From an uncultured Gemmatimonadaceae bacterium (GTDB lineage: Bacteria; Gemmatimonadota; Gemmatimonadetes; Longimicrobiales; Gaopeijiaceae): 64,000 nucleotides of DNA. The DNA is taken from contig CAZOYA010000002.1 in assembly GCA_964583815.1 (NCBI GenBank), forward strand, positions 596 through 64,595. The letters are read 5' to 3'. Below are positions 1-64,000 of the stretch, piece after piece; the stretch's first letter is position 1, and the number at the start of each line of letters is the position of its first letter. A program made the translations under genes and the position numbers. The notes under the pieces were generated by a model. That model did no database searches. It was not told the DNA's origin and saw nothing but the letters and a program-made list of their open reading frames with translations.

Positions 1-773
1 GGGTCGACGCGGAGCTCGAGCGCGACATGGCCGCGGCACGCGCGCTGGTCTCCCTCGGGCGGGCGGCGCGGGAGGAGGTGCGGATCCGCGTGCGCCAGCC
101 GCTGCGCACGCTGCACGCGGTGATCCCGGGCGGGCGCTCCCTGTCCGGGGAGGTCCTGGACGTGGTGCGGGACGAGCTGAACGTGAAGGAGGTGCGTTTC
201 CTCACGTCGGCGGACGCGATCGTGCGGCTCGTGGCGAAGCCGGGCTTCCGTCAGCTCGGAGCCCGGTTCGGGAAGCGCACGAACGACGCGGCGAACGCGA
301 TCCGGGCGCTCGACCAGGAGCGCATCCGCGCCTACGTCGCGGGCGAGGAGGTCCGGATCGAGGTGGACGGCGAGGAGCACCTCCTCGAGCCGGGCGACGT
401 GGACGTGCTGCAGGAGGCGGCGGGTGACCTCGTGGTGAAGGGGGAGGGGGGCTACACCGTGGCGCTCGACCCCGCGATCGACGACGAGCTCCGGGCGGAA
501 GGGGTGGCGCGCGAGCTCGTGAACCGCATCCAGCGGCTTCGAAAGGATGCCGGGCTCGAGATCACCGACCGGATCGAGCTGGCGGTCTCGGGACCCGCGC
601 CGATCCGCGAGGCGGCGGGCGCGCACCGCGACTTCATCGGTGGCGAGACGCTGGCGCTGGACGTGGCGCTCCTCGAGGAGGCCCCGCCCGAGGGGAACGG
701 CTTCCAGCACGCCTCGACCATCGACATCGACGGCACGCCGGCCTGGATCGCGCTGCGGCCCGTCGCGCGATGA
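1..773 (+). CDS. ileS: isoleucyl-tRNA synthetase, C-terminal fragment (5' end outside window, reading frame 3)
   Basis: The ORF is open to the window edge. The translation (...VRQPLRTLHAV...ARELVNRIQRLRKDAGLEITDRIEL...) looks like the C-terminal tail of type-2 IleRS. GC3 is very high. Confidence 0.8.
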   Translation, partial: VDAELERDMAAARALVSLGRAAREEVRIRVRQPLRTLHAVIPGGRSLSGEVLDVVRDELNVKEVRFLTSADAIVRLVAKPGFRQLGARFGKRTNDAANAIRALDQERIRAYVAGEEVRIEVDGEEHLLEPGDVDVLQEAAGDLVVKGEGGYTVALDPAIDDELRAEGVARELVNRIQRLRKDAGLEITDRIELAVSGPAPIREAAGAHRDFIGGETLALDVALLEEAPPEGNGFQHASTIDIDGTPAWIALRPVAR

Positions 774-1819
774 GCCGGCCGCCCGGGCCGGGGCCCGGCG
801 CGGGGTCGGGGGACGGCGATGCGCCCGTCGTGGAGGCGTCCGGGCCGGCGTCCGGGGCGTGGGAGGAGCACGCGCTCCTGGTGGACGCGCCGGACGAGGG
901 GGAGCGGCTCGACCGTTTCGTGGCCGCGCGGCTCGAGCTGTCGCGCACCCGTGTCCAGAAGCTCCTCGAGCGGGGGCACGTGCTCGTGGACGGGCGTGCG
1001 GCCCGCAAGTCCGAGCCGCTCGCCGCCGGGGCCCGCGTCTCGGTTCGGGTCCCGCCGCCCGAGACGGTCCTCATGGAGCCGGAGGACATCCCCCTCCGGA
1101 TCGTCCACGAGGACGCCGACCTCGTGGTGGTGGACAAGCCGGCCGGGCTGGTCGTCCACCCGGCGCCCGGGCACCGCTCCGGGACGCTCGTGAACGCGCT
1201 CCTCTGGCACGTGCGCGATCTCTCGGGCGTGGGCGGGCGGCTCCGCCCGGGCATCGTGCACCGGCTCGACCGCGACACCTCCGGGCTCATGGTCGTGGCG
1301 AAGACCGACCGGGCGCACCACGGGCTCCAGGACGCGCTGCGGCGCCGGAGGGTGCGCCGCCGGTATCTCGCGGCCGTGTGGGGCCATCTGCGGGAGGCGG
1401 AAGCGACGATCGATGCGCCCATCGCGCGGGACCCGCGCGAGCGGAAGCGGATGGCGGTCGTCGAGGGAGGGCGCCCGGCGCGCACCCGGATCCGCGTGGA
1501 GGAGCGCTGGGCCCGCGCCGACCTGATCCGCGCGGCGCTCGAGACCGGCCGGACCCACCAGATCCGCGTGCACCTCCGTCACCTCGGCCATCCCGTGGTC
1601 GGGGACGCGGTCTACGGGGCCGGATGGGAGCGGGGGCTCGGGGGCGAGAGCCGCGCCTGGGTGGAGGAGCTCGCACGGAGGACGCCCCGGCAGTTCCTGC
1701 ACGCCGCCGAGCTCGCGTTCGATCACCCGGCGAGCGGCGAGCGCATGCGCTTCACCGCGCCGCTGCCTCCCGATCTCGCGGCCGCCGCGGCGTGGGCGCG
1801 GGGCGCCCGCGCCGGGTAG
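770..1819 (+). CDS. rluD: RluA-family 23S rRNA pseudouridine synthase (RluD-like)
   Basis: S4-like N-terminus followed by the motifs HRLDRDTSGLMVVAKT and GRTHQIRVHL. The ATG at 770 overlaps the ileS stop (ATGA). Confidence 0.9.
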   Translation: MSRPPGPGPGAGSGDGDAPVVEASGPASGAWEEHALLVDAPDEGERLDRFVAARLELSRTRVQKLLERGHVLVDGRAARKSEPLAAGARVSVRVPPPETVLMEPEDIPLRIVHEDADLVVVDKPAGLVVHPAPGHRSGTLVNALLWHVRDLSGVGGRLRPGIVHRLDRDTSGLMVVAKTDRAHHGLQDALRRRRVRRRYLAAVWGHLREAEATIDAPIARDPRERKRMAVVEGGRPARTRIRVEERWARADLIRAALETGRTHQIRVHLRHLGHPVVGDAVYGAGWERGLGGESRAWVEELARRTPRQFLHAAELAFDHPASGERMRFTAPLPPDLAAAAAWARGARAG

Positions 1820-1859
1820 GCGGGGCGGCGCCCGGGGCCGGCGAAACGCGCACATCTCT

Positions 1860-1888
1860 TTGATATCCGGCGTTTCGGGCCGATACTT
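1860..1888 (+). promoter_or_regulatory. candidate sigma-70-type promoter, TTGATA-N17-ATACTT (or N16-GATACT)
   Basis: One of the few AT-rich islands in the window, about 75 nt upstream of the DnaA-like gene. Confidence 0.3.
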
Positions 1889-1963
1889 TAACGCTCCCGT
1901 TCCACGGCGGCTCGTCGCCGTCGCGACACGTCTCCCGAGCGGAAAACCCGCGCCACGCGCCCC

Positions 1964-3964
1964 ATGTCGGATCTCGATCCCAAGCTGACGTTCGAGTCCT
2001 TCGTGGTCGGTCCGGCCAATCGGCTGGCCTCGGCCGCGGCGCGTCGCGCCGCCGATTCGCCCGGGTCGAGCTACAATCCGCTCTTCCTGTATTCCGCCTC
2101 GGGGCTCGGCAAGACCCACATCCTGACCGCGATCGCCCACCAGGCGCAGCGCGCGGTGCCGGGCGGCAAGCTCGAGTACATGGCGCTCGAGAAGTACCTG
2201 GAGCGGCTCGAGCAGGCGCTCGAGGGCGGGGAGCGTGACGGCGTGTCGATCTTCGACAACATCGACATCCTGCTCCTCGACGACGTCCAGTTCCTCACGG
2301 GGCAGCAGGAGGCGCAGGAGATGCTCCTGCGCACGCTCGACCAGCTGTCGGCCGCCGGGAGCCAGATCGTGCTGGCGAGCGACCGTCCGCCGGCGGACAT
2401 CGACGGCCTCGACGCGCGGCTCCTGTCCCGGTTCAGCGGGGGCCTCATCGTCGACATCGGCCCGCCGGAGTACGAGACGCGGGTCGCGATCATCCGCCGG
2501 AAGGCCGAGGAGCGCGGCGACACCCTGGAGCCGGGCGTCGCGGAGGCGCTCGGCCGGCATCCGTTCCGCAACGTCCGCGAGCTCGGCGGCGCGCTCAACC
2601 GGATCCTCGCCACGCAGGAGCTCGAGGGGCGGCGGGTCCTCGCCGAGGAGGTCCCGCTGCTGCTGGGCAGCGTCGCGCCGAGCCGCGATACGATCGGCGA
2701 GGCCGAGCGCGGGGAGTTCGACAGCTTCCTCGACGACCTCCTGCACACCGTCGCGGAGGTCGTGGAGGAGAAGGAGGAGCCCTGGCGGCGGGCCTTCCGC
2801 GACGCGATCGACCAGGCCGAGCGGGAGGGCTTCTCGGCGCTCCGCCTCGAACCGTACGTCGACGGCACGGAGCCGGACGGCTGGGAGGAGATCGTCCGGC
2901 GCTTCCGCTCCGACGTGGAGCGGCTCCGGGAGATCGAGAACGAGCTGGACGAGCTGGGAAACCCCTGGCCCGAGGCGGCCGCCGGCGTGCTGCGCGACCC
3001 CGACCGCGTGCAGGAAGCGGAGAGCCTGCTCACGTCCGTGCGCGAGCGGCAGCGGCCCTTCCCGCGGCTCGCCCGTGGCCAGATGCTCGACGACCTCGAC
3101 GACCATCCGAAGATCGCGCTGAAGGCGGCGGCGCAGCTCGTCGCCACGGAGCGGCCGCAGTACAACCCGCTCTTCGTGTGGTCGAAGGACGAGGACCTCG
3201 CGAAGACGCTGCTCGGGGCCGCCGGACGCAGCTACCAGTCGATCCACTCGGGCACGCGCATGGCGGTGACGTCGGTGCGCGAGTTCGCGGACGACTTCAT
3301 CCGCGCGCTCGGGGCGGGGGTGGCCGGCGCCTGGCGGGAGCGCTGGTGGACCCTCGACCTCCTCCTCGTGCACGGGGTGCAGGCGCTCTCGGAGACGGAG
3401 CGCGCCCAGGACGAGTTCTTCCACCTGTTCGAGGCGCTGAAGCGCCGCGGGGCGCGGGTGATGCTAGTGGCGGACCGTCCTCCGGCCGCCCTCGAGGGGA
3501 TCGACGATCGCCTCCGCTCCCGCTTCGAGGGCGGGCTCGTGCTGGAGCTCGACGGGGGCACGCCGGGCGGCGACCTGATCCTCGAGGACGAGCGGGTGTC
3601 CCTCGACGCGAGCCTCATGGTGCCGGGCTTCTCCCTCGATCCCCGGTCGCGCTCGGCCGAGGCCGACGCGTTCGCCACGGCCACGGACGCGACCCCGGGC
3701 TCCGGCGAGCCCGCGGGCGTCGGCGCCAGGGGCACGTCGGCGGATCGGGCGCCTTCGCCTGCCGACGGATCGGGAAGCGGGGCCGCGGCCGTGGGGGCAC
3801 GCGCGGACACGGGGGCCGGGCGGGCCACGGGTCCGGAGATCGCGCCCGTCCAGCCGCAGGCGTCCCGTTCGCAGGGCGGGGGCGTGTGGTACCCGAGCCC
3901 CGAGAACGTGGTCATCCACTGGCCGCGCATGGACGAGTTCCTGATCGAGGAGCTGGACGCGTGA
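1964..3964 (+). CDS. DnaA/Hda-like protein with two tandem DnaA domain-III (AAA+) modules and no DNA-binding domain IV
   Basis: Module 1 is intact: Walker A SASGLGKTH, Walker B LLLDDVQF, RLLSRFSGGL box. Module 2 (about aa 383-530) repeats the same layout (YNPLFVW..., DRLRSRFEGGL), but Walker A is replaced by SKDEDLAKT and Walker B by LLLVHGVQ. The tail is acidic and low-complexity. Confidence 0.8.
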   Translation: MSDLDPKLTFESFVVGPANRLASAAARRAADSPGSSYNPLFLYSASGLGKTHILTAIAHQAQRAVPGGKLEYMALEKYLERLEQALEGGERDGVSIFDNIDILLLDDVQFLTGQQEAQEMLLRTLDQLSAAGSQIVLASDRPPADIDGLDARLLSRFSGGLIVDIGPPEYETRVAIIRRKAEERGDTLEPGVAEALGRHPFRNVRELGGALNRILATQELEGRRVLAEEVPLLLGSVAPSRDTIGEAERGEFDSFLDDLLHTVAEVVEEKEEPWRRAFRDAIDQAEREGFSALRLEPYVDGTEPDGWEEIVRRFRSDVERLREIENELDELGNPWPEAAAGVLRDPDRVQEAESLLTSVRERQRPFPRLARGQMLDDLDDHPKIALKAAAQLVATERPQYNPLFVWSKDEDLAKTLLGAAGRSYQSIHSGTRMAVTSVREFADDFIRALGAGVAGAWRERWWTLDLLLVHGVQALSETERAQDEFFHLFEALKRRGARVMLVADRPPAALEGIDDRLRSRFEGGLVLELDGGTPGGDLILEDERVSLDASLMVPGFSLDPRSRSAEADAFATATDATPGSGEPAGVGARGTSADRAPSPADGSGSGAAAVGARADTGAGRATGPEIAPVQPQASRSQGGGVWYPSPENVVIHWPRMDEFLIEELDA

Positions 3965-3980
3965 GCGCGGAGGCTGCCTG

Positions 3981-5600
3981 ATGGCCATCGAGGGCGCGCT
4001 CCAGGACGTCAGCCTGGCCGACATCTGCCAGCTCCTCGGCATGGGCCGCAAGACCGGGTGCCTGAGCATCACGGACCGCTCGAACTTCGGCTACATCTAC
4101 TTCCAGAAGGGCCGGGTGATCTACGCGTCCGTGCTCAACCGGCGCGACCGCCTGGGCGAGCTCCTGGTGCGCAACCACGTGATCACGCGCAAGGATCTCT
4201 CGGCCGCCATGGAGACCCAGTCGAAGCAGCGGAACCGGCGGCTCGGCGAGATCCTGATCGCGCAGGGGGCGCTCAGCCGCGAGGACCTGCGCCGCTACAT
4301 CCAGCTCCAGGTGGAGGAGGCGGTGTACCACCTCTTCACCTGGCCGCAGGGCTCCTTCCACTTCGACAGCGACCAGATGCCCGAGGAGGACGGGCTCCTC
4401 CTCGTGGACATCCCGCCCGAGGCGCTCCTCATGGAGGGGGCGCGGCGCGTCGACGAGTGGAGCCTGGTCGAGAAGAAGATCCCCTCCTTCGACCTCGTCT
4501 TCCAGCTCGACAAGAACCCCGAGGACGTCGACGGCGACTTCGAGCTCACGCGCGAGCAGAAGAAGCTCCTCCCGTTCATCGACGGCCAGCGCACGGTCCA
4601 CGAGATCATGAACGAGGCGGGCCTCGTCGAGTTCGACACCGGCAAGGCGCTCTACGGGCTCATCCAGGCCGGCTTCGTGTCCCGCTCCGGCGAGCGCAGC
4701 ACCCAGGAGGAGACGGGGGGCGACGAGGCGCTCCAGCAGCACCTGAACGTCGGGGTGGCGTTCTACCGCTCGGGGATGCTCGAGGATGCCGCGCGGGAGT
4801 TCGAGGAAGCGCTCGCCATCGATCCCCGCCAGGCGCGCGCGAACTTCATGATGGGGCTGATCGCGTTCCGGCGGGCGCGGCTCGAGGAGGCGCTCGAGCA
4901 CTTCGGCTCGATGCCCCCGGGGTACGCGGAGAGCTACGCGGTCCATCGCAACACCGCCCTCACCCTCGAGGCGCTCGGCCGCTACGACGAGGCGCTCGAG
5001 GCGCTCGAGGCCGCCAGGGCGGTGCGTCCCAAGGATCACGAGATCTACCTCGCCCGCGGGATCATCCACTTCAAGGCGCGGCGGATCTCCGACGCGCTGG
5101 AGTCGTTCCGTCGCTACCGCACCTATCCCGGGCTGAAGGTCCCGGCCCAGGAGTACTACGCCTACACGGTGCTCGCGGCCGCCGTGGGGGGCGACCTCGA
5201 CTTCGCCGTCGCGGTCGGACAGGAGGGGATGGGGCATTATCCCGACTCCGGTCCGATCATGGTGAACACGGGCGCCGTGCTCGAGCGCAGGGGCGACGTG
5301 GACGCCGCCGCGGCGCTCTACAAGCGGGCGGTCGCGGTGACGCCGCCGCCCCCGCAGGCGCACAAGAACCTGGGCGACCAGGCCTACGCGCACGGCGACA
5401 TGGACGCGGCGCGGGTGCAGTACGAAAAGACGGTGAAGCTCGCGCCGCGCCTCGGCGACGACGTGTACCTGAGGCTCGGGACGATGGCGTACAAGGACAA
5501 CGACCGGGACGTGGCGCTGCTCCTGTGGCGGCGCGCCCTGGACATCAACCCGCACAACGAGGCGGTACGCGCCAACCTGGAGATGCTCGGAAGCGAGTGA
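3981..5600 (+). CDS. DUF4388-domain protein with tandem MshEN-like 24-residue motifs and C-terminal TPR repeats
   Basis: N-terminus GALQDVSLADICQLLGMGRKTGCLSI...IYFQKGRVIYA (DUF4388 pattern). Then RLGELLVRNHVITRKDLSAAMETQ, a 6-aa spacer, and RLGEILIAQGALSREDLRRYIQLQ. TPR-like repeats follow from about aa 250. A GGAGG lies 7 nt upstream of the ATG. Confidence 0.85.
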   Translation: MAIEGALQDVSLADICQLLGMGRKTGCLSITDRSNFGYIYFQKGRVIYASVLNRRDRLGELLVRNHVITRKDLSAAMETQSKQRNRRLGEILIAQGALSREDLRRYIQLQVEEAVYHLFTWPQGSFHFDSDQMPEEDGLLLVDIPPEALLMEGARRVDEWSLVEKKIPSFDLVFQLDKNPEDVDGDFELTREQKKLLPFIDGQRTVHEIMNEAGLVEFDTGKALYGLIQAGFVSRSGERSTQEETGGDEALQQHLNVGVAFYRSGMLEDAAREFEEALAIDPRQARANFMMGLIAFRRARLEEALEHFGSMPPGYAESYAVHRNTALTLEALGRYDEALEALEAARAVRPKDHEIYLARGIIHFKARRISDALESFRRYRTYPGLKVPAQEYYAYTVLAAAVGGDLDFAVAVGQEGMGHYPDSGPIMVNTGAVLERRGDVDAAAALYKRAVAVTPPPPQAHKNLGDQAYAHGDMDAARVQYEKTVKLAPRLGDDVYLRLGTMAYKDNDRDVALLLWRRALDINPHNEAVRANLEMLGSE

Positions 5601-6652
5601 GACGCGCCGGAAGGGCCTCGTGCTCGGCGGCGCGTGTCGCGGCCCTCGTGCTCGCGCTGCTGCTCGGCGCGGGGACCGCGGGGTCGGAGGCGCAGGTTCC
5701 GCCCACCCTCGACGGCGCTCCCTACCAGAGCATCCGCGGCCACCGGGCCACCGTGTACTTCGTCGCGGGGCAGGCCGCGCTCGCCGAGCGGGTGCGCACC
5801 CTCCTCGACGCGCAGCCGCCGTTGCCGGCCCTCCCGCCCGAGCTGCCGAGCGGGGTCCATGCCGTCCTCGCGCACACGCCGGCCGCCCTCGACGCCGTCA
5901 CGGGCGGCGTGGTCCCGGAGTGGCGGGCCGGGGTCGCGGTCCCGGCCCGGATGCTCCTGGTGATCCCGACCGGGGAGGGCACGGGCGTGCTCGATGCGGA
6001 GGGCCTCCGCACGATCCGCCACGAGTGGGCGCACCTCGGGCTGCACGCCTACCTCGAGGGGCGCCGGGTGCCGCGCTGGTTCAGCGAGGGCTACGCGGAG
6101 TGGGCGGCGGGCGGTTTCGATGCGATGGACGCGTGGCGCCTGCGGGTCGGGCTCGCGCTCGGCAGCACCCCCTCGCTCGACTCGGTCGCGCTGGCCTGGC
6201 CGGCCGGGCGCGAGCAGGCGCGCACGGCATACCTGCTCGCCGCCAGCGCCGTCTCCTACCTCGTGGAGGCGGGGGGCGAGCGCGGGCTCGCGCTCTTCCT
6301 CGAGCGCTGGCGGGCCGGCGGCTCGTTCGAGGAGGCGCTGCGCGCCACCTATGGCGTCACCAGCGGCCAGCTCGAGGAGGACTGGCGCGCGTACGTGAAG
6401 GACCGCTTCGGCTGGCTGTTCGTCCTCGCCCGCTCGAGCGTCTTCTGGCTCGTGCTCGCCGTGGTCCTCCTCTTCATGGTGCGCGTGCGACGGCGGCGGA
6501 ACCGGGAGGCGCTCGCCCGGCTCCGGGCCGACGAGCCGCCGGACGTGCCGGCGTACTGGGAGGACCCGGAGGGACGTCCCCCGGAGCCGCCCGCGCCGCC
6601 CCCGGCTCCCGGCGAACACCCGGTGGACCCACGGGACGGGTTGGGGGGGTAG
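5597..6652 (+). CDS. membrane-anchored MA-clan (HExxH) metallopeptidase-like protein
   Basis: The GTG at 5597 overlaps the upstream stop (GTGA). Signal peptide [19 protein letters not shown]; HEWAH followed by FSEGYAEW; C-terminal TM helix [13 protein letters not shown] and a Pro-rich tail. Confidence 0.75.
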
Positions 6653-6660
6653 CATCGAGC

Positions 6661-8067
6661 ATGACCGATCCGACCATGCACCGCATCCTGGTCGTCGACG
6701 ACGACGTCGACGGCCTCGAAGTCCTGCGCATGCGCCTCACGCACGCAGGGTACGCCGTCGAGACCGCCGAGAGCGCCGAGCGCGCCCTGTCGCGCGTCAG
6801 CAAGTTCGAGCCCGAGCTCATCGTGACCGACGTCCGCATGTCGGGGATGAACGGTCTCGAGCTGCTCGAGAAGGTCCGCAGCACCATGGAGAACGTCGAG
6901 GTCGTCGTCATGACGGCCCACGACGACATGGAGACGGCCGTGACCGCCATGAAGGCCGGCGCGTTCGACTTCCTCGTGAAGCCGGTCGACCCCAAGGCGG
7001 TCCAGGGGCTCGCCGAGCGCTGCTTCCGCGAGCAGGCGCTCGCGATCGCGGCCCGGGTGGAGAGCGACCGGAAGACGGACGTGCAGGGTGCCCTGCCGCG
7101 TGGCCAGCTCGTCGGGCGCAGCCCCGCCATGATCGAGATCTACAAGACGATCGGCGTGCTGGCCCGCAACCGCGCGACGGTGCTCGTCCGCGGCGAGACC
7201 GGCACCGGCAAGGAGGTGATCGCGCGGGCGATCCACCAGCACTCCGTGCACGCGGACGAGCCCTTCATCGCGGTGAACTGCACCGCGCTCACGGACACGC
7301 TGCTCGAGTCCGAGCTCTTCGGTCACGTGAAGGGCGCGTTCACCGGGGCCGCCGGGGCCCGCAAGGGCTACTTCGAGCTCGCCAAGAAGGGCACGATCTT
7401 TCTCGACGAGATCGGCGACACGAGCCTCGAGCTCCAGGCGAAGCTGCTGCGCGTGCTCCAGGAGCGGCGCTTCTACCCGGTCGGCGGCGAGGAGGCGCGA
7501 CGCACCGAGGCGCGGGTGATCGCGGCCACGCACCAGCCGATCGAGAGGCTCATCGAGGAAGGGCGCTTCCGCGAGGACCTGTACTTCCGGCTCCAGGTCG
7601 TGGAGATCGAGGTCCCGCCGCTCCGCGCGCGCCCGGAGGACATCGAGCTGATCGCGCATGCGCTCCTCGGCCGCATCCGCGACGAGACGCACCGCGACGT
7701 GCGGCGGATCTCCGACGCGGCGATGGCGAAGCTGCGTGGCCACGACTGGCCCGGGAACGTGCGCGAGCTGGAGAACGCGCTCATGCGCGCCGCGATCATG
7801 GCGCGCGGGACGATCATCGGCCCCGACCACCTGATCCTCGGCGACGAGGAGGGGCCGAGCATCCACGGGGTCGATCTCTCGCTGCAGAGCGCCATCGGCC
7901 GGCACATCCGCATGGTGCTGGAGGGCGCGGACGGGGACGAGCTCCTGGCGGCCGAGCAGCTCCGGATCAGCGTCGACGAGCTGCGCGGGCACCTGGCGAG
8001 CGACGGCGGCTGGATCCGGCGGAGGTCCCGGTCGGCCGACGCGCCGGCCTGGCTCGAGCTGGACTGA
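6661..8067 (+). CDS. sigma-54-dependent response regulator (NtrC family), no adjacent kinase
   Basis: Receiver domain (ILVVDDD...[13 protein letters not shown]), AAA+ domain with GETGTGKE and GAFTGA, and a C-terminal HTH ([16 protein letters not shown]). Confidence 0.9.
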
Positions 8068-8104
8068 CCGGGCTGCGCGGTCCGCTCCGCCCGTTCCGAT
8101 ATGA

Positions 8105-8133
8105 TTGACCGGGCCGGATCCGGCGGATAGCAT
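8105..8133 (+). promoter_or_regulatory. candidate promoter TTGACC-N17-TAGCAT
   Basis: AT-richer island. The -10 ends about 9 nt before the ATG at 8143, which implies a very short or absent leader. Confidence 0.3.
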
Positions 8134-8142
8134 AGGGGCGCC

Positions 8143-8403
8143 ATGACGTCCCGAGCCTCCCAGAGCACCCGACCCCGCCGGTCCGAGAAGCGGGAAGCGC
8201 GCGTGCGCCGCACCGCCTCCGGTGCTGCGGGCGAGGACCGTCGCGCCCTTCGCTTCACGAAAGTGAACGCGATCTTCGCCGGGTCGGGGCTGCTGACCCT
8301 CGCGCTCGGGTACTGGCTCCTCGGCGAGGGCTCGATCACGGCCGCGCCGCTCCTGCTCGTGCTCGCCTACGTGGTCCTGCTCCCGCTGGCGATCATCCGC
8401 TAG
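8143..8403 (+). CDS. small membrane protein (basic N-terminus, two predicted TM helices)
   Basis: High GC3. Hydrophobic segments IFAGSGLLTLALGYWLL and AAPLLLVLAYVVLLPLAII. No family recognised. Confidence 0.55.
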   Translation: MTSRASQSTRPRRSEKREARVRRTASGAAGEDRRALRFTKVNAIFAGSGLLTLALGYWLLGEGSITAAPLLLVLAYVVLLPLAIIR

Positions 8404-8488
8404 CGAGCCCCCGTCGGCGACTCCTCGCCGGCGACCCTCCCGACGTACCGCCCCGGGGCGGACGCCCGCTCTTGCGTCCGGCCGTGCG

Positions 8489-8518
8489 CATCCATACGAT
8501 ATCGTATATATACGGATG
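8489..8518. promoter_or_regulatory. composite operator-like dyad: two overlapping perfect palindromes (ATACGATATCGTAT, CGTATATATACG) flanked by CATCC/GGATG
   Basis: Read directly from the sequence. It overlaps a TTGCGT-N17-TACGAT promoter-like element (8472-8500), about 60 nt upstream of the PadR gene. Confidence 0.45.
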
Positions 8519-8573
8519 CGTAGAGATGGGCGGCCTTCCGACCGCCCTTCCGGACCTGCCCCGGAGCCGACCG

Positions 8574-8903
8574 ATGAAGACGCCCTGGTTCCACATCCTG
8601 CTCGCGCTCGCCGACGCCACGCTGCACGGCACCGCGATCATGGAGGACGTGCTCGACCGCTCCGGGGGTCGGGTGCGGCTCTGGCCCGGCATGCTCTACG
8701 GATCGCTGAGGGACCTGGAGGAGGCCGGCTGGATCCGCGAGGTGGATGCGCCGCCGGACGCGCCCACGGAGGGCGGCCGGCGACGGTTCTACCGGATCAC
8801 GCGCGAGGGGCGGCGGGTGCTGCACGACGAGGTCGAGCGTCTGAGCGCGCTCGTGCGGGCGGCCCGGGCGAAGCGGATCGGCGCGGGGGGCGAGCACGCA
8901 TGA
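8574..8903 (+). CDS. PadR-family transcriptional regulator
   Basis: wHTH pattern: HILLALADATLHGTAIMEDV...LYGSLRDLEEAGWI...RRRFYRITREGRRVL. Confidence 0.9.
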   Translation: MKTPWFHILLALADATLHGTAIMEDVLDRSGGRVRLWPGMLYGSLRDLEEAGWIREVDAPPDAPTEGGRRRFYRITREGRRVLHDEVERLSALVRAARAKRIGAGGEHA

Positions 8904-11587
8904 GCCCGCGCTCGGCGCCTCGCGACCCGGGCGACGGGGACGCGGCACGCGCGCGTCGCGTCTACCGTGTGCTGCTGAGGGCCTTCCCGCAGGCCCATCG
9001 CGAGCGGTACGGACCGGACATGGAGGAGGCGTTCCTCGCGCTGCTCGAGCGGGAGGCGGCGCGGGCGGGGCCGTGGGGCCGCGTGCGATGCTGGCTCGGC
9101 GCCGGCCTCGATGCGTGGGGTCGGGGGCTGGCGGCGCGCGCGCGGGGCGTGCGCCGCGGACGCGGGGGAAGACGGACGAGAGGAGGGGAGGGGATGTCCA
9201 CGTTCCTGTCGGACGTACGATTCGCGCTCCGGACCCTGGCGAGGCGGCCGGCCTTCACGGCGGCGGCGGTCTCGACGATCGCGCTCGGAATCGGCGCGAA
9301 CACGGCGGTGTTCACCGTCGTGAACGGGTTCCTGCTGGAGCCGCTCCCGTACGAGGAGCCGGAGCGGCTCGTCTCGCTCGTCGACGTGAACCCCGAGCTC
9401 GGGCGTCCGGCGAGCAGCGTCAGCCCGGCCAACGCGTGGGACTGGCGATCACGCAGCCGGACGCTCGAGGATCTCGCGCTCTTCTACGAGGACGGCTTCA
9501 ACCTCACCGGGGACGGCCTGCCCGAGCTCGTTCCGGCGGTGCGGGTCACCCCGAACATCCTGCGGGTGCTCGGGCGCACGCCCGCCCTCGGCCGCGACTT
9601 CTCGTCCGACGAGGTGGGCGAGGGCCGCCACCAGGTCGCGATCCTCACCGACGGCTTCTGGGCTCGCCGGTTCGGCCGCGATCCCTCCGTGGTCGGAGCG
9701 ACCCTCGACCTCGACGGCTACGCGTACACGGTCGTCGGGATCATGCCGCCGGACTTCCGGTTCCTCGACGAGATGCCGGACGTGCTCGTGCCGCAGGACG
9801 TGCACCCGGACGGCGCCGAACGGGCGGGCCGCTACGCCGAAGCGCTCGGGCGCCTCGCGCCCGGTGCCACCCTGGACGGCGCGCGCGAGGAGCTTCGCGG
9901 TCTCGCCCGCGCGCTGGAGGCCGAGCACCCGGACGCGAACCGAGGCTGGACGGTGGAGGTGGTCCCGCTCCGCGACCAGCTCCTGGGACGGATGGCGCGG
10001 CAGGCGTCCCACATGCTCATGGCGGCCGTGGGCCTGGTGCTCCTGATGGCGTGCGTCAACGTGGCCAACCTGCTGCTGGCACGCGCAGGATCGCGCGGCC
10101 GCGAGCTCGCGGTCCGGGCGGCGCTCGGGGCCGGCCGGGGGCGGGTCGTGCGCCAGCTCCTGACGGAGAGCCTCGTGCTCGGCGTGCTCGGCGGCGGGCT
10201 CGGGCTCGTCCTCGGCGTCGTCGGCTCCCGCGGGATCGTCCGGGCACTCCCCTCCACCCTCCCTCCCGTCTTCCGCTTCGAGGTGGACGGCACCGTGCTC
10301 GCGTTCGTGGGCCTCGTCACGGTGGGCTCGGTGCTGGTGTTCGGAATCGTCCCGGCGCTCGGCTCCGCCCGGTCCGTCGCCGAAGCGCTTCCGGGAGGCG
10401 GACGCGCCACGCCCGACCGGAGGGCCGGACGCCTCGGCGCGTCGCTCGTCGTGCTCCAGATCTCGCTCGCCGTGGTGCTCCTCGTCGGCGCCGGTCTCCT
10501 GATGAAGAGCATCGCCGGGATGCGGAGCCGGGATGTCGGGTTCGATCCCGGGAACGTCCTCGCCGTGCGGCTCGCGCCGCCGAGCAGCGCGTATCCGGGC
10601 ACGGACGAGCTGCGCACCTTCTGGAGCGAGGTGGAGGAGCGCGTCGCCGCGCTTCCCGGGGTCGTCGCGGTCGGCCAGACCCAGAGCCATCCGCTCATGG
10701 GCGAGAACTGGGGCCATACCGTCCGGATCGCAGGGGGGGAGGAGACGGACCTCCCCGTGCGCACCACCTGGGCCTCCCCCGGGCTCTTCGAGGCGCTTCG
10801 CCTCCGCGTCGTGCGCGGCCGGGCGATCGAGACGTCGGACCGCGCGGACGCTCCGCCCGTGGCGGTCGTGAACGAGACGTTCGTGGCGCGCTACCTCGAC
10901 GCCGCGTCCGACCCCCTGGCCGAGCAGCTCGTGCTCGAGCCGGGCGTCGTGATCCCGATCGTCGGCGTCGTCGAGGACGTCGTCGAGCGCGGCGTGGACG
11001 CGCCGCCCGAGCCGGCCTGGTACGTGCCCGCCAGCCACGCGGGCGCACGGACCCGCTCGCTCGTCCTGAGGACGTCCGGTCCACCCGAGGAGGCCCTGCC
11101 CGAGGTCCGGGCGGCGATCTGGTCGGTGGATCCGGATCTCCCCGTGCAGGACGTCGAGACGATGGAGGGGCTGATCCGGCGGCGCCTCCGCTCCTACGAC
11201 GTGATCGCCGAGCTGATGGCGACCTTCGCGCTCCTCTCGCTCGCGCTGGGCGTGGTCGGGATCTACGGGGTGACCGCGCAGGGGACCGAGCGCCGGAGGA
11301 GGGAGATCGGGCTCCGCGTGGCCGTCGGAGCGGGGAAGGGGGAGGTGGTCCGCATGGTCCTGCTCGACGGGGCCCGCCGGGCGGCGCTCGGCATGGCGCT
11401 GGGGCTCGTGGCGGCGACGGGTTTCTCGAGGCTCCTCGACAGCATGCTCGTGGGCGTGTCGCCGGACGACCCGGCGGTCTTCGCTTCGGTGGCGGGGCTC
11501 CTCGCCGCGGCCTCCCTCGCCGGCGTGTACCTCCCCGCCCGGAGAGCGGCGCGCGTGGATCCCGTGCAGGCGCTGGCGGGCGAGTAG
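8900..11587 (+). CDS. duplicated orphan FtsX/MacB-type permease with N-terminal prefix domain (ADOP-like), paralogue 1
   Basis: The ATG overlaps the PadR stop (ATGA). A 98-aa prefix precedes the core start MSTFLSDVRFALRTLARRPAF. There are two FtsX halves, each TM-large loop-3TM. No ATPase gene is nearby. Confidence 0.9.
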   Translation: MSPRSAPRDPGDGDAARARRVYRVLLRAFPQAHRERYGPDMEEAFLALLEREAARAGPWGRVRCWLGAGLDAWGRGLAARARGVRRGRGGRRTRGGEGMSTFLSDVRFALRTLARRPAFTAAAVSTIALGIGANTAVFTVVNGFLLEPLPYEEPERLVSLVDVNPELGRPASSVSPANAWDWRSRSRTLEDLALFYEDGFNLTGDGLPELVPAVRVTPNILRVLGRTPALGRDFSSDEVGEGRHQVAILTDGFWARRFGRDPSVVGATLDLDGYAYTVVGIMPPDFRFLDEMPDVLVPQDVHPDGAERAGRYAEALGRLAPGATLDGAREELRGLARALEAEHPDANRGWTVEVVPLRDQLLGRMARQASHMLMAAVGLVLLMACVNVANLLLARAGSRGRELAVRAALGAGRGRVVRQLLTESLVLGVLGGGLGLVLGVVGSRGIVRALPSTLPPVFRFEVDGTVLAFVGLVTVGSVLVFGIVPALGSARSVAEALPGGGRATPDRRAGRLGASLVVLQISLAVVLLVGAGLLMKSIAGMRSRDVGFDPGNVLAVRLAPPSSAYPGTDELRTFWSEVEERVAALPGVVAVGQTQSHPLMGENWGHTVRIAGGEETDLPVRTTWASPGLFEALRLRVVRGRAIETSDRADAPPVAVVNETFVARYLDAASDPLAEQLVLEPGVVIPIVGVVEDVVERGVDAPPEPAWYVPASHAGARTRSLVLRTSGPPEEALPEVRAAIWSVDPDLPVQDVETMEGLIRRRLRSYDVIAELMATFALLSLALGVVGIYGVTAQGTERRRREIGLRVAVGAGKGEVVRMVLLDGARRAALGMALGLVAATGFSRLLDSMLVGVSPDDPAVFASVAGLLAAASLAGVYLPARRAARVDPVQALAGE

Positions 11588-11744
11588 CCGGCCGGAGCGC
11601 CGCCGGCGAGCGCGGCGCGCGCTCGCACGGGGGCGTGTGGCCTCCGCCCCGACGCGGTATCTTCGGACCGCGAGTCGACGTTCCGCGCGCTCCACCGTCC
11701 ACCCGCCCCACCGCCTCCACCCCACCGCTTCGCCCGCCGACTCC

Positions 11745-13874
11745 ATGACCTCCCCCACCGGCTCCCACTGGCTCCGGGACGTCGCGGGCCACGCCGGGCT
11801 CGCGCTGGACCTGCCCGTGCGCCCCAACGTCGTGGAGCTCCGTCGTGCGTGGACGCGGGTGGTCGAGGCCTGCCGCACGAGCGACGAGGAGTTCACGCGG
11901 CGCGTGGCGGGACATTTCCGCATCGGCGTCGCCGACGTCGCGCAGCGCGATCCCCAGGCGGTGGCGCTCATCCCCGAGGGCGTGTCGAGGCGCCACGGCG
12001 TGCTCGGCCTCAGCCTCACCGAGCGCAACATCGTCGTCGCCACCTCCGATCCGTCCAACCGGTCGGCGTGGCGCGAGGTGGTGGAGCACACGGGCCGGCA
12101 GCCGGTCTACCTGATGGCGAGCCCGGTCGCGATCGCGGAGGCGCTCGAGGAGGCCTACGCCCCGAAGCGCGCGCCCCGAAACAGCCTCGAGGAGCTCGTG
12201 CGTGAGGTCGCGCGCAGCGACTTCCAGGTGGTGACCTCGGACGGCCGCGGGCGCTTCACGAGCTTCGAGCTCGAGGATCCGGCCGTGGTGCGCCTGGCCG
12301 ACGTGCTGCTCCAGCAGGCGGTCCGCCACCGCGCCACCGAGGTCCACGTCGAGCCGGGACGGGAGCGCGGCCGGGTCCGCTACCGCATCGACGGCGTGCT
12401 CCAGCACGTGGTGGCGCTCCCGCCCGAGGCGCACGACCGCCTCGTGGCGCGCCTCGCCTACCTGGCGCGCGGCGGGGCGACCGGCGAGGAGGGCGACAGC
12501 TTCACCGTGCACGTCTCCGAGACGCTGCAGCGGCGGGCGCTCCTCCTCTCGACCCCGACGCCCGACGGGGAGCTCGTCACGATCCGGCTCGTGGCGCCCG
12601 CGGAGGTCCCCACGCTCGAGCGTCTCGGCTTCGAGGCCGACGACCTCGAGCGGATCCGCGACGTGCTCCGGCGCAACGACGGGCTCGTGCTCGTGGCCGG
12701 CCCCGCGCGGGCCGGGACCTCCACGTTCGTGTACGCCTGCATGCGGGCGCTCGCGTCCCGCAACGTGCTCTCGCTCGAGAGCCGCATCGAGTGCCACGTG
12801 CCGGGCGTCACGCAGGTGCGCTACGACTCCGCCACGGGGCTCTCGTTCGCCGAGACGCTCCAGCAGCTTCTCGATCGGAACCCCGACGTGGTGCACGCCG
12901 GCGAGGTGCGGGACCTCGCCACCGCCCGGATCGCGCTCCGCACGGCGGTGACCGGACGGAAGGTGCTCGCGACCGTACACGCCCCCGACGCCCCTTCCGG
13001 GCTCCGGCGGCTGCTCGATCTCGGGCTCGCGCCGGGGCGGCTCGCGGAGTCGCTCCACGCGGTGATCTCGCTCCGGCTGGTACGACGGCTCTGTCCGCAC
13101 TGCGCCGAGACGGTCGCCGGCCCGAACGACCTCCCCCCGCGCGAGCGCAAGCTCGCGGAGCTGCTGTCGGTGCTCCCGCCCCGACGCGCGGTCGGGTGCC
13201 GCGCCTGCGCGGGCACCGGATATCTCGGGCAGCTTCCGGTGGCCGAGATCCTCGTGCTCGACCGCACGATGCGCCAGCTCGTGGAGGAGGGCTACGACGA
13301 CGCGGCGCTCCACCTGGCCGCGCGCATGGAGGGGATGCGCCCGCTGGGCGAGTCCGCGATCGACCGGGCCCGGAAGGGGCACACGACCGTCGAGGAGGTC
13401 GAGCGGGTGCTCGGCGTCGTGCCCACCCGGGCCGAGACGCCGCGCTCGGCGGGCCCCGTGCTGCTCGTCGAGGACGAGCCGCAGGACCGTCTCCTCGTCG
13501 GGTCCATCATCAGGGACCTCGGATTCGAGGTGATCGAGGCCGAGGACGGTGAGGCCGCGCTGGAGCTCCTCCGGGAGCGCGGCGGTCGCTTCTCGCTCGT
13601 GGTGCTCGACCTGGTCCTGCCCGGGATCGACGGCATCGAGGTGCTGCGGCGCCTCCGGCAATCGCTGGACACGCAGTACCTCCCGGTGCTCGTGCTCACG
13701 AGCACCACGGACCCGCGCCGCGAGATCGAGCTGCTCGACGAGGGCGCGGACGACTACGTGCTGAAGCCCGTCGCCGTGGATCGCTTCCAGGCACGCATCC
13801 GGGCCGTGCTGCGCCGGAGCGGCGTACGGATCGAGACCGGCGGGAGCGCCGAGGCGGTCGGTGCCGGCGGCTAG
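11745..13874 (+). CDS. GspE/PilB-like secretion-ATPase homologue with degenerate catalytic motifs, fused to a C-terminal response-regulator receiver domain
   Basis: T2SSE_N-like N-domain (ALIPEGVSRRHGVLGL...VVATSDP). Walker A reads GPARAGTST, with Lys replaced by Thr. Asp box is degenerate (LESRIE). NPDVVHAGEVRD and the tetra-Cys motif CPHC...CRAC are retained. REC domain: LLVEDE...VVLDLVLPGIDG...DYVLKP. Confidence 0.85.
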   Translation: MTSPTGSHWLRDVAGHAGLALDLPVRPNVVELRRAWTRVVEACRTSDEEFTRRVAGHFRIGVADVAQRDPQAVALIPEGVSRRHGVLGLSLTERNIVVATSDPSNRSAWREVVEHTGRQPVYLMASPVAIAEALEEAYAPKRAPRNSLEELVREVARSDFQVVTSDGRGRFTSFELEDPAVVRLADVLLQQAVRHRATEVHVEPGRERGRVRYRIDGVLQHVVALPPEAHDRLVARLAYLARGGATGEEGDSFTVHVSETLQRRALLLSTPTPDGELVTIRLVAPAEVPTLERLGFEADDLERIRDVLRRNDGLVLVAGPARAGTSTFVYACMRALASRNVLSLESRIECHVPGVTQVRYDSATGLSFAETLQQLLDRNPDVVHAGEVRDLATARIALRTAVTGRKVLATVHAPDAPSGLRRLLDLGLAPGRLAESLHAVISLRLVRRLCPHCAETVAGPNDLPPRERKLAELLSVLPPRRAVGCRACAGTGYLGQLPVAEILVLDRTMRQLVEEGYDDAALHLAARMEGMRPLGESAIDRARKGHTTVEEVERVLGVVPTRAETPRSAGPVLLVEDEPQDRLLVGSIIRDLGFEVIEAEDGEAALELLRERGGRFSLVVLDLVLPGIDGIEVLRRLRQSLDTQYLPVLVLTSTTDPRREIELLDEGADDYVLKPVAVDRFQARIRAVLRRSGVRIETGGSAEAVGAGG

Positions 13875-13937
13875 GCTGCGGACCAGCGGCCCGCAGGCCC
13901 GGCTCCGCGTCGGCCCGCGAGCCCCGCGGAGCGCAGG

Positions 13938-14210
13938 ATGACCGACGCGGACGACCGCGCGGACGCGACGCCCGGCGGGGGCGAGCCCTACCGCCCGATC
14001 GACTGCTCCGTCCACGACCGACTCGAGGCGCTCGCCACCCTCGGCGTGCCGTGCCGGATCCGCTACCGCGGGCCGGACGACGAGGAGCACGAGCTCGTGG
14101 ACCGGATCGTGGACGTCTTCGCCCGGGGCGGGGAGGAGTTCCTCGACACGGCGGGCGGGGTGCGGATCCGACTCGATCGGCTGACGCAGGTGGAGCGGGT
14201 GGAGGCCTGA
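13938..14210 (+). CDS. rof: Rof-like protein (modulator of Rho-dependent termination family)
   Basis: YRPIDCSVHDRLE...RIRLDRLTQV parallels E. coli Rof (YQPINCDDYDNLE...LRLDKITSF). Size is similar at 90 aa. Confidence 0.65.
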   Translation: MTDADDRADATPGGGEPYRPIDCSVHDRLEALATLGVPCRIRYRGPDDEEHELVDRIVDVFARGGEEFLDTAGGVRIRLDRLTQVERVEA

Positions 14211-14282
14211 GCGGTCGAATCCGGGCCCGTCCGTTCGACTCCGGGGTGGAGGGACCCCACCCACACCCCGCCGGAGGGCACC

Positions 14283-14660
14283 GTGCGCTACACCCTGTTC
14301 CTGCACTATCCCGAGACCAGCGCGGAGGATCTCGGCGAGGACCGGCTCGCGGAGGCGCGCGCGGCGTTCCGGTCCTTCGCCGAGGAGATGGAGGACGCCG
14401 GCGTGCTCGTCTCGGCCGAGGTGCTCCAGCCGTCCACCAGCACCACGACCCTCCGCGTGGACGAGGGGGTCACCCGCGTGCTGGACGGGCCGCACACCGA
14501 CGGCCGCGAGCAGATCGGCGCCACGATCGTCGTGGACGTGCCGGATCTCGACGCCGCGCTCCGGTGGGCCGGCCGCTGCCCGGCCGCGGCGTGGGGGAGC
14601 GTGGAGGTGCGCCCCTGGGCCGCGCGATACGCGGAAGGAGCGTGGGCGGACGTGCGGTGA
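14283..14660 (+). CDS. YCII-related (YciI/DGPF) domain protein
   Basis: GTG start. DGPHTDGREQIGATIVVDVPDLDAALRWAGRCP matches the DGPFxExKEQ...A.EWA..CP signature. Confidence 0.75.
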   Translation: MRYTLFLHYPETSAEDLGEDRLAEARAAFRSFAEEMEDAGVLVSAEVLQPSTSTTTLRVDEGVTRVLDGPHTDGREQIGATIVVDVPDLDAALRWAGRCPAAAWGSVEVRPWAARYAEGAWADVR

Positions 14661-14762
14661 GACAGGAAACGAGTGCGGAGGCCCCCTTTTCGCGATCCGG
14701 GGTTCTTCGTTAATGTCCCGGCTGGTCGGTTGAAACTGATTCTCAATCCCAAGCCGGGTTCC

Positions 14763-17153
14763 ATGAAGCTCCACCGCGTGCTCGCAGGGCTGTTCCTTCT
14801 CGTGCTGACCGCCTTCCCGGGTCTCGCCGACGACCTCGCCGCGCAGGCGCCGTCGGGGGTCGTGACCGGTAACGTCGTGGACGACGGCGGCGCCCCGCTG
14901 CCGGGCCTCGCGGTCCGGCTCCGGGGACCCGTCGAGCGCGAGACCGTCGCCGACGCGTCGGGCCGCTACCGGTTCGTCGGGCTCCCCGCGGGCGCGTACA
15001 CGCTCCAGGTCGAGTCCTTCGGCTATACGAGCGCCCCGGAGCAGGTCCGGGTCGGGCAGGGGACGCTCGTCGTGGACCTCGTCGCGGAGTCCGACGCGCT
15101 CACCCTCGCCCCCCTGCAGGTCGTGACGACCACGCGAGCCGGCAAGCTGCCGACCACCCTCCCGATCAAGGTGGACGTGATCGAGACGGAGCAGGTGCGA
15201 CGCCAGCAGTCGCTCGTGACGAATCCCACCGAGCTGCTCGCGAACCTCGTCCCCAGCTACTCCCCGGGGCGCCAGAAGCTCACCAGCTCCGGCGAGAGCT
15301 TCCGCGGACGTCGTCCGCTCTTCCTCGTCGACGGCGTGCCGCAGTCGAACCCGCTGCGGGACGGGCGGCGCGACGGCTTCACGATCGGCCTCGAGGAGAT
15401 CGAGCGGGTGGAGGTGGTGTTCGGCGCGAACGCGATCCAGGGGCTGGGAGCCACGGGCGGCATCGTGAACTACATCACCGTGAGCCCCCCGGAGTCCGGG
15501 GCGCTCGAGCAGCGCCTGAGCCTCACGGGCACCGGCAGCGACGGCCTCGAGGGAGACGGCTTCGGCTGGCGCGCGCACTACATGGCCGGGCGGCGCATCG
15601 GCGAGGTCGACGTGCTGGGCTCCTTCGGCTACGAGCGGCGCGGCCTGCAGTTCGACGGCGCCGGTCGCCCCGTCGGGATCGACAACGTCCAGGGGGACGT
15701 GGCGGACTCCGGGAGCCGGAGCTTCTTCGCCAAGGTGGGATGGGAGCCCGACGACGCGCAGCGGCTGCAGATCACCGCGAGCGACTTCCTGCTGGAGCAG
15801 CGCGGGTCCTTCGAGAGCGTGCCGGGCGACCGGGCGGCCGGCGTTCCGGCCACCTCGGTCGAGGGAGAGCCCGAAGGGGTCGAGCCCATGAACGACGTGA
15901 CCATGGTCGCGCTCGACTACGAGCACGCGGCGGCGCTCGGCGGCACGCTCTCCGCCAAGGTCTACGCCCAGGATTTCCGGGCGCTCTTCGGCGGCGGTCG
16001 CTTCGACACCTTCCAGGACCCGGCCATCGCCCCGGTCGGGGAGGTCTTCGACCAGTCCGAGAACAACTCGCGGAAGGTCGGCACCCGGCTCACCTACGCG
16101 GGCCTGCGCGTCGCCGGCTCGCCCTTCGACGTCGTGGCGGGATTCGATTTCCTGCGTGACGAGACCTTCCAGAGGCTCGTCCACACGGACCGGAACTGGG
16201 TGCCGGTCACGCGCTTCAAGAACTACGCGCCGTTCGTGCAGCTCGATCTCGATGCGGGCTCGCTGCTCACCCTCTCCGGCGGGCTCCGCTGGGAGCTGGC
16301 CGAGCTCGACGTGCCCGGCTTCACCACGCTGGCGGGCAACCGGGCCGACTTCCAGCCGGTCGAGGTGGCGGGGGGGAGCCCGAGCTTCGACGAGCCCCTC
16401 CTGAACGTGGGCGCGGTGGTCACGCCCGTTCCGGGGCTCCGCTTCTACGGCACCCTCTCGCAGGCGTTCACGATGCCCGATGTCGGCCGCGTGCTGCGGG
16501 GCATCACCGAGGAGGGCACGGCGGTCGAGGACTTCCTGGACCTGCAGCCCGTGACCACCGACAACGCCGAGGTGGGCGGCGCCTTCGGCACCGAGCGATC
16601 GCACGTCGGGGTGACGTACTTCCGCTCGAGCTCCGACTTCGGCTCCCGGCTCGTGCCGAACGCCGACGGGATCTTCCGGGTCTTCCGCCAGCCCACCCTC
16701 ACGTACGGCTGGGAGCTGACGGGACGGTTCGATCCCACGGACCGGCTCTCCCTGGTGGGCGGCTATTCCGACCTCGAGGGCCGCTTCGACGGGGACGCCG
16801 ACGGCGAGTACGAGGCCGATCTCGGCGCCACCGACGTCGGGCCGGACCGGCTCACGCTCAGCCTCGACGCGGAGCTGACGGAGGCGCTCAGCGGCCGCGT
16901 GCAGACGTTCCACTTCTTCGACCGGGACTTCGAGGACGCCGCCGGAGCGCCGGCCGCCCGCTTCGACGGGTACACGACGACCGACGTCTCGCTGGCGTTC
17001 GCGCACGGCCGCTCGACCCTCACGCTCGCCGTGTCGAACCTGCTGGACGCGCAGTACATCACGTACTACAGCCAGGCCGGCACGGATCTCGACGACCGCT
17101 ACTTCGCCGGCCTCGGCCGCACGTTCACCGTGCGGATCGAAAGCCGGTTCTAG
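14763..17153 (+). CDS. TonB-dependent outer-membrane receptor with N-terminal carboxypeptidase-regulatory-like domain
   Basis: Signal peptide, then GVVTGNVVDDGGAPLPGLAV, plug region, beta-barrel repeats, and a C-terminal ...FTVRIESRF ending in Phe. Confidence 0.9.
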   Translation: MKLHRVLAGLFLLVLTAFPGLADDLAAQAPSGVVTGNVVDDGGAPLPGLAVRLRGPVERETVADASGRYRFVGLPAGAYTLQVESFGYTSAPEQVRVGQGTLVVDLVAESDALTLAPLQVVTTTRAGKLPTTLPIKVDVIETEQVRRQQSLVTNPTELLANLVPSYSPGRQKLTSSGESFRGRRPLFLVDGVPQSNPLRDGRRDGFTIGLEEIERVEVVFGANAIQGLGATGGIVNYITVSPPESGALEQRLSLTGTGSDGLEGDGFGWRAHYMAGRRIGEVDVLGSFGYERRGLQFDGAGRPVGIDNVQGDVADSGSRSFFAKVGWEPDDAQRLQITASDFLLEQRGSFESVPGDRAAGVPATSVEGEPEGVEPMNDVTMVALDYEHAAALGGTLSAKVYAQDFRALFGGGRFDTFQDPAIAPVGEVFDQSENNSRKVGTRLTYAGLRVAGSPFDVVAGFDFLRDETFQRLVHTDRNWVPVTRFKNYAPFVQLDLDAGSLLTLSGGLRWELAELDVPGFTTLAGNRADFQPVEVAGGSPSFDEPLLNVGAVVTPVPGLRFYGTLSQAFTMPDVGRVLRGITEEGTAVEDFLDLQPVTTDNAEVGGAFGTERSHVGVTYFRSSSDFGSRLVPNADGIFRVFRQPTLTYGWELTGRFDPTDRLSLVGGYSDLEGRFDGDADGEYEADLGATDVGPDRLTLSLDAELTEALSGRVQTFHFFDRDFEDAAGAPAARFDGYTTTDVSLAFAHGRSTLTLAVSNLLDAQYITYYSQAGTDLDDRYFAGLGRTFTVRIESRF

Positions 17154-17156
17154 CGC

Positions 17157-18314
17157 ATGCGGGCCTGGAACGTCGTGAGGCTCGCCCACCTGTGGGCGGG
17201 CCTGGCGCTCTCCATCGCGCTGTTCGTGCTGGCGATCACCGGCTCGGCGCTGGTCTACAAGGAGGCGTACTGGCGGCTCGCCTATCCGGAGCTCCGCCCC
17301 CCGGACGCCGTGGTCCCGGCGGCGGACCGGGCGGACGCCGCCCGCGCGGCGCACGAGCTCTTCGGCGACGCGCTGCGCTCGGTGAAGATGCCCGAGCCCG
17401 GCGTGCCGGCCTACCACCTCTACCTGGAGGGGGGCGAGGCCTTCCTCTCCGTCGACGACCACGGGCTCGTCGATCGCTGGACGCCCCGCGACCGCCCGAT
17501 GGCGCTGCTCTTCGACCTGCACGCCCACCTGATGGGCGGCGAGGCCGGGGAGCGCGTGGGCGGCGCCATCGGGCTCGCGGGCGTGTTCATGATCCTGAGC
17601 GGCCTCGTGCTGTGGTGGCCCGCGCGCCGGAGCTTCCGGCTCGCGAACCTCGTGCCGCGCGGCTGGACCCGCGGCCGCCTCGTCGCGTGGCACCGCGACC
17701 TGGGCACGCTCAGCGCGCCCCTCGTGCTGATCCTGCTCCTCACCGCGGGCGGGATCGTGTTCTACGAGCAGACGGGCACGCTGCTCAACGCCCTCTTCGG
17801 GGACCCCTACAGGGCCGAGCTCGAGCCCGTGGGCGGGGAGCGCGTCCCGTTCGCGCTGGTCGACGCCGCGACGATCGAGCGCGTCGAGGGGATGTTCCCG
17901 GGCGCCCGGCTCGTGTTCTACTACCCGCCGGCGGGCGGGAGCGGCATCCAGGGCTTCCGGCTCAAGCAGCCCTGCGAGCTTCACCCCAACGGGCGGAGTT
18001 ACGTGTACCTGGACCACCGGGGCCGCGTCCTGCAGCAGACCGACGCGTGCGCGCTCGCGCCGGGCCAGAAGGCGCTGCACGCGGTCTATCCGCTGCATGC
18101 GGGGAAGGCCGACAGCGCGGTCTACAAGCTGCTCACGTTCCTCGGAGGCCTCGCGCTCGCCGCGCTCTCGTTGAGCGGCGTGTGGGCCTACCTCCGGAAG
18201 CTCCGCTCAGGTGCCGGGAAGCGGGCGGGCGGCACCCGGACGCGGCGCCGGGGTGCCGCCCGCCCCCGACCGGACGGGATCGTTCCTCAGGGCTCGTCCG
18301 CGCTCGGCCCGTAG
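17157..18314 (+). CDS. PepSY-associated TM-helix protein (PiuB-like)
   Basis: LAHLWAGLALSIALFVLAITGSALVY plus three further TM helices. It sits immediately after the TonB receptor, the usual siderophore-uptake pairing. Confidence 0.85.
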   Translation: MRAWNVVRLAHLWAGLALSIALFVLAITGSALVYKEAYWRLAYPELRPPDAVVPAADRADAARAAHELFGDALRSVKMPEPGVPAYHLYLEGGEAFLSVDDHGLVDRWTPRDRPMALLFDLHAHLMGGEAGERVGGAIGLAGVFMILSGLVLWWPARRSFRLANLVPRGWTRGRLVAWHRDLGTLSAPLVLILLLTAGGIVFYEQTGTLLNALFGDPYRAELEPVGGERVPFALVDAATIERVEGMFPGARLVFYYPPAGGSGIQGFRLKQPCELHPNGRSYVYLDHRGRVLQQTDACALAPGQKALHAVYPLHAGKADSAVYKLLTFLGGLALAALSLSGVWAYLRKLRSGAGKRAGGTRTRRRGAARPRPDGIVPQGSSALGP

Positions 18315-18748
18315 ATCTGCGGGACCGTGGAGCCCATCGGCCGGAGGTAGGTGCTGATCTGGCCGCGGTGGTGCACGATGTCGAAGAGGAAGCTCCACGC
18401 CATCTCCGAGGCGGGGCGCGACCCTCCGAAGAACTCCACCGTCCCCTCCCACCGCTCCCCGGGCAGCGCCTTCCAGCGCTCGGCGATCGAGGCGGCCTGC
18501 CGCTCGTACTCGGCCACGATGTCCTTCATCGATGCGGGCATCGCGGGCGGGTCCCACTTCGCCGCGCCCGTCTCGAGGGCGTCGATGATCAGCCGTTCCT
18601 CGCAGACGATCTGCCAGGCGATCTCCTGCGCGGTGCGGGATTTCGGGTCGGGCCGGTAGTCCGATCCCTCCGGGATCTTCTCGAAGACCTTGCGGGTCGT
18701 CGCGGATTCCTTCGTCCAGAACTTCGTGAAGAGGGCCTTCTCGTCCAC
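18287..18748 (-). CDS. DinB-family protein
   Basis: GTG start preceded by GAGGAG. Contains the ...FLFDIVHHRGQISTYLR motif. Confidence 0.8.
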   Translation of the reverse strand: MDEKALFTKFWTKESATTRKVFEKIPEGSDYRPDPKSRTAQEIAWQIVCEERLIIDALETGAAKWDPPAMPASMKDIVAEYERQAASIAERWKALPGERWEGTVEFFGGSRPASEMAWSFLFDIVHHRGQISTYLRPMGSTVPQIYGPSADEP

Positions 18749-18864
18749 GGGGACTCCTCGGCGTCGTGGTGATGCGGAGTGGGCGCCCTTCCGGACGCGC
18801 GCTCCGAGGAGGATAGGCGCGCCTCGGGAGGACGCCAAGGGAGAGGCGGCCCGCAGCTGCGGTC

Positions 18865-19665
18865 TCAGCCGGCGCCGGCCGCCCGGCGCAGGAGCACGAT
18901 CTGCCCGGCGTGATAGATCCCGTGCTCGACGACGCCGCGGACCTGGACCGCCAGGCCGGCTTTCCCATCGGGACCCGGGCGCCCCAGCGTCCGGGGGTCC
19001 GCGGCCGCCACGAGGTCGGCGAGCGCACGATACCGGCGCTTCATCGCCGCGACCGCCTCGGACCACGCGTCCTCGCCGGTGTCCGTGACCGGGGGGAAGT
19101 TCCGCTCCTCGCCGACCTCGGGCGACCGGCCCTCCAGCCGCTCGCCCACGATCTCGGCCCACTGTCCCACGTGCAACACGAGCTCCCAGATCGAGTGCGC
19201 GCCGGGAATGGGACGGGAGGCCGCCGTGCGCGCGTCGACGCCCTCGAGGGCCTCCTCCAGCGTGGGGCCGTGCCACATCGGCCCGCCGACCACCGCGCGC
19301 AGCGCCTCCGCCAGGGCGCCGGGCGCCTCGCCGCTCTCGTCGTCCGATCGCCGCTCGAGGATCGTCCGGTAGTGCGCCGCGTGCTCGTCGTAGCCCGCGA
19401 GCAGGGCACGCGCGGCGGGGGGCACGTAGGAGCGCTCGTCGTCCTCGCCCGTCAGGCCGCGGACCGCGTCGAGGGAGCGGAAGCCGAGGATCGTGATGAA
19501 CTCCGCGCCGTCGGGCGTGTCGCGACGTCCGGCGACCGCGCCCAGGTATCCCGGGAGCTCCTTTTCGGCGATGCCGGGCAGCACCTCGTCGAGGAGGAGC
19601 CGCTCGTACTCGTCGGCGCGCTCAGGGGTGGTCCGGCCGCGCCAGACCCGTTGGATGTGGCTCAT
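18865..19665 (-). CDS. ABM (antibiotic-biosynthesis-monooxygenase-like) domain fused to a DinB_2 domain
   Basis: N-terminal ~100 aa have a ferredoxin-like ABM pattern (VWRGRTTPERADEYE...FITILGFRSLDAV). The C-terminal half carries HSIWELVLHV...HGIYHAGQIVLLRR. Confidence 0.7.
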   Translation of the reverse strand: MSHIQRVWRGRTTPERADEYERLLLDEVLPGIAEKELPGYLGAVAGRRDTPDGAEFITILGFRSLDAVRGLTGEDDERSYVPPAARALLAGYDEHAAHYRTILERRSDDESGEAPGALAEALRAVVGGPMWHGPTLEEALEGVDARTAASRPIPGAHSIWELVLHVGQWAEIVGERLEGRSPEVGEERNFPPVTDTGEDAWSEAVAAMKRRYRALADLVAAADPRTLGRPGPDGKAGLAVQVRGVVEHGIYHAGQIVLLRRAAGAG

Positions 19666-19813
19666 GGATGCGCTCCTGTGTCCGGGGCGTCGAGAACGTG
19701 GGGGCCGTCGGAAGTCGGGGCCGCATGGGCCGGGCCATGCGACCGGAGGGCGGGTCGTCGTAGATTCGCGCGTGGCCACGCCCACGACCAGCACCCGAGC
19801 CCGCCTCCCATCC

Positions 19814-20407
19814 ATGCGCACCCTCGTCGCCACGGCCGCCCTCCTGGTCCTGATCGCGTGTGCCCCGGAGCCGCCGGAGGGAGCTTCGGCGTCGGACCGG
19901 CCGTCCGCGGAGTCCGCCCCTCCGGCCGCTCCGGGCCCCGCTCCGGCCCGACAGGAGCCGGATTCGGCCTTCGTGGCCCTCGAGGGGGGTGGCCTGCGCG
20001 TGTTCCTGGCCTCGACCGGCTCCGCCCGACCGCTCCCGTTCGGCACGGCCTCCGCCGACGCGACGAGGGTGCTGAGCGCCGCGCTCGGAGGCGCGCCGGT
20101 CGAGCAGGGCGTGGTCGTGGACTGCGCCGCGGAATACGCGCGCTGGGACGACGGTCTCACGGTCTGGTTCGCCGACGGGCGCTTCGCCGGATGGAGCCTG
20201 GACCGCGGAAGCGCCCTCACCACCGCAGACGGGCTGGGCCTCGGCACCACGCGATCGGCGCTGGAGGCCGCGCGCGAGATCACCGTCACGCGCTCGAGCC
20301 TGGGCGCGGAGTTCACGGTGGGCGAGCTGGCGGGCCTGCTGGAATCGGACGCGGCGGACGCGCGGATCCAGCACCTGTGGTCCGGTCACACGTGCATCGC
20401 GCGGTGA
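19814..20407 (+). CDS. lipoprotein, unknown function
   Basis: Lipobox LLVLIAC followed by a Pro/Ala-rich linker. High GC3. Confidence 0.6.
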   Translation: MRTLVATAALLVLIACAPEPPEGASASDRPSAESAPPAAPGPAPARQEPDSAFVALEGGGLRVFLASTGSARPLPFGTASADATRVLSAALGGAPVEQGVVVDCAAEYARWDDGLTVWFADGRFAGWSLDRGSALTTADGLGLGTTRSALEAAREITVTRSSLGAEFTVGELAGLLESDAADARIQHLWSGHTCIAR

Positions 20408-20482
20408 CGCGGACGCTCGCCGCGCGGGGGGTGCTCGGCTCGGCCGCGCCGACGGTGCGGTGCGTGCCTCGCAGACGGGCTG

Positions 20483-20860
20483 CTAGTCCTCCCTGAGGCG
20501 CACCCCCGGCACGTCGCGAAAGTCCGCCGGGTTCAGCGTCCACAAGGACGCGTTCCACGATACGGCGCAGGCCGCGATGGCCAGGTCGATCTCGCGGCCT
20601 CGGGGCTCGCCTGCGCTCCGGTACAGCTCCGCGGCCTTCGCCGCTTCCAGGGGACCGAAAGGGACCGCCTGGGCGCTCGGAAAGAGCGCCTCCTGCGCCT
20701 CGAGCTCCGCGGGATCGCGCGGACCACGCAGCCACTCGTACAGCACGAGCGTCGGTACGGCGATCCGGTGTCCGTCCTCGATGGCCGAGCGGAGACGCTC
20801 GCGGACCTCGCCGTCGGAGGCGAACGCCTCGATCAGAACCGAGGTGTCCAGCAGGATCAC
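20483..20860 (-). CDS. vapC: PIN-domain toxin VapC
   Basis: VILLDTSVLIE... start, with acidic PIN residues. The GTG overlaps the antitoxin stop by 4 nt. Confidence 0.85.
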   Translation of the reverse strand: MILLDTSVLIEAFASDGEVRERLRSAIEDGHRIAVPTLVLYEWLRGPRDPAELEAQEALFPSAQAVPFGPLEAAKAAELYRSAGEPRGREIDLAIAACAVSWNASLWTLNPADFRDVPGVRLRED

Positions 20861-21147
20861 GCGCCCGACGGCTCCGCCGAAGCGCGTCCGGGGCTCCTGC
20901 GGGCGCGCCGTACGGCGGCGAGCTCCCGGTCGACCTCCGCCCGGGGGCGTTCGGGCAGGGAAGGCAGCATGCGATCGAAGGTCGCGAGCATACGCGCGCG
21001 TTCCTCGTCGCCGAGACGGCCGAGCTGCTCGTCGTAGAGCTCCAGGGCCTCCCGAACGACCTGGCTCTTCGGGATTTCCAGCCGCTCGGAGGCCCGTTCC
21101 AGGACGCGGATCGCCTGGTCGTCGAGCGTGAACGTGACCTTCTTCAT
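20857..21147 (-). CDS. vapB: ribbon-helix-helix (CopG-like) antitoxin VapB
   Basis: MKKVTFTLDDQAIRVLERASERLEIPKSQVVREALE is an RHH pattern. Confidence 0.8.
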   Translation of the reverse strand: MKKVTFTLDDQAIRVLERASERLEIPKSQVVREALELYDEQLGRLGDEERARMLATFDRMLPSLPERPRAEVDRELAAVRRARRSPGRASAEPSGA

Positions 21148-21154
21148 GGTACCG

Positions 21155-21183
21155 TATATATGGCCACAATACTTATGGTGCAA
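21155..21183 (-). promoter_or_regulatory. promoter TTGCAC-N17-TATATA, 7 nt upstream of the vapB ATG (probable leaderless transcript)
   Basis: Read on the minus strand: TTGCAC CATAAGTATTGTGGCCA TATATA CGGTACC ATG. Confidence 0.5.
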
Positions 21184-21282
21184 GCGGGCGTGCCCGCGAC
21201 CCACGCGCGCCCGTAGATTGGTGGCTTCCGGCCTCACGGTGGCCCGCGACAACCCTCCGAACGAATCCGACCGGCACTTCCC

Positions 21283-21609
21283 ATGGGATCCCGTCACGAG
21301 CGGACCGAGCCGGTCCACGAGCCCGTCCGCGCGACTCCACCCCGCGTGCCGCGCATCGGGCGCGTCCTGGACCTCGTCGGGCTCGCCCTGTTCGCCGGTG
21401 GCGTCGCGGTCTGCGTGCGGGCCTGGAGCGGCTTCCGCAGCGTCGAGGCATTCCAGCCGGGCCCCGACGACCCCCTCTGGTCCGCGCTCCGCATGGCGGA
21501 CGGCTACTGGCGGCTCCAGCGCGTGGGGGTGGGGCTGATGGTCGGCGGAGTCGCGGTCTTCGCGCTGGCGTGGTGGGTGGCGCGACGCCGTAGCGCCGTC
21601 CCGTCGTAG
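21283..21609 (+). CDS. small membrane protein (two TM helices)
   Basis: GC3 is near saturation. Hydrophobic segments VLDLVGLALFAGGVAVCV and VGVGLMVGGVAVFALAWWV. Confidence 0.55.
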   Translation: MGSRHERTEPVHEPVRATPPRVPRIGRVLDLVGLALFAGGVAVCVRAWSGFRSVEAFQPGPDDPLWSALRMADGYWRLQRVGVGLMVGGVAVFALAWWVARRRSAVPS

Positions 21610-21613
21610 GACC

Positions 21614-24600
21614 CTACCGGGTCTCGCCCGGCCGCGGCGCGCCGGTCGCGCCCGGATCGTCGGCGTCCCCGTCCGACACGGGGCCCGTCACGAGCGGGGC
21701 GAGCATCGGCGCCAGCTGCCGGAACACCTGCACCGGGAGCGCCGAGGTGAAGCGGTACTCGCCCGCCTCGGGGCCGAGGACGAACGCCGTCAGCACGCCG
21801 AAGTAGCGGTCCCCGATGTGGAAGGTGAAGGCGGCGGTCCGGTTCACCACGGTGTAGCCGGTCACGGCGCCGGTGCGGGTGTAGGTGTAGCGCCGGTTGT
21901 CTCCGGTGCCGGTCTTGCCGCCGATCGCGACCGGAACCCCGTCCGGACCCGTGATGGAAGCCAGGGCCCGCCGCCCGGTGCCGTTCTCGACGACGTCCCC
22001 GAGCGCCGCGAGCGCCGTCCGCGCCACCTCCGGCGGCAGCACCGCTTCGCCCTCGACCGGGGCCGCGACGAGGCCCGTCTCGTAGGGCGTGTCCGGACCG
22101 AAGCGGAGACCCTCCACCATGACCGTGGGTCGCCGGACACCGTCGTTGACGAGGATCCCCATCAGCTCGGCGAGCGACGAAGGCCGATCCCCCGAGCTGC
22201 CGATCGACGTGGCCAGCGACGGCACCAGGTTCACGAACGGATATCCGAGCCGCCGCCAGGAGCGCCCGATCTCGAGGAACGCCTCGACCTCGAGCATGGT
22301 GCGGATGCGCTGATCCTGGGCCGATACGCTGGACCGGAACAGCCAGCGGTAGACCTCCTGGCGCGCGTCGGCGCTCGCCGCGACGATCTCGGCCAGCGAC
22401 GCGCCCGGGTGCTGGAGCAGGTGGCGCACGACCTGGATCTCCAGCGGATGGACGCCCGACAGATAGCCGAGGTCGGGGAGGTCGTGGACGGCCGCGTCGG
22501 CGCGCCGCACCGCGTCCTCGAGCGCGCGCAGGGTCACCGTGCCCGCGGGGTCGAGCGCCCCGAGCAGGTTGCCGAGCTCCTCGGCGCCTCCCTCCGGACG
22601 CACGGCGCGGAACGCCCAGGCCGCACGCTGCAGGTTCCCCGTGCGCCCCTCGAGGAACCGCTGGAGGACCCGGTCCGCGGCCACGCCGTCGTACTTGCGA
22701 TGGAACCGCGAGATGAAGATGCGCCCCTCCCGGTCCGCGAAGCGCTGCAGGTACTCCGTCCGTCGGGGATCGGCGGGGTCCTGGAGGACGAGCGCGCTCG
22801 AGCCGGGGATCCGCAGGGTGTGGTAGCGCACGATGTCGCGCATCATGCGGACGAAGACGAGGTTCACCGACTGCCGGAATCCTTCGGAGACCGTCACCCG
22901 GCGGGCGTCGTACACGTCGTCGAAGTTCGAGAACCGGTGGAGTCCGCCGCCGGTGAAGAACGCTTCCGCCGGGCTCGCCGAGTACGTCCGGGACATCGCC
23001 GCGGCGAGCGTCTCCGAGAGCGTCGCCTCGGGGCTCGCGCGCAGATGCTCGTGCGTCCAGCGCGTGAGCGGGTCGTCGTGGACCGCGACGAGCGAGTCGC
23101 GCTGCGCGGCGTCGAGACCGGAGAGCTCCCCGTGGACGGAGGCGACGATCTCCAGGTACGTCACGAGCGTCCGCAGCTTGGCGGTGGAGCCGAGCTCGAG
23201 CTTGGAGTCCCGGTTGATGTCGAAGGGGCCCGGGAAGTTGTCGGCCTGCACGCGCAGCAGGTTGCCCTGCGGCGTCCGCTCGAGCAGGAGCAGGCTGTAG
23301 TGCACGCGCGACGGGTCGGCGGCCTCGAGCAGGCGGGGGCCCGTGAGCCCCGAGGCGCGCACATAGTCCGCGTCCCGCAGGCGCGCGAGCTCCTCGGATA
23401 CGGCCTGCTGCGTCGGCACGGAGATCGTCGACCGCACCTCGAGATCGAGCCGGTCCAGCTCGTAGAGGCGGCCGACCCCGAGGAGCCCGAGCAGGTTCGA
23501 CCGCACGGCACTGGCGGCCTTGCGGTGGACGAAGTCGATGGGTGGCTGCTCCGGAGCGTGCGCGCGGAGCTCCATCCGCTCGCGTGCGGCGAGCGTGGAC
23601 TCCGCGAGATCGGGCGAGATCACGCCGTCCCGCGCCAGGAGCCGGACGTGGCTGTCCACGAGGTCGGCGAGGTCGACGCGGCCCTGCGGCCGGGTCAGGT
23701 ACCAGGTCGGCCGCCGCTGGGCCACGAACAGGCTGAGCACCGCGCGGAAGGCCTCCGCCTTGGCCTGGAGCTCCGCCTCGCTCGCCTCCTCGTCGTCCAC
23801 GCGCAGGGCGGGGACCACCTCCTCGAAGTCGAGACCGTACCAGGCCCAGAGGCCGTTCCCGAGGCCGTTGACCTCGCCGTACCCCTCGATGGCGGACAGC
23901 GGCACGGCATTGACGTAGTCCCGCACGATGCGGCGCCGCGCCTCCGACGTGGCGGGCCCGTCGACGTAGGCACGCGCCGAGGCCGAGGCGATCTGCCGGA
24001 GCTTGTCGCGCGGATCGGTGGTGACGCCGCCCGGAGAGTGGCGGAACTTCTCGAGCTGGATCGCGAGCGTGCTTCCTCCCCCGGACGCGGACGCGGGGCC
24101 GCCGAACGAGCGCAGCCCGCGACCCAGGACCGCCCCGGTGAGGCGCCGCCACTCGATCGCCGGGTTCGTGGTCGGCGCGGCCGGGTCGAGCAGCTCCCGG
24201 TTCTCGATCCACAGGAGCGCGTCCCGCACCACCGGCGGGATGTCCTCGAAGGACGCGAACAGGTTGTCCGGATAGCGCGCGCGGAAGACCGGCTCCCCCT
24301 CCTCGCCCAGGACGTACAGGCCGGCGCTGCCCTTCTCCCGATAGATCGGGAAGAGCCCCCAGCCCGTCAGGCGCGTGAGGCCGGGGGAGGGCACCGCCTG
24401 GGACCGGACCACGAACCCGCGGGACTCCAGGCGCTCCCGGAACGCGGGGATCCGGGCATAGCCGTGGCGGGCGTCGTAGGGCCCGTCGGGTGCCCGGAGC
24501 GCCAGGGAGGGCGCGATCGAGTCGCTCGAGATCGTCCAGCTGCTCGCGGCGGCGAGCCGGCTGAAGGCCAGCGACTGGATCCACGACCGGCTCGTCTCGA

Positions 24601-24784
24601 CCCAGGCGAGGGAGACGAGCGCGGCGGCGCCCGCGAGCCCGAGGAGCGCCCGGCGGCGGGGGAGCCGGGGCCGGAACCGGCGGGCCGGCTCCGCCTCTTC
24701 GTCACCGAACGGAAGCGGGACCAGCGGACCGTCCGCGAGGTCTTCGAGCGTGACAGCTGGTCCGGAGGACCGGGGGGCGTCCAT
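21614..24784 (-). CDS. large GT51 peptidoglycan glycosyltransferase / penicillin-binding-protein-like protein (1056 aa)
   Basis: N-terminal TM helix; GT51 motifs ALLWIENREL and GGSTLAIQLEK; candidate SxxK (LGSTAKL, about aa 533) and KTG (GGKTGTG, about aa 956). Confidence 0.8.
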   Translation of the reverse strand: MDAPRSSGPAVTLEDLADGPLVPLPFGDEEAEPARRFRPRLPRRRALLGLAGAAALVSLAWVETSRSWIQSLAFSRLAAASSWTISSDSIAPSLALRAPDGPYDARHGYARIPAFRERLESRGFVVRSQAVPSPGLTRLTGWGLFPIYREKGSAGLYVLGEEGEPVFRARYPDNLFASFEDIPPVVRDALLWIENRELLDPAAPTTNPAIEWRRLTGAVLGRGLRSFGGPASASGGGSTLAIQLEKFRHSPGGVTTDPRDKLRQIASASARAYVDGPATSEARRRIVRDYVNAVPLSAIEGYGEVNGLGNGLWAWYGLDFEEVVPALRVDDEEASEAELQAKAEAFRAVLSLFVAQRRPTWYLTRPQGRVDLADLVDSHVRLLARDGVISPDLAESTLAARERMELRAHAPEQPPIDFVHRKAASAVRSNLLGLLGVGRLYELDRLDLEVRSTISVPTQQAVSEELARLRDADYVRASGLTGPRLLEAADPSRVHYSLLLLERTPQGNLLRVQADNFPGPFDINRDSKLELGSTAKLRTLVTYLEIVASVHGELSGLDAAQRDSLVAVHDDPLTRWTHEHLRASPEATLSETLAAAMSRTYSASPAEAFFTGGGLHRFSNFDDVYDARRVTVSEGFRQSVNLVFVRMMRDIVRYHTLRIPGSSALVLQDPADPRRTEYLQRFADREGRIFISRFHRKYDGVAADRVLQRFLEGRTGNLQRAAWAFRAVRPEGGAEELGNLLGALDPAGTVTLRALEDAVRRADAAVHDLPDLGYLSGVHPLEIQVVRHLLQHPGASLAEIVAASADARQEVYRWLFRSSVSAQDQRIRTMLEVEAFLEIGRSWRRLGYPFVNLVPSLATSIGSSGDRPSSLAELMGILVNDGVRRPTVMVEGLRFGPDTPYETGLVAAPVEGEAVLPPEVARTALAALGDVVENGTGRRALASITGPDGVPVAIGGKTGTGDNRRYTYTRTGAVTGYTVVNRTAAFTFHIGDRYFGVLTAFVLGPEAGEYRFTSALPVQVFRQLAPMLAPLVTGPVSDGDADDPGATGAPRPGETR

Positions 24785-24918
24785 CGTGACCGCAAAGCTC
24801 GATGCAAAGGCCTTTCACGACAAGGCCTTCGGACGCGGACCGGCGGGGGGGCATGGTCAGCGGGCCGCGCTGCGGTGTAGACTGCCGACGCAGCGCGTCC
24901 CACCCCTCCGAGCCCCCC

Positions 24919-26445
24919 ATGCCGCGGACCCCACCGAGACCCCCGCAGGGCCGCCGTCCGAGCTCGCTCTCCGTGCGGCTCCTCGTGCCGCTCGTGCTCG
25001 CGGTCGGGGGCGTGATGGCGGCGTTCGCGGCGTGGGCGCTGCTGCAGCGCGAGCGGACCCTGGTCGCCGACGCCAGGCGCGAGACGCAGGCGTTCGGCAC
25101 GGCCCTGGGTCTCGCCTTCGAGGCGGCCTTCGCCGACCCCGATCGCGCCGCGGTTCCGGAGATCGTCGAGCGGATCTCCCGGCAGCCGAGCGTGCACGGC
25201 GTCGTGGTCTACGACCTCACGGGACGACCCCTGGCGGGTCCCGGCGCGCTCGCCGACGAGGCGGAGTTCTCCACCCCGGAAGAGGTGCGTCGGGTCCTCG
25301 CGGCCGGCGGGGCCGCCGACTTCGAGCGGATGCAGGACGGCGTGGACGTCTACTCGGTGCTGCGCCCGATCCTCGGCGCGGAGGGGGCGGTCGTGGGCGC
25401 GTTCGAGGTGCTCCAGCCGCTCTCGTTCGTGGCGGAGGAGAAGGCCCGAACCCGCCTCCGCTTCGCCCTCAACACCGCCGCGCTCCTGGCCGCGGTGACG
25501 CTGCTGCTCCTCTGGCTCGTCCGACGGCTCGTGTCGGAGCCGCTCCGGGGCTTCGCGGCCGACGTGCGCGAGCTGGGCACGGGCCGCCTGGACCATCGCG
25601 TGAGCGCGGGCGTGGCGATCGCCGAGTTCGCGACCATCGCCGGGGAGCTCAACCGCATGGCGGCGGGGCTGCAGGCGGCCCAGGCGGAGCTGGTGCGGAG
25701 CGGGGAGGAGCGGCTCGAGCTCGAGCGCCAGGTCCGGAAAGCCGAGAAGCTGGCCATGGTCGGCCGCCTCGCCGCCGGGCTCGCCCACGAGATCGGGGCG
25801 CCGCTGCACGTCATCCGGGGGCGCGCGGACCTGCTGCTCGCGGCTTCGGAGCGCCGCCCGGCGGATGCGCGCCAGCTCGGCATCATCGTGCAGCAGATCG
25901 ACCGCATCACGCGGATCGTGCGCAAGCTGCTCGACTTCGCCCGCACCGGCGAGCCGTCCCGGGAGGTCGTGGATCTCGTCCCGATCGTGGACGGGGTGCT
26001 CGAGCTCGTCTCGCTCGAGCTCTCGCGCACGGGCATCCGGAGTTGCCGCTCGGGCGTGCCGCGGGCGCTCGTGGTGGGGGACCCGGATCAGCTCCAGCAG
26101 GTCCTGCTGAACCTCGTGCTGAACGCGTCGCAGGCGCTGGCGGAGGCTCCCGGCGAGCGCGCCATCGAGGTGCGCGTATCGCGCGCCGCGGGGAACGGCG
26201 CCGGGGAGATCGTCGTCGAGGTCGTCGACTCCGGCCCCGGGATCCCGGCCGAGTTCCGGGACCGCGTCTTCGAGCCCTTCTTCACGACCCGGGGGGGACG
26301 CGAGGGCACCGGGCTGGGGCTCGCCGTGGCGCGGTGGATCGTCGAGGAGCACCAGGGACGGCTCGACGTGGCCTCCGGGAACGGATCGGGGACGGTGCTC
26401 TCGGTCGCGCTTCCCGCCGGCGAGGGAGCGGACGATGGCCGGTGA
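24919..26445 (+). CDS. sensor histidine kinase (periplasmic sensor, HAMP, HisKA, HATPase_c)
   Basis: Two TM helices, H-box LAHEIGAPLHVI, N box LLNLVLNASQA, G boxes DSGPGI and GTGLGLA. Start chosen at the ATG at 24919; alternatives lie upstream. Confidence 0.85.
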   Translation: MPRTPPRPPQGRRPSSLSVRLLVPLVLAVGGVMAAFAAWALLQRERTLVADARRETQAFGTALGLAFEAAFADPDRAAVPEIVERISRQPSVHGVVVYDLTGRPLAGPGALADEAEFSTPEEVRRVLAAGGAADFERMQDGVDVYSVLRPILGAEGAVVGAFEVLQPLSFVAEEKARTRLRFALNTAALLAAVTLLLLWLVRRLVSEPLRGFAADVRELGTGRLDHRVSAGVAIAEFATIAGELNRMAAGLQAAQAELVRSGEERLELERQVRKAEKLAMVGRLAAGLAHEIGAPLHVIRGRADLLLAASERRPADARQLGIIVQQIDRITRIVRKLLDFARTGEPSREVVDLVPIVDGVLELVSLELSRTGIRSCRSGVPRALVVGDPDQLQQVLLNLVLNASQALAEAPGERAIEVRVSRAAGNGAGEIVVEVVDSGPGIPAEFRDRVFEPFFTTRGGREGTGLGLAVARWIVEEHQGRLDVASGNGSGTVLSVALPAGEGADDGR

Positions 26446-27811
26446 GCGCATCCTCCTCGCCGAGGACGACCGGGACCTGCGCCTCCTCCTCGCCGAGGTG
26501 CTCGACGGGGCCGGCTACCGCGTGCGCGCGGTAGCCTCGGGCGCGGAAGCGCTGCACGAGCTCCGCGATCCGGAGCTCGATCTCGTCGTCACGGACCTGA
26601 TCATGCCGGGCGCGAGCGGGAAGGACGTCCTGCAGGTGGCGCGTGAGCTGCGGACCGATCTGAACGTGCTCGTGATCACGGCGTTCGGCACGATCGAGTC
26701 CGCGATCGAGCTCGTGAAGCAGGGCGCTTTCGACTATCTGACGAAGCCGTTCTCGAACGAGGAGCTGCTGCTGTCGGTGCAGCGCGCGCTGGAGGAGAGC
26801 CGGCTGCGCCGAGAGAGCGCCTCGGCCGCCCGCGACCCGGCCGTGCCGAGGGGGTTCGTGGGCGCGAGCGGGCCCATGCGCGCGCTCTTCGAGATGATCC
26901 GGAAGGTCGGCCCCTCCCCGCTGCCGGTACTGGTGACCGGGGAGACCGGCACCGGGAAGGAGCTGGTCGCGCGCGCCCTGCACGACGCGAGCGGGCGCGG
27001 GCCCTTCGTCGCGCTCAACTGCGCGGCGCTCCCGGAGAACCTGCTCGAGTCGGAGCTCTTCGGACACGAGCGCGGCGCGTTCACGGGGGCGGACCGGGCG
27101 AAGCCGGGCCTCTTCGAGGCCGCCGACGGGGGGACGCTCCTGCTCGACGAGATCGGCGAGCTTCCGCTCCCCCTCCAGCCCAAGCTGCTCCGCGCGCTCG
27201 AAGGCGGCGAGATCCGGCGGGTCGGCGCGACGCGGCCGCTCACCGTCGAGGTGCGCGTGATCGCGGCCACCAACCGCGATCTCGAGGAGGAGGTCGCGGC
27301 CGGCCGGTTCCGCGAGGACCTGTACTGGCGACTGAACGGGCTGTCGCTGCACGTGCTGCCGCTCCGGGAGCGCCCCGCGGACATCCCGGCGCTCGTCTCC
27401 CACTTCGTCGAGCGGCACCGGGCCCAGCTCGGAGCCCGGGATGGCGGCGGGCGGGAGGACGGCGGCCCCCGGTTCACGGCCGAAGCCATGGGTCTGCTCA
27501 CGAGCTACGCGTGGCCCGGGAACGTCCGGGAGCTCCGCACGCTCGTCGAGCGGTGCGTGACGCTGGCCGACGGCGGCGTCGTCGACGCGAGCCTCCTTCC
27601 CGATCGCGTGCGGCGCGGCGGGCTCGCGCGTGCGACCGTCCGGGACGCCGCCGCCCGGCAGGTGCGCCTCGCCGAGCTCGAGCGGGCCTACATCCTCGAG
27701 ATCCTGCGCAGCACCGGGGGCAACAAGTCCCGGACGGCCGAGATCCTCGGGCTCGACCGCAAGACGCTCTACCGGAAGCTCCAGGAGTACGCGACCGAGA
27801 GCGAGGCGTAG
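26435..27811 (+). CDS. sigma-54-dependent response regulator (NtrC/AtoC family)
   Basis: Overlaps the kinase gene by 11 nt. REC domain (ILLAEDD...VVTDLIMPG), [14 protein letters not shown], and Fis-type HTH TAEILGLDRKTLYRKL. Confidence 0.9.
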   Translation: MAGERILLAEDDRDLRLLLAEVLDGAGYRVRAVASGAEALHELRDPELDLVVTDLIMPGASGKDVLQVARELRTDLNVLVITAFGTIESAIELVKQGAFDYLTKPFSNEELLLSVQRALEESRLRRESASAARDPAVPRGFVGASGPMRALFEMIRKVGPSPLPVLVTGETGTGKELVARALHDASGRGPFVALNCAALPENLLESELFGHERGAFTGADRAKPGLFEAADGGTLLLDEIGELPLPLQPKLLRALEGGEIRRVGATRPLTVEVRVIAATNRDLEEEVAAGRFREDLYWRLNGLSLHVLPLRERPADIPALVSHFVERHRAQLGARDGGGREDGGPRFTAEAMGLLTSYAWPGNVRELRTLVERCVTLADGGVVDASLLPDRVRRGGLARATVRDAAARQVRLAELERAYILEILRSTGGNKSRTAEILGLDRKTLYRKLQEYATESEA

Positions 27812-27975
27812 CATCCCGCCCCGCCGGTGGGGCATTTCGCCCCGGTGCGGGTGGCGCGGAGGGCCGGCGGGGCCCCGGGGGAGTGGGCCTGGCCGGTGTG
27901 CAACTCGTTGACCTCCCACGGGATGCGGCGTCCGTGAGCCCTCTTGCCGCGCCGGTCCCGGAAACGGCACGCTTC

Positions 27976-27990
27976 GCGCATGGGCACCCC
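27976..27990 (+). promoter_or_regulatory. candidate sigma-54 (-24/-12) promoter GGCACG-N4-GCGCA
   Basis: GG and GC elements with canonical spacing, about 95 nt upstream of pal and immediately downstream of the NtrC-type gene. The -12 TT is replaced by GC. Confidence 0.35.
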
Positions 27991-28084
27991 GCGCGACAGC
28001 GTCGCGGACACGCGACGCGCGCAGGGACGCGCCGTCCCCGTCGCGGACCAGCACACGGGCGGGGCCAGGACCCCGGAGGAACGG

Positions 28085-28657
28085 ATGACCAGGAAGCATC
28101 GCAGACTCGCGCACGCCGGCATGTTCGCCGCCATCGGCTTCGGTGTGGCCGCATGCGGCGGGGGGCAGCCCCCGGAGGAAGCCGCGCCTCCGCCCGCGCA
28201 GCCGGCGGCGACGCAGCCCGCCGCCCGTCCGGCCGCGGACGATGCCGCCGCGCGCGCCCGCGCGGCCGAGGAGGCGGCCCGCGAGCTCGCCCGCAAGCGC
28301 GCGGTCCTCGAGGAGATGGTGTTCTTCGACTACGACCAGTCGTCCATCCGGGACGACGCCAAGCGCCTGCTCGACGCGAAGGTGGCGATCCTGCGGGCCG
28401 AGCCCGGCATCCGGCTGCAGATCGCCGGCCACGCCGACGAGCGCGGCTCGACCGAGTACAACCTCGCGCTCGGCTCGCGCCGGGCGAACGAGATCCGGGA
28501 CTACCTGGTCGGCTTCGGCCTGTCGGCGAACCGCTTCGAGGTGACGACCTACGGCGAGGGCCGGCCGCTCGTCCAGGGGAGCGGCGAGAACGCCTGGAGC
28601 CGGAACCGGCGGGGCGAGTTCGTCATCAGCGCGGGGCTGGCGGCGAGCAGGGACTAG
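28085..28657 (+). CDS. pal: peptidoglycan-associated lipoprotein (OmpA-like C-terminal domain)
   Basis: Lipobox GVAAC, Pro/Ala linker, and FDYDQSSI...GHADERGSTEYNLALGSRRA. A GGAGGA lies upstream of the ATG. Confidence 0.9.
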   Translation: MTRKHRRLAHAGMFAAIGFGVAACGGGQPPEEAAPPPAQPAATQPAARPAADDAAARARAAEEAARELARKRAVLEEMVFFDYDQSSIRDDAKRLLDAKVAILRAEPGIRLQIAGHADERGSTEYNLALGSRRANEIRDYLVGFGLSANRFEVTTYGEGRPLVQGSGENAWSRNRRGEFVISAGLAASRD

Positions 28658-28708
28658 GCAGCGCGGGGCAGGCGGGCCGAGCCCGCCCGCCGCGGCATGC
28701 CGGGTGGA

Positions 28709-28742
28709 GGGCCCCATGGAGGCCTCGACCTCCGTGGGGCCC
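28709..28742. terminator. 14-bp GC-rich hairpin between convergent pal and pheA (possible bidirectional terminator)
   Basis: GGGCCCCATGGAGG-CCTCGA-CCTCCGTGGGGCCC, followed by TTCGTCGT on the plus strand. Confidence 0.35.
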
Positions 28743-28767
28743 TTCGTCGTGTCGTGGGGCGTGGGCG

Positions 28768-29613
28768 TCACCCCACCGGCCGGCCGTCCCCGGTGGATTC
28801 GGCAGCGGCGACGGCCACGGGGTACCGGCCGATCACCTGGACCTCCAGGGCGAAGGCCCCGAGCGCCTCGAGCAACGCACGCTCGAGATCGGCATCCACC
28901 GGGACCACGTCGGCGTAGAACCGGTACTCCCACGGCCGACCGACCTGCGGACGGCAGTCGAGGCGGGTGAGATCGAGGCTCCGCTCGGCGAAGATCCCCA
29001 GCGCGCCGTGGAGCGCCCCGGGCCGGTTCCGCAGCGTGAAGGCGAGGGAGAGCTTGCCGAGCTCGGGGCCGGGCAGGGGACGGGTCCGCAGGGCGAGGAA
29101 GCGCGTGTAGTTGCCGGCATCGTCCTCGATGTCTCTCGCGACGACCGTCGCACCGTGGATGCTGCACGCGAGCTCGGAGCCGACGGCCGCGTCCCACGGC
29201 GCGCCCCGCATCAGGTCGCGGATGCTCCCCGCGGTGTCCCAGGTCTCGGTGACCTCCAGCCATGGATGATCCGCGAGGAAGCGTCGACACTGCAGGAGCG
29301 CGACCGGGTGGGACGCGATCGTCCGGGCGTCGGCCAGGGTCGTGCCCGGCCGCGTCGCGACGCACAGGCGCACCCGCACGAGGGTCTCCGCGACCGCGTG
29401 CACGCCGTGGCTCGCGATCAGGTCCATCGGACGGGTGACCGTGCCCGCGAGCGTGTTCTCGACGGGGATCACCGCCAGGTCCGCGGAGCCGTCCGCCAGC
29501 GCCGCGAACGCGTCCTCGAAGGTCCGGCACGGCACGATGTCGGGCCGGTCGACGATCTGCAGCGCCGCCTGCTGGCTGAACGCCCCGATGTCACCCTGGA
29601 TGGCGACCTTCAT
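28768..29613 (-). CDS. pheA: prephenate dehydratase (PDT plus ACT domains)
   Basis: MKVAIQGDIGAFSQQAA...VIPVENTLAGTV...ASHPVALLQC...TRFLAL; ACT domain with RPGALHGALGIFAERSLDLTRL. Confidence 0.9.
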   Translation of the reverse strand: MKVAIQGDIGAFSQQAALQIVDRPDIVPCRTFEDAFAALADGSADLAVIPVENTLAGTVTRPMDLIASHGVHAVAETLVRVRLCVATRPGTTLADARTIASHPVALLQCRRFLADHPWLEVTETWDTAGSIRDLMRGAPWDAAVGSELACSIHGATVVARDIEDDAGNYTRFLALRTRPLPGPELGKLSLAFTLRNRPGALHGALGIFAERSLDLTRLDCRPQVGRPWEYRFYADVVPVDADLERALLEALGAFALEVQVIGRYPVAVAAAESTGDGRPVG

Positions 29614-29930
29614 GGGGCCGCCTTCCTGGAGAGCTCGAGGATGCGCCAGTAGATATCTCGCACGAGCTCGGGATCCAATCCGAGCTCCCGGGCGCCACGC
29701 GCCGCGCCCGCCACCACCGCCGATTCGCGACGGAGATCGAGCGTCGGGAGGTCAATGCGGTGCTTCAGCCGCTTCGCCTCGAGGGAGAGGCGTCCGCGTC
29801 GTGCGAGCAGCCGGAGGATGCGCGCGTCCACCCGGTCCAGCCGGGCCCGGAGCTCGACCAGCTCCGTCGGCGCCTCGCCCGTGCCGGGGGTCCAGGTCTC
29901 TGTCTTGGTCATGGGTCTTTTCCGGAGCAC
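29610..29930 (-). CDS. chorismate mutase (AroQ class)
   Basis: LRARLDRVDARILRLLARRGRLSLEAKRLK... Overlaps the pheA start by 4 nt. The GTG at 29930 or the ATG at 29912 could be the start. Confidence 0.85.
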   Translation of the reverse strand: MLRKRPMTKTETWTPGTGEAPTELVELRARLDRVDARILRLLARRGRLSLEAKRLKHRIDLPTLDLRRESAVVAGAARGARELGLDPELVRDIYWRILELSRKAAP

Positions 29931-29965
29931 ATGCCCGGCGACCCCCGCACGGAGACCTGCACCAC

Positions 29966-29995
29966 AAAGAAAAAGGCCCCCGTGTCACGGGAGCC
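29966..29995 (-). terminator. intrinsic terminator (8-bp GC stem, 5-nt loop, TTTTTCTTT) 35 nt upstream of the chorismate mutase start
   Basis: Minus strand reads GGCTCCCG-TGACA-CGGGGGCC TTTTTCTTT. It is the only canonical U-tract terminator I found in the window. Confidence 0.65.
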
Positions 29996-30183
29996 TGCCG
30001 TCACCGCTCAGATGATGGAGAAACGATCTCTCCACGCACTCGTCAGCGCCGGCGCCTCCCCGTAGGAACGCGCCGGATAAATCGAGCCGTGGGAGCGATG
30101 TGGTGGTGCATGGGAGGAGGGTGGCCCCGGGAGGGGCTCGGGTCAAGTCTTCGTCTCGTCACCGTAGCTGAACCCCGGTCCGG

Positions 30184-30408
30184 TCACTGCGCGGCGAGCA
30201 GCTCGTCGACGAGCACCACGCCGTCGTGCCGGGTGGTCCTTCGGCTCACGGCTCCGTCGTGGTACTCGTGACGGAGCGTCCGGCAGCCGCAGCCGTAGAG
30301 GCTCATGTGGCTGAGCAGCACCTCGCTTTCGTAGTCCTCGAACTCCTCGACATCCGTGCGGCGGCCACAGGGTGCCGTGCGGCCTCCAGACCTTCCAGTC
30401 GTGTTCAT
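30184..30408 (-). CDS. small hypothetical protein (74 aa) with a CGC motif and His-rich C-terminal half
   Basis: GC3 is very high from codon 18 on. A GAGGAG lies 10 nt upstream of the ATG. No family recognised (…SLYGCGCRTLRHEYHDGAV…HDGVVLVDELLAAQ). Confidence 0.55.
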   Translation of the reverse strand: MNTTGRSGGRTAPCGRRTDVEEFEDYESEVLLSHMSLYGCGCRTLRHEYHDGAVSRRTTRHDGVVLVDELLAAQ

Positions 30409-30490
30409 GCCTCGGCTCCTCGAGAACGACGTGCGCTCCGCGTCGGGAGCGCGACCGGTCCTCCCTCCATTGTCTTCTGGAACCTGCGGA

Positions 30491-30522
30491 CCGGCGCACG
30501 CCGATGCCTGGACGTGCGCCGG
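30491..30522 (-). terminator. 10-bp perfect GC hairpin after the NmrA-like gene (no U-tract)
   Basis: CCGGCGCACG-N12-CGTGCGCCGG. Confidence 0.3.
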
Positions 30523-30533
30523 CCGTTCGCAGA

Positions 30534-31388
30534 CTACGGCATCGGTGCCGACGGCCGATCCGTCGTCTCGCCATCCCGGGCGGTCGCCGGTCGTGTAGCC
30601 CTTCCCCGTGGTCCCGCGGTGGACGGCGCCCGGGCCGGCGGAGCTGCCGAGCTGCGCGCCCAGTCGATGAACCGCACGGAGCCCAGCTGCGCGTCGGAGC
30701 CGGGCAGCAGCGTGTCGTTCATGAGTGGCACGCCGAAGTAGCCGGCGTTCGGGTCGGTGACCACCTCGCGCCGGTCTCCGAGCTCGGCCAGGTGCTGCCG
30801 AACGAGGTCGTCCATCCGGAACTGCTCCGGGCCCGCGACCTCCACGATGCCATGGGCCGGAGGACCGACGGCCACCCTGGCGAGCGCGTGCGCCACATCG
30901 TCGGCGGCGATGGGCTGGATCAGGACGGGTGGAACGCGGACCGTGCTCCCGTCGCTGGAGGAATCGGCGATCGGACGCACGAACTCGAAGAACTGGGTCG
31001 CGTGGACGATCGAGTACGGAATGGAAGCCTTCGCGATCAGGTTCTCCTGGGCGAGCTTCGCGCGGAAGTAGCCGCCGTCGGACAGGCGGTCCGTGCCGAC
31101 CACCGAGAGCGCCACGTGGTGGCGCACGCCGACCGCAGCTTCGGCCTCGAGGAGATTCGTGGTGGACGCCGTGAAGAATGCGAGGGCGGCCTCGCCATCG
31201 AGCGACGGCGAGTTCGAGACGTCGACGACGGCATCGGCACCCTGAAGCGCGTCCATCACGCCCTCCCCCGTCACGGTGTTCACACCCGTGTCGGGCGACG
31301 CGGCGATCACGTCGTGACCTCGCCCGCGAAGCTCGCCCACGACCCTGGATCCGATGCGCCCGCTCGCGCCGATCACCACGATCTTCAT
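30534..31388 (-). CDS. NmrA/SDR-like NAD(P)H-binding protein
   Basis: [17 protein letters not shown] Rossmann motif. AGGAGG upstream. The ATG overlaps the stop of the upstream gene. Confidence 0.85.
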
Positions 31389-32290
31389 CGTGCCTCCTGG
31401 AGCGTCGCTCCGGGCGATGATTCCGCGCTCGTCCGGCCGGTCGCGTGCTCGTGGGTCGAGGGTGAGCGTTCCGCGCGGAGGAACGCGAGCAGGTCCGTGT
31501 TCACCTGATCCTGGTGCGTGGTCGTGATGCCGTGCGGCGCCCCCGGATAGTAGGTCTCCCTCACATCGGGGATGAGGCGCGCCGACTTCATGGCCGTAAT
31601 GCCGATCGGGACCACCTGGTCGTCGTCGCCATGGAGCAGGAGCGTCGGGACATCGATGCGCTTCAGGTCCTCCGTGAAGTCGGTCGCCGAGAAGGCCTCG
31701 ATGCACTCGTAGGCGTTCTTGAGCCCCACCTGCATGCAGAGTCCCCAGAAGTGATCGAGGACCGCCTGCGAGACCTGCGCTCCGTCCCGGTTGGTGCCGT
31801 AGAAGGGCACGGCGAAGTCCCGGTAGAACTGTGCCCGGTCGTTGAAGAGGCTGCTCCTGAGCCCATCGAATACCTCGAGCGGGATGCCTGCGGGGTTGGA
31901 TTGCGATTGCAGCAGCACGGGCGGCACGGCGGAGATGAGGACCACCTTCGCCACCCGCTTCGTTCCATGCCGCCCGACGTAGCGGGTCACTTCGCCCCCG
32001 CCCGTCGAATGCCCGACCAGGGTGACGTCCGTGAGATCCAGAGCCTCGATGACGGCTGCGAGATCATCGGCGTAGGTGTTCATGTCGTTGCCGGACGAGG
32101 TCTGGCTCGACCGCCCGTGGCCGCGCCGGTCGTGCGCCACGACGCGGTAGCCGTTCTGGGCCAGGAAGAGCATCTGAGCGTCCCAGGCGTCCGAATTGAG
32201 CGGCCAGCCGTGCGAGAATTTGACCACCGGCCCCTCTCCCCAGTCCTTGTAATACAGTTCCGTGCCGTCCCTCGTGGTGATGGTGCCCAT
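31385..32290 (-). CDS. alpha/beta hydrolase (non-haem haloperoxidase/arylesterase-like)
   Basis: [20 protein letters not shown], nucleophile elbow [18 protein letters not shown], and a C-terminal His region. GGAGG upstream. Confidence 0.9.
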
Positions 32291-32436
32291 GGTGCCTCCG
32301 TTCGAAGAGGTTGATCGGATGACGCAACCTCGGGAGGACCGCGGCGCGGGCGCGTCCGTCGAAACGACCGGTCCTGTCCCTGGTCGTGATCGGACGCCGG
32401 CCGGGTGACCGGCCGGGCACCTGGCCGGCCCGGAGG

Positions 32437-35223
32437 CTACGCGCGTGGCGCCGTGCCGCGCCGGGCCTGGAGGGTCGAGCGAAGCTGCTTCCGCGAGCGG
32501 ATCCCGAGCTTCGCGTAGACCTTCCGCAGGTGGTACTCGGCCGTTCGAGGGCTGATGAAGAGGTGACTGCCGATCTCGACGTTCGTGTGTCCCTCGGCAG
32601 CCAGGCTCGCCACCCGGCTCTCCTGGGCGGTCAGCGCTTCGTGGGGCCGTGCGGCTCGCCGCGGGACGATCTCGCCCGTTGCTTCCAGCTCGATCCGGGC
32701 TCGCTCGGCGAACGCGTGCGCTCCGAAATGCTCGAGCATGTCGTGCGCGCTTCGCAGGTGCTCCCGCGCCTCTGCGCGGCGACCCTCCCGGCGAAGCCAC
32801 TCACCATAGACCAGGTGGGCACGTGCTTGCTGGCACGCGACCCTGCTCCTGCGAAGCCGCTCGATCCCTTCGCGGTAGAGCGCCTCCGCTCGTGGGCCGG
32901 CCTCGAGCAACGCGCTCGATCGCGCCAACAGGCCGAGCCCCCAGTCGCTGCCGGTGCTACGTGTACGCTCCTCGAGCTGGCCGAGCGCGTCGGCCGCCTG
33001 GGCCCGGGCATCGACCCGCGCGGCCGCCTCCACCAGCTCCACGAGGGACCATCCGACGAAGCTGAAGGCGTCGCCTTCGCACCCTTCCCGGGCCGCTTCG
33101 AGCGCCGCTCCGTACCGGCCCAGCCCGTTGTAGAGCACGGCTGTCGCGTAGCCGGCGACGGTGAGCACGGTGCCCTCGCCTCGAGCCCGGGCGCCTTCGA
33201 CGGTGCTCGCCATCCGGTCCAGGGCGCGCGGCTCGTCGCCCTGCCACGCCGCCAGCACCATGGAGGCGTACGACACCGGCGCGTACCGGGTCGTCGCCGT
33301 GATGGCGTCCGCTTCTTCGATGAGCCCGCACGCCCCCATGAGGTCGCCGCCGTGGAGACGAGCCCCCGCGAGATAGACGAGCGCCACGGGGAGCGCGGCC
33401 AGCGCGCCCGTCCGACGGGCCATGTCCACGGCTCGAGCCGCCACTTCCTCCCACGTCTCGTAGTCCCACAACTGATGGACGGCCGCCTCCTGCACGACCG
33501 GAGCCATCCACAACCAGCGCATGATCTCGGCCTGGCTCCCCGCCTCCTCGCGGCGGAAGGAGAGCAGGGCATCCTGCAGCGCGGGCACGCCCGCGCCGTA
33601 CCCTTCGGTGAGCAGGGTCACCGTGGCATCGAGGAGGACGTCGACGGTCCGTGTGGGGCGGGACGCCGGTGGGGCCGCCCGGGCGGATTGGGCCACCGCG
33701 CGCAGCCCGAGCCCATCACCCAGCCGACCGACGATGATCGCCGCTTCCAACGCCTCCATGTAGGTCTCGCGCGCCAGCGCGGCGTCGACCGCAGCGAACC
33801 GGGCGGCGGCGTCCACGAGGAGCGGGGGAGCGTCGCGCCCCCGATGCTCGGCGAAGGATATTCTCGCCCGGAGCCGTACCAACTCCGCGCGCTGCCGCGG
33901 ATTCAGGGGGCAGAGCTCGGCGGCCGCGATCAGCTCGTGCGCCGCATCCGGCGCGCCGGCCTCCATCATGGCCTGCGCCGCCGCCACGGCACGTGCACCC
34001 CTCCGGGTAGCCTCCGGCGTGAGTGCGGTGGCACGTCGCAGCAAGGCCGCCGCCGCCGCGACACCGCCCCGACGTTGAGCGCGCTCCGCCGAGCGATCGA
34101 GCTCGTCGGCCACGGTCTCGTCGGGCGCGATCAGGGACTGGGCGCGGTGCCAGGCCCGTCGATCGGGATCCTTTTCAGGATCCGTGACATCGGCGAGCGC
34201 ACGATGAACGGCCTGGCGATCTTCGATGGCCGCGGTCCGATAGATGGCGGACCGGACCAGGGGGTGTCGAAACCTCACGCGCGTTCCGAGCTCGATCAGA
34301 CCCGCAGCCACGGCTGGCGATGCGTCATCCGCGTCGATGCCGAGCTTCTCGCCGGCCCGCTTCAGGAGTGTCACGTCTCCGACCGGATCGGCAGCCGCGG
34401 TCAGGAGGAGCAACCGGGACGCGGTCGGGAGCGTCCGCACGCGGCGAAGGAAGCTCCGTTCGATGCGATCCGTGAGCTGCTCCGCTACCGGTTCCGCGAA
34501 CCCGCCGGCGAGCTCCGCGGCCGTCAACGCCTTGGGCAGCTCGAGCAGCGCGAGCGGATTCCCGCGCGTCTCCGCGACGATGCGGTCGCGAATCCGAGCA
34601 TCGAGCCGGCCGGGGACGGCCGCTTCGAGGAGCGCTCCAGCGTCTTCGTCTCCCAACCCGTCGATCGCGAGGACCGGCAGACCGGTGAAGTCCCCGTCCT
34701 CGCACGGCACGCGCAGGCTGAAAACGAGCGCGGCGGGCTCCGCCAGGAGGCGGCGAGCGACGAAGCCGAGCACGCGGGCCGAGGCCCTGTCGAGCCACTG
34801 CGCGTCGTCCACCAGGCACACCAGCGGTCGCTCGCCGGCCGTCGCAGAGATCAGGCCAAGAACGGCCAGGCCCACGAGAAAGAGGTCCGGTGCGCCGGTC
34901 GTGCCTAGCCCGATCGCCGTGCTCAGGGCCTGCCGTTGAGGCTCCGGAAGGCATTCCAGACCGCCGAGCATCGGGGCGCAGAGCTGATGCAGCCCGGCGA
35001 ACGCCAACTCTGCCTCCGCCTCCACACCGAGCGCGCGCTCGATGCGGCATCCGGACGCTCTCTCGGCGAGATAGTCCAGAAGGGCAGACTTGCCCACGCC
35101 TGCCTCTCCTCTCAGGACGATCGCCTGGCCACGCCCCGCTCGCATCGCGAACAGGAGTCGATCCAGGGCCTCGCACTCGCTGCCCCGGCCGAGCAGACGC
35201 GACCCCCCGCGCTGGTTTGCCAT
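32437..35223 (-). CDS. LuxR-family large ATP-binding regulator (LAL/MalT-like)
   Basis: Walker [12 protein letters not shown], a long TPR-like middle, and the C-terminal Lux[52 protein letters not shown] start at 35235 is also possible. Confidence 0.85.
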
Positions 35224-35312
35224 TCCTCCCGTCAAAGCCTCAGGGTACGAACCCGATCCCGGATCTTAGCGGAGCGGTGCTGGCACCGCATCGAGCCCTT
35301 CCATGCGAGGAG

Positions 35313-36509
35313 TCATCGTGACGGACCCAGCGGAGGGCGGTCCAGGCGATACTCCACGATCGTGGCCACGTCCAGCGAATCTCGCCGGACAGCCAGCAGG
35401 CGCTCCCCGTCCGTCCAGTAGGGCGACCGCACGTTCGGCGGCAGGACCAGGGACCCGAGGTAGCGACCTCCGATCGACAGGATCCGCCAGACACGCGTGT
35501 CCAGCGGAATCCGGGGCTCACCCGCCGGAGTCGTGAGCGCCGTCTGGTCGAGCGCGAAGAGCGAATCGCCGAGCGGCACCACCCAGCTCCACAGGACGTT
35601 GTGATCTCCGAGGTTGTCGGCCAGGCTCGGCGCGAAGGTGGCGACCTGCTCCCGTGCGATGCGCTCGTCCTCCAGGGTGAGGGCACGCCGCTCGAAGGGG
35701 AGGCGGATCACCGCTCTCAGCTCGCCGGAATCGTCGAAGTGCCGAAACTCGGCGACGTCGGTGCGGCCGACCACGACCCCACCCGAGCCGATGGGAACGT
35801 ACGTCCCCGATCCCGAGAACAACGGCGGGGGACGGCCGGGGAAGCGCTCGTCACGGCTCCGGGAGAGGGGCGCCACCGAGACGGCTGGTCCGGATGAGAC
35901 GTCGAGACGAAGCACGCTGTCGGTGAGCTGCCCGGTGTCGGGATCGCGGAAGTACCTCCAGACGAACACCTCGTGCGTCCCCGGGCGCTGGACCATCGTG
36001 CCGCCCCCTCCCGGGATGTCGACCGCATTCGACCGAAGGAGCTCCCCTCGAAGCGAGTAGTAGCTGACCCGACGATTTCCGGCGTCGAGCACGCCCAGGG
36101 TCTCCTCGTCCTCCGGCCAGATCTGGGCGTTCGAGCTCCAGATCTCGCCCGGACCCTGCCCGGCGGGGCCGAACCTGGCCGTCACCGAGTCGCGGACGGC
36201 ATCGATCACGACCAACCGAAGCCCCGAGCCGTCCAGCACGACGAGCGTCCCGTCCGGAAAGCGGGTGAGTCCCTGCGGCTCGAAGATCATCGGCATCGTC
36301 GAAAGGCCTTCGGCCGCCGTGGCGATCTCCCGCTGCAGGGTCAGGTGCCACTGTAGCGACACCTCGTCCCAGGCAGGCATCTCGGTCGTGGTGAAGATCG
36401 CGACGCCGGCGCTGTCGGTGACGGTCATCTCGACGAGGGGTGTGGCGGCGCGTGGCTCGCATGCGCATAAGGAGCCCGTGACGATCAGGACTGCCGAGGC
36501 TCGACGCAT
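35313..36509 (-). CDS. 6-bladed beta-propeller lipoprotein
   Basis: Lipobox TGSLCAC, GPAGQGPGEIW motif, and repeated beta-strand blades. A GAGGAG lies 6 nt upstream of the ATG at 36509. Confidence 0.7.
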   Translation of the reverse strand: MRRASAVLIVTGSLCACEPRAATPLVEMTVTDSAGVAIFTTTEMPAWDEVSLQWHLTLQREIATAAEGLSTMPMIFEPQGLTRFPDGTLVVLDGSGLRLVVIDAVRDSVTARFGPAGQGPGEIWSSNAQIWPEDEETLGVLDAGNRRVSYYSLRGELLRSNAVDIPGGGGTMVQRPGTHEVFVWRYFRDPDTGQLTDSVLRLDVSSGPAVSVAPLSRSRDERFPGRPPPLFSGSGTYVPIGSGGVVVGRTDVAEFRHFDDSGELRAVIRLPFERRALTLEDERIAREQVATFAPSLADNLGDHNVLWSWVVPLGDSLFALDQTALTTPAGEPRIPLDTRVWRILSIGGRYLGSLVLPPNVRSPYWTDGERLLAVRRDSLDVATIVEYRLDRPPLGPSR

Positions 36510-36653
36510 ACGCAGCTCCTCGTCATGCATTCATGATCGATATAGACCGTGGATTCTCAAGACGCCATTGAGCGGCCTCCGCGCATGATCGCGGTCGCCG
36601 ACATCGAGGCGCTCCTCTCCGGCCGTAATTCGCCAGGCGCCCGTGATCGGCCC

Positions 36654-36738
36654 GCTTCGATTCGAAGCCCTCGCGTCCAGCGAACCGGGTTCGCTCCAGA
36701 CCTCCGCGCCCCGGCGGTCCCACCGTGCCCGCGGGCAC
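36654..36738. other. cluster of three perfect palindromes/hairpins in a 323-bp divergent intergenic region
   Basis: GCTTCGA-T-TCGAAGC (36654-36668), AGCGAAC-CGG-GTTCGCT (36679-36695) and GTGCCCGCGGGCAC (36725-36738), all read directly. Confidence 0.6.
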
Positions 36739-36832
36739 GATTGCCGATCGCCCGAGACCGGAATATAGTTATCAACTTACCCTAGTGCCGAATAGCTTCG
36801 ACGCGCCATCTGGGCGGTCGCCGGGAGGGCTG

Positions 36833-37204
36833 ATGGATCCGCAGGATGAAACCGTTGCTTCTTTCCTTCCGCTCAAGCCCGCCGATTTCGAGATCCTGTT
36901 CGCCCTCGCCGATGGATGCCTGCACGGCTACGCGATCGCGAAGAGCATCGCCGCGCATACCCAGGGAATGGTTCGGATCGAGGCGGGCAATCTGCACCGG
37001 ACGCTGCGCAAGCTGGTGAGCCAGGGGCTGATCGCCGAGACGGAGGAACGGCCCCGCGGAGAACCCGAGGACGCACGTCGCCGCTACTGGGTGCAAACGC
37101 CGCTCGGACGTGCGGTGCTCTCTGCGGAGGCGGCGCGCATGCGGGAACGTGTGGCGAGGGCTGAAGCCAAGCGGCTGATCCCCCGGAGCGCGGAGGGTTC
37201 TTGA
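36833..37204 (+). CDS. PadR-family transcriptional regulator
   Basis: FEILFALADGCLHGYAIAKSI...NLHRTLRKLVSQGLI...RRRYWVQTPLGRAVL. GGGAGGG upstream. Confidence 0.9.
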   Translation: MDPQDETVASFLPLKPADFEILFALADGCLHGYAIAKSIAAHTQGMVRIEAGNLHRTLRKLVSQGLIAETEERPRGEPEDARRRYWVQTPLGRAVLSAEAARMRERVARAEAKRLIPRSAEGS

Positions 37205-39948
37205 GGAGACCTCTCCGGGATGGTCCGCCAGCGCACCGCCTCGTCGTCGGTCTGTACCGGACCATTCTTCGGCTCTACCCGCCGTCCTGGACGGAAGCAG
37301 ATCGGCGGGACATGGCGGCGTTCTTCACCGAGCGCTACCGCGAAGCATGGGCACGAGGGGGCGCGCGTGCCGCCGTGACGGCCGCCGCCCGCGCCTTCCT
37401 GGATGCGGCCGCGACCGGCGTGATGGAGTGGCTGCGAGCGAGTCAATCCACACGACGGATCGAACGGAGCCACGGAGGAGGTATGGGAGAGGTGGTGGGA
37501 GGGATGGTGCGCGACGTGCGTGTGGCAGGACGAAGCCTTCTTCGCAGTCCGGGATTCACCCTCGCGTGCGTGCTCACGCTGGCGCTGGGGGTGGGGCCGA
37601 ACACGGCGTTGTTCTCGGTGCTTCACAGCCTCGTCCTGGCGCCTCTCCCGTATCCGGAAGCGGAGCGCCTGGTCGTGATCCGGCGCGACCTGGTGACGCG
37701 CGGCATCTCCAACTATCCGGCGGCCCCCGCCGACCTCGTGGACTACCGCGAGAACAGCGACGCCTTCTCGGCCATCGCAGGCTACGTGAGCGCGGCCCCG
37801 ATCGTGACCGACGGGAGCGACACGGAGCGCCTCAGGGGCATCTCGGCTACCCCCGAGCTGTTCGAGGTTCTCGGCGTACGGCCGGCGCTCGGACGGGCCT
37901 TTTCGCCCGAAGAAGGAATCGCGGTCGCCCCTGGCGAGGGACAGCCCCAACGCCCGTTCCCGGTGATCATCTCCCACGGATACTGGATGCGCGCGTTCGG
38001 GGGCGATCCCGACGCGGTCGGAACCGTTTTGCCGTTCGCAAACGCCAACGGCACGATCGTAGGCGTGATGCCCGAAGGGTTCCGGCTCCTGCTGTCCCCC
38101 GACGACGGCGTGCCGGCCGAGCCCGACGTCATTCTCCCGTTCACCATCGACCCGCTCGATCCTTTTCGCGGCTCGTTCTTCCTGGGCACTCTGGGCCGCC
38201 TGGCACCCGGCGTCTCCCTGGATGTCGCCGAGGAGGAGATGAAGGCGGTCGGCGCGGTGCAGCAGGCCAAGTATCCCAGTGCGCGTGCCGCAGGCACGAC
38301 CATCCGGCTCGCACGGCTCGAGGATGACGTCAGCGCCGAGGTGCGTCCGCTTCTTCTGAGCCTTGCCGGCGCCGTGGCGTTCGTGCTCCTCATCGCCTGT
38401 GTGAACGTGGCCAACCTCCTCCTGGTGCGCTCCGCCGGCCGCGCCCGGGAGATCGCCGTCCGCACCGCTCTGGGCGGAGGACGCGCACGGATCGTTCGCC
38501 AGATCCTCTCCGAGGCCGTCGTGCTGGCGACGTTGGGTGGCGTCGCCGGCGTCGCGCTCGCCTGGATGGCCCTGCCGTTCCTGGAGAGGGCCCTTCCCCC
38601 GGAGCTCCCTCGCCTGGGTGTGCTCTCGTTGAACCTCCCGGTCCTGGCTTTCTCCGTCGCAACCATATCGCTCGCGGCCCTGCTCTTCGGAGCGCTCCCC
38701 GCCGTGCGCGGTGCACGGACCCACGTCATGGGAGCTCTGCGCGGGCGCACAGGATCCGGCGGTGCGAGCGTGAGCCTGCGATCAGGTCTCGTGGTCGTGG
38801 AAGTCGCGCTCTCGTTCCTGCTGGTACTCGGTGCCGGCCTCACGATCCGGAGCTTCCTGGCTCTGACGCATGTCGATCCCGGCTTCCAGGTCGAGGGTGT
38901 GCTTACGTTCCGGGCGACGTTGCCGGCTGCCAGCTATCCAGGTGCGGACGCCCTCGGGGCGGTGAACGAGCGGTTGCGCCAGGAGTTGCTCGCCACGCCG
39001 GGAATCGAGCGTGTCGGCGCCGCGAGCGAGCTCCCCTTCGACGGCGGCGCACGCGCCGCGCCCTACGGTGGAGAGGCCGAGCTCGCGGACGGTGATGAAA
39101 GCGATCTGCGGCAGGCCTACGTGCGGACCGCGGGGAACGGCTACTTCGAAGCGCTCGAGACACCGCTGGTCGCAGGACGCTTTCTCACGTCTGATGACGC
39201 GGGCACCGACAGGGTGCTGGTGGACGAAGTGCTGGCTCAGCGGACCTGGCCGGGAGAGATGGCCGTCGGAAAGCGCATCTTCGTGAAGGTGCAGGTGCCC
39301 GGCGAATGGTTCGAGGTCGTGGGTGTGGTCGGACACCAACGGCAGACGACGCTATCGGGACCTTCCCAGGAAACGATCTACTTCGCGCCTCTGGGCGGAA
39401 TCGGCGGAGTGCCCGGTCGTTGGGTTCTCCGGACCGCCGGCGATCCCCGGGCCCTGGTGGCTGGCGTGCGCGCTGCGGTCGCGCGCGTGGACGACCGGAT
39501 CCTCGTCGAGAATCTGGAGCCGCTTTCCGCCCTCGTGAGCGAAGCTCGGGCACCGACGCGCGTGGTCGCCGCGTTCGTCGCGACCTTCGGCGCGCTCGCG
39601 CTGGCGCTCGCCCTCGTGGGGCTTTACGGGGTGATCGCCTACCTGGTCCGCGAACGCCGCGGCGAGTTCGGTCTGCGCCTGGCGCTCGGTGCGAACAGAT
39701 CGAGCATCCTGCGCGTGGTCCTGGCCCGTGGGCTTCTGCTCTCGGGCACGGGAATCGGGCTCGGGCTGCTGGGGTCCCTGAGCCTCGGCACCTTGTTGGG
39801 GACCGTGCTCGTCGAGGTTCCTTCGCCCGACGGGAGTACGATTGGCGGGGTGATCGTTCTTTTCGTGCTCATGGCAGGCTGTGCTTCGTTGATCCCGGCT
39901 CGGCGTGCACTGCAAGTCGACCCGATGGTCACGCTGCGCCAGGAGTGA
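37201..39948 (+). CDS. duplicated orphan FtsX/MacB-type permease with N-terminal prefix domain (ADOP-like), paralogue 2
   Basis: The TTG start overlaps the PadR stop (TTGA). The prefix contains LYRTILRLYPPSW...DMAAFF. The core starts near MVRDVRVAGRSLLRSPGF. Two FtsX halves. Confidence 0.9.
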   Translation: MRRPLRDGPPAHRLVVGLYRTILRLYPPSWTEADRRDMAAFFTERYREAWARGGARAAVTAAARAFLDAAATGVMEWLRASQSTRRIERSHGGGMGEVVGGMVRDVRVAGRSLLRSPGFTLACVLTLALGVGPNTALFSVLHSLVLAPLPYPEAERLVVIRRDLVTRGISNYPAAPADLVDYRENSDAFSAIAGYVSAAPIVTDGSDTERLRGISATPELFEVLGVRPALGRAFSPEEGIAVAPGEGQPQRPFPVIISHGYWMRAFGGDPDAVGTVLPFANANGTIVGVMPEGFRLLLSPDDGVPAEPDVILPFTIDPLDPFRGSFFLGTLGRLAPGVSLDVAEEEMKAVGAVQQAKYPSARAAGTTIRLARLEDDVSAEVRPLLLSLAGAVAFVLLIACVNVANLLLVRSAGRAREIAVRTALGGGRARIVRQILSEAVVLATLGGVAGVALAWMALPFLERALPPELPRLGVLSLNLPVLAFSVATISLAALLFGALPAVRGARTHVMGALRGRTGSGGASVSLRSGLVVVEVALSFLLVLGAGLTIRSFLALTHVDPGFQVEGVLTFRATLPAASYPGADALGAVNERLRQELLATPGIERVGAASELPFDGGARAAPYGGEAELADGDESDLRQAYVRTAGNGYFEALETPLVAGRFLTSDDAGTDRVLVDEVLAQRTWPGEMAVGKRIFVKVQVPGEWFEVVGVVGHQRQTTLSGPSQETIYFAPLGGIGGVPGRWVLRTAGDPRALVAGVRAAVARVDDRILVENLEPLSALVSEARAPTRVVAAFVATFGALALALALVGLYGVIAYLVRERRGEFGLRLALGANRSSILRVVLARGLLLSGTGIGLGLLGSLSLGTLLGTVLVEVPSPDGSTIGGVIVLFVLMAGCASLIPARRALQVDPMVTLRQE

Positions 39949-40081
39949 CGCACGCGGGGTGCCGTACGGGAGACGTCCTCACCCGATCCGGCCGCACCTG
40001 GCCGATCGATGGCGTGAGGCCGAGGAGCCCGAGACCGCATACCAGCACGCGGATGCCGAGACTATGTTTCGCGTCACCCAC

Positions 40082-40156
40082 GGGCGCTTAGCTCAGCCTG
40101 GTTAGAGCACCTGCCTTACAAGCAGGGGGTCGGGGGTTCGAGTCCCTCAGCGCCCA
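40082..40156 (+). tRNA. tRNA-Val (anticodon TAC)
   Basis: Full cloverleaf folded by hand: acceptor GGGCGCT/AGCGCCC, D arm GCTC/GAGC, anticodon stem CCTGC/GCAGG with loop CTTACAA, T arm GGGGG-TTCGAGT-CCCTC, discriminator A. CCA is not encoded. Confidence 0.96.
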
Positions 40157-40220
40157 TTGCGGGAGGTCGGTCCGGACAACGCCGTCGCGGAGTCCGGCGC
40201 CTCGAAACGGGCGGGCGGCC

Positions 40221-41354
40221 ATGGACACGATCCAGCAACGGCTCGAAGCGTTCGTTCCCCCGGCTCTCGCGCGCCACGACGTCCCCGGCTGCTCGATCGC
40301 CGTCGTCGACACGACGGGACCGGTGTGGTCCGGCGGCTTCGGCTACGCGGACCTGCGGTCCGGGCGCCCCGCGGGCCCCGACACCGTCTACCGGCTCTTC
40401 TCGGGCACCAAGCTCTTCACCGCGACGGCGATCCTGCAGCTGGAGGAGCGGGGCCTGCTCGCGCTGTCGGACCCCGTGGAGAGATTTCTCCCTGAGCTGC
40501 CGGCGCTCCAGGGCATCACGCTCCTCCATCTCCTCACCCACACCTCCGGGCTGAAGGACACGCTCCGCGGGTTCCTGGCGGTCTCCTTCCCGCCGGAAGC
40601 TCCGCCCTCCGCGGAGGAGGCCCTGTCCCGATACCGGCTCGCGTCCCGTCGCCCGCCCGCCGGGCGCGTCGAGTACCGGAACGTCAACTATGCGTTGCTT
40701 GGTGCGGTGGTGCGCCGCGTATCCGGGCTCGAGTACCGCGAATACGTGCAGCGCCACGTGCTGACACCGCTCGGCATGGAGGCCTCCTTCGGCCTGACCG
40801 ACGCGACCCGGCCCCGCGCGGCCACGGGATACATCGGCCGCAGGGATCCTGCTCGTATCCTGCTGGCGCTCCTCTTCCCGGGGATCGGCGGGCGGCTCTA
40901 CGGACCGGCGGCGGGCAAGCTGCGAGAGCTCCGCACCTACGACCTCGCGACCTCGGCCATCGGCGGACTCGTGGGCTCGATGCCCGACTTCGCACGCTTC
41001 CTCCACGTCCAGCTCGTGGGCGGGGACGGGGTCCTGGGTCCGGAGGCGATCCGCCGCATGCAGACGCAGGTCGCGCGCGGCGCCGCGGGCATCGAGTCCC
41101 GCGTGGGCATGGGTCTGGGATGGAAGATCGGAGAGGTCCGGGGCCGGACGTTCCTGAACCACGAGGGAGGAGGCGCGGGCTTCACGTCGGAGCTGCGGCT
41201 GTATCCCGAGGCGGGGCTCGGCGTCGCGATCGGGATGAACGCGATGAGGATGCCGACGACGATGCGCCTGGCCCACCGGATCTGCGAGGCGGTCGCGGAG
41301 CCCTCGCCTACGACGGGATCAGGAACGAGCCGGGGATACCTTCGTCGAGCGTGA
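40221..41354 (+). CDS. serine hydrolase, beta-lactamase/PBP4* family (class-C fold)
   Basis: SxxK motif in YRLFSGTKLFTATA, plus HLLTHTSGL and the NHEGGGAGF region. Confidence 0.85.
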   Translation: MDTIQQRLEAFVPPALARHDVPGCSIAVVDTTGPVWSGGFGYADLRSGRPAGPDTVYRLFSGTKLFTATAILQLEERGLLALSDPVERFLPELPALQGITLLHLLTHTSGLKDTLRGFLAVSFPPEAPPSAEEALSRYRLASRRPPAGRVEYRNVNYALLGAVVRRVSGLEYREYVQRHVLTPLGMEASFGLTDATRPRAATGYIGRRDPARILLALLFPGIGGRLYGPAAGKLRELRTYDLATSAIGGLVGSMPDFARFLHVQLVGGDGVLGPEAIRRMQTQVARGAAGIESRVGMGLGWKIGEVRGRTFLNHEGGGAGFTSELRLYPEAGLGVAIGMNAMRMPTTMRLAHRICEAVAEPSPTTGSGTSRGYLRRA

Positions 41355-41703
41355 CCAGGAGGGCGTCTCGTCGAGCGGCCAGCGCCGAAAGGTGCCCGTC
41401 CGTGGTGGTCGGGGGCGAATCGGCCCACGATGGGAGCGTGTCGGCGCCGAGGTCGTCCGTCAATCGGACGAACGGTGGACGTGTACTGCTCCGTATCTGC
41501 GCGAGGAGATCCCGGGCCGCCGCCACGCTCGGGGACAGACGCGCCTGAGGCGCGATCCTCACGAAGCCCAGCTCGGTAATCGAGCAGGTGGCGAGCACGT
41601 GGTCGGCGGGGAGCTTCGCCACCCACCGGGCGACCCTGTCGTGATGGACGTGCGCGGCATGGCCGAGCGCCAGAAGCACGTTCACGTCGAGCAGCGAGGT
41701 CAC
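41308..41703 (-). CDS. vapC: PIN-domain toxin VapC
   Basis: MTSLLDVNVLLAL...ATCSITELGFVRI...DGHLSALAARRDALLVTLD. Its start overlaps the antitoxin stop by 4 nt. Confidence 0.85.
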   Translation of the reverse strand: MTSLLDVNVLLALGHAAHVHHDRVARWVAKLPADHVLATCSITELGFVRIAPQARLSPSVAAARDLLAQIRSSTRPPFVRLTDDLGADTLPSWADSPPTTTDGHLSALAARRDALLVTLDEGIPGSFLIPS

Positions 41704-41948
41704 GGAAAATCCGCCAGCAGCGCCCGGATCTGCTCCGAGGAGACGGGCGGAACGGTCGATGGAGCTTCCATGACGGGCAGCCCGGTCACCGGATCCTCGC
41801 GGATCCGGTATCCGTGGTCCGGGACGATGGCCGAACTCGTCACGGCGCGTCGACGCAGGAACTCGGAGACCGTCAGACCGTCACGTCGCGCCAACTCGCG
41901 GATCCGCGCGGCCTCGCGTTCCGTGACCTTGAAGGTGATCGTGGGCAT
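41700..41948 (-). CDS. vapB: ribbon-helix-helix antitoxin VapB
   Basis: MPTITFKVTEREAARIRELARRDGLTVSEFLRRRA is an RHH pattern. Confidence 0.75.
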   Translation of the reverse strand: MPTITFKVTEREAARIRELARRDGLTVSEFLRRRAVTSSAIVPDHGYRIREDPVTGLPVMEAPSTVPPVSSEQIRALLADFP

Positions 41949-41965
41949 GGTATTACGGTAATACC
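41949..41965. promoter_or_regulatory. 17-bp palindrome GGTATTAC-G-GTAATACC directly abutting the vapB ATG (candidate operator / -10 region)
   Basis: Read directly. AT-rich island containing TATTAC and TAATAC hexamers. Confidence 0.45.
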
Positions 41966-42001
41966 ACCTTCCGGTGGAAGCCAGCGCGTTCCAGCCCCCG
42001 C

Positions 42002-44722
42002 CTACGATTCCCTGAGCGCCTCCGTCGGCTGGATCCGCAGGCCGCGCAGCGTGGGACGCGCCAGGGCGACCGCGCAGACGCATCCCGCGAGGATCGCGAC
42101 GAGAGTCAGCGTCAGCGGGATGTTGCCCATCTCGACACCGCGGTCGTTGCGCTCCATGTCAAGCAGCACCCACCCCCACGCCGCGCCCAGGACGAGCCCG
42201 ACTCCCACCTGGATCGCGGCGCGACGCCCCATCGCCGCGAAGATCGCGCGCGCGTCGGCCCCCAGGGCCGCGCGGATGCCGATCTCCCGCGTCCGTTGTG
42301 CGACGGTGAAGGACATCATCGCGTAGAGTCCCGTCGCGGAGAGGAGAACGACGGCGCACGCGAGCGCCAGCACGAGCAGGAAGATAGAGCGTAACAGGAG
42401 CGACTCGCTCCGGATCGTGTCCGCGACCAGACCCCCGTCGCTCACGATCGCCTCGGGGTCGAGCGAGGCGGCGATCCGTCGGAACCGTGGAACGAACGTC
42501 TCGGGGTCGCCCGCCACCTGCACGGTGTAGCGGACCGGGTCGACCTCCCCGGGTGCGAGCGGATGGTAGACCGCCGCGTCCCGCGCCGAGTTCTCGGGAT
42601 TCGTCCCGAACGAGCCGACCACGCCCACGATCTCGTACCACTCGTCCGCGTCGAGGGAGGCCGGGGATCCCCCCTGCGGCTCGTAACGGAGCCGCTGTCC
42701 GACCGCGTTCCGCCCGCCGAGGAAGTCGCGGACGAAGGACTCGTTCACGATCACCGCCGTGTGGCGGGTCCCGGGCGGTCCCTCGACATCGCCCGCGTTG
42801 AAGTCGCGCCCTGCGAGGATCGGGCGGCCGAGCCCCGCGAAGAACGACACGTCGACCTTGGGCACGGCCACGTCCCATTCGGGCATCTCGAATCCCGGAG
42901 GAGGCGTCTCGAGGAGAACGCTGCCGTTCGGAGGTGTGAGGCCCGGCACGTGGACGCCCATGCCGATGCCGCGAACGGCCGGGTCCTCGGAGAGCCGCGC
43001 GAGGAGGGTGCGCTGGATCTCCTCGAGGTGCCGCCGCCGGGCGAGCGAGTCGGATGCACCGGGCGCGCCCGCAGGACCGGGCTCCGGCATCGCGAGCGTG
43101 GCGTAGACGTACCCTTCCGGATCGAAGCCGAGGTCGCCCTGGTGGGCGAACGCGCTCCGCACCCACGTGACGCCCATCGCGAGAAACCCCACGGACAGGG
43201 CGATCTGGCTCACGATCAGCAGCGAAGCTCCCAAGCCGAAGCGCGCCGAGGCTGTCCGCGAGGCCGCGCGCTGGAGGTTCGCCTGGAGCGCGCGCCGGGT
43301 CAGCGGGAGCGCGGGCAGGACGCCGGCCACGATGGCGCACAGGGCGGCGAGGCCGAGCGCGATCGCCACGAGGCGGGGCGTGAGCCGGAGGTCCGCCCAC
43401 CAGGGGAGCAACCCGTACGGAGCCTGGAGGCGCATCACCCAGGAAGCGAACGCGTTGGCGCCGAGCAGACCCACGCCCGTGGCGGCCATCATGAGGACGA
43501 AGGCTTCGACGAACAACTGGGTGAGGATGCGCCCGCGACTGGCGCCGAGCGCGGTGCGGATCGTGATCTCGCCGGAGCGCGCGGCGGTGCGCGCGAGGAT
43601 CAGCATGCCGACATTGCCGCACACCACCATGAGGAGCCCGAAGATCAGCGTCTGGAGGATCACGATCTCCGTCTGGCCCCAGAATGCGCCGTCCTCGGCG
43701 TCCTCGTTGAGCAGCAGGACCGCCATCCCGACCACCTCGCCCAGGAGGTGCTCGAAGCGCTCCGGTTCGTCGGCCGCCCGCCGCTCGGTGAGCCGGGTCA
43801 TCTCGACGCGGGCGTCCTCGAGCGACACCCCGCCCGCGAGCCTTCCGAAGACGAAGACGAGGGGGCCGGTGCCGATCGGGAGATCCAACGCACGGGCCCG
43901 GAAGGGGAGCCAGACCTGCGTGTACGAGGGAAAGGCGAAGCCCGCCGGCATGACGCCGACGACCGTGTGATCGGTGCTCCCGATGCGGATGGACCGCCCG
44001 AGGATCGCCGGATCGCGGGCGAAGCGCGCGCTCCAGAGCTCTTCCCCGATGAGCGCCACGTCGGGCGCTCCCTCGCGCTCGTCCGCCGGGCCCAGCAGAC
44101 GTCCGACCAACGGCCGGGCGCCGAGGATGTCGAACGAGGAGGCGGTGAGACGCGCCGCCGGAACGGGCGATCCGCCGGTCTCGGCGACGTCGACGTTCAC
44201 CGAGTACGCCTGCGCGGCGCCGATCGACGCGAGCGAGGCCAGATCCTTCCAGCGCTCGAAGTCGTGCACGGTGGACAACCGGGCGTGCTGGAGGTCCACG
44301 TCGTAGTGGCGGACCCCGACCACGCGATCGGCTTCCGGGACGGGAAGATCGCTGAAGAGGACGTCGAGGACGTGCAGGAGGGTGAGCGACGCCGGAATGC
44401 CCAGGCCCAGCGTCAGCACCGCCACCACGGTGACCATGGGCTGCCTGGCGAGCATGCGGAGGCCCAGCTTCGCATCGAGCCCGATGCCGTTCGTGACGAG
44501 CCGGCGCAGGGCGGCGGTCCAGACCGCCCAGGCCGATGCCAGCGCGTTCCAGGCGTAGCGCCGGACGGCCGGGCCGCGTCCCCGCCCACGCTCGAGGTCG
44601 CGTGCGAAGGAGGCGTCCAGGTCCGACGCGATCCAGGATGCGTCGCGCCCGCGGATCAGCAGCCGGGCGAGCGCGCGCAGGAGACGGGGCGGGCGCGTGG
44701 GGTCCCGCGGGTCGTGGCCCAT
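42002..44722 (-). CDS. duplicated orphan FtsX/MacB-type permease with N-terminal prefix domain (ADOP-like), paralogue 3
   Basis: The ATG overlaps the PadR stop (TGATG); a TTG one codon upstream is also possible. Prefix RLLRALARLLIRGRDASW...DASF; core LGLRMLARQPMV...; two FtsX halves. Confidence 0.9.
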   Translation of the reverse strand: MGHDPRDPTRPPRLLRALARLLIRGRDASWIASDLDASFARDLERGRGRGPAVRRYAWNALASAWAVWTAALRRLVTNGIGLDAKLGLRMLARQPMVTVVAVLTLGLGIPASLTLLHVLDVLFSDLPVPEADRVVGVRHYDVDLQHARLSTVHDFERWKDLASLASIGAAQAYSVNVDVAETGGSPVPAARLTASSFDILGARPLVGRLLGPADEREGAPDVALIGEELWSARFARDPAILGRSIRIGSTDHTVVGVMPAGFAFPSYTQVWLPFRARALDLPIGTGPLVFVFGRLAGGVSLEDARVEMTRLTERRAADEPERFEHLLGEVVGMAVLLLNEDAEDGAFWGQTEIVILQTLIFGLLMVVCGNVGMLILARTAARSGEITIRTALGASRGRILTQLFVEAFVLMMAATGVGLLGANAFASWVMRLQAPYGLLPWWADLRLTPRLVAIALGLAALCAIVAGVLPALPLTRRALQANLQRAASRTASARFGLGASLLIVSQIALSVGFLAMGVTWVRSAFAHQGDLGFDPEGYVYATLAMPEPGPAGAPGASDSLARRRHLEEIQRTLLARLSEDPAVRGIGMGVHVPGLTPPNGSVLLETPPPGFEMPEWDVAVPKVDVSFFAGLGRPILAGRDFNAGDVEGPPGTRHTAVIVNESFVRDFLGGRNAVGQRLRYEPQGGSPASLDADEWYEIVGVVGSFGTNPENSARDAAVYHPLAPGEVDPVRYTVQVAGDPETFVPRFRRIAASLDPEAIVSDGGLVADTIRSESLLLRSIFLLVLALACAVVLLSATGLYAMMSFTVAQRTREIGIRAALGADARAIFAAMGRRAAIQVGVGLVLGAAWGWVLLDMERNDRGVEMGNIPLTLTLVAILAGCVCAVALARPTLRGLRIQPTEALRES

Positions 44723-45051
44723 CAACCCTCCGCGAGCCGGTCGAGCGCGGAGATCTGTCCGGTCGCCATCGACTGGAACGCGTCGTGCGCCTCGCGGAGC
44801 TCGCGCGCGCCTTCCGGGGAGAGTGCGTAGTACTTACGCGGCCTGCCCATGCGCCCCTGCGGCTTCTCGGTCCGTGAGCGCACGAGCCCCCGCTCCTCCA
44901 GCCGGGCGAGCGTCGTGTAGATCGCGCCGACGGAGACCGTGCGCCCGGTCCGCTCTTCGAGGTTCTCGCGGATCGAGACGCCGTAGGCGTCATCCCCGAG
45001 CTGGAGGACCGAGAAGAGGATGAGCTGCTCGAAGGCGCCGAGGTAGGGCAT
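44722..45051 (-). CDS. PadR-family transcriptional regulator
   Basis: FEQLILFSVLQLGDDAYGVSIRENLEE...IYTTLARLEERGLV...PRKYYALSPEGAREL. Confidence 0.9.
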   Translation of the reverse strand: MPYLGAFEQLILFSVLQLGDDAYGVSIRENLEERTGRTVSVGAIYTTLARLEERGLVRSRTEKPQGRMGRPRKYYALSPEGARELREAHDAFQSMATGQISALDRLAEG

Positions 45052-45154
45052 CGGGGGGCTCTGGTCGTCGGGCGGGGTGGGCCGTAATACTACACTGTGG
45101 TAAAAGTGGCTGCGAGCAGGGGACGTCCGCAAGAGCGACGCGCGCGGCCGGCGC

Positions 45155-45544
45155 CTAGCCGAGCCGCTCCAGCCGACCCCGCCGCTTCACGATGTTCTTG
45201 TAGTCCCACTGGATCGACCTCGACTTCTCGAGCCAGCGCCGGAGCGCCCCGACCTCGATCTGATCGGAAGAGGTGTAGCGCGCCTCGGCGGCCTTGAACT
45301 TCCCCTCGGGAGCGAGATCCGGCTCGTCGAACGACTGCCCGCTCCAGAAGAGCAGGCGGACGCAGCCCTTGAGCTTGCTGTAGCCGACGACCGGATTGCC
45401 GTCGAGGAACCAGACCGGGTGGCGGTGCCAGATCCGGCTCTCCGCCTCGGGGAGCGCACGGTCGATCTCGGCGGCGAGGCGCTCGCAGATCGTTCGGTCT
45501 CCGGGGGCCTGGGCCGCGTTGAAGGCGTGGATGTCCGGGTGCAT
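45155..45544 (-). CDS. DUF1801 (YdhG-like) domain protein
   Basis: ...IWHRHPVWFLDGNPVVGYSKLKGCVRLLFWSG... matches the family pattern. Confidence 0.75.
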   Translation of the reverse strand: MHPDIHAFNAAQAPGDRTICERLAAEIDRALPEAESRIWHRHPVWFLDGNPVVGYSKLKGCVRLLFWSGQSFDEPDLAPEGKFKAAEARYTSSDQIEVGALRRWLEKSRSIQWDYKNIVKRRGRLERLG

Positions 45545-45605
45545 GAGCTCCTCCCCTGTCGTACGCTTGTGCCCTCATCGACCCCACCACGGAGGAAGGG
45601 ACGAC

Positions 45606-45839
45606 ATGACCATCGATCTCTCCGAAGCGCGCCGCGACCAGCTCATCCAGCGCCTCGAAGGCTTCTGGCTGGAGGAGTTCGACGAGACCCTGAGCTCGTT
45701 CCGCGCCGCCCAGATCCTGGACTTCTGCCTCGAGGCCGTGGGGCCCCACATCTACAATCAAGCGGTCCAGGACGCCCGCGCCTACATGCAGCGGAAGCTC
45801 GACGAGCTCGACGGAGAAGTCGCCGCACCCTGGTCGTGA
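45606..45839 (+). CDS. DUF2164 domain protein
   Basis: IDLSEARRDQLIQRLEGFWLEEFDETLSSFRAAQILDFCLEAVGPHIYNQAVQDARAY. GGAGGAAGGG upstream. Confidence 0.75.
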   Translation: MTIDLSEARRDQLIQRLEGFWLEEFDETLSSFRAAQILDFCLEAVGPHIYNQAVQDARAYMQRKLDELDGEVAAPWS

Positions 45840-45912
45840 CCTCGCCGCTTGTGCGCCCCGCCGAGCCGGTGGTAAGCTGCGCTCGTGACCTGCGGGTGCG
45901 CGAGATCCGGGG

Positions 45913-46737
45913 ATGGGAGGGGGGATGAGGACGACGGAGCGTGGGGCCGCGGCGGGCCGGCGCGGGGCGGTGTGGGCGATGCTGGCGACGCTGGTGATCG
46001 GCGCGTGGACGCAGGGGATCGCGGCCCAGGGCCCGCGCCCCGCCGGGGCGGACACCCTCCGCCTCGAGGTCGGCTCCCCCGAGGTCGACGCGCGCTTCAT
46101 GCCGGAGCATCGGGCGCGGAACCGCGTCTACCTCGGCGACGCCCGGACGCCCAGCAACACCTGGACGAACGAGCTCGTGCTCGAGGACTCCGCCGGGATC
46201 CGGCTCATGAAGTGGATCACGCTCGGCGAGCAGCCGAACGGTACCACCTGGGAGCTCCGGCAGACCTACGACGCCCGCAGCCTCGCGCCGCTCGCCTACG
46301 AGCGCACGAGCAGCACGGGCCAGCTCCTCCGCTACACGGTCGACGGCACGCGGGTGCGCGGAACGCAGCGCGCGGCCGCCGGAGCGCCGGAGGAGCCCTT
46401 CGAGCGCGATCTCGACCGGATGGGCTTCTTCTCGGGCGCCTCGGACCTCGTCCCCATGGGGGTGGGCTACGAGCCCGGTCTCGTCATGATCGCGCCCGTG
46501 TGGGGGCCGGGCATGAGCGAGGCCCAGGACCGCGTCTTCACGGTCGTGGGGCAGGAGGAGGTGGAGGTGGAGGGCGAGCGCGTGCGAGCCTGGCGCGTGG
46601 AGGAGCACGCGGCCGCCACGGGCGCGCTCCAGGCCACCTGGTGGCTGAGCGAGGAGTCCCCCTACATGGTGCTCGGCGAGATCCCGCTCGCGAACGGGCA
46701 GGTGCAGCGGATCACCGGGGTGGCGCTCGGCGGCTGA
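45913..46737 (+). CDS. secreted hypothetical protein
   Basis: Signal peptide AMLATLVIGAWTQGIAAQ. High GC3. No family recognised. The ATG at 45925 is an alternative start. Confidence 0.6.
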   Translation: MGGGMRTTERGAAAGRRGAVWAMLATLVIGAWTQGIAAQGPRPAGADTLRLEVGSPEVDARFMPEHRARNRVYLGDARTPSNTWTNELVLEDSAGIRLMKWITLGEQPNGTTWELRQTYDARSLAPLAYERTSSTGQLLRYTVDGTRVRGTQRAAAGAPEEPFERDLDRMGFFSGASDLVPMGVGYEPGLVMIAPVWGPGMSEAQDRVFTVVGQEEVEVEGERVRAWRVEEHAAATGALQATWWLSEESPYMVLGEIPLANGQVQRITGVALGG

Positions 46738-46744
46738 GGCGCGC

Positions 46745-48664
46745 TCAGCAGTACGCGCACTCGTAGTTCCCCTTCACGCCGAGGCTCTCCAGGAGCGCGA
46801 TCGTCTTCGGATAGGGCGCGGCACCGAGGGACACGGGTCCGTTGGCCATGTCCACCGGCGTCTGCCCCGAGCGCGCCACCGCCGAGGGATCCGCCCCCCT
46901 CGAGACGAGGAACTCGATCGCCGCGTTGTCGCCTCGACCGGCGGCGTGGTGGACGGCGTTGTAGCCCAGGTAGTCGCGCGCGTTCACGTCGGCGCCGAGC
47001 TCGTCCACGAGATACCGGAGCGCCGGTACCCAGCCGTCCGGGACGTGCCGCCACGGGTTCAGGGCCACGGCCACGAAGCGTCCGCCGAAGCCCGCCGCCG
47101 CGTGGATCGGGTAGACCCCGGGCCCGCCTACCGGGACGGGCGCCAGCCCCGACCGATCCTCCACGTTGTCCGGCACCTGCTCGCCCCAGGTGAGCGCGCC
47201 CGGCGGCCTGCGCGTAGGGATGTTCGGGTCGGCGCCGTACTGCACGAGCAGCTTCATCGCGGGGACGTCGAGCGCGTGCGCGGCCCGGAAGAAGGGGGTC
47301 GCGCCGCGGGTGTCGATGCCGATGCGCCGGAAGGTGTACTCCATGTACCACAGGTGCGTCTCGAGCCGGGCGTTCGGGTCGGCGCCTGCCTCGAGCAGCG
47401 CCTGCATCATCTCGAGGTAGGTGGTCCGCTGGTGCAGGTGCTCGATGGGCTGCGCGTAGGACGCGTTGGGCGCCCACTGGCGATCGATGACCCCGTAGAG
47501 CGGCGTCGTGCCCGCGTGGCTCGCGATGTTCGGGTCGGCGCCCGCCTCCACGAGGATCATCGCGACGTCGAACTGTCCGTTGATGGTCGCCATGAGCAGG
47601 GGCGTGCTGCCGTCCCCTCCGCTCGGGAGGTCGATGTCGGCGCCGCCCTCGAGGAGGGCGCGCACGGCTTCGGCCTGGCCCTGCCGCACCGCGTGATGGA
47701 GCGGGGCGAGCCCGCCCCAGCCGTGCACGAGCTCGGCGTACGACGGCGGGCTCCCCTCGTCGGGCTCGGCCTTCTCCGGTTCCACCGGCCCGCCTTCGGG
47801 CTTCCCGCCCAGGGCCTTCCCGCCTTCGGCCTCCTCAGGCTTCTCGGCCTGCTCGTCCGCTTCCGCCTCCCGGTCCGCGGCGTCCGCGCTCGCCGCCCCG
47901 GCAGCCGGCACGTTCGGCCAGTTCCGCTGCACGTCGCGGGACATCTGGACGGCCGCCTGGACCTGCGCGGAGGAGGGCACCCAGTCCGGTCCTCCGCCCT
48001 CGGCCGCCCGGAACTCCTCGAGCGCGGCGGTGAGGCGCGCGCCGGCGGCCCGGTCCGCCTCGTCCTGCTCCACAACGTCGACCCACCGGGACCGTCGGTT
48101 CGGGTCCGCCCCGGCCGCGATCAGCACGCGGATCGCCTCGGCGCGGTCCTCCGCCGCGGCGAAGACGAGCGGCGTCTGGTCCCACGCGCCCTCGGTGACT
48201 TCGGGGTCGGCCCCCCGCTCGAGGAGCGCCGAGACGATCACCGGATCGCCGGCGGCCGCCGCGAGGTGCAGGGGCGTGACGCCGCTGTTCGTCGTGCGCG
48301 CGACGGGATCCGCGACCGCCTGGAGCAGCGCGAGCGCGACCTCGCGATGCCCCTGGCGCACCGCGAGGTGGAGTGGCTGGTACCGGCCGATGCGCGTGCC
48401 CGCGTCGACGCGCGCGCCGGCCTGGAGCAGGAGGCTCGCGAGCGCGACGTCGCCCCGCTCCGCCGCCCAGTGCAGGGCGGTCATCCCGTCCCCGTGGGAC
48501 GAGTTCACGTCGGCCCCGGCGCGCACGAGCGCCCGCACCGCCTCGAGATCGCCCCGCATCGCCGCATCGGCGACCGGCGTGTCGGGCGGGCCGGCGGCCG
48601 CGATGAAGGCCGTGAACAGCACCGTCGCGAACGCCCTGGACCGTCCTCTGCGTGGCGTCTTCAT
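46745..48664 (-). CDS. secreted ankyrin-repeat protein (639 aa)
   Basis: Signal peptide, then multiple ANK repeats (GMTALHWAAERGDVALASLLLQAGARVD, GVTPLHLAAAAGDPVIVSALLERGADP, and others). They are interrupted by an acidic Ala/Glu/Pro-rich insert. The protein ends ...NYECAYC. Confidence 0.85.
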   Translation of the reverse strand: MKTPRRGRSRAFATVLFTAFIAAAGPPDTPVADAAMRGDLEAVRALVRAGADVNSSHGDGMTALHWAAERGDVALASLLLQAGARVDAGTRIGRYQPLHLAVRQGHREVALALLQAVADPVARTTNSGVTPLHLAAAAGDPVIVSALLERGADPEVTEGAWDQTPLVFAAAEDRAEAIRVLIAAGADPNRRSRWVDVVEQDEADRAAGARLTAALEEFRAAEGGGPDWVPSSAQVQAAVQMSRDVQRNWPNVPAAGAASADAADREAEADEQAEKPEEAEGGKALGGKPEGGPVEPEKAEPDEGSPPSYAELVHGWGGLAPLHHAVRQGQAEAVRALLEGGADIDLPSGGDGSTPLLMATINGQFDVAMILVEAGADPNIASHAGTTPLYGVIDRQWAPNASYAQPIEHLHQRTTYLEMMQALLEAGADPNARLETHLWYMEYTFRRIGIDTRGATPFFRAAHALDVPAMKLLVQYGADPNIPTRRPPGALTWGEQVPDNVEDRSGLAPVPVGGPGVYPIHAAAGFGGRFVAVALNPWRHVPDGWVPALRYLVDELGADVNARDYLGYNAVHHAAGRGDNAAIEFLVSRGADPSAVARSGQTPVDMANGPVSLGAAPYPKTIALLESLGVKGNYECAYC

Positions 48665-48901
48665 GCTGGGGCAGAAGCTTCCTGGATGAGGATGACGTGC
48701 GCTGGCCGACGGCCTTCGACATCATGCGCCGCGGAAGAAGGGGGCGGCAAGGCGAAGGGACGCTCCTCGGCTCCGTGCCGCGGGAGGGCGCAGGCGCGCG
48801 GGCCGGGGATCCGGTCGCGCGTGGCGCTCCTCCGCGACCCCTCTGGCGTCCCCCCCGATCGCCCCGGCAACATGCACGCACGACCTTTCCCCGAGACGAG
48901 G

Positions 48902-50662
48902 ATGCGAGCGATGCACGTGCGCCGAGTCCTTCGCCGATCGCCCCGGGCCGTGCGCCCCGGATGCGCGCTCGTCCTGGCCGCGCTCGTCCTGACCGGCTGC
49001 GACGGGGGCGTGGAGGCCGAGTCCTCCGGTCCGGCCGTCACCACCTACGCGCCGCAGAACCGGCCGGACGTGCGAGGCACCCGGGCCGCGGTCTCGTCGG
49101 ACCATCCGCTCGCGACCGAGGTCGGGATGGCCGTGCTGCGCGAGGGGGGCACGGCGACGGACGCGATCGTGGCGATGGCCGGCGTGCTCGCGGTCACGCG
49201 CCCGCACATGAACGGGATCGGCGGCGACGCCTTCGGGATCTTCTACGACGGCCGGACCGGCGAGGTGACCGCGCTGAACGCCTCCGGGCGCTCCGGCGCG
49301 CTGGCGACGCCGGATTTCTTCCGTAGGGCGGGGCTCGACGAGATCCCCGAGACCGGCGCGCTCTCGGTGAGCGTGCCGGGCGCGGTGGCGGGCTGGGTGG
49401 ACGCGCACGAGCGCTTCGGCTCGCTCCCCTTCGCGGAGCTCCTCGAGCCGGCGATCCGGCTCGCGCGCGAGGGCTTCCCCATCTCCACCCGGCTCGCGCT
49501 CGACATCGAGGAGCAGGGGGACGTGCTGAACGAGCCCGGTCAGGCGCTGTACCGGCCGGGCGGCCAGGCGCCGCCCGTCGGGTCGCTCCTCCGCAATCCC
49601 GAGCTCGCCGCCTCGCTCGAGATCGTGGCGACCCGCGGCAAGGAGGGCTTCTACCGGGGCCCGATCGCCCGGGCGCTGGCGGATTTCCTGGAGGCGGAGG
49701 GCGGGCACCTCCGCGCCGAGGACTTCGCGGTGCACACCTCGACCTGGGTCGAGCCGCTGCGCACGGACTACCTCGGGCACACGTTCCTCGCGATGCCGCC
49801 CAACACACAGGGACCCGCGCAACTCGCGCTCTTCGCCATGGCGGCGGAGCATCCGCTCCGCGAGATGGGACACAACACCGCCGCGTACCTCCACACGCTG
49901 ATCGAGCTCAAGAAGCTCGCCTTCGCGGATCGCGATCGCTGGATCGCGGACCCGGAGAAGGCGGACGTGCCGGTGGAGCGCCTGCTCGACGCGGATTATC
50001 TGCGCGAGCGGGCCGGGCTCGTCGATCCCGAGCGGGCGGCGTCGAACGTGACGGCCGGGTTCGGAGATCCCCTCACCGCCTTGGGCGAGAGCGACGATTC
50101 CGGCGACACGGTCTATCTCACGGCCGTGGACGCGCAGGGGAACGCGGTGAGCTGGATCCAGAGCAACTACGCCGGGTTCGGCTCGGGCCTCCTCGAGCCG
50201 TCGACCGGGATCCTGCTCCACAACCGCGGCGCGCTCTACACGCTCCAGGACGGCCATCCGAACCAGGTGGCGCCGGGCAAGCGGCCCTACCACACCCTCT
50301 CGCCGGTCCTGGCGCTCGACGGGGAGGGCCGGTTCGCCTTCACGCTCGGCACGCCCGGCGGAGACAGCCAGCCGCAGTCGATCCTCCAGATCGTGAACAA
50401 CTTCCTGCTCTTCGGCATGACGCCGCAGGAAGCGGTGGAGGCGGCACGCTTCCGGTCGGCGGGGGGCGTGCGGGTCTCGCTCGAGAACCGCGTGACGATG
50501 GAGACCGTGGACGGCCTGACCGCCCTCGGGCACGATCTCCAGCTCGTGGACGGGTGGACCGCGACCTTCGGGGGCGCGCAGATGATCGTGTACGACCGCG
50601 CGACCGGCGTGCTCACGGCGGCGGCCGATCCGCGGCGCGAGGCGTACGCGCTCGCGAATTGA
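48902..50662 (+). CDS. ggt: gamma-glutamyltranspeptidase (lipoprotein)
   Basis: Lipobox LVLTGC. HPLATEVGMAVLREGGTATDA, GIGGDAF, autoprocessing Thr region SGDTVYLTAVDAQGNAVS, and TLGTPGG. ATGs at 48872 and 48911 are alternative starts. Confidence 0.9.
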   Translation: MRAMHVRRVLRRSPRAVRPGCALVLAALVLTGCDGGVEAESSGPAVTTYAPQNRPDVRGTRAAVSSDHPLATEVGMAVLREGGTATDAIVAMAGVLAVTRPHMNGIGGDAFGIFYDGRTGEVTALNASGRSGALATPDFFRRAGLDEIPETGALSVSVPGAVAGWVDAHERFGSLPFAELLEPAIRLAREGFPISTRLALDIEEQGDVLNEPGQALYRPGGQAPPVGSLLRNPELAASLEIVATRGKEGFYRGPIARALADFLEAEGGHLRAEDFAVHTSTWVEPLRTDYLGHTFLAMPPNTQGPAQLALFAMAAEHPLREMGHNTAAYLHTLIELKKLAFADRDRWIADPEKADVPVERLLDADYLRERAGLVDPERAASNVTAGFGDPLTALGESDDSGDTVYLTAVDAQGNAVSWIQSNYAGFGSGLLEPSTGILLHNRGALYTLQDGHPNQVAPGKRPYHTLSPVLALDGEGRFAFTLGTPGGDSQPQSILQIVNNFLLFGMTPQEAVEAARFRSAGGVRVSLENRVTMETVDGLTALGHDLQLVDGWTATFGGAQMIVYDRATGVLTAAADPRREAYALAN

Positions 50663-50728
50663 GTCGCGGGCCGGGGGCCGGCCGTGCGGCGCCCCGCCCG
50701 GCTCACCCGCTGCCGAGGAGCGCGGGCA

Positions 50729-52387
50729 CTATCCCCCGGTGCGCGCGAAGCGCATGTCGTAGACGCGCCCCAGGCTGAGCGAGAGCGCGTCCACGGCGCC
50801 CGAAGGCCCACGCCGGAAGCGCACGATGCTTCCGCCCATGCGGAACGCGTCCCGGTAGATCGGCTCGAGCGTGCGGGTGACGCCCGGGCGCTGCCAGACG
50901 ACGAGCGCCCCGTCCTCCACGGAGATCCGGTAGGTCGTTTCGGCGTCGGCGCTGTGGTAGGTGCCGGCGAACGCGGCCAGGTCTCCGGCCGCCGGCGTCC
51001 ACGGCTCGACCGGCTCCCAGCGCTGGTTCGTGTACTCCCACGATTCCTCGCGGAAGCCGACGCGTCCCTCGCCCTCGTCGAAGACGTAGCGGGCCGGCCC
51101 GATCCCCACCTGGAACTCGCGCCCGGAGAGGCGGAGCAGGGGGGTGGAGCCGTCCCGCAGCGTCCCGTCGAAGGTTAGCGTGCGCGTGGACCCCGTCACC
51201 GGATCGTGATAGAGACCCGCGAAGCGCGCATCCTGCGGGCGGGCCGCCTCCCCGTAGGCGGGCTCGGGCGGGACCGGCGCGGCGTCCCCGACGAACGCCT
51301 CCGCGATCCGGTACCCGGTGGGCCCGGTCGGCACGTCCGACGCGTTGCAGAGCATGGCGACCGAGAGCCCGTGGTCGGGATACCGGCCCAGGAAGGCGCG
51401 ATACCCGGCGGTCGAGCCGGTGTGCGTGATGGACGCCAGGAAGCCCACCGGCTCCTCGAGCCGGAGGCCTCCGGCATACACCGTCAGCGAGCCGTCGCTC
51501 AGCCGGCCGGTCTCGTGCATGAGCCGCACGAACTGCGGTCCGCCGAGCCGCCCGTCGTCGAGCGCCGCGTTCCAGATCCCCAGGTCACCCACCGTGGTGA
51601 GGATGCCGCCGTTCCCGTGCACGTCCTCGATCGGGCGGTCGATCTCCCACCCGTCGTCGTCCGTCGTGCGGTAGGCCGAGCTGCGCCCCGGGACGATGCG
51701 GCGGTAGTCGTCGCGCCACTGCGTGTTCCGGAGCCCCAGCGGCTCGAAGATCCGCTCGCGCGAGAACTCGGCGAAGGGTATCCCGCTCGCGCGGGTCACG
51801 ACGATCGCGAGCAGGTTGTATCCCGTGTTGCTGTAGGAGTACTCGTGCCCCGGCTCGAAGTTGAGCGCGCTCTGCCGCGAGACGATGTCGAGCACGTGCC
51901 GGTGGTCGTGCGTGCGCTCGCCCCGGCCCCAGCCGGAGATCCCCGCCACGCTGCCCCAGTCGCGCAACCCGCTCGTGTGCGTCATGAGGTGCTTCAGGGT
52001 GATCGTGTGCCCGTAGTCGGGCACCTCCGGGATCCAGCGCCGCACGTCGTCGTCGAGCGAGAGCACGCCGTCGAGCACGAGGAGCACGACGGCGGCGGCC
52101 GTGAACTGCTTCGAGAGCGAGCCTCCCTCGAAGGTCGTGGCGGGCGTGTTGGGGATGCCGTGCTCGAGGTCGGCCATCCCGTACGCGCGCTCGAGCACGG
52201 TGAGCCCGTTCCGGCGCACGCCGACGGCGCAGCCGGGCGAGGTGGTGGAGGTCCAGGGCGCGAAGATCTCGTCCACTCGGTGGGCGGCGTCCGGGGCGGC
52301 CACCTGCGCCGCGGCCCGACCCGGCGCCGCAAGGGTCGCGACGGCCACGGCGGCCGCGAGCGCGAGGCCCCTCGCCCGTCCCCTCAA
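50729..52387 (-). CDS. secreted serine hydrolase, class-C beta-lactamase fold with C-terminal extra domain
   Basis: The TTG start overlaps the upstream stop (TTGA), with GGAGGA 6 nt upstream. Signal peptide present. SxxK in GGSLSKQFTAAA, plus HLMTHTSGLRDW. Confidence 0.85.
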   Translation of the reverse strand: MRGRARGLALAAAVAVATLAAPGRAAAQVAAPDAAHRVDEIFAPWTSTTSPGCAVGVRRNGLTVLERAYGMADLEHGIPNTPATTFEGGSLSKQFTAAAVVLLVLDGVLSLDDDVRRWIPEVPDYGHTITLKHLMTHTSGLRDWGSVAGISGWGRGERTHDHRHVLDIVSRQSALNFEPGHEYSYSNTGYNLLAIVVTRASGIPFAEFSRERIFEPLGLRNTQWRDDYRRIVPGRSSAYRTTDDDGWEIDRPIEDVHGNGGILTTVGDLGIWNAALDDGRLGGPQFVRLMHETGRLSDGSLTVYAGGLRLEEPVGFLASITHTGSTAGYRAFLGRYPDHGLSVAMLCNASDVPTGPTGYRIAEAFVGDAAPVPPEPAYGEAARPQDARFAGLYHDPVTGSTRTLTFDGTLRDGSTPLLRLSGREFQVGIGPARYVFDEGEGRVGFREESWEYTNQRWEPVEPWTPAAGDLAAFAGTYHSADAETTYRISVEDGALVVWQRPGVTRTLEPIYRDAFRMGGSIVRFRRGPSGAVDALSLSLGRVYDMRFARTGG

Positions 52388-54162
52388 GGTGCGTCCTCCG
52401 ACACGCCCGGCCGTCCCCCGCGCCGGGACGGGATCACCCGTCCAGGCGTCGTGAGCAGGATCCGGCCGTTCTCGACCACGGCCTCGCCGTTCACGAGCAC
52501 GTGCTCGATCCCCTCCGCGTGCTGGTGCGGCTCGAAGAACGTGGCGCGGTCCGCGATCGTCTCGAGGTCGAAGACGACGAGGTCCGCCCAGTAGCCCTCG
52601 TGGATCTGGCCGCGGTCCTCGAGGCCCATGATCCGGGCCGGCAGGGAGGTCTGCGAGCGCACGGCGTCCTCGAGCGAGAGCGCTCCGACGGTGAGCGCGT
52701 AGTGCCGGATCTTGCGCGGGAAGGTCCCGTAGAAGCGCGGGTGCACGGAGCCGTCCTCGGGGAGCGCGATTCCCCCGTCGCTCGCCGTGGCCACCCACGG
52801 CTGGGCGGCGTAGCGCTCGACGTCCTCCTCCGACATGGAGAAGCCCCGCAGCCGGCCGCCGCCCCGCCGGTCCGGGTCGCCCTCGAGCTGCAGGTCGAGC
52901 GCCATCTGCACGGGATCCACACCCCGCTCGTCGGCGAGCTCCTGGAGGTTGCGGCCCACCCACTCCTCGCGGGGATACTCGAAGACGACCACCCGGTCGG
53001 CGCCGCCCCGGCGCCGGATCTCGTGGGCCACGTCCTGGCGGATACGCCGCGCGAGCTCGGGGTCGGCCAGATTCCGCCGCAGCATCTCCGCCGGCCCGGG
53101 CGCCGCTCCGCCGTCGCGCGCCCCCTCGGGCGGGGAGGTCGCCCACGACGGGATCAGGACGGTGCTCCCGTCGGATCCGCTCGTCGGATACGGATATTGA
53201 TCGGCCCAGACGCGCACGCCCTCGTCCCGCGCGCGCTGGATGAGCTGGATCGGCGCGCCGCTCGCGCCCCAGTAGTGCGCGCCCTTCGACTTGATGTGCG
53301 ACGCCACGACGCGCACGCCCGTGCGGCGGCCGATCTCGATCGTCTCCATGATCGCGTCGAAGAGCGTGGGCGGGCCGGCCGGGTCCTGGCTCGGCCAGTA
53401 CCACATCGGATCGCCGCCCTCGGAGCGCTGGTGCGAGATGTAGACGCCGTCCCAGGGGGCGAGCTCCTCGACCAGGCGGGCCACCTCGTCCGTCGTGCTG
53501 TAGCGGCCCGGGACGTACTCGAGCCCCGCGGACAGTCCCACCGCCCCCTCCTCGAGCCCCTGCCGCACGAGGGCCCGCATGCGCTCGACCTCCGCGTCCG
53601 TCGCCTCGCGCGCGAAGTCGTCCCCCATGACCTGCCGGCGCACCGTCCCGTGCCCGACCATGAGCATGACGTTCGGCCCCACGCCCTGCCGCTCGAGGAG
53701 CGCGCGCTGGTCGCGGATCGGCCACGGGGAGCGCCCGTCGTGGTTCACCACGACCGTCGTCACGCCCTGCGACACCACGTTCGGAGCGGCCTTCCGACGG
53801 GGGTCGTCGGTGCGGATCGTCTCCTCGCCGACCTCCGCGTTCCCGTCGTCCGCGTGCGAGTGGATGTCGATGAATCCGGGCGCGACGTAGCGTCCGGTGG
53901 CGTCGATCTCGCGCTCCGCCGTCGCCCCCTCGAGCAGGCCGACCTCCACGATGCGGCCGTCCCGCACCCCGATGTCCGCTCGGAACCACGGGTTGCCGGT
54001 GCCGTCGAGGACGCGCCCGCCACGCACGATCAGGTCGAAGGGGCCGGGATCGACGCCGGTGGCCTGGGCCGAGGCGGAGCCCGCGATGGAGGAGAGCGCG
54101 AGCGCCGCGCCGAGCGCGACGCCGAGGTGCCGGAGCCCCGTACGGGACGAGCTTCGAGCCAT
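52384..54162 (-). CDS. N-acyl-D-amino-acid deacylase (D-aminoacylase family amidohydrolase), secreted
   Basis: Signal peptide LALSSIAGSASAQ. FDLIVRGGRVLDGTGNPWFRADIGVRDGRI and GFIDIHSHAD metal motif. A GTG at 54174 is an alternative start. Confidence 0.9.
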   Translation of the reverse strand: MARSSSRTGLRHLGVALGAALALSSIAGSASAQATGVDPGPFDLIVRGGRVLDGTGNPWFRADIGVRDGRIVEVGLLEGATAEREIDATGRYVAPGFIDIHSHADDGNAEVGEETIRTDDPRRKAAPNVVSQGVTTVVVNHDGRSPWPIRDQRALLERQGVGPNVMLMVGHGTVRRQVMGDDFAREATDAEVERMRALVRQGLEEGAVGLSAGLEYVPGRYSTTDEVARLVEELAPWDGVYISHQRSEGGDPMWYWPSQDPAGPPTLFDAIMETIEIGRRTGVRVVASHIKSKGAHYWGASGAPIQLIQRARDEGVRVWADQYPYPTSGSDGSTVLIPSWATSPPEGARDGGAAPGPAEMLRRNLADPELARRIRQDVAHEIRRRGGADRVVVFEYPREEWVGRNLQELADERGVDPVQMALDLQLEGDPDRRGGGRLRGFSMSEEDVERYAAQPWVATASDGGIALPEDGSVHPRFYGTFPRKIRHYALTVGALSLEDAVRSQTSLPARIMGLEDRGQIHEGYWADLVVFDLETIADRATFFEPHQHAEGIEHVLVNGEAVVENGRILLTTPGRVIPSRRGGRPGVSEDAP

Positions 54163-54335
54163 GGATCGCTCCACGGATGGAGGGACGCGGTCGGCTTCGG
54201 GGCGGCCGGAGCGGCCGACCCCCGAACGTGGCGACGCCGGAGGCGATCGTACGGGGCGAAAGGGAAGCGCGGCAAGGCCGCGCCCCCCGCCCGATCACCC
54301 GCCGCTCCGCGCGCCGACCGCGGGGCCGACAGCGC

Positions 54336-56759
54336 TCAGTCGTGCCGGAGCGCCTCCGAAGGATCGACCAGGGAAGCCCGCGCCGCCGGAATCCAGCAGG
54401 CGGCCGCCGCGACCAGCGCGAACAGGACAGGCGCGCCGGCGAGCGTGGCCGGATCCTGCGGCTCGACCCCGTAGAGCATCCCCTCGAGCAGACGTGTGAG
54501 CATCCAGGCCGCCCCCGCGCCGGCCATCACGCCGGCCAGCACGGTGACCATCCCCTGTCGCACGACCATGCCGACCACGGTGCGCGCCTCGGCCCCGAGC
54601 GCCATCCGGATGCCGATCTCGGCGCGGCGCCGGCTCACGGCGTAGGACACGACCCCGTAGGTGCCCACCACGGCCAGGATCAGCGCGATGGACGCGAAGG
54701 CGCCGAGAAGGACCGTGGCGAACCGGTGGCGCGCCCGCGAGCCGGCCATGACCTCGTCCATCGTCCGGATCTCGGCGATCGGCATCGTGGGATCCACCTC
54801 GCGGACCACCGCGCGCACGGCGCCCAGGACCTGATAGGGATCGCCCCGCGTGGCGACGGTGAAGGTCATGCTGCGCGAGGTCTGCTGGGCGTGGGGGCGG
54901 TAGAACGCCTCCCGCACGGTCCCGGTCAGCTCGTTGTGCGCGACGTCGCCCACCACGCCCACGACCACCGTCGTGGCGCCGAGCACGCCGACCCGCGCGC
55001 CGAGGGGGCTGCGCTCCCCCCAGTAGTGACGAGCGAGCGATTCGCTGACGACGATGACCTCCTGCGCGCCCGCCACGTCGCCCTCCTCGATCGTGCGACC
55101 CGCGAGGAGCGGGATCCCCATCACCTCGAGATAGCCGGGCGTGACGAACTGCCACTCGGCGGCGTTGGACTCGTTGGGCGCGGGCTGGTAGCCCTCGACC
55201 CTCACGCCCGCGTCGCCCATCGTGCTGCCGAGCGGGAGGAGGCGCGCGGCGCCCGCGTCCACGACGCCCGGGAGCTCCTCGATTCGGCGCTCCACCTCGC
55301 GGTAGAACGCCACCACGTCCTCGTTCTCCGGATAGGTACCGGTCGGGGCCGTCGCCCGGAACGTCAGGACGTCCTCGGCGTGGAACCCGGGATCGACCCG
55401 GAGCAGGCCGACGAAGGTCCGGATCATGAGCACCGACGCGGTGAGGAGGACGACCGCCATGGCCATCTGGCCCGCCACGAGCAGGCCCTGGACGCGGCTC
55501 GAGGCCCCGCCGCCGACCGAGCGGCTCTCCCGCAGCGAAGCCGACGTCCCGTCGCGGAGCACGCGCAGCGCCGGCATCATGCCGAACAGGACGGCGGTGA
55601 GCAGTGAAGCCGCCATCGCGAAGATCAGCGCCGACGGATCCATCGAGACCGAGGAGGCACGGGGCACCGCGTCCGGATCGATCGCGAGGAGCGTGGGAAC
55701 CCCGACGGCCGCGATCGCGACCCCGAGCCCGCCCCCCAGTAGCGCGAGGACGACGCTCTCCGTGAGGAGTTGACGGAAGATCCGCCGCCGCCCCGCCCCG
55801 AGCGCCGTGCGCAGCGACATCTCGCGGACGCGCGCCTCGGCCCTGGAGAGCAGGAGGTTCGCCACGTTCCCGCAGGCGATGAGCAGCACGAGGAGCACGG
55901 CCCCCAGCAGGATCCAGATGGTGCCCTGCGCCGAGCCGACGATGTCCTCCTTCGCCCCGAAGACCCGGAACGCGAAGCCCTCCTCCGGGGCGTAGAGCCC
56001 CACGTGCTCGACGCTCTGGGCGAAGACGCGCGCCACGTCGGCGCGCGCGTCCTCGACGCTCCGTCCGTCCCGCAGGCGCCCGACCCCGTAGGAGCCGTGG
56101 TTGCCGCCCCCCGCCAGGTCCGGGGCGGCCGCTTCGAGATCCACGTATCCGGGTTGGAAGACCTCGGCCACGGACGACGAGCCGTAGTCGGCGGGCAGGA
56201 TGAACCCGGGGGGCATCACGCCGATCAGGGTCACGCTGCCGCCGTCGATCTCGACGGGGCGGCCGACCACGGTGGGATCTCCGTTCCAGCGCCGCTGCCA
56301 CGTCTCGTGGGCGACGAGCGCGACGGGTGCCTGCGTGCGCGCCTCGTCCCAGGTGAACGCGCGCCCCACGGCCGGCTCGACCCCGAGCACCTCGAAGACG
56401 TTGGGCGTCACGGTGGCGGCCCCGACCCGCTCCGGGCTCTCGACGGTCGTGAAGGTGGCCGAGCCGAGCTGGTAGAGCGCCATGTCCTCGAACGCCCGGC
56501 TCTCCTGGTGGAGGAGCTGGAACTCGGGCACCGAGAGCCACGTGCGGTCCGGAAAATCCGACCAGCGCGCCCAGATCGTGACGACCTCGTCCGACTCGCC
56601 GTAGGGCAGGGGCTCGAAGATCACGCCGTCGGCCACGCTGTAGATCGCCGTGGCGGCGCCCATCCCGAGCCCGAGCGTGAGCACCGCCACCACCGCGAAC
56701 GCCGGGCTCTTGCGGAGCGAGCGCAGCGCGAACCTGAGATCCTGGATCAACGTTCCCAT
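54336..56759 (-). CDS. duplicated orphan FtsX/MacB-type permease core (ADOP-like), paralogue 4; the ORF stays open upstream to 57092
   Basis: Core start MGTLIQDLRFALRSLRKSPAF is preceded by (GGA)7 acting as a very strong SD. Two FtsX halves. There is no stop codon between this ATG and the upstream toxin-like ORF. Confidence 0.85.
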   Translation of the reverse strand: MGTLIQDLRFALRSLRKSPAFAVVAVLTLGLGMGAATAIYSVADGVIFEPLPYGESDEVVTIWARWSDFPDRTWLSVPEFQLLHQESRAFEDMALYQLGSATFTTVESPERVGAATVTPNVFEVLGVEPAVGRAFTWDEARTQAPVALVAHETWQRRWNGDPTVVGRPVEIDGGSVTLIGVMPPGFILPADYGSSSVAEVFQPGYVDLEAAAPDLAGGGNHGSYGVGRLRDGRSVEDARADVARVFAQSVEHVGLYAPEEGFAFRVFGAKEDIVGSAQGTIWILLGAVLLVLLIACGNVANLLLSRAEARVREMSLRTALGAGRRRIFRQLLTESVVLALLGGGLGVAIAAVGVPTLLAIDPDAVPRASSVSMDPSALIFAMAASLLTAVLFGMMPALRVLRDGTSASLRESRSVGGGASSRVQGLLVAGQMAMAVVLLTASVLMIRTFVGLLRVDPGFHAEDVLTFRATAPTGTYPENEDVVAFYREVERRIEELPGVVDAGAARLLPLGSTMGDAGVRVEGYQPAPNESNAAEWQFVTPGYLEVMGIPLLAGRTIEEGDVAGAQEVIVVSESLARHYWGERSPLGARVGVLGATTVVVGVVGDVAHNELTGTVREAFYRPHAQQTSRSMTFTVATRGDPYQVLGAVRAVVREVDPTMPIAEIRTMDEVMAGSRARHRFATVLLGAFASIALILAVVGTYGVVSYAVSRRRAEIGIRMALGAEARTVVGMVVRQGMVTVLAGVMAGAGAAWMLTRLLEGMLYGVEPQDPATLAGAPVLFALVAAAACWIPAARASLVDPSEALRHD

Positions 56760-56780
56760 TCCTCCTCCTCCTCCTCCTCC
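56760..56780 (-). repeat. (GGA)7 trinucleotide repeat, i.e. (TCC)7 on the plus strand
   Basis: Read directly. It encodes Gly7 in the long ORF and abuts the permease ATG at 56759. Confidence 0.95.
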
Positions 56781-57092
56781 CGTCCATGAACGAGCCCGCC
56801 GGCGCGCGCCCCGCGCGAGCAGGGCCGGCATCGTCGTCTCCGCACCCCGCAGCGTGACCACGACGATGCGCTGGCTCCGGCGGTCCACGAGGCCGTCCAG
56901 CACGTGATCGCCCGCCTTCACCCGGAACGCGTGCTCCTCCGGGGGCGAAGGGCCACCGGGCGGCTCGCCGCCGGGCGGCCCCGCTTCCTCCAGCCGCCCG
57001 ATGCGCGCGGCCACGATCCGCTGCTCCTCCCGCGGGAGCGCTCGGAGGGCGGCCACGGCCGTGGGCGACAGCTCGATCCGCCAGCGCGTCAT
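56760..57092 (-). CDS. RelE/ParE-fold toxin-like ORF with no stop codon of its own (in frame with the downstream permease)
   Basis: MTRWRIELSPTAVAALRALPREEQRIVAARIGRLEE...HAFRVKAGDHVLDGLVDRRSQRIVVVTLRG follows the RelE/ParE secondary-structure pattern. It lies 16 nt downstream of a Phd/YefM gene. Confidence 0.6.
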
Positions 57093-57108
57093 GGGGCCGG
57101 CCGGCCTG

Positions 57109-57363
57109 CTACAGGTCCAGGTCCCGGCGGACCTCGTCCCACGGGACCGTGCCCGCCTCGGCGATCTCCCTCAGCGCGCCCTCGAAGTCCCGCTCCGCCA
57201 GGCGGGTGCGCATGCGCTCGAGCAGGGCCGCGTCCTCGAGCGGGACGAGGGCGGCCACGCCCTTGCCGTGGCGCGTCACCACGAACCGCTCGCCGCCGTA
57301 CGCGGCCCGGTTCACGAGCTCGGCCATGTTCCTGCGAATCTCGGCGGTCGTCACGCGCTTCAT
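57109..57363 (-). CDS. Phd/YefM-family antitoxin
   Basis: MKRVTTAEIRRNMAELVNRAAYGGERFVVTRHGKGVAALVPLEDAALLE. Confidence 0.85.
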   Translation of the reverse strand: MKRVTTAEIRRNMAELVNRAAYGGERFVVTRHGKGVAALVPLEDAALLERMRTRLAERDFEGALREIAEAGTVPWDEVRRDLDL

Positions 57364-57542
57364 GATGGGCCTCACGATCTCGATGTCCGGTCGGGCGCCG
57401 TCGGGGTGTTGGACGGCCGCCCGCGCCCGGTGGTTGGAACAGGATGTACAAAACGTGCAATCAGGTGGTCGGGAGGCGCTGCTTGCGGCCGGGACGCGCG
57501 CCGCCGACGATCAGGGGAGTACACCGCCTGCCAGGAGGCTCC

Positions 57543-58202
57543 ATGTCAGCCACGTCCCCGGCGCCCACGTCCGCGCCCACGGCCGAGCGCACCACCTACC
57601 GCATCGAGATGGATCACGTGGAGGCGTGCAACTGCCGGCACGGGTGCAATTGCCAGTTCGGCGGCTTCCCGAACGAGGGGAAGTGCGAGTTCATCATCGG
57701 CTATCACATCCGCAGGGGTGGGTACGGCAACGTGGACCTCGCGGGCACGAAGGTGGTCGTCGCGATGAAGTACCCGGGCGCCATCCACGAGGGGAACGGC
57801 CGGTGCGTGCTCTTCGTGGGCGAGGGAGCGAGCCCCGGGCAGGTGGAGGCGATCGACGAGATCTGGTCGGGGCGCGCGGGCGGGATGCCCTGGGAGGCGC
57901 TCGCCGGCACCCTCGCCTCCCGCGAGGGACCGCTCGTGCGGCCGATCGAGATGAAGATCGAGGGCACGCGGTCCTCGTTCGAGATCCCGGGGGTGCTCGA
58001 GCTCGAGCTCACGCCGCTGATCAACCCGGTCTCGGGCGAGGAGAAGGAGGTCCAGATCCGGTATCCGAAGGGAGGCTTCTTCTGGAACGAGGCCGACTGC
58101 TCGACGACCGCCCGCATGCGCGTGCAGCACGGGGAGCTGGACTTCAGCTACCCGGGAAACTACGCGTCCGCCGCCGTGGCGGAGTGGTCCAACGAGGCGT
58201 GA
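57543..58202 (+). CDS. DUF1326 domain protein
   Basis: Cys-rich N-terminus VEACNCRHGCNCQFGGFPNEGKCEF. AGGAGG upstream. Confidence 0.85.
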   Translation: MSATSPAPTSAPTAERTTYRIEMDHVEACNCRHGCNCQFGGFPNEGKCEFIIGYHIRRGGYGNVDLAGTKVVVAMKYPGAIHEGNGRCVLFVGEGASPGQVEAIDEIWSGRAGGMPWEALAGTLASREGPLVRPIEMKIEGTRSSFEIPGVLELELTPLINPVSGEEKEVQIRYPKGGFFWNEADCSTTARMRVQHGELDFSYPGNYASAAVAEWSNEA

Positions 58203-58203
58203 G

Positions 58204-59043
58204 ATGGGCGTGATCGCGGCGAGCGGCGCGCGGCGCGAGCAGCTCGTCGCGCTCGCGGGCACGATCGTCCTCGCGGCGCTCGCCTGGAGACACCTGATCG
58301 GGGTGGCCGCCGCCATGGGCGACATGGCCGCGCCCGCGGGGGCGGCCGGCGACATGCCCGACCTGAGCGGCATGGCCGGGATGGTGATGCCCGGGATGGG
58401 CGAGGCCCGCCCGGCGCCGGCCGGGTGGGGCCTGGCCGGCTCCCTCTTCGTCATGTGGGCGATCATGATGGTCGCGATGATGCTGCCCTCCGCGCTGCCG
58501 ACCATCCTGCTCTTCGCGCGGCTGCAGGAGGAGCGTGCGAAGCGCCCCGGTGCCCGGGTACCGGGGGTGCCGACGTCGCTCTTCGTGCTCGGCTACCTGA
58601 TCGTCTGGACGGCCTACAGCGCGCTCGCGGCGGCGGCCCAGTGGGGTCTGCAGCGCGCCCTCCTGGTCTCGCCGGCCATGACGAGCGCGAGCGTGGGCCT
58701 GAGCGGCGGTCTCCTGCTCGTGGCCGGAGCCTATCAGCTCACGCCGCTGAAGGAGCGCTGCGTGCGGCACTGCCGCTCGCCCCTCTCCTTCCTGACCCTG
58801 CACTGGCGGGAGGGAGCCCCGGGTGCGGTGCGGATGGGCCTCCACCACGGCGCGTACTGCGTCGGGTGCTGCTGGGCGCTCATGACCCTCCTGTTCGTGC
58901 TCGGGGTGATGAACCTCTTCTGGGTGCTCGCGCTCGCGGCGATCGTGCTCGCGGAGAAGGTGCTCCCCCGTCGGATCCGGGCGACGCCGGCGGTGGGGCT
59001 CGTGCTCATGGGCGCGGGGATCTGGATGATCGCCCGTTGGTGA
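58204..59043 (+). CDS. DUF2182 predicted metal-binding membrane protein
   Basis: Met-rich segment, WAIMMVAMMLPSALP, CVRHCRSP and HHGAYCVGCCWALM motifs. This is the usual partner of DUF1326. Confidence 0.85.
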   Translation: MGVIAASGARREQLVALAGTIVLAALAWRHLIGVAAAMGDMAAPAGAAGDMPDLSGMAGMVMPGMGEARPAPAGWGLAGSLFVMWAIMMVAMMLPSALPTILLFARLQEERAKRPGARVPGVPTSLFVLGYLIVWTAYSALAAAAQWGLQRALLVSPAMTSASVGLSGGLLLVAGAYQLTPLKERCVRHCRSPLSFLTLHWREGAPGAVRMGLHHGAYCVGCCWALMTLLFVLGVMNLFWVLALAAIVLAEKVLPRRIRATPAVGLVLMGAGIWMIARW

Positions 59044-59903
59044 GGGGATCGGAGGAGGCTCCGTCCCGCCCGCTCGCGGGCCGGAGGATCGTCTCGCTCG
59101 CGCTGAACCTCCCGGGCCCGCTGGCCGTGCGGCGCCTCCGCGGGCTCGGGGCGGCGATCGACAAGGCCGAGCCGCCCGGCGGGGATCCGCTGGAGACGTA
59201 TGCCCCCGCGTGGTACGCCGAGCTGCACGAGGACATCCGGGTGGAGCGCCTCGACCTGAAGAGCGCGGACGGGCGCGCCCGGCTCGACGCGCTCCTCGCG
59301 CGGGCGGACCTGGTCCTCACCTCCATGCGGCCCTCCGCGCGCGGGCGGCTGGGGATCGACTTCGCCAGGCTCCACGACCGGTTCCCCCGGCTCCAGGCGG
59401 TGGCGATCGTCGGGGACGCCCGGGACCCGGAGCGCCCGGGGCACGATCTCACCTACCAGGCGGCGGCCGGCCTCGTGGACCCGCCGCGGCCGCCTGGGAC
59501 GCTGCTGGCCGACCTGATGGCGGGCGAGCGGGTGGTCTCGGCGGTGCTCGCGGCGTTCCTCGGCGGGGAGCCCCGGGAGGTCGAGGTATCGATCCAGGAG
59601 GCCGCCGACGACTGCGCGGCGCCGCGGCGGCACGGTCTGACCCGCGAGGGCGGGATGCTCGCCGGCGGGCACGAGGACTACGGCGTGTATCGCGCGCAGG
59701 ACGGCTGGGTGGCGGTCGCGGCCCTGGAGGAGCGCTTCCGGAAGCGCCTGCACGCGGTGGCGCGGGAGATCGGCTCCGGTGACGACGCCGCGGGATCGGC
59801 CGGCCTGTCGGCGCTCTTCTCCACGCGCACGGCCGGGTGGTGGGAGGCGTGGGCGCGCGAGCAGGATCTCCCGCTGGTGGCGGTACGCCGGTGTGGCGAG
59901 TAG
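59040..59903 (+). CDS. short CoA-transferase family III (CaiB/BaiF)-like protein
   Basis: The GTG overlaps the upstream stop (GTGA). PLAGRRIVSLALNLPGPLAVRRLRGLGAAIDKAEPPGGDP matches the family N-terminal motif. At 287 aa it is shorter than typical members. Confidence 0.7.
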   Translation: MRGSEEAPSRPLAGRRIVSLALNLPGPLAVRRLRGLGAAIDKAEPPGGDPLETYAPAWYAELHEDIRVERLDLKSADGRARLDALLARADLVLTSMRPSARGRLGIDFARLHDRFPRLQAVAIVGDARDPERPGHDLTYQAAAGLVDPPRPPGTLLADLMAGERVVSAVLAAFLGGEPREVEVSIQEAADDCAAPRRHGLTREGGMLAGGHEDYGVYRAQDGWVAVAALEERFRKRLHAVAREIGSGDDAAGSAGLSALFSTRTAGWWEAWAREQDLPLVAVRRCGE

Positions 59904-60001
59904 GTCGCGAACGATGTGGGCGGCCGTGCTCGCGGGAGGCGCGGCGCTACGCTAAGGTGGGCCCGGAGCCGAACGATCCCACCCAACCCCGGCCGGTCAC
60001 C

Positions 60002-61627
60002 ATGATCCGTCGCTCGAGGAGACACGCCGCCAACGTCCGCCTGCGCGCCGCGACCGTCCGCACCCTCACGGCCACCCTCCTTCTCGCGCTCGCGGCCGCC
60101 CCCGCGCTCGAGGCGCAGGAGGCCTTCGACGTGCTGATCCGCGGGGCGCGCGTGCTCGACGGAACGGGGAATCCCTGGTACCGGGCGGACGTGGGCATCA
60201 CGGGCGAGCGGATCGCGGCGGTGGGCGACCTCTCGGACGGCACCGCCGGCACGGTCGTCGAGGCCGAAGGGCTGTACCTGGCGCCGGGCTTCATCGATGC
60301 GCACTCGCACGCGGGCGGGGCGCTCGCCACGCCGGAGCTGAGCGCCGCCGTGCCGCTCCTGCGCCAGGGGCTCACCACCGTCCTCGTGAACCCGGACGGA
60401 GGCGGCCCCACGGACCTCGTCCGGCAACGGGCCGCGCTCGAGAAGGACGGGCTCGGCGTGAACGTCGGGCTGCTCGTCCCGCACGGGAGCGTCCGGGAAG
60501 CGGTGCTCGGATACGAGGACCGCGCGCCGACCCCCGCGGAGCTGGAGCGGATGCGCGCGCTCGTCCGCGCCGGCATGGAGGCCGGAGCGTTCGGCCTCTC
60601 GAGCGGACCGTTCTACGCGCCCGGCAGCTACTCCGACACGGAGGAGCTCGTGGCGCTCGCGCGCGTGGCGGCCGAGTTCGGGGGCGCCTACACGAGCCAC
60701 ATCCGGGACGAGTCGGACTACTCGATCGGCCTCATCGCGGCCGTGGACGAGGTGATCACAGTCGCGCGGGAAGCGGACCTCCCCGGTGTGGTCACCCACG
60801 TGAAGGCGCTCGGGCCGCGGGTGTGGGGCTTCGGCGCGGCGATCGTCCACCGCATCGACCGGGCGCGCGAGCAGGGCGTGCAGGTCTACGCGGACCAGTA
60901 CCCGTACGAGGCCTCCTCGACGGGCCTCGATGCCGCGCTCGTTCCGCGCTGGGCCCAGGCGGGAGGTCGGGACTCGCTCGACGCGCGCCTCGCGGATCCG
61001 GAGATCCGCGCGCGGATCCGCGCCGAGATGGCGGAGAACCTCGACCGGCGCGGGGGCGCGGACCGCATCATGTTCCGGCGCTTCGCGGACGATCCCTCGA
61101 TCGAGGGCCGCACCCTCGCCGAGCTCGCGCGCGAGCAGGGACGCGACCCGCTCGACACGGCGATCGACCTGGTGAAGGGCGGCGGGCCCGGCATCATCTC
61201 CTTCAACATGCACGAGGACGACATCCGGACGCTCATGGTCCAGTCCTGGACGATGACCGCATCGGACGGCTCGCTCGTGCCGATGGGCGAGGGCGTGCCG
61301 CATCCGCGCTCCTACGGGACCTTCCCCCGCAAGCTCCGGCGCTACGCGCTGGACGAGGGCGTGGTGGACCTGGCGGCCGCGGTCCGCAGCATGACCTCGC
61401 TCCCCGCGACCGTGTTCGGGCTCGAGGGCCGGGGGCTCGTGCGCGAGGGGGCCGTCGCCGATCTCGTGCTCTTCGATCCCGAGCGTCTGATGGATCGCGC
61501 CGAGTACACCGACCCGCACCAGCTCTCGGAGGGCGTCGTGCACGTGCTCATCGGGGGGCGGTTCGCGCTCCGGGACGGCGAGGCCCTGCCGGAGCGGCTC
61601 GGGCGCGTGTTGGAGCGGGGGCCGTGA
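60002..61627 (+). CDS. N-acyl-D-amino-acid deacylase (D-aminoacylase family), second copy, secreted
   Basis: Signal peptide ALAAAPALEAQ. FDVLIRGARVLDGTGNPWYRADVGITGERI and GFIDAHSHAG. Confidence 0.9.
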   Translation: MIRRSRRHAANVRLRAATVRTLTATLLLALAAAPALEAQEAFDVLIRGARVLDGTGNPWYRADVGITGERIAAVGDLSDGTAGTVVEAEGLYLAPGFIDAHSHAGGALATPELSAAVPLLRQGLTTVLVNPDGGGPTDLVRQRAALEKDGLGVNVGLLVPHGSVREAVLGYEDRAPTPAELERMRALVRAGMEAGAFGLSSGPFYAPGSYSDTEELVALARVAAEFGGAYTSHIRDESDYSIGLIAAVDEVITVAREADLPGVVTHVKALGPRVWGFGAAIVHRIDRAREQGVQVYADQYPYEASSTGLDAALVPRWAQAGGRDSLDARLADPEIRARIRAEMAENLDRRGGADRIMFRRFADDPSIEGRTLAELAREQGRDPLDTAIDLVKGGGPGIISFNMHEDDIRTLMVQSWTMTASDGSLVPMGEGVPHPRSYGTFPRKLRRYALDEGVVDLAAAVRSMTSLPATVFGLEGRGLVREGAVADLVLFDPERLMDRAEYTDPHQLSEGVVHVLIGGRFALRDGEALPERLGRVLERGP

Positions 61628-62646
61628 GGCGCGCACGCGGGGCCGGGCGGCTCGCGACGCCCGACGGCCGGAGCGGGGCCCCACGCCGGCCGACGTACGG
61701 TCGCGGGCGCCGGGCCGCGCCCGCCGTCCTGCTCTCGGCCGCGGCTTTCGCCGCGCTCGCACCGACCTCCGCCGCGGCCCAGGAGGAGCACCTCGCGATC
61801 CTCCGGGCGAAGCTCCAGGCGGACCTCGAGGAAGTGGTCGAGGCTTACGAGGGCGTGGCCGGCCTCCACGTGGTCGACCTGGTGACCGGCGACCGCTTCG
61901 CGGTTCGCGACGAGCTGGTCTTCCCGCAGGCGAGCGCCATCAAGGTGCCGATCCTCCTCGAGCTCTTCCGCCGGGCCGAGGAGGATCCGGGGCTGCTCCG
62001 CCGCCGCGTGGAGCTGACGGACGAGGTGCGCACCGGAGGGAGCGGCGTGCTCCAGGTGCTGACGGACGGCGGCTCCGCGCTGTCGCTGGAGGATTACGCG
62101 ATCTACATGATCCTCCACAGCGACAACACGGCGACGAACGTGCTCATCGACGCGCTGGGCATGGACGCGATCAACCGGCTGTCCGCCTCCCTCGGGGCGC
62201 CGAGCACGCTGCTGCAGCGCAAGATGATCCGCCCGGAGGAGTCCGCGCGCGGCCACGAGAACCTGTCCACCCCGCGGGACGCCGCCCGCATCATGGAGCG
62301 CATCGCGTCCTGCGACCTGCCCATGAGCCAGGCCTCCTGCCGGCGCGTGCGCGAGATCCTCACCCTCGACAAGGGCGGGCCGATCCGCCGGCCGGTGCCC
62401 GCCTCCGTGCCGATCGCGTTCAAGCCGGGCGGCATCACCGGGGTGGCGACGGTCTGGGCGATCGTGGGCGTGCCGGACCGGCCCTACGTCGTGGTCGTGA
62501 TGTCCAACTACGGCGGGGACGGGGGCGCCGTGATCGAGGCCGTGTCCGCGCTCACGTACGACTACTTCAGCCGGCTGTCGGGAGTGACGGACCACGGCAC
62601 GCGGGTGCCGCTCGACGTGCTGCGGCGCGTGCGGGGCGGCGGCTGA
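61624..62646 (+). CDS. secreted class-A beta-lactamase-fold serine hydrolase
   Basis: The GTG overlaps the upstream stop (GTGA). Signal peptide present. SxxK (ASAIKV), SDN (LHSDNTATN) and KPG in place of KTG. Confidence 0.85.
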   Translation: MRRARGAGRLATPDGRSGAPRRPTYGRGRRAAPAVLLSAAAFAALAPTSAAAQEEHLAILRAKLQADLEEVVEAYEGVAGLHVVDLVTGDRFAVRDELVFPQASAIKVPILLELFRRAEEDPGLLRRRVELTDEVRTGGSGVLQVLTDGGSALSLEDYAIYMILHSDNTATNVLIDALGMDAINRLSASLGAPSTLLQRKMIRPEESARGHENLSTPRDAARIMERIASCDLPMSQASCRRVREILTLDKGGPIRRPVPASVPIAFKPGGITGVATVWAIVGVPDRPYVVVVMSNYGGDGGAVIEAVSALTYDYFSRLSGVTDHGTRVPLDVLRRVRGGG

Positions 62647-62671
62647 GGGCGGGCCGCGCGCCCCGCGCGGC

Positions 62672-64000
62672 TCAGCCCTCCCACCCGTGCAAGATACGCG
62701 CCGCGCGCCACACGCCATCCGCCGCCTGCAGAACCTTCGCGCGGAGCCTCGGCGGCAGGTCCGGCCGCTCCTCGAGGAAGGCGCGCACGGTCTCGGCCGC
62801 CTCGACCTCGCCGTGCCCGCCGAGCGTCGCGCCCAGCCAGGTGGCGGGGAAGAAGATGTCGCCGGTGCGCTGGATCTCCTCGACCATGTCGAGCGCGGGT
62901 CGGATGAAGGGGAGCGAGGAAGCTGCGCGGAGCGGGTGGTGGAGGTTCGACAGCCCCGAGAGCACCCAGGGCTCCCGCGCGCGATTCGCCGGATCGGCGA
63001 GCGAGCGGAAGAACGCGGCGCGCACCTCGGGATCCGCGTCGAGGGAGGGCCGCACGAAGCGGAAGCGCGTCTTGCGGTCCGGGTTGGTGATGCGCGCTTC
63101 CTGCGCATCCAGGATCCCGGACCACCCCTCCACCTCGTGGAGCGCGAGCGTGGAGGCGAGCGCGGTGTAGTCGTTCTCCGAGAGCGGCAGCCCGGGGACC
63201 CGCTCCTCCTGCGCCCACAGCCGGCGCATGCGCGCGAGCGCCTCCGGCGTCGAGGCGACGTCGCGCCAGGCGGAGAGGAACGCCGCGCGGGCCGTGGCCG
63301 GCCGGTCGCCCACGACCCCATCCCACAGCACGTCCTCGATCGCCGCGGCGCGGGCGGCGCGCTCCTCCGGCGGCACCAGCTCCAGGAACGCGCCGGCCAG
63401 GTACCCGAGCACCCGGCCCAGGATGAGCTCGTCGCGCTCGCGCGGGAGCGCCTCAACGGCGAGGTCCAGGAGCCGCTCGGGCGGGAGGCGACGCTCGAGC
63501 ACCTGGTCCCACAGCGTCACCCAGGCGGCGCCTCGTGCGAGCGCGGGCTCGAGCTCCGGCAGGTGATCGCTCAGGTGCGCGAGGCTCGCATCGTCGAGCA
63601 GGAACAGGCCGTACTCGACGCCGGAGCCGTTGGGGAGGCCCCATCGAAGGTCGTCCGTGGCGGCGCCGGCGATGCGGACGGGTGATGCCCCGAGCTCGAC
63701 GGTGACGATCGTGTCGCGTGGGGCCCCCGCGCCGGCCGCCCCTCCGTATCCCAGCCGCACCCGGAGCGTCTGGGGCCACACCCGGCCCGTGCCGGCGGGG
63801 TCCTCCTGCTCCAGCACCACGTCCCCGTTCTCCCGACGCACGCGCACGGTCGGGCGGCCGGGCTCCTCGACCCACACCCGGCTCCATTCCGCGAGGTCCT
63901 CCCCGGTGCGCTCGTCCAGGATCGCGATCAGCTCCGGCCATCCCGCGTTGCCGTACGCGTGCTCCGCGAGATAGGCGCGCAGGCCGTCGCGGAACGCTTC
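62672..64000 (-). CDS. M1-family aminopeptidase, C-terminal part (5' end beyond window)
   Basis: The frame stays open to the window edge (EAFRDGLRAYLAEHAYGNAGWPELIAILDE...). The remainder is a helical ERAP1-like C-terminal domain. Confidence 0.8.
   Translation of the reverse strand, partial: EAFRDGLRAYLAEHAYGNAGWPELIAILDERTGEDLAEWSRVWVEEPGRPTVRVRRENGDVVLEQEDPAGTGRVWPQTLRVRLGYGGAAGAGAPRDTIVTVELGASPVRIAGAATDDLRWGLPNGSGVEYGLFLLDDASLAHLSDHLPELEPALARGAAWVTLWDQVLERRLPPERLLDLAVEALPRERDELILGRVLGYLAGAFLELVPPEERAARAAAIEDVLWDGVVGDRPATARAAFLSAWRDVASTPEALARMRRLWAQEERVPGLPLSENDYTALASTLALHEVEGWSGILDAQEARITNPDRKTRFRFVRPSLDADPEVRAAFFRSLADPANRAREPWVLSGLSNLHHPLRAASSLPFIRPALDMVEEIQRTGDIFFPATWLGATLGGHGEVEAAETVRAFLEERPDLPPRLRAKVLQAADGVWRAARILHGWEG

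Follow-up and report, generated by a model that had tools for sequence, protein, structure and literature searches.

On the minus strand of the window, by which we mean the whole 64-kb stretch of DNA analysed, a small gene of the Phd/YefM antitoxin family is followed after 16 nt by a single ORF of 918 codons (54336-57092) that joins a RelE-like domain, a linker and an ADOP permease. The ORF starts at the ATG at 57092, and its frame is free of stops down to 54336. The N-terminal domain (N-domain) with the RelE/ParE fold occupies aa 1-85 and the linker aa 86-111, and the ADOP core begins at M112 with the sequence 'MGTLIQDLRFALRSL'. All coordinates of the gene pair given in an earlier note on this DNA check out, as does its description of a toxin-like frame that lacks a stop and runs through an Arg/Gly linker (26 aa), including seven GGA codons, into an FtsX-type core. 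The features of the locus are:

57432-57460, minus strand: operator-like element TTGCACGTTTTGTACATCCTGTTCCAACC, lying 70-98 nt before the start codon of Phd
57109-57363, minus strand: Phd/YefM antitoxin/repressor gene, 84 aa plus stop (PF02604, E=3e-12; TIGR01552, E=1e-10)
56838-57092, minus strand: RelE/ParE-fold domain, predicted to be cytoplasmic and catalytically degenerate (AF2, Foldseek, hhalign and residue comparison)
56760-56837, minus strand: linker, aa 86-111 (AETTMPALLARGARRRARSWTGGGGGGG), an Arg-rich part followed by a Gly run
56760-56780, minus strand: (GGA)x7, aa 105-111, Shine-Dalgarno-like, abutting the internal ATG on its 5' side
56757-56759, minus strand: internal ATG, M112 (the ADOP profile starts at aa 115)
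54336-56756, minus strand: ADOP core, a duplicated FtsX/MacB-like permease (TIGR03434, PF12704, PF02687)

The core scores 874.4 bits against the ADOP profile TIGR03434 (cutoff 622.3), with aa 115-918 aligned to profile positions 1-803. PF12704 and PF02687 each match two stretches of it, in a layout of two MacB_PCD periplasmic domains and two FtsX transmembrane modules. The permease is an orphan: there is no ATPase domain on the protein or among its neighbours, which include an amidohydrolase-like gene on the downstream side and, on the other, genes for DUF1326 and PpoB2 proteins upstream. In MacB the ATPase is positioned directly ahead of TM1, and this is the place taken in the fusion by the N-domain and the Arg-rich linker. 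Nearly the whole linker has a pLDDT below 50 in the AF2 model (aa 86-88 and 90-111). Its R-rich...W...GG(G/E/W)M pattern is kept in the main clade of the fusion family, with the Trp present in most members of that clade.

Recurrence of the fusion and the junction start

At a GC content of 72.7%, a stop-free upstream extension of 111 codons is expected with a probability of ~17% from base composition by our calculation. Read-through is thus cheap, and the continuity of the ORF is by itself unremarkable; what lifts the fusion above chance is the same in-frame junction in ~20 divergent homologues. Among 1.84 billion representatives, RelE-like-ADOP fusions make up at least 14 clusters at 50% identity, including four full-length proteins of 918, 921, 888 and 936 aa, and a Gemmatimonadota MAG encodes a further fusion of 919 aa (a 920-codon stop-to-stop ORF). 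The named fusion records belong to Gemmatimonadota and Vicinamibacteria. Phd is located immediately upstream in the window and in every relative's locus read there (L002-L009, L011-L013). Toxin-FtsX fusions with Phd synteny, on whose recurrence in relatives the earlier note had staked its reading, are therefore found repeatedly, and judging from these sequences the arrangement recurs in many soil bacteria. The neighbourhood of L002-4 is TA-rich, with two HipBA-like modules, and L009 adjoins IS21/Mu-type transposase genes.

The fused ORF is real and not an indel artefact. The earlier note had pointed to a TGA in the +1 frame at 56747-56749, by which a 1-nt indel could mask an ordinary toxin stop overlapping the permease start. 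This TGA is present, and eight of nine loci have +1-frame stops near the junction. However, a separate assembly (L001, SRR11843831) is 99.9% identical over 6.9 kb (6 mismatches, 1 gap), and in spite of the six SNPs between them its 918-aa protein is unchanged; the strain variants P0037 and P0039 are also 918 aa long, with the same linker as the window. With ~20 divergent homologues from various projects and platforms fused in the same frame, an assembly or sequencing error is hardly credible as an explanation.

Position 1 of the ADOP profile falls three residues past M112, whose ATG is the ancestral ADOP start and a possible second initiation site. GGA accounts for only 12% of Gly codons among the window genes. 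Wherever the junction of a main-clade locus could be read, its ATG has a GGAGG-like sequence ahead of it, and so do the junction ATGs of paralogues 1 and 2 of the window (listed below); the ATG at 57092 has no SD. In the main clade, the SD-like GGAGG and junction ATG may yield a core-only permease isoform in addition to the fusion. The distant clades L007, L008 and L009 have neither an internal ATG nor an SD at the junction, so that nothing but the fusion can be made there.

The same features could be taken for a neutral fusion, in which a decayed TA cassette came to lie ahead of an ADOP gene and its stop disappeared, translation of the permease starts for the most part at the internal SD and ATG, and the extension has no role. 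This account agrees with the strong SD-like (GGA)x7 abutting the internal ATG, with the lack of an SD at ATG 57092 and with the cheapness of read-through at 72.7% GC. Nevertheless, the in-frame junction is retained across lineages whose N-domain identity is just 32-51%, AF2 predicts the domain to fold confidently, the distant clades do without an internal start, and Phd synteny is invariant among the loci read. What neutral decay looks like is displayed by L002, the sole clearly decayed copy, with its duplications, frameshift and large deletion. We regard the neutral account as very unlikely.

The RelE/ParE-like domain and its Phd/YefM partner

Pfam and NCBIfam gave no family at E<=0.1 for the N-domain of the window protein and no relevant family at E<=10 for those of the three closest members. 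With curated HMMs missing the domain, its homology rests on profile-profile and fold evidence. Alignment by hhalign of the fusion-family profile A2 with eight PF05016-matching proteins gave 98.9% (E=3.2e-17, 79 columns), and a profile search with the fusion family reached the PF05016 protein P0033 at E=2.6e-8. The AF2 model has a strand-helix-helix-strand-strand-strand order (strand 5-8, helices 10-18 and 21-37, strands 53-60, 63-70 and 75-83), with a core pLDDT of ~86-94 except for a low-confidence loop near aa 41-50. All 50 matches listed by Foldseek against the PDB are RelE/ParE/YoeB/HigB/YafQ toxins or RelE-domain proteins (Cami1), the best being 1wmi_A (E=1.2e-5, TM 0.78), with 2khe at 3.7e-5; the latter RelE is also the top PDB match by sequence (E=0.044). 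These comparisons of sequences and models indicate that the N-domain is homologous to PF05016 toxins and has a predicted RelE/ParE fold, as the earlier note had proposed for the first 85 aa.

Seven residues are invariant in the standalone relatives (R53, R55, Y59, R60, R80, Y84 and R85, P0024 numbering), and all seven Arg/Tyr positions are replaced throughout the 21 fusion-family sequences. The nearest standalone relatives carry the motifs YRxRxGDYR and GHRxxxYR, and the active site that these mark is missing from the fusion family. In E. coli RelE, the basic and aromatic active-site residues are K52/K54/R61/R81/Y87. Of the basic residues of the RelE beta-sheet motif, the window protein retains just R57 and K59, so that some residual interaction with RNA or the ribosome is possible. 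Where the standalone proteins have the C-terminal ...GHRKDVYR segment, the fusions have the variable linker. The absence of catalytic residues, suspected earlier in the window protein, thus extends to the whole family, and comparison of the residues predicts that the N-domain is catalytically dead.

The start of Phd at 57363 agrees with that of its orthologues. Among solved structures, Phd is closest to M. tuberculosis RelB1 (9g12_C, E=5e-5, aligned aa 4-80), and the N-domain matches 9g12_B by fold; together they match both chains of the M. tuberculosis RelBE1 complex. Phd is the most conserved component of the locus, with a mean identity of 59% (N-domain 41%, core 43%). Its conserved stretches include the C-terminal segment ...GTVPWDEVRRDL, and the N-terminal DNA-binding half is highly conserved as well.

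The operator-like element upstream of Phd contains a TGTACA (57445-57450) that is the sole copy in the 64-kb window. A TTGCAC-N3-TTGTACA...TTCCAACC element is common to the window and loci L010, L011, L012 and L013; L011 has a perfect palindrome of 22 bp, and L002 and L007 have paired TGTACA motifs. TGTACA palindromes precede the Phd gene in 10 of 11 loci; that of the window itself is degenerate in its right half. The E. coli YefM operator has TGTACA as its core, and YefM represses via TGTACA palindromes with YoeB as co-repressor (PMC1802561). By its sequence, 57432-57460 is a candidate YefM-type operator for Phd. A consensus scan found neither a sigma-70-type promoter nor an intrinsic terminator.

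Phd might instead act after translation, its binding to the tethered domain gating or inhibiting transport or mechanotransmission by a permease that does not itself control transcription. The location of the N-domain at the MacB ATPase position, just ahead of TM1, would suit such a role. In E. coli RelBE, the C-terminal helix of the toxin is displaced on antitoxin binding; the segment so displaced corresponds to the permease linker here, and 2kc8 is among the fold matches of the N-domain. By contrast, the conserved DNA-binding half of Phd and the upstream TGTACA palindromes argue that DNA binding by Phd matters. We consider an exclusively post-translational role unlikely; post-translational and transcriptional roles are not mutually exclusive.

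PadR-coupled paralogues and the proposed mechanism

The window holds three other ADOP paralogues, each of them, as described before, with an N-terminal prefix (83-102 aa) and an upstream PadR gene in stop/start overlap:

8472-11587, plus strand: paralogue 1, PadR 8472-8903, prefix-ADOP 8900-11587, junction ATG 9194
36725-39948, plus strand: paralogue 2, PadR 36725-37204, prefix-ADOP 37201-39948, junction ATG 37483
42002-45054, minus strand: paralogue 3, PadR 44722-45054, prefix-ADOP 42002-44725

PadR genes accompany these three paralogues only, and the fusion has Phd/YefM upstream instead. The idea that PadR and prefix work as a regulator and its tethered domain, raised in the earlier note, is not new: it has been published as the HAAS-PadR dyad hypothesis, in which the two are proposed as a signalling pair and HAAS domains fused to FtsX/MacB-PCD permeases are included (Ravi et al. 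2024, PMC11237479). HAAS domains are DUF1700/DUF1129/DUF1048-like. The paralogue prefixes have no Pfam match, paralogue 3 gives one weak match to perm_prefix_2 (E=0.035), and the prefix AF2 model is all-helical with low confidence (pLDDT 60, pTM 0.31). Going by their architecture and the published description (PMC11237479), the three paralogues apparently carry the HAAS-PadR dyad. The fusion module was considered as a further member of the dyad and rejected, as its N-domain is an alpha/beta RelE domain and not a three-helix HAAS, and its upstream gene is Phd and not PadR.

A working TA system for addiction, stress or defence, in which Phd neutralises an active toxin (tethered or proteolytically released) or a toxic permease, would share the antitoxin-first order, tight coupling and candidate YefM-type operator of the locus, all of them canonical TA features. 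The two HipBA-like modules adjoining L002-4, the transposase genes beside L009 and the retention of R57 and K59 in the window protein also speak for it. We nonetheless find it unlikely: the seven Arg/Tyr positions are lost family-wide, the C-terminal ...GHRKDVYR segment is now a variable linker, and conservation of the domain falls short of that of its antitoxin. PADLOC returned no matches to Phd or the N-domain and a weak one to the full-length protein (E=1.6e-4), in the permease region. The scaffold, moreover, is an ordinary ADOP permease whose paralogues hold a regulator-coupled prefix at the same position.

The reading we favour, with a probability of about 0.55, is that the two genes are a conserved module derived from a RelBE/YefM-YoeB-type TA pair and domesticated into a permease-tethered partner and a repressor. 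The toxin gene would have lost its stop and catalytic Arg/Tyr residues and come to form the cytoplasmic N-terminus of an orphan ADOP permease, and the Phd/YefM gene would have remained immediately upstream, translationally coupled. Phd would be a dimeric autorepressor acting on the TGTACA palindromes of its own promoter, and the tethered pseudo-toxin, retaining its antitoxin-binding surface, would either capture Phd at the membrane or serve as co-repressor. A conformational change of the periplasmic MacB_PCD domains would pass through TM1 and the linker to alter the Phd/pseudo-toxin interaction, and the status of the envelope or substrate would in this way determine transcription from the operon's promoter and perhaps from others that contain TGTACA. 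We infer the binding of Phd to the tethered domain, the signalling via TM1 and the linker, and the direction of regulation. By analogy, the module would be a functional counterpart of the HAAS-PadR dyad built from another protein pair.

More tentatively, at slightly less than even odds in our estimate, the TA pair may have become a transmembrane device, in which a dead RelE fold on an ATPase-less MacB-type permease reversibly captures a YefM-like repressor or co-represses with it, and so converts periplasmic events into transcription without a kinase. Such a device would perform the task suggested for HAAS-PadR by a second route of independent evolutionary origin, and the junction SD and ATG might make the proportion of tethered to untethered permease adjustable.

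Significance and comparison with known systems

If the favoured reading is true, a TA toxin fold that has lost catalysis serves a membrane protein solely as a module for signalling by protein-protein contact, which bears on the long-running question of the purpose and exaptation of chromosomal TA modules. The module would lend independent support to the HAAS-PadR hypothesis, with regulator/partner-domain pairs of two unrelated kinds at the same position of one permease scaffold. It would also offer a handle on the large expansions of ADOP permeases in Acidobacteriota and Gemmatimonadota, whose function is obscure, since YefM-YoeB biochemistry, from the operator and co-repression to structures of the complex, is well understood and can be carried over directly. 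Current annotation does not reveal the architecture, as the N-domain has no Pfam/NCBIfam match, and sources name the proteins 'predicted permease' or nothing.

FtsX-family proteins of the MacB/BceAB type (type VII ABC) share with the fusion the FtsX transmembrane fold, large periplasmic domains and a cytoplasmic module before TM1. Signalling from BceAB to BceS is a precedent for FtsX-type permeases as sensors that report to a regulator. The fusion differs from this type in that it has no fused or adjacent ATPase, its cytoplasmic module is a pseudo-toxin, and its proposed output is a one-protein repressor and not a kinase.

With the YefM-YoeB/RelBE TA systems (M. tuberculosis RelBE1, PDB 9G12; E. 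coli YefM-YoeB), the locus has in common the antitoxin-first order with tight coupling, the folds of both partners, the TGTACA palindromic operator (a candidate here) and a toxin that would be the partner or co-repressor of the antitoxin. Unlike in these systems, the toxin has no stop and makes up the N-terminal part of a permease of 918 aa, it lacks the conserved catalytic or basic residues as well as the C-terminal segment, and sequence conservation is higher in the antitoxin than in the toxin. Cami1 (CARF-RelE, PDB 8PHB/8PHJ) likewise joins a RelE fold to a sensor module and reuses a TA toxin fold in a signalling protein, but is soluble, with neither an antitoxin partner nor a membrane scaffold, and cA4 switches on its RelE domain, a working RNase that depends on the ribosome.

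The HAAS-PadR dyad, with three apparent cases within the window, has the same ADOP/FtsX-MacB_PCD scaffold. There too, a small standalone DNA-binding protein is encoded just upstream of a membrane protein whose N-terminal domain, in the cytoplasm, presumably pairs with the regulator, in a proposed one-step alternative to two-component signalling. The regulator is a PadR winged helix in the dyad and Phd/YefM in the fusion module, and the tethered domain is a three-helix HAAS in the one and a predicted RelE/ParE alpha/beta fold in the other. The pair in the fusion module, by contrast with the dyad, appears to be derived from a TA system and to have kept its YefM-type TGTACA operator.

The fused reading frame and its recurrence

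The earlier note described a RelE/ParE-like toxin frame that runs without a stop into an FtsX-type permease behind a Phd/YefM antitoxin gene, and all coordinates of the fusion ORF, the Phd gene and their junction were reproduced:

57109-57363, minus strand: Phd/YefM gene, 84 aa (PF02604, E=3e-12; TIGR01552, E=1e-10)
ATG 57092 to 54336, minus strand: fusion ORF, 918 codons, stop-free, starting after a 16-nt gap from Phd
56760-56780, minus strand: (GGA)x7 run, seven Gly codons in a row (aa 105-111)
56757-56759, minus strand: internal ATG (M112, MGTLIQDLRFALRSL), directly after the GGA run

Residues 115-918 of the encoded protein match positions 1-803 of TIGR03434, the profile of the ATPase-less duplicated permeases (ADOP), with 874 bits (cutoff 622). 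The +1-frame TGA at 56747-56749, which had been pointed out as the possible end of a toxin gene separated by a hidden indel, is present in the sequence. An assembly artefact is nevertheless excluded. Locus L001, from another run (SRR11843831), encodes the exact 918-aa protein; over 6.9 kb, 6 mismatches and one gap set it apart from the window, and it therefore represents a close strain that was assembled independently. Two more 918-aa variants in the 90% cluster carry the same fused ORF; their linker is unchanged, and their permease part differs at one or two residues. At the 72.7% GC of the window ORF continuity alone means little (base composition gives an estimated chance of about 17% for 111 stop-free upstream codons), so the significance of the fusion rests on its relatives.

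Among 1.84 billion cluster representatives, searched exhaustively with HMMER, 31 proteins scored E<=1e-3, and in at least 14 of them the RelE-like domain continues in frame into an ADOP core; the weak end of the list consists of ordinary RelE/ParE toxins of 83-90 aa. Four fusions are full-length (P0009, 918 aa; P0015, 921; P0021, 888; P0031, 936), and the other fusion clusters are cut by contig ends. Source databases name the fusion proteins 'predicted permease' or leave them without a name. A PF02604 gene lies directly upstream in all readable relatives' loci (L002-4, L005, L006, L007, L008, L009, L011, L012, L013); the fusion and its Phd synteny, whose absence in relatives would have spoken against the earlier note, thus do recur. 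We also scanned GTDB species representatives and found the fusion in three Gemmatimonadota MAGs, a lower bound, since the contig scan was tied to one peptide pattern (ALRALPRxEQ) and used 5 close sequences, the 19-sequence family alignment being too divergent for it. One of these MAGs (L011) contains a 920-codon stop-to-stop ORF with a 919-aa fusion, and one fusion fragment is annotated as Vicinamibacteria, a class within Acidobacteriota.

Although rare, the fusion family is old. Its clades share with one another 32-51% identity in the N-domain, 32-59% in the core and 50-71% in Phd, which is the most conserved component in every pair compared, reversing the usual toxin-antitoxin (TA) pattern. 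The linkage of the fusion to this highly conserved Phd/YefM gene is invariant. Genes downstream of the fusion are different in every relative's locus, and the conserved module therefore comprises Phd and the fusion only. In the window, an amidohydrolase-like ORF of 596 aa with a signal peptide lies about 160 nt downstream of the fusion (52384-54174, minus strand).

The RelE-like domain and the junction

The N-terminal 111 aa gave no matches in Pfam, NCBIfam or PADLOC, and homology was therefore drawn from profile and fold methods. An AF2 model built from three sequences displays a confident strand-helix-helix-strand-strand-strand core over aa 1-85, followed by a disordered linker (aa 86-111). 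All 50 PDB matches listed by Foldseek for the N-domain are RelE/ParE-superfamily toxins or RelE-domain proteins: archaeal RelE 1wmi_A ranks first (E=1.2e-5, TM 0.78), Thermus thermophilus RelE 2khe, Escherichia coli RelE 4fxe and Mycobacterium tuberculosis RelE1/2 are among the others, and YoeB, ParE, HigB and Cami1 appear further down. The 19-member family profile aligns by hhalign with eight standalone proteins, every one of which matches PF05016, at 98.9% probability (E=3e-17). Searched against 5.8 billion sequences, the profile recovers a PF05016 protein (E=2.6e-8). The N-domain is thus homologous to RelE/ParE, though divergent, and on the agreement of the AF2 core, Foldseek and hhalign the first 85 aa are RelE/ParE-like, as previously proposed.

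Seven Arg/Tyr positions that are invariant in the standalone relatives (YRxRxGDYR and GHRxxVYR motifs) are all replaced throughout a set of 21 fusion-family sequences; the RelE C-terminal motif is supplanted by the variable linker, and the window N-domain keeps only R57 and K59. The loss of the usual catalytic residues, suspected from the window copy, thus holds family-wide, and the domain is predicted to be disarmed. The same loss disfavours an active toxin, whether tethered or released. The invariant residues of the domain are mostly found in the helical hairpin and hydrophobic core.

In the main clade (the window, L002, L005, L006, L011, L012 and L013) the linker terminates in GG(G/E/W)M, with a GGAGG-like sequence 0-10 nt ahead of the ATG; GGA accounts for just 12% of the Gly codons that window genes use. 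This SD and ATG look like an ancestral ADOP ribosome-binding site retained within the fusion, and may still yield a core-only isoform. No SD was found at ATG 57092, which is probably translationally coupled to Phd. The junctions of the distant clades L007, L008 and L009 have neither ATG nor SD, leaving the fusion as the sole possible product there. These clades, and the conservation of the RelE-like fold, contradict a neutral read-through in which the internal start would supply the permease. The fusion is instead conserved and obligate, and places a catalytically degenerate RelE-fold domain on the cytoplasmic N-terminus of the permease.

Release of a free RelE-like protein by programmed +1 frameshifting on the SD-like run was considered but not adopted. 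A +1-frame stop occurs -17 to +22 nt from the junction ATG in 8/9 loci (window, L005-L013) against a per-locus background of 25-47%, but this range is a post hoc choice and the position of the stop is not conserved among the loci.

Some copies of the fusion gene are interrupted. The L002-4 lineage is genuinely decayed: nested tandem duplications in the linker (L002 3849-3920, also in L003 and L004), of a 27-nt unit followed by 23-nt and 15-nt partial copies, shift the frame, and deleting the 23-nt and 15-nt copies restores ...RRWMKSLVKGGRMETLAQDLRF. The permease of this lineage has an internal deletion of about 450 aa and more frameshifts, and the locus adjoins two HipA/HTH (HipBA-like) modules. 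L013 has an in-frame TAG where the conserved linker Trp is expected (5303-5308) and L012 an in-frame TGA at a Trp position of the core (4776-4781), the rest of the fusion gene being intact in both. Both stops are G>A changes of TGG that coincide with GATC and CCTGG motifs, and the contig names of both MAGs point to long-read assemblies. Base-calling errors linked to methylation are the probable cause, and the stops are therefore not counted as evidence for separate genes; L013 was accordingly rejected as a natural split gene. Gene callers split or truncate the fusion gene at these stops.

Phd and its upstream region

Residues 4-80 of the window Phd align with M. tuberculosis RelB1 (9g12_C, E=5e-5), whose toxin partner in the same complex, 9g12_B, ranks with the best fold matches of the N-domain. 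Conservation among Phd orthologues covers the N-terminal half (...AAYGGERFVVTRHGK...) as well as the C-terminal tail (...GTVPWDEVRRDLDL), and the C-terminal segment reads ...EAGTVPWDEVRRDLDL.

TGTACA occurs just once in the entire 64-kb window, at 87 nt upstream of the Phd ATG. TGTACA is present upstream of Phd in 10/11 loci, paired in L002 and L007 and inside a perfect 22-bp palindrome in L011. A common element, TTGCAC-N3-TTGTACA-(5-16 nt)-TTCCAACC, precedes Phd in Gemmatimonadota loci (window 57432-57460 and L010-L013). The window copy is without about 10 nt and the right palindrome half found in L011 (GCACGTTTTGTACAAAACGTGC); other loci have an AT-rich stretch (TACAAATTG-like) ahead of TTCCAACC, which we take to resemble Bacteroidota-type -7 promoter boxes. 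A consensus scan of 54100-57700 for sigma-70 promoters and terminators found nothing. The palindromes upstream of Phd are of the YefM type: TGTACA palindromes form the core of the E. coli YefM-YoeB operator, where YefM represses and YoeB enhances repression (PMC1802561).

Two further genes share the TGTACA-bearing intergenic region with Phd, a DUF1326 gene diverging from the Phd promoter region (57444-58202, plus strand) and, beyond it, a PpoB2/PF09948 membrane protein gene (58204-59043, plus strand), both identified by Pfam matches on L001.

PadR-coupled paralogues and the proposed mechanism

The window holds three further ADOP paralogues with an N-terminal prefix (83-102 aa) and an overlapping upstream PadR gene, in agreement with the earlier note:

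8472-8903 / 8900-11587, plus strand: PadR / prefix-ADOP, paralogue 1, PadR stop overlapping permease start
36725-37204 / 37201-39948, plus strand: PadR / prefix-ADOP, paralogue 2, PadR stop overlapping permease start
44722-45054 / 42002-44725, minus strand: PadR / prefix-ADOP, paralogue 3, PadR stop overlapping permease start

A GGAGG SD-like run stands right before the in-frame prefix/core ATG of paralogues 1 and 2 (9194 and 37483; GAGAGGAGGGGAGGGGATG at 9175-9196 and CACGGAGGAGGTATG at 37470-37485), and prefix-ADOP genes may in general give rise, by internal initiation, to a permease isoform that lacks the prefix. Judged by its translation alone, a long ORF at 11274-13874 (plus strand) resembles a GspE/PilB-type secretion ATPase carrying a response-regulator receiver domain at its C-terminus. 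In L007 (5614-7013) and L013 (3192-4516), PadR genes with membrane-protein or MacB_PCD genes behind them also lie within a few kb of the Phd-fusion module; the two kinds of dyad are thus neighbours in several genomes, as in the window. In an NJ tree of cores the PadR-type paralogues fall between two fusion clades, at identities (32-39%) too low to tell one from several fusion events.

The three paralogues fit the architecture of the HAAS-PadR dyad defined by Ravi et al. 2024 (PMC11237479). HAAS is a helical domain that multi-TM proteins carry N-terminally, with a standalone PadR gene always adjacent; it has been proposed to bind and release the PadR regulator upon membrane signals (PMC11237479). 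HMM scans of the paralogue prefixes for HAAS were negative or weak, and their AF2 pLDDT of 60 was too poor for a fold search. Because the dyad proposal already contains it, the idea of a tethered domain sequestering its regulator is not new for PadR and prefix; the novelty is its Phd/RelE-like version, of which no description was found in the literature searched (RelE-FtsX fusions, FtsX/PadR permeases, duplicated orphan permeases).

The anatomy of the module as a whole we regard as nearly certain, and its operation as a permease-tethered pseudo-toxin with a Phd repressor as about an even chance (roughly 0.5). Phd would autorepress the operon via the upstream TGTACA palindromes, and the tethered pseudo-toxin would retain antitoxin binding. 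Conformational changes of the periplasmic MacB_PCD would pass through TM1 and the Arg-rich linker and alter Phd capture or co-repression; the signal could either release or capture Phd. In E. coli RelBE, antitoxin binding displaces the RelE C-terminal helix, and the Arg-rich linker would take the place of this helix. Phd might also gate the permease post-translationally, a reading that is consistent with the anatomy and compatible with the pseudo-toxin mechanism rather than exclusive of it.

The domain architecture is real and previously unannotated, and the module merits experimental follow-up because every step of the mechanism is testable by standard TA biochemistry. It combines type II TA modules with the regulator/partner-domain dyads on FtsX-type permeases, each a known kind of system.
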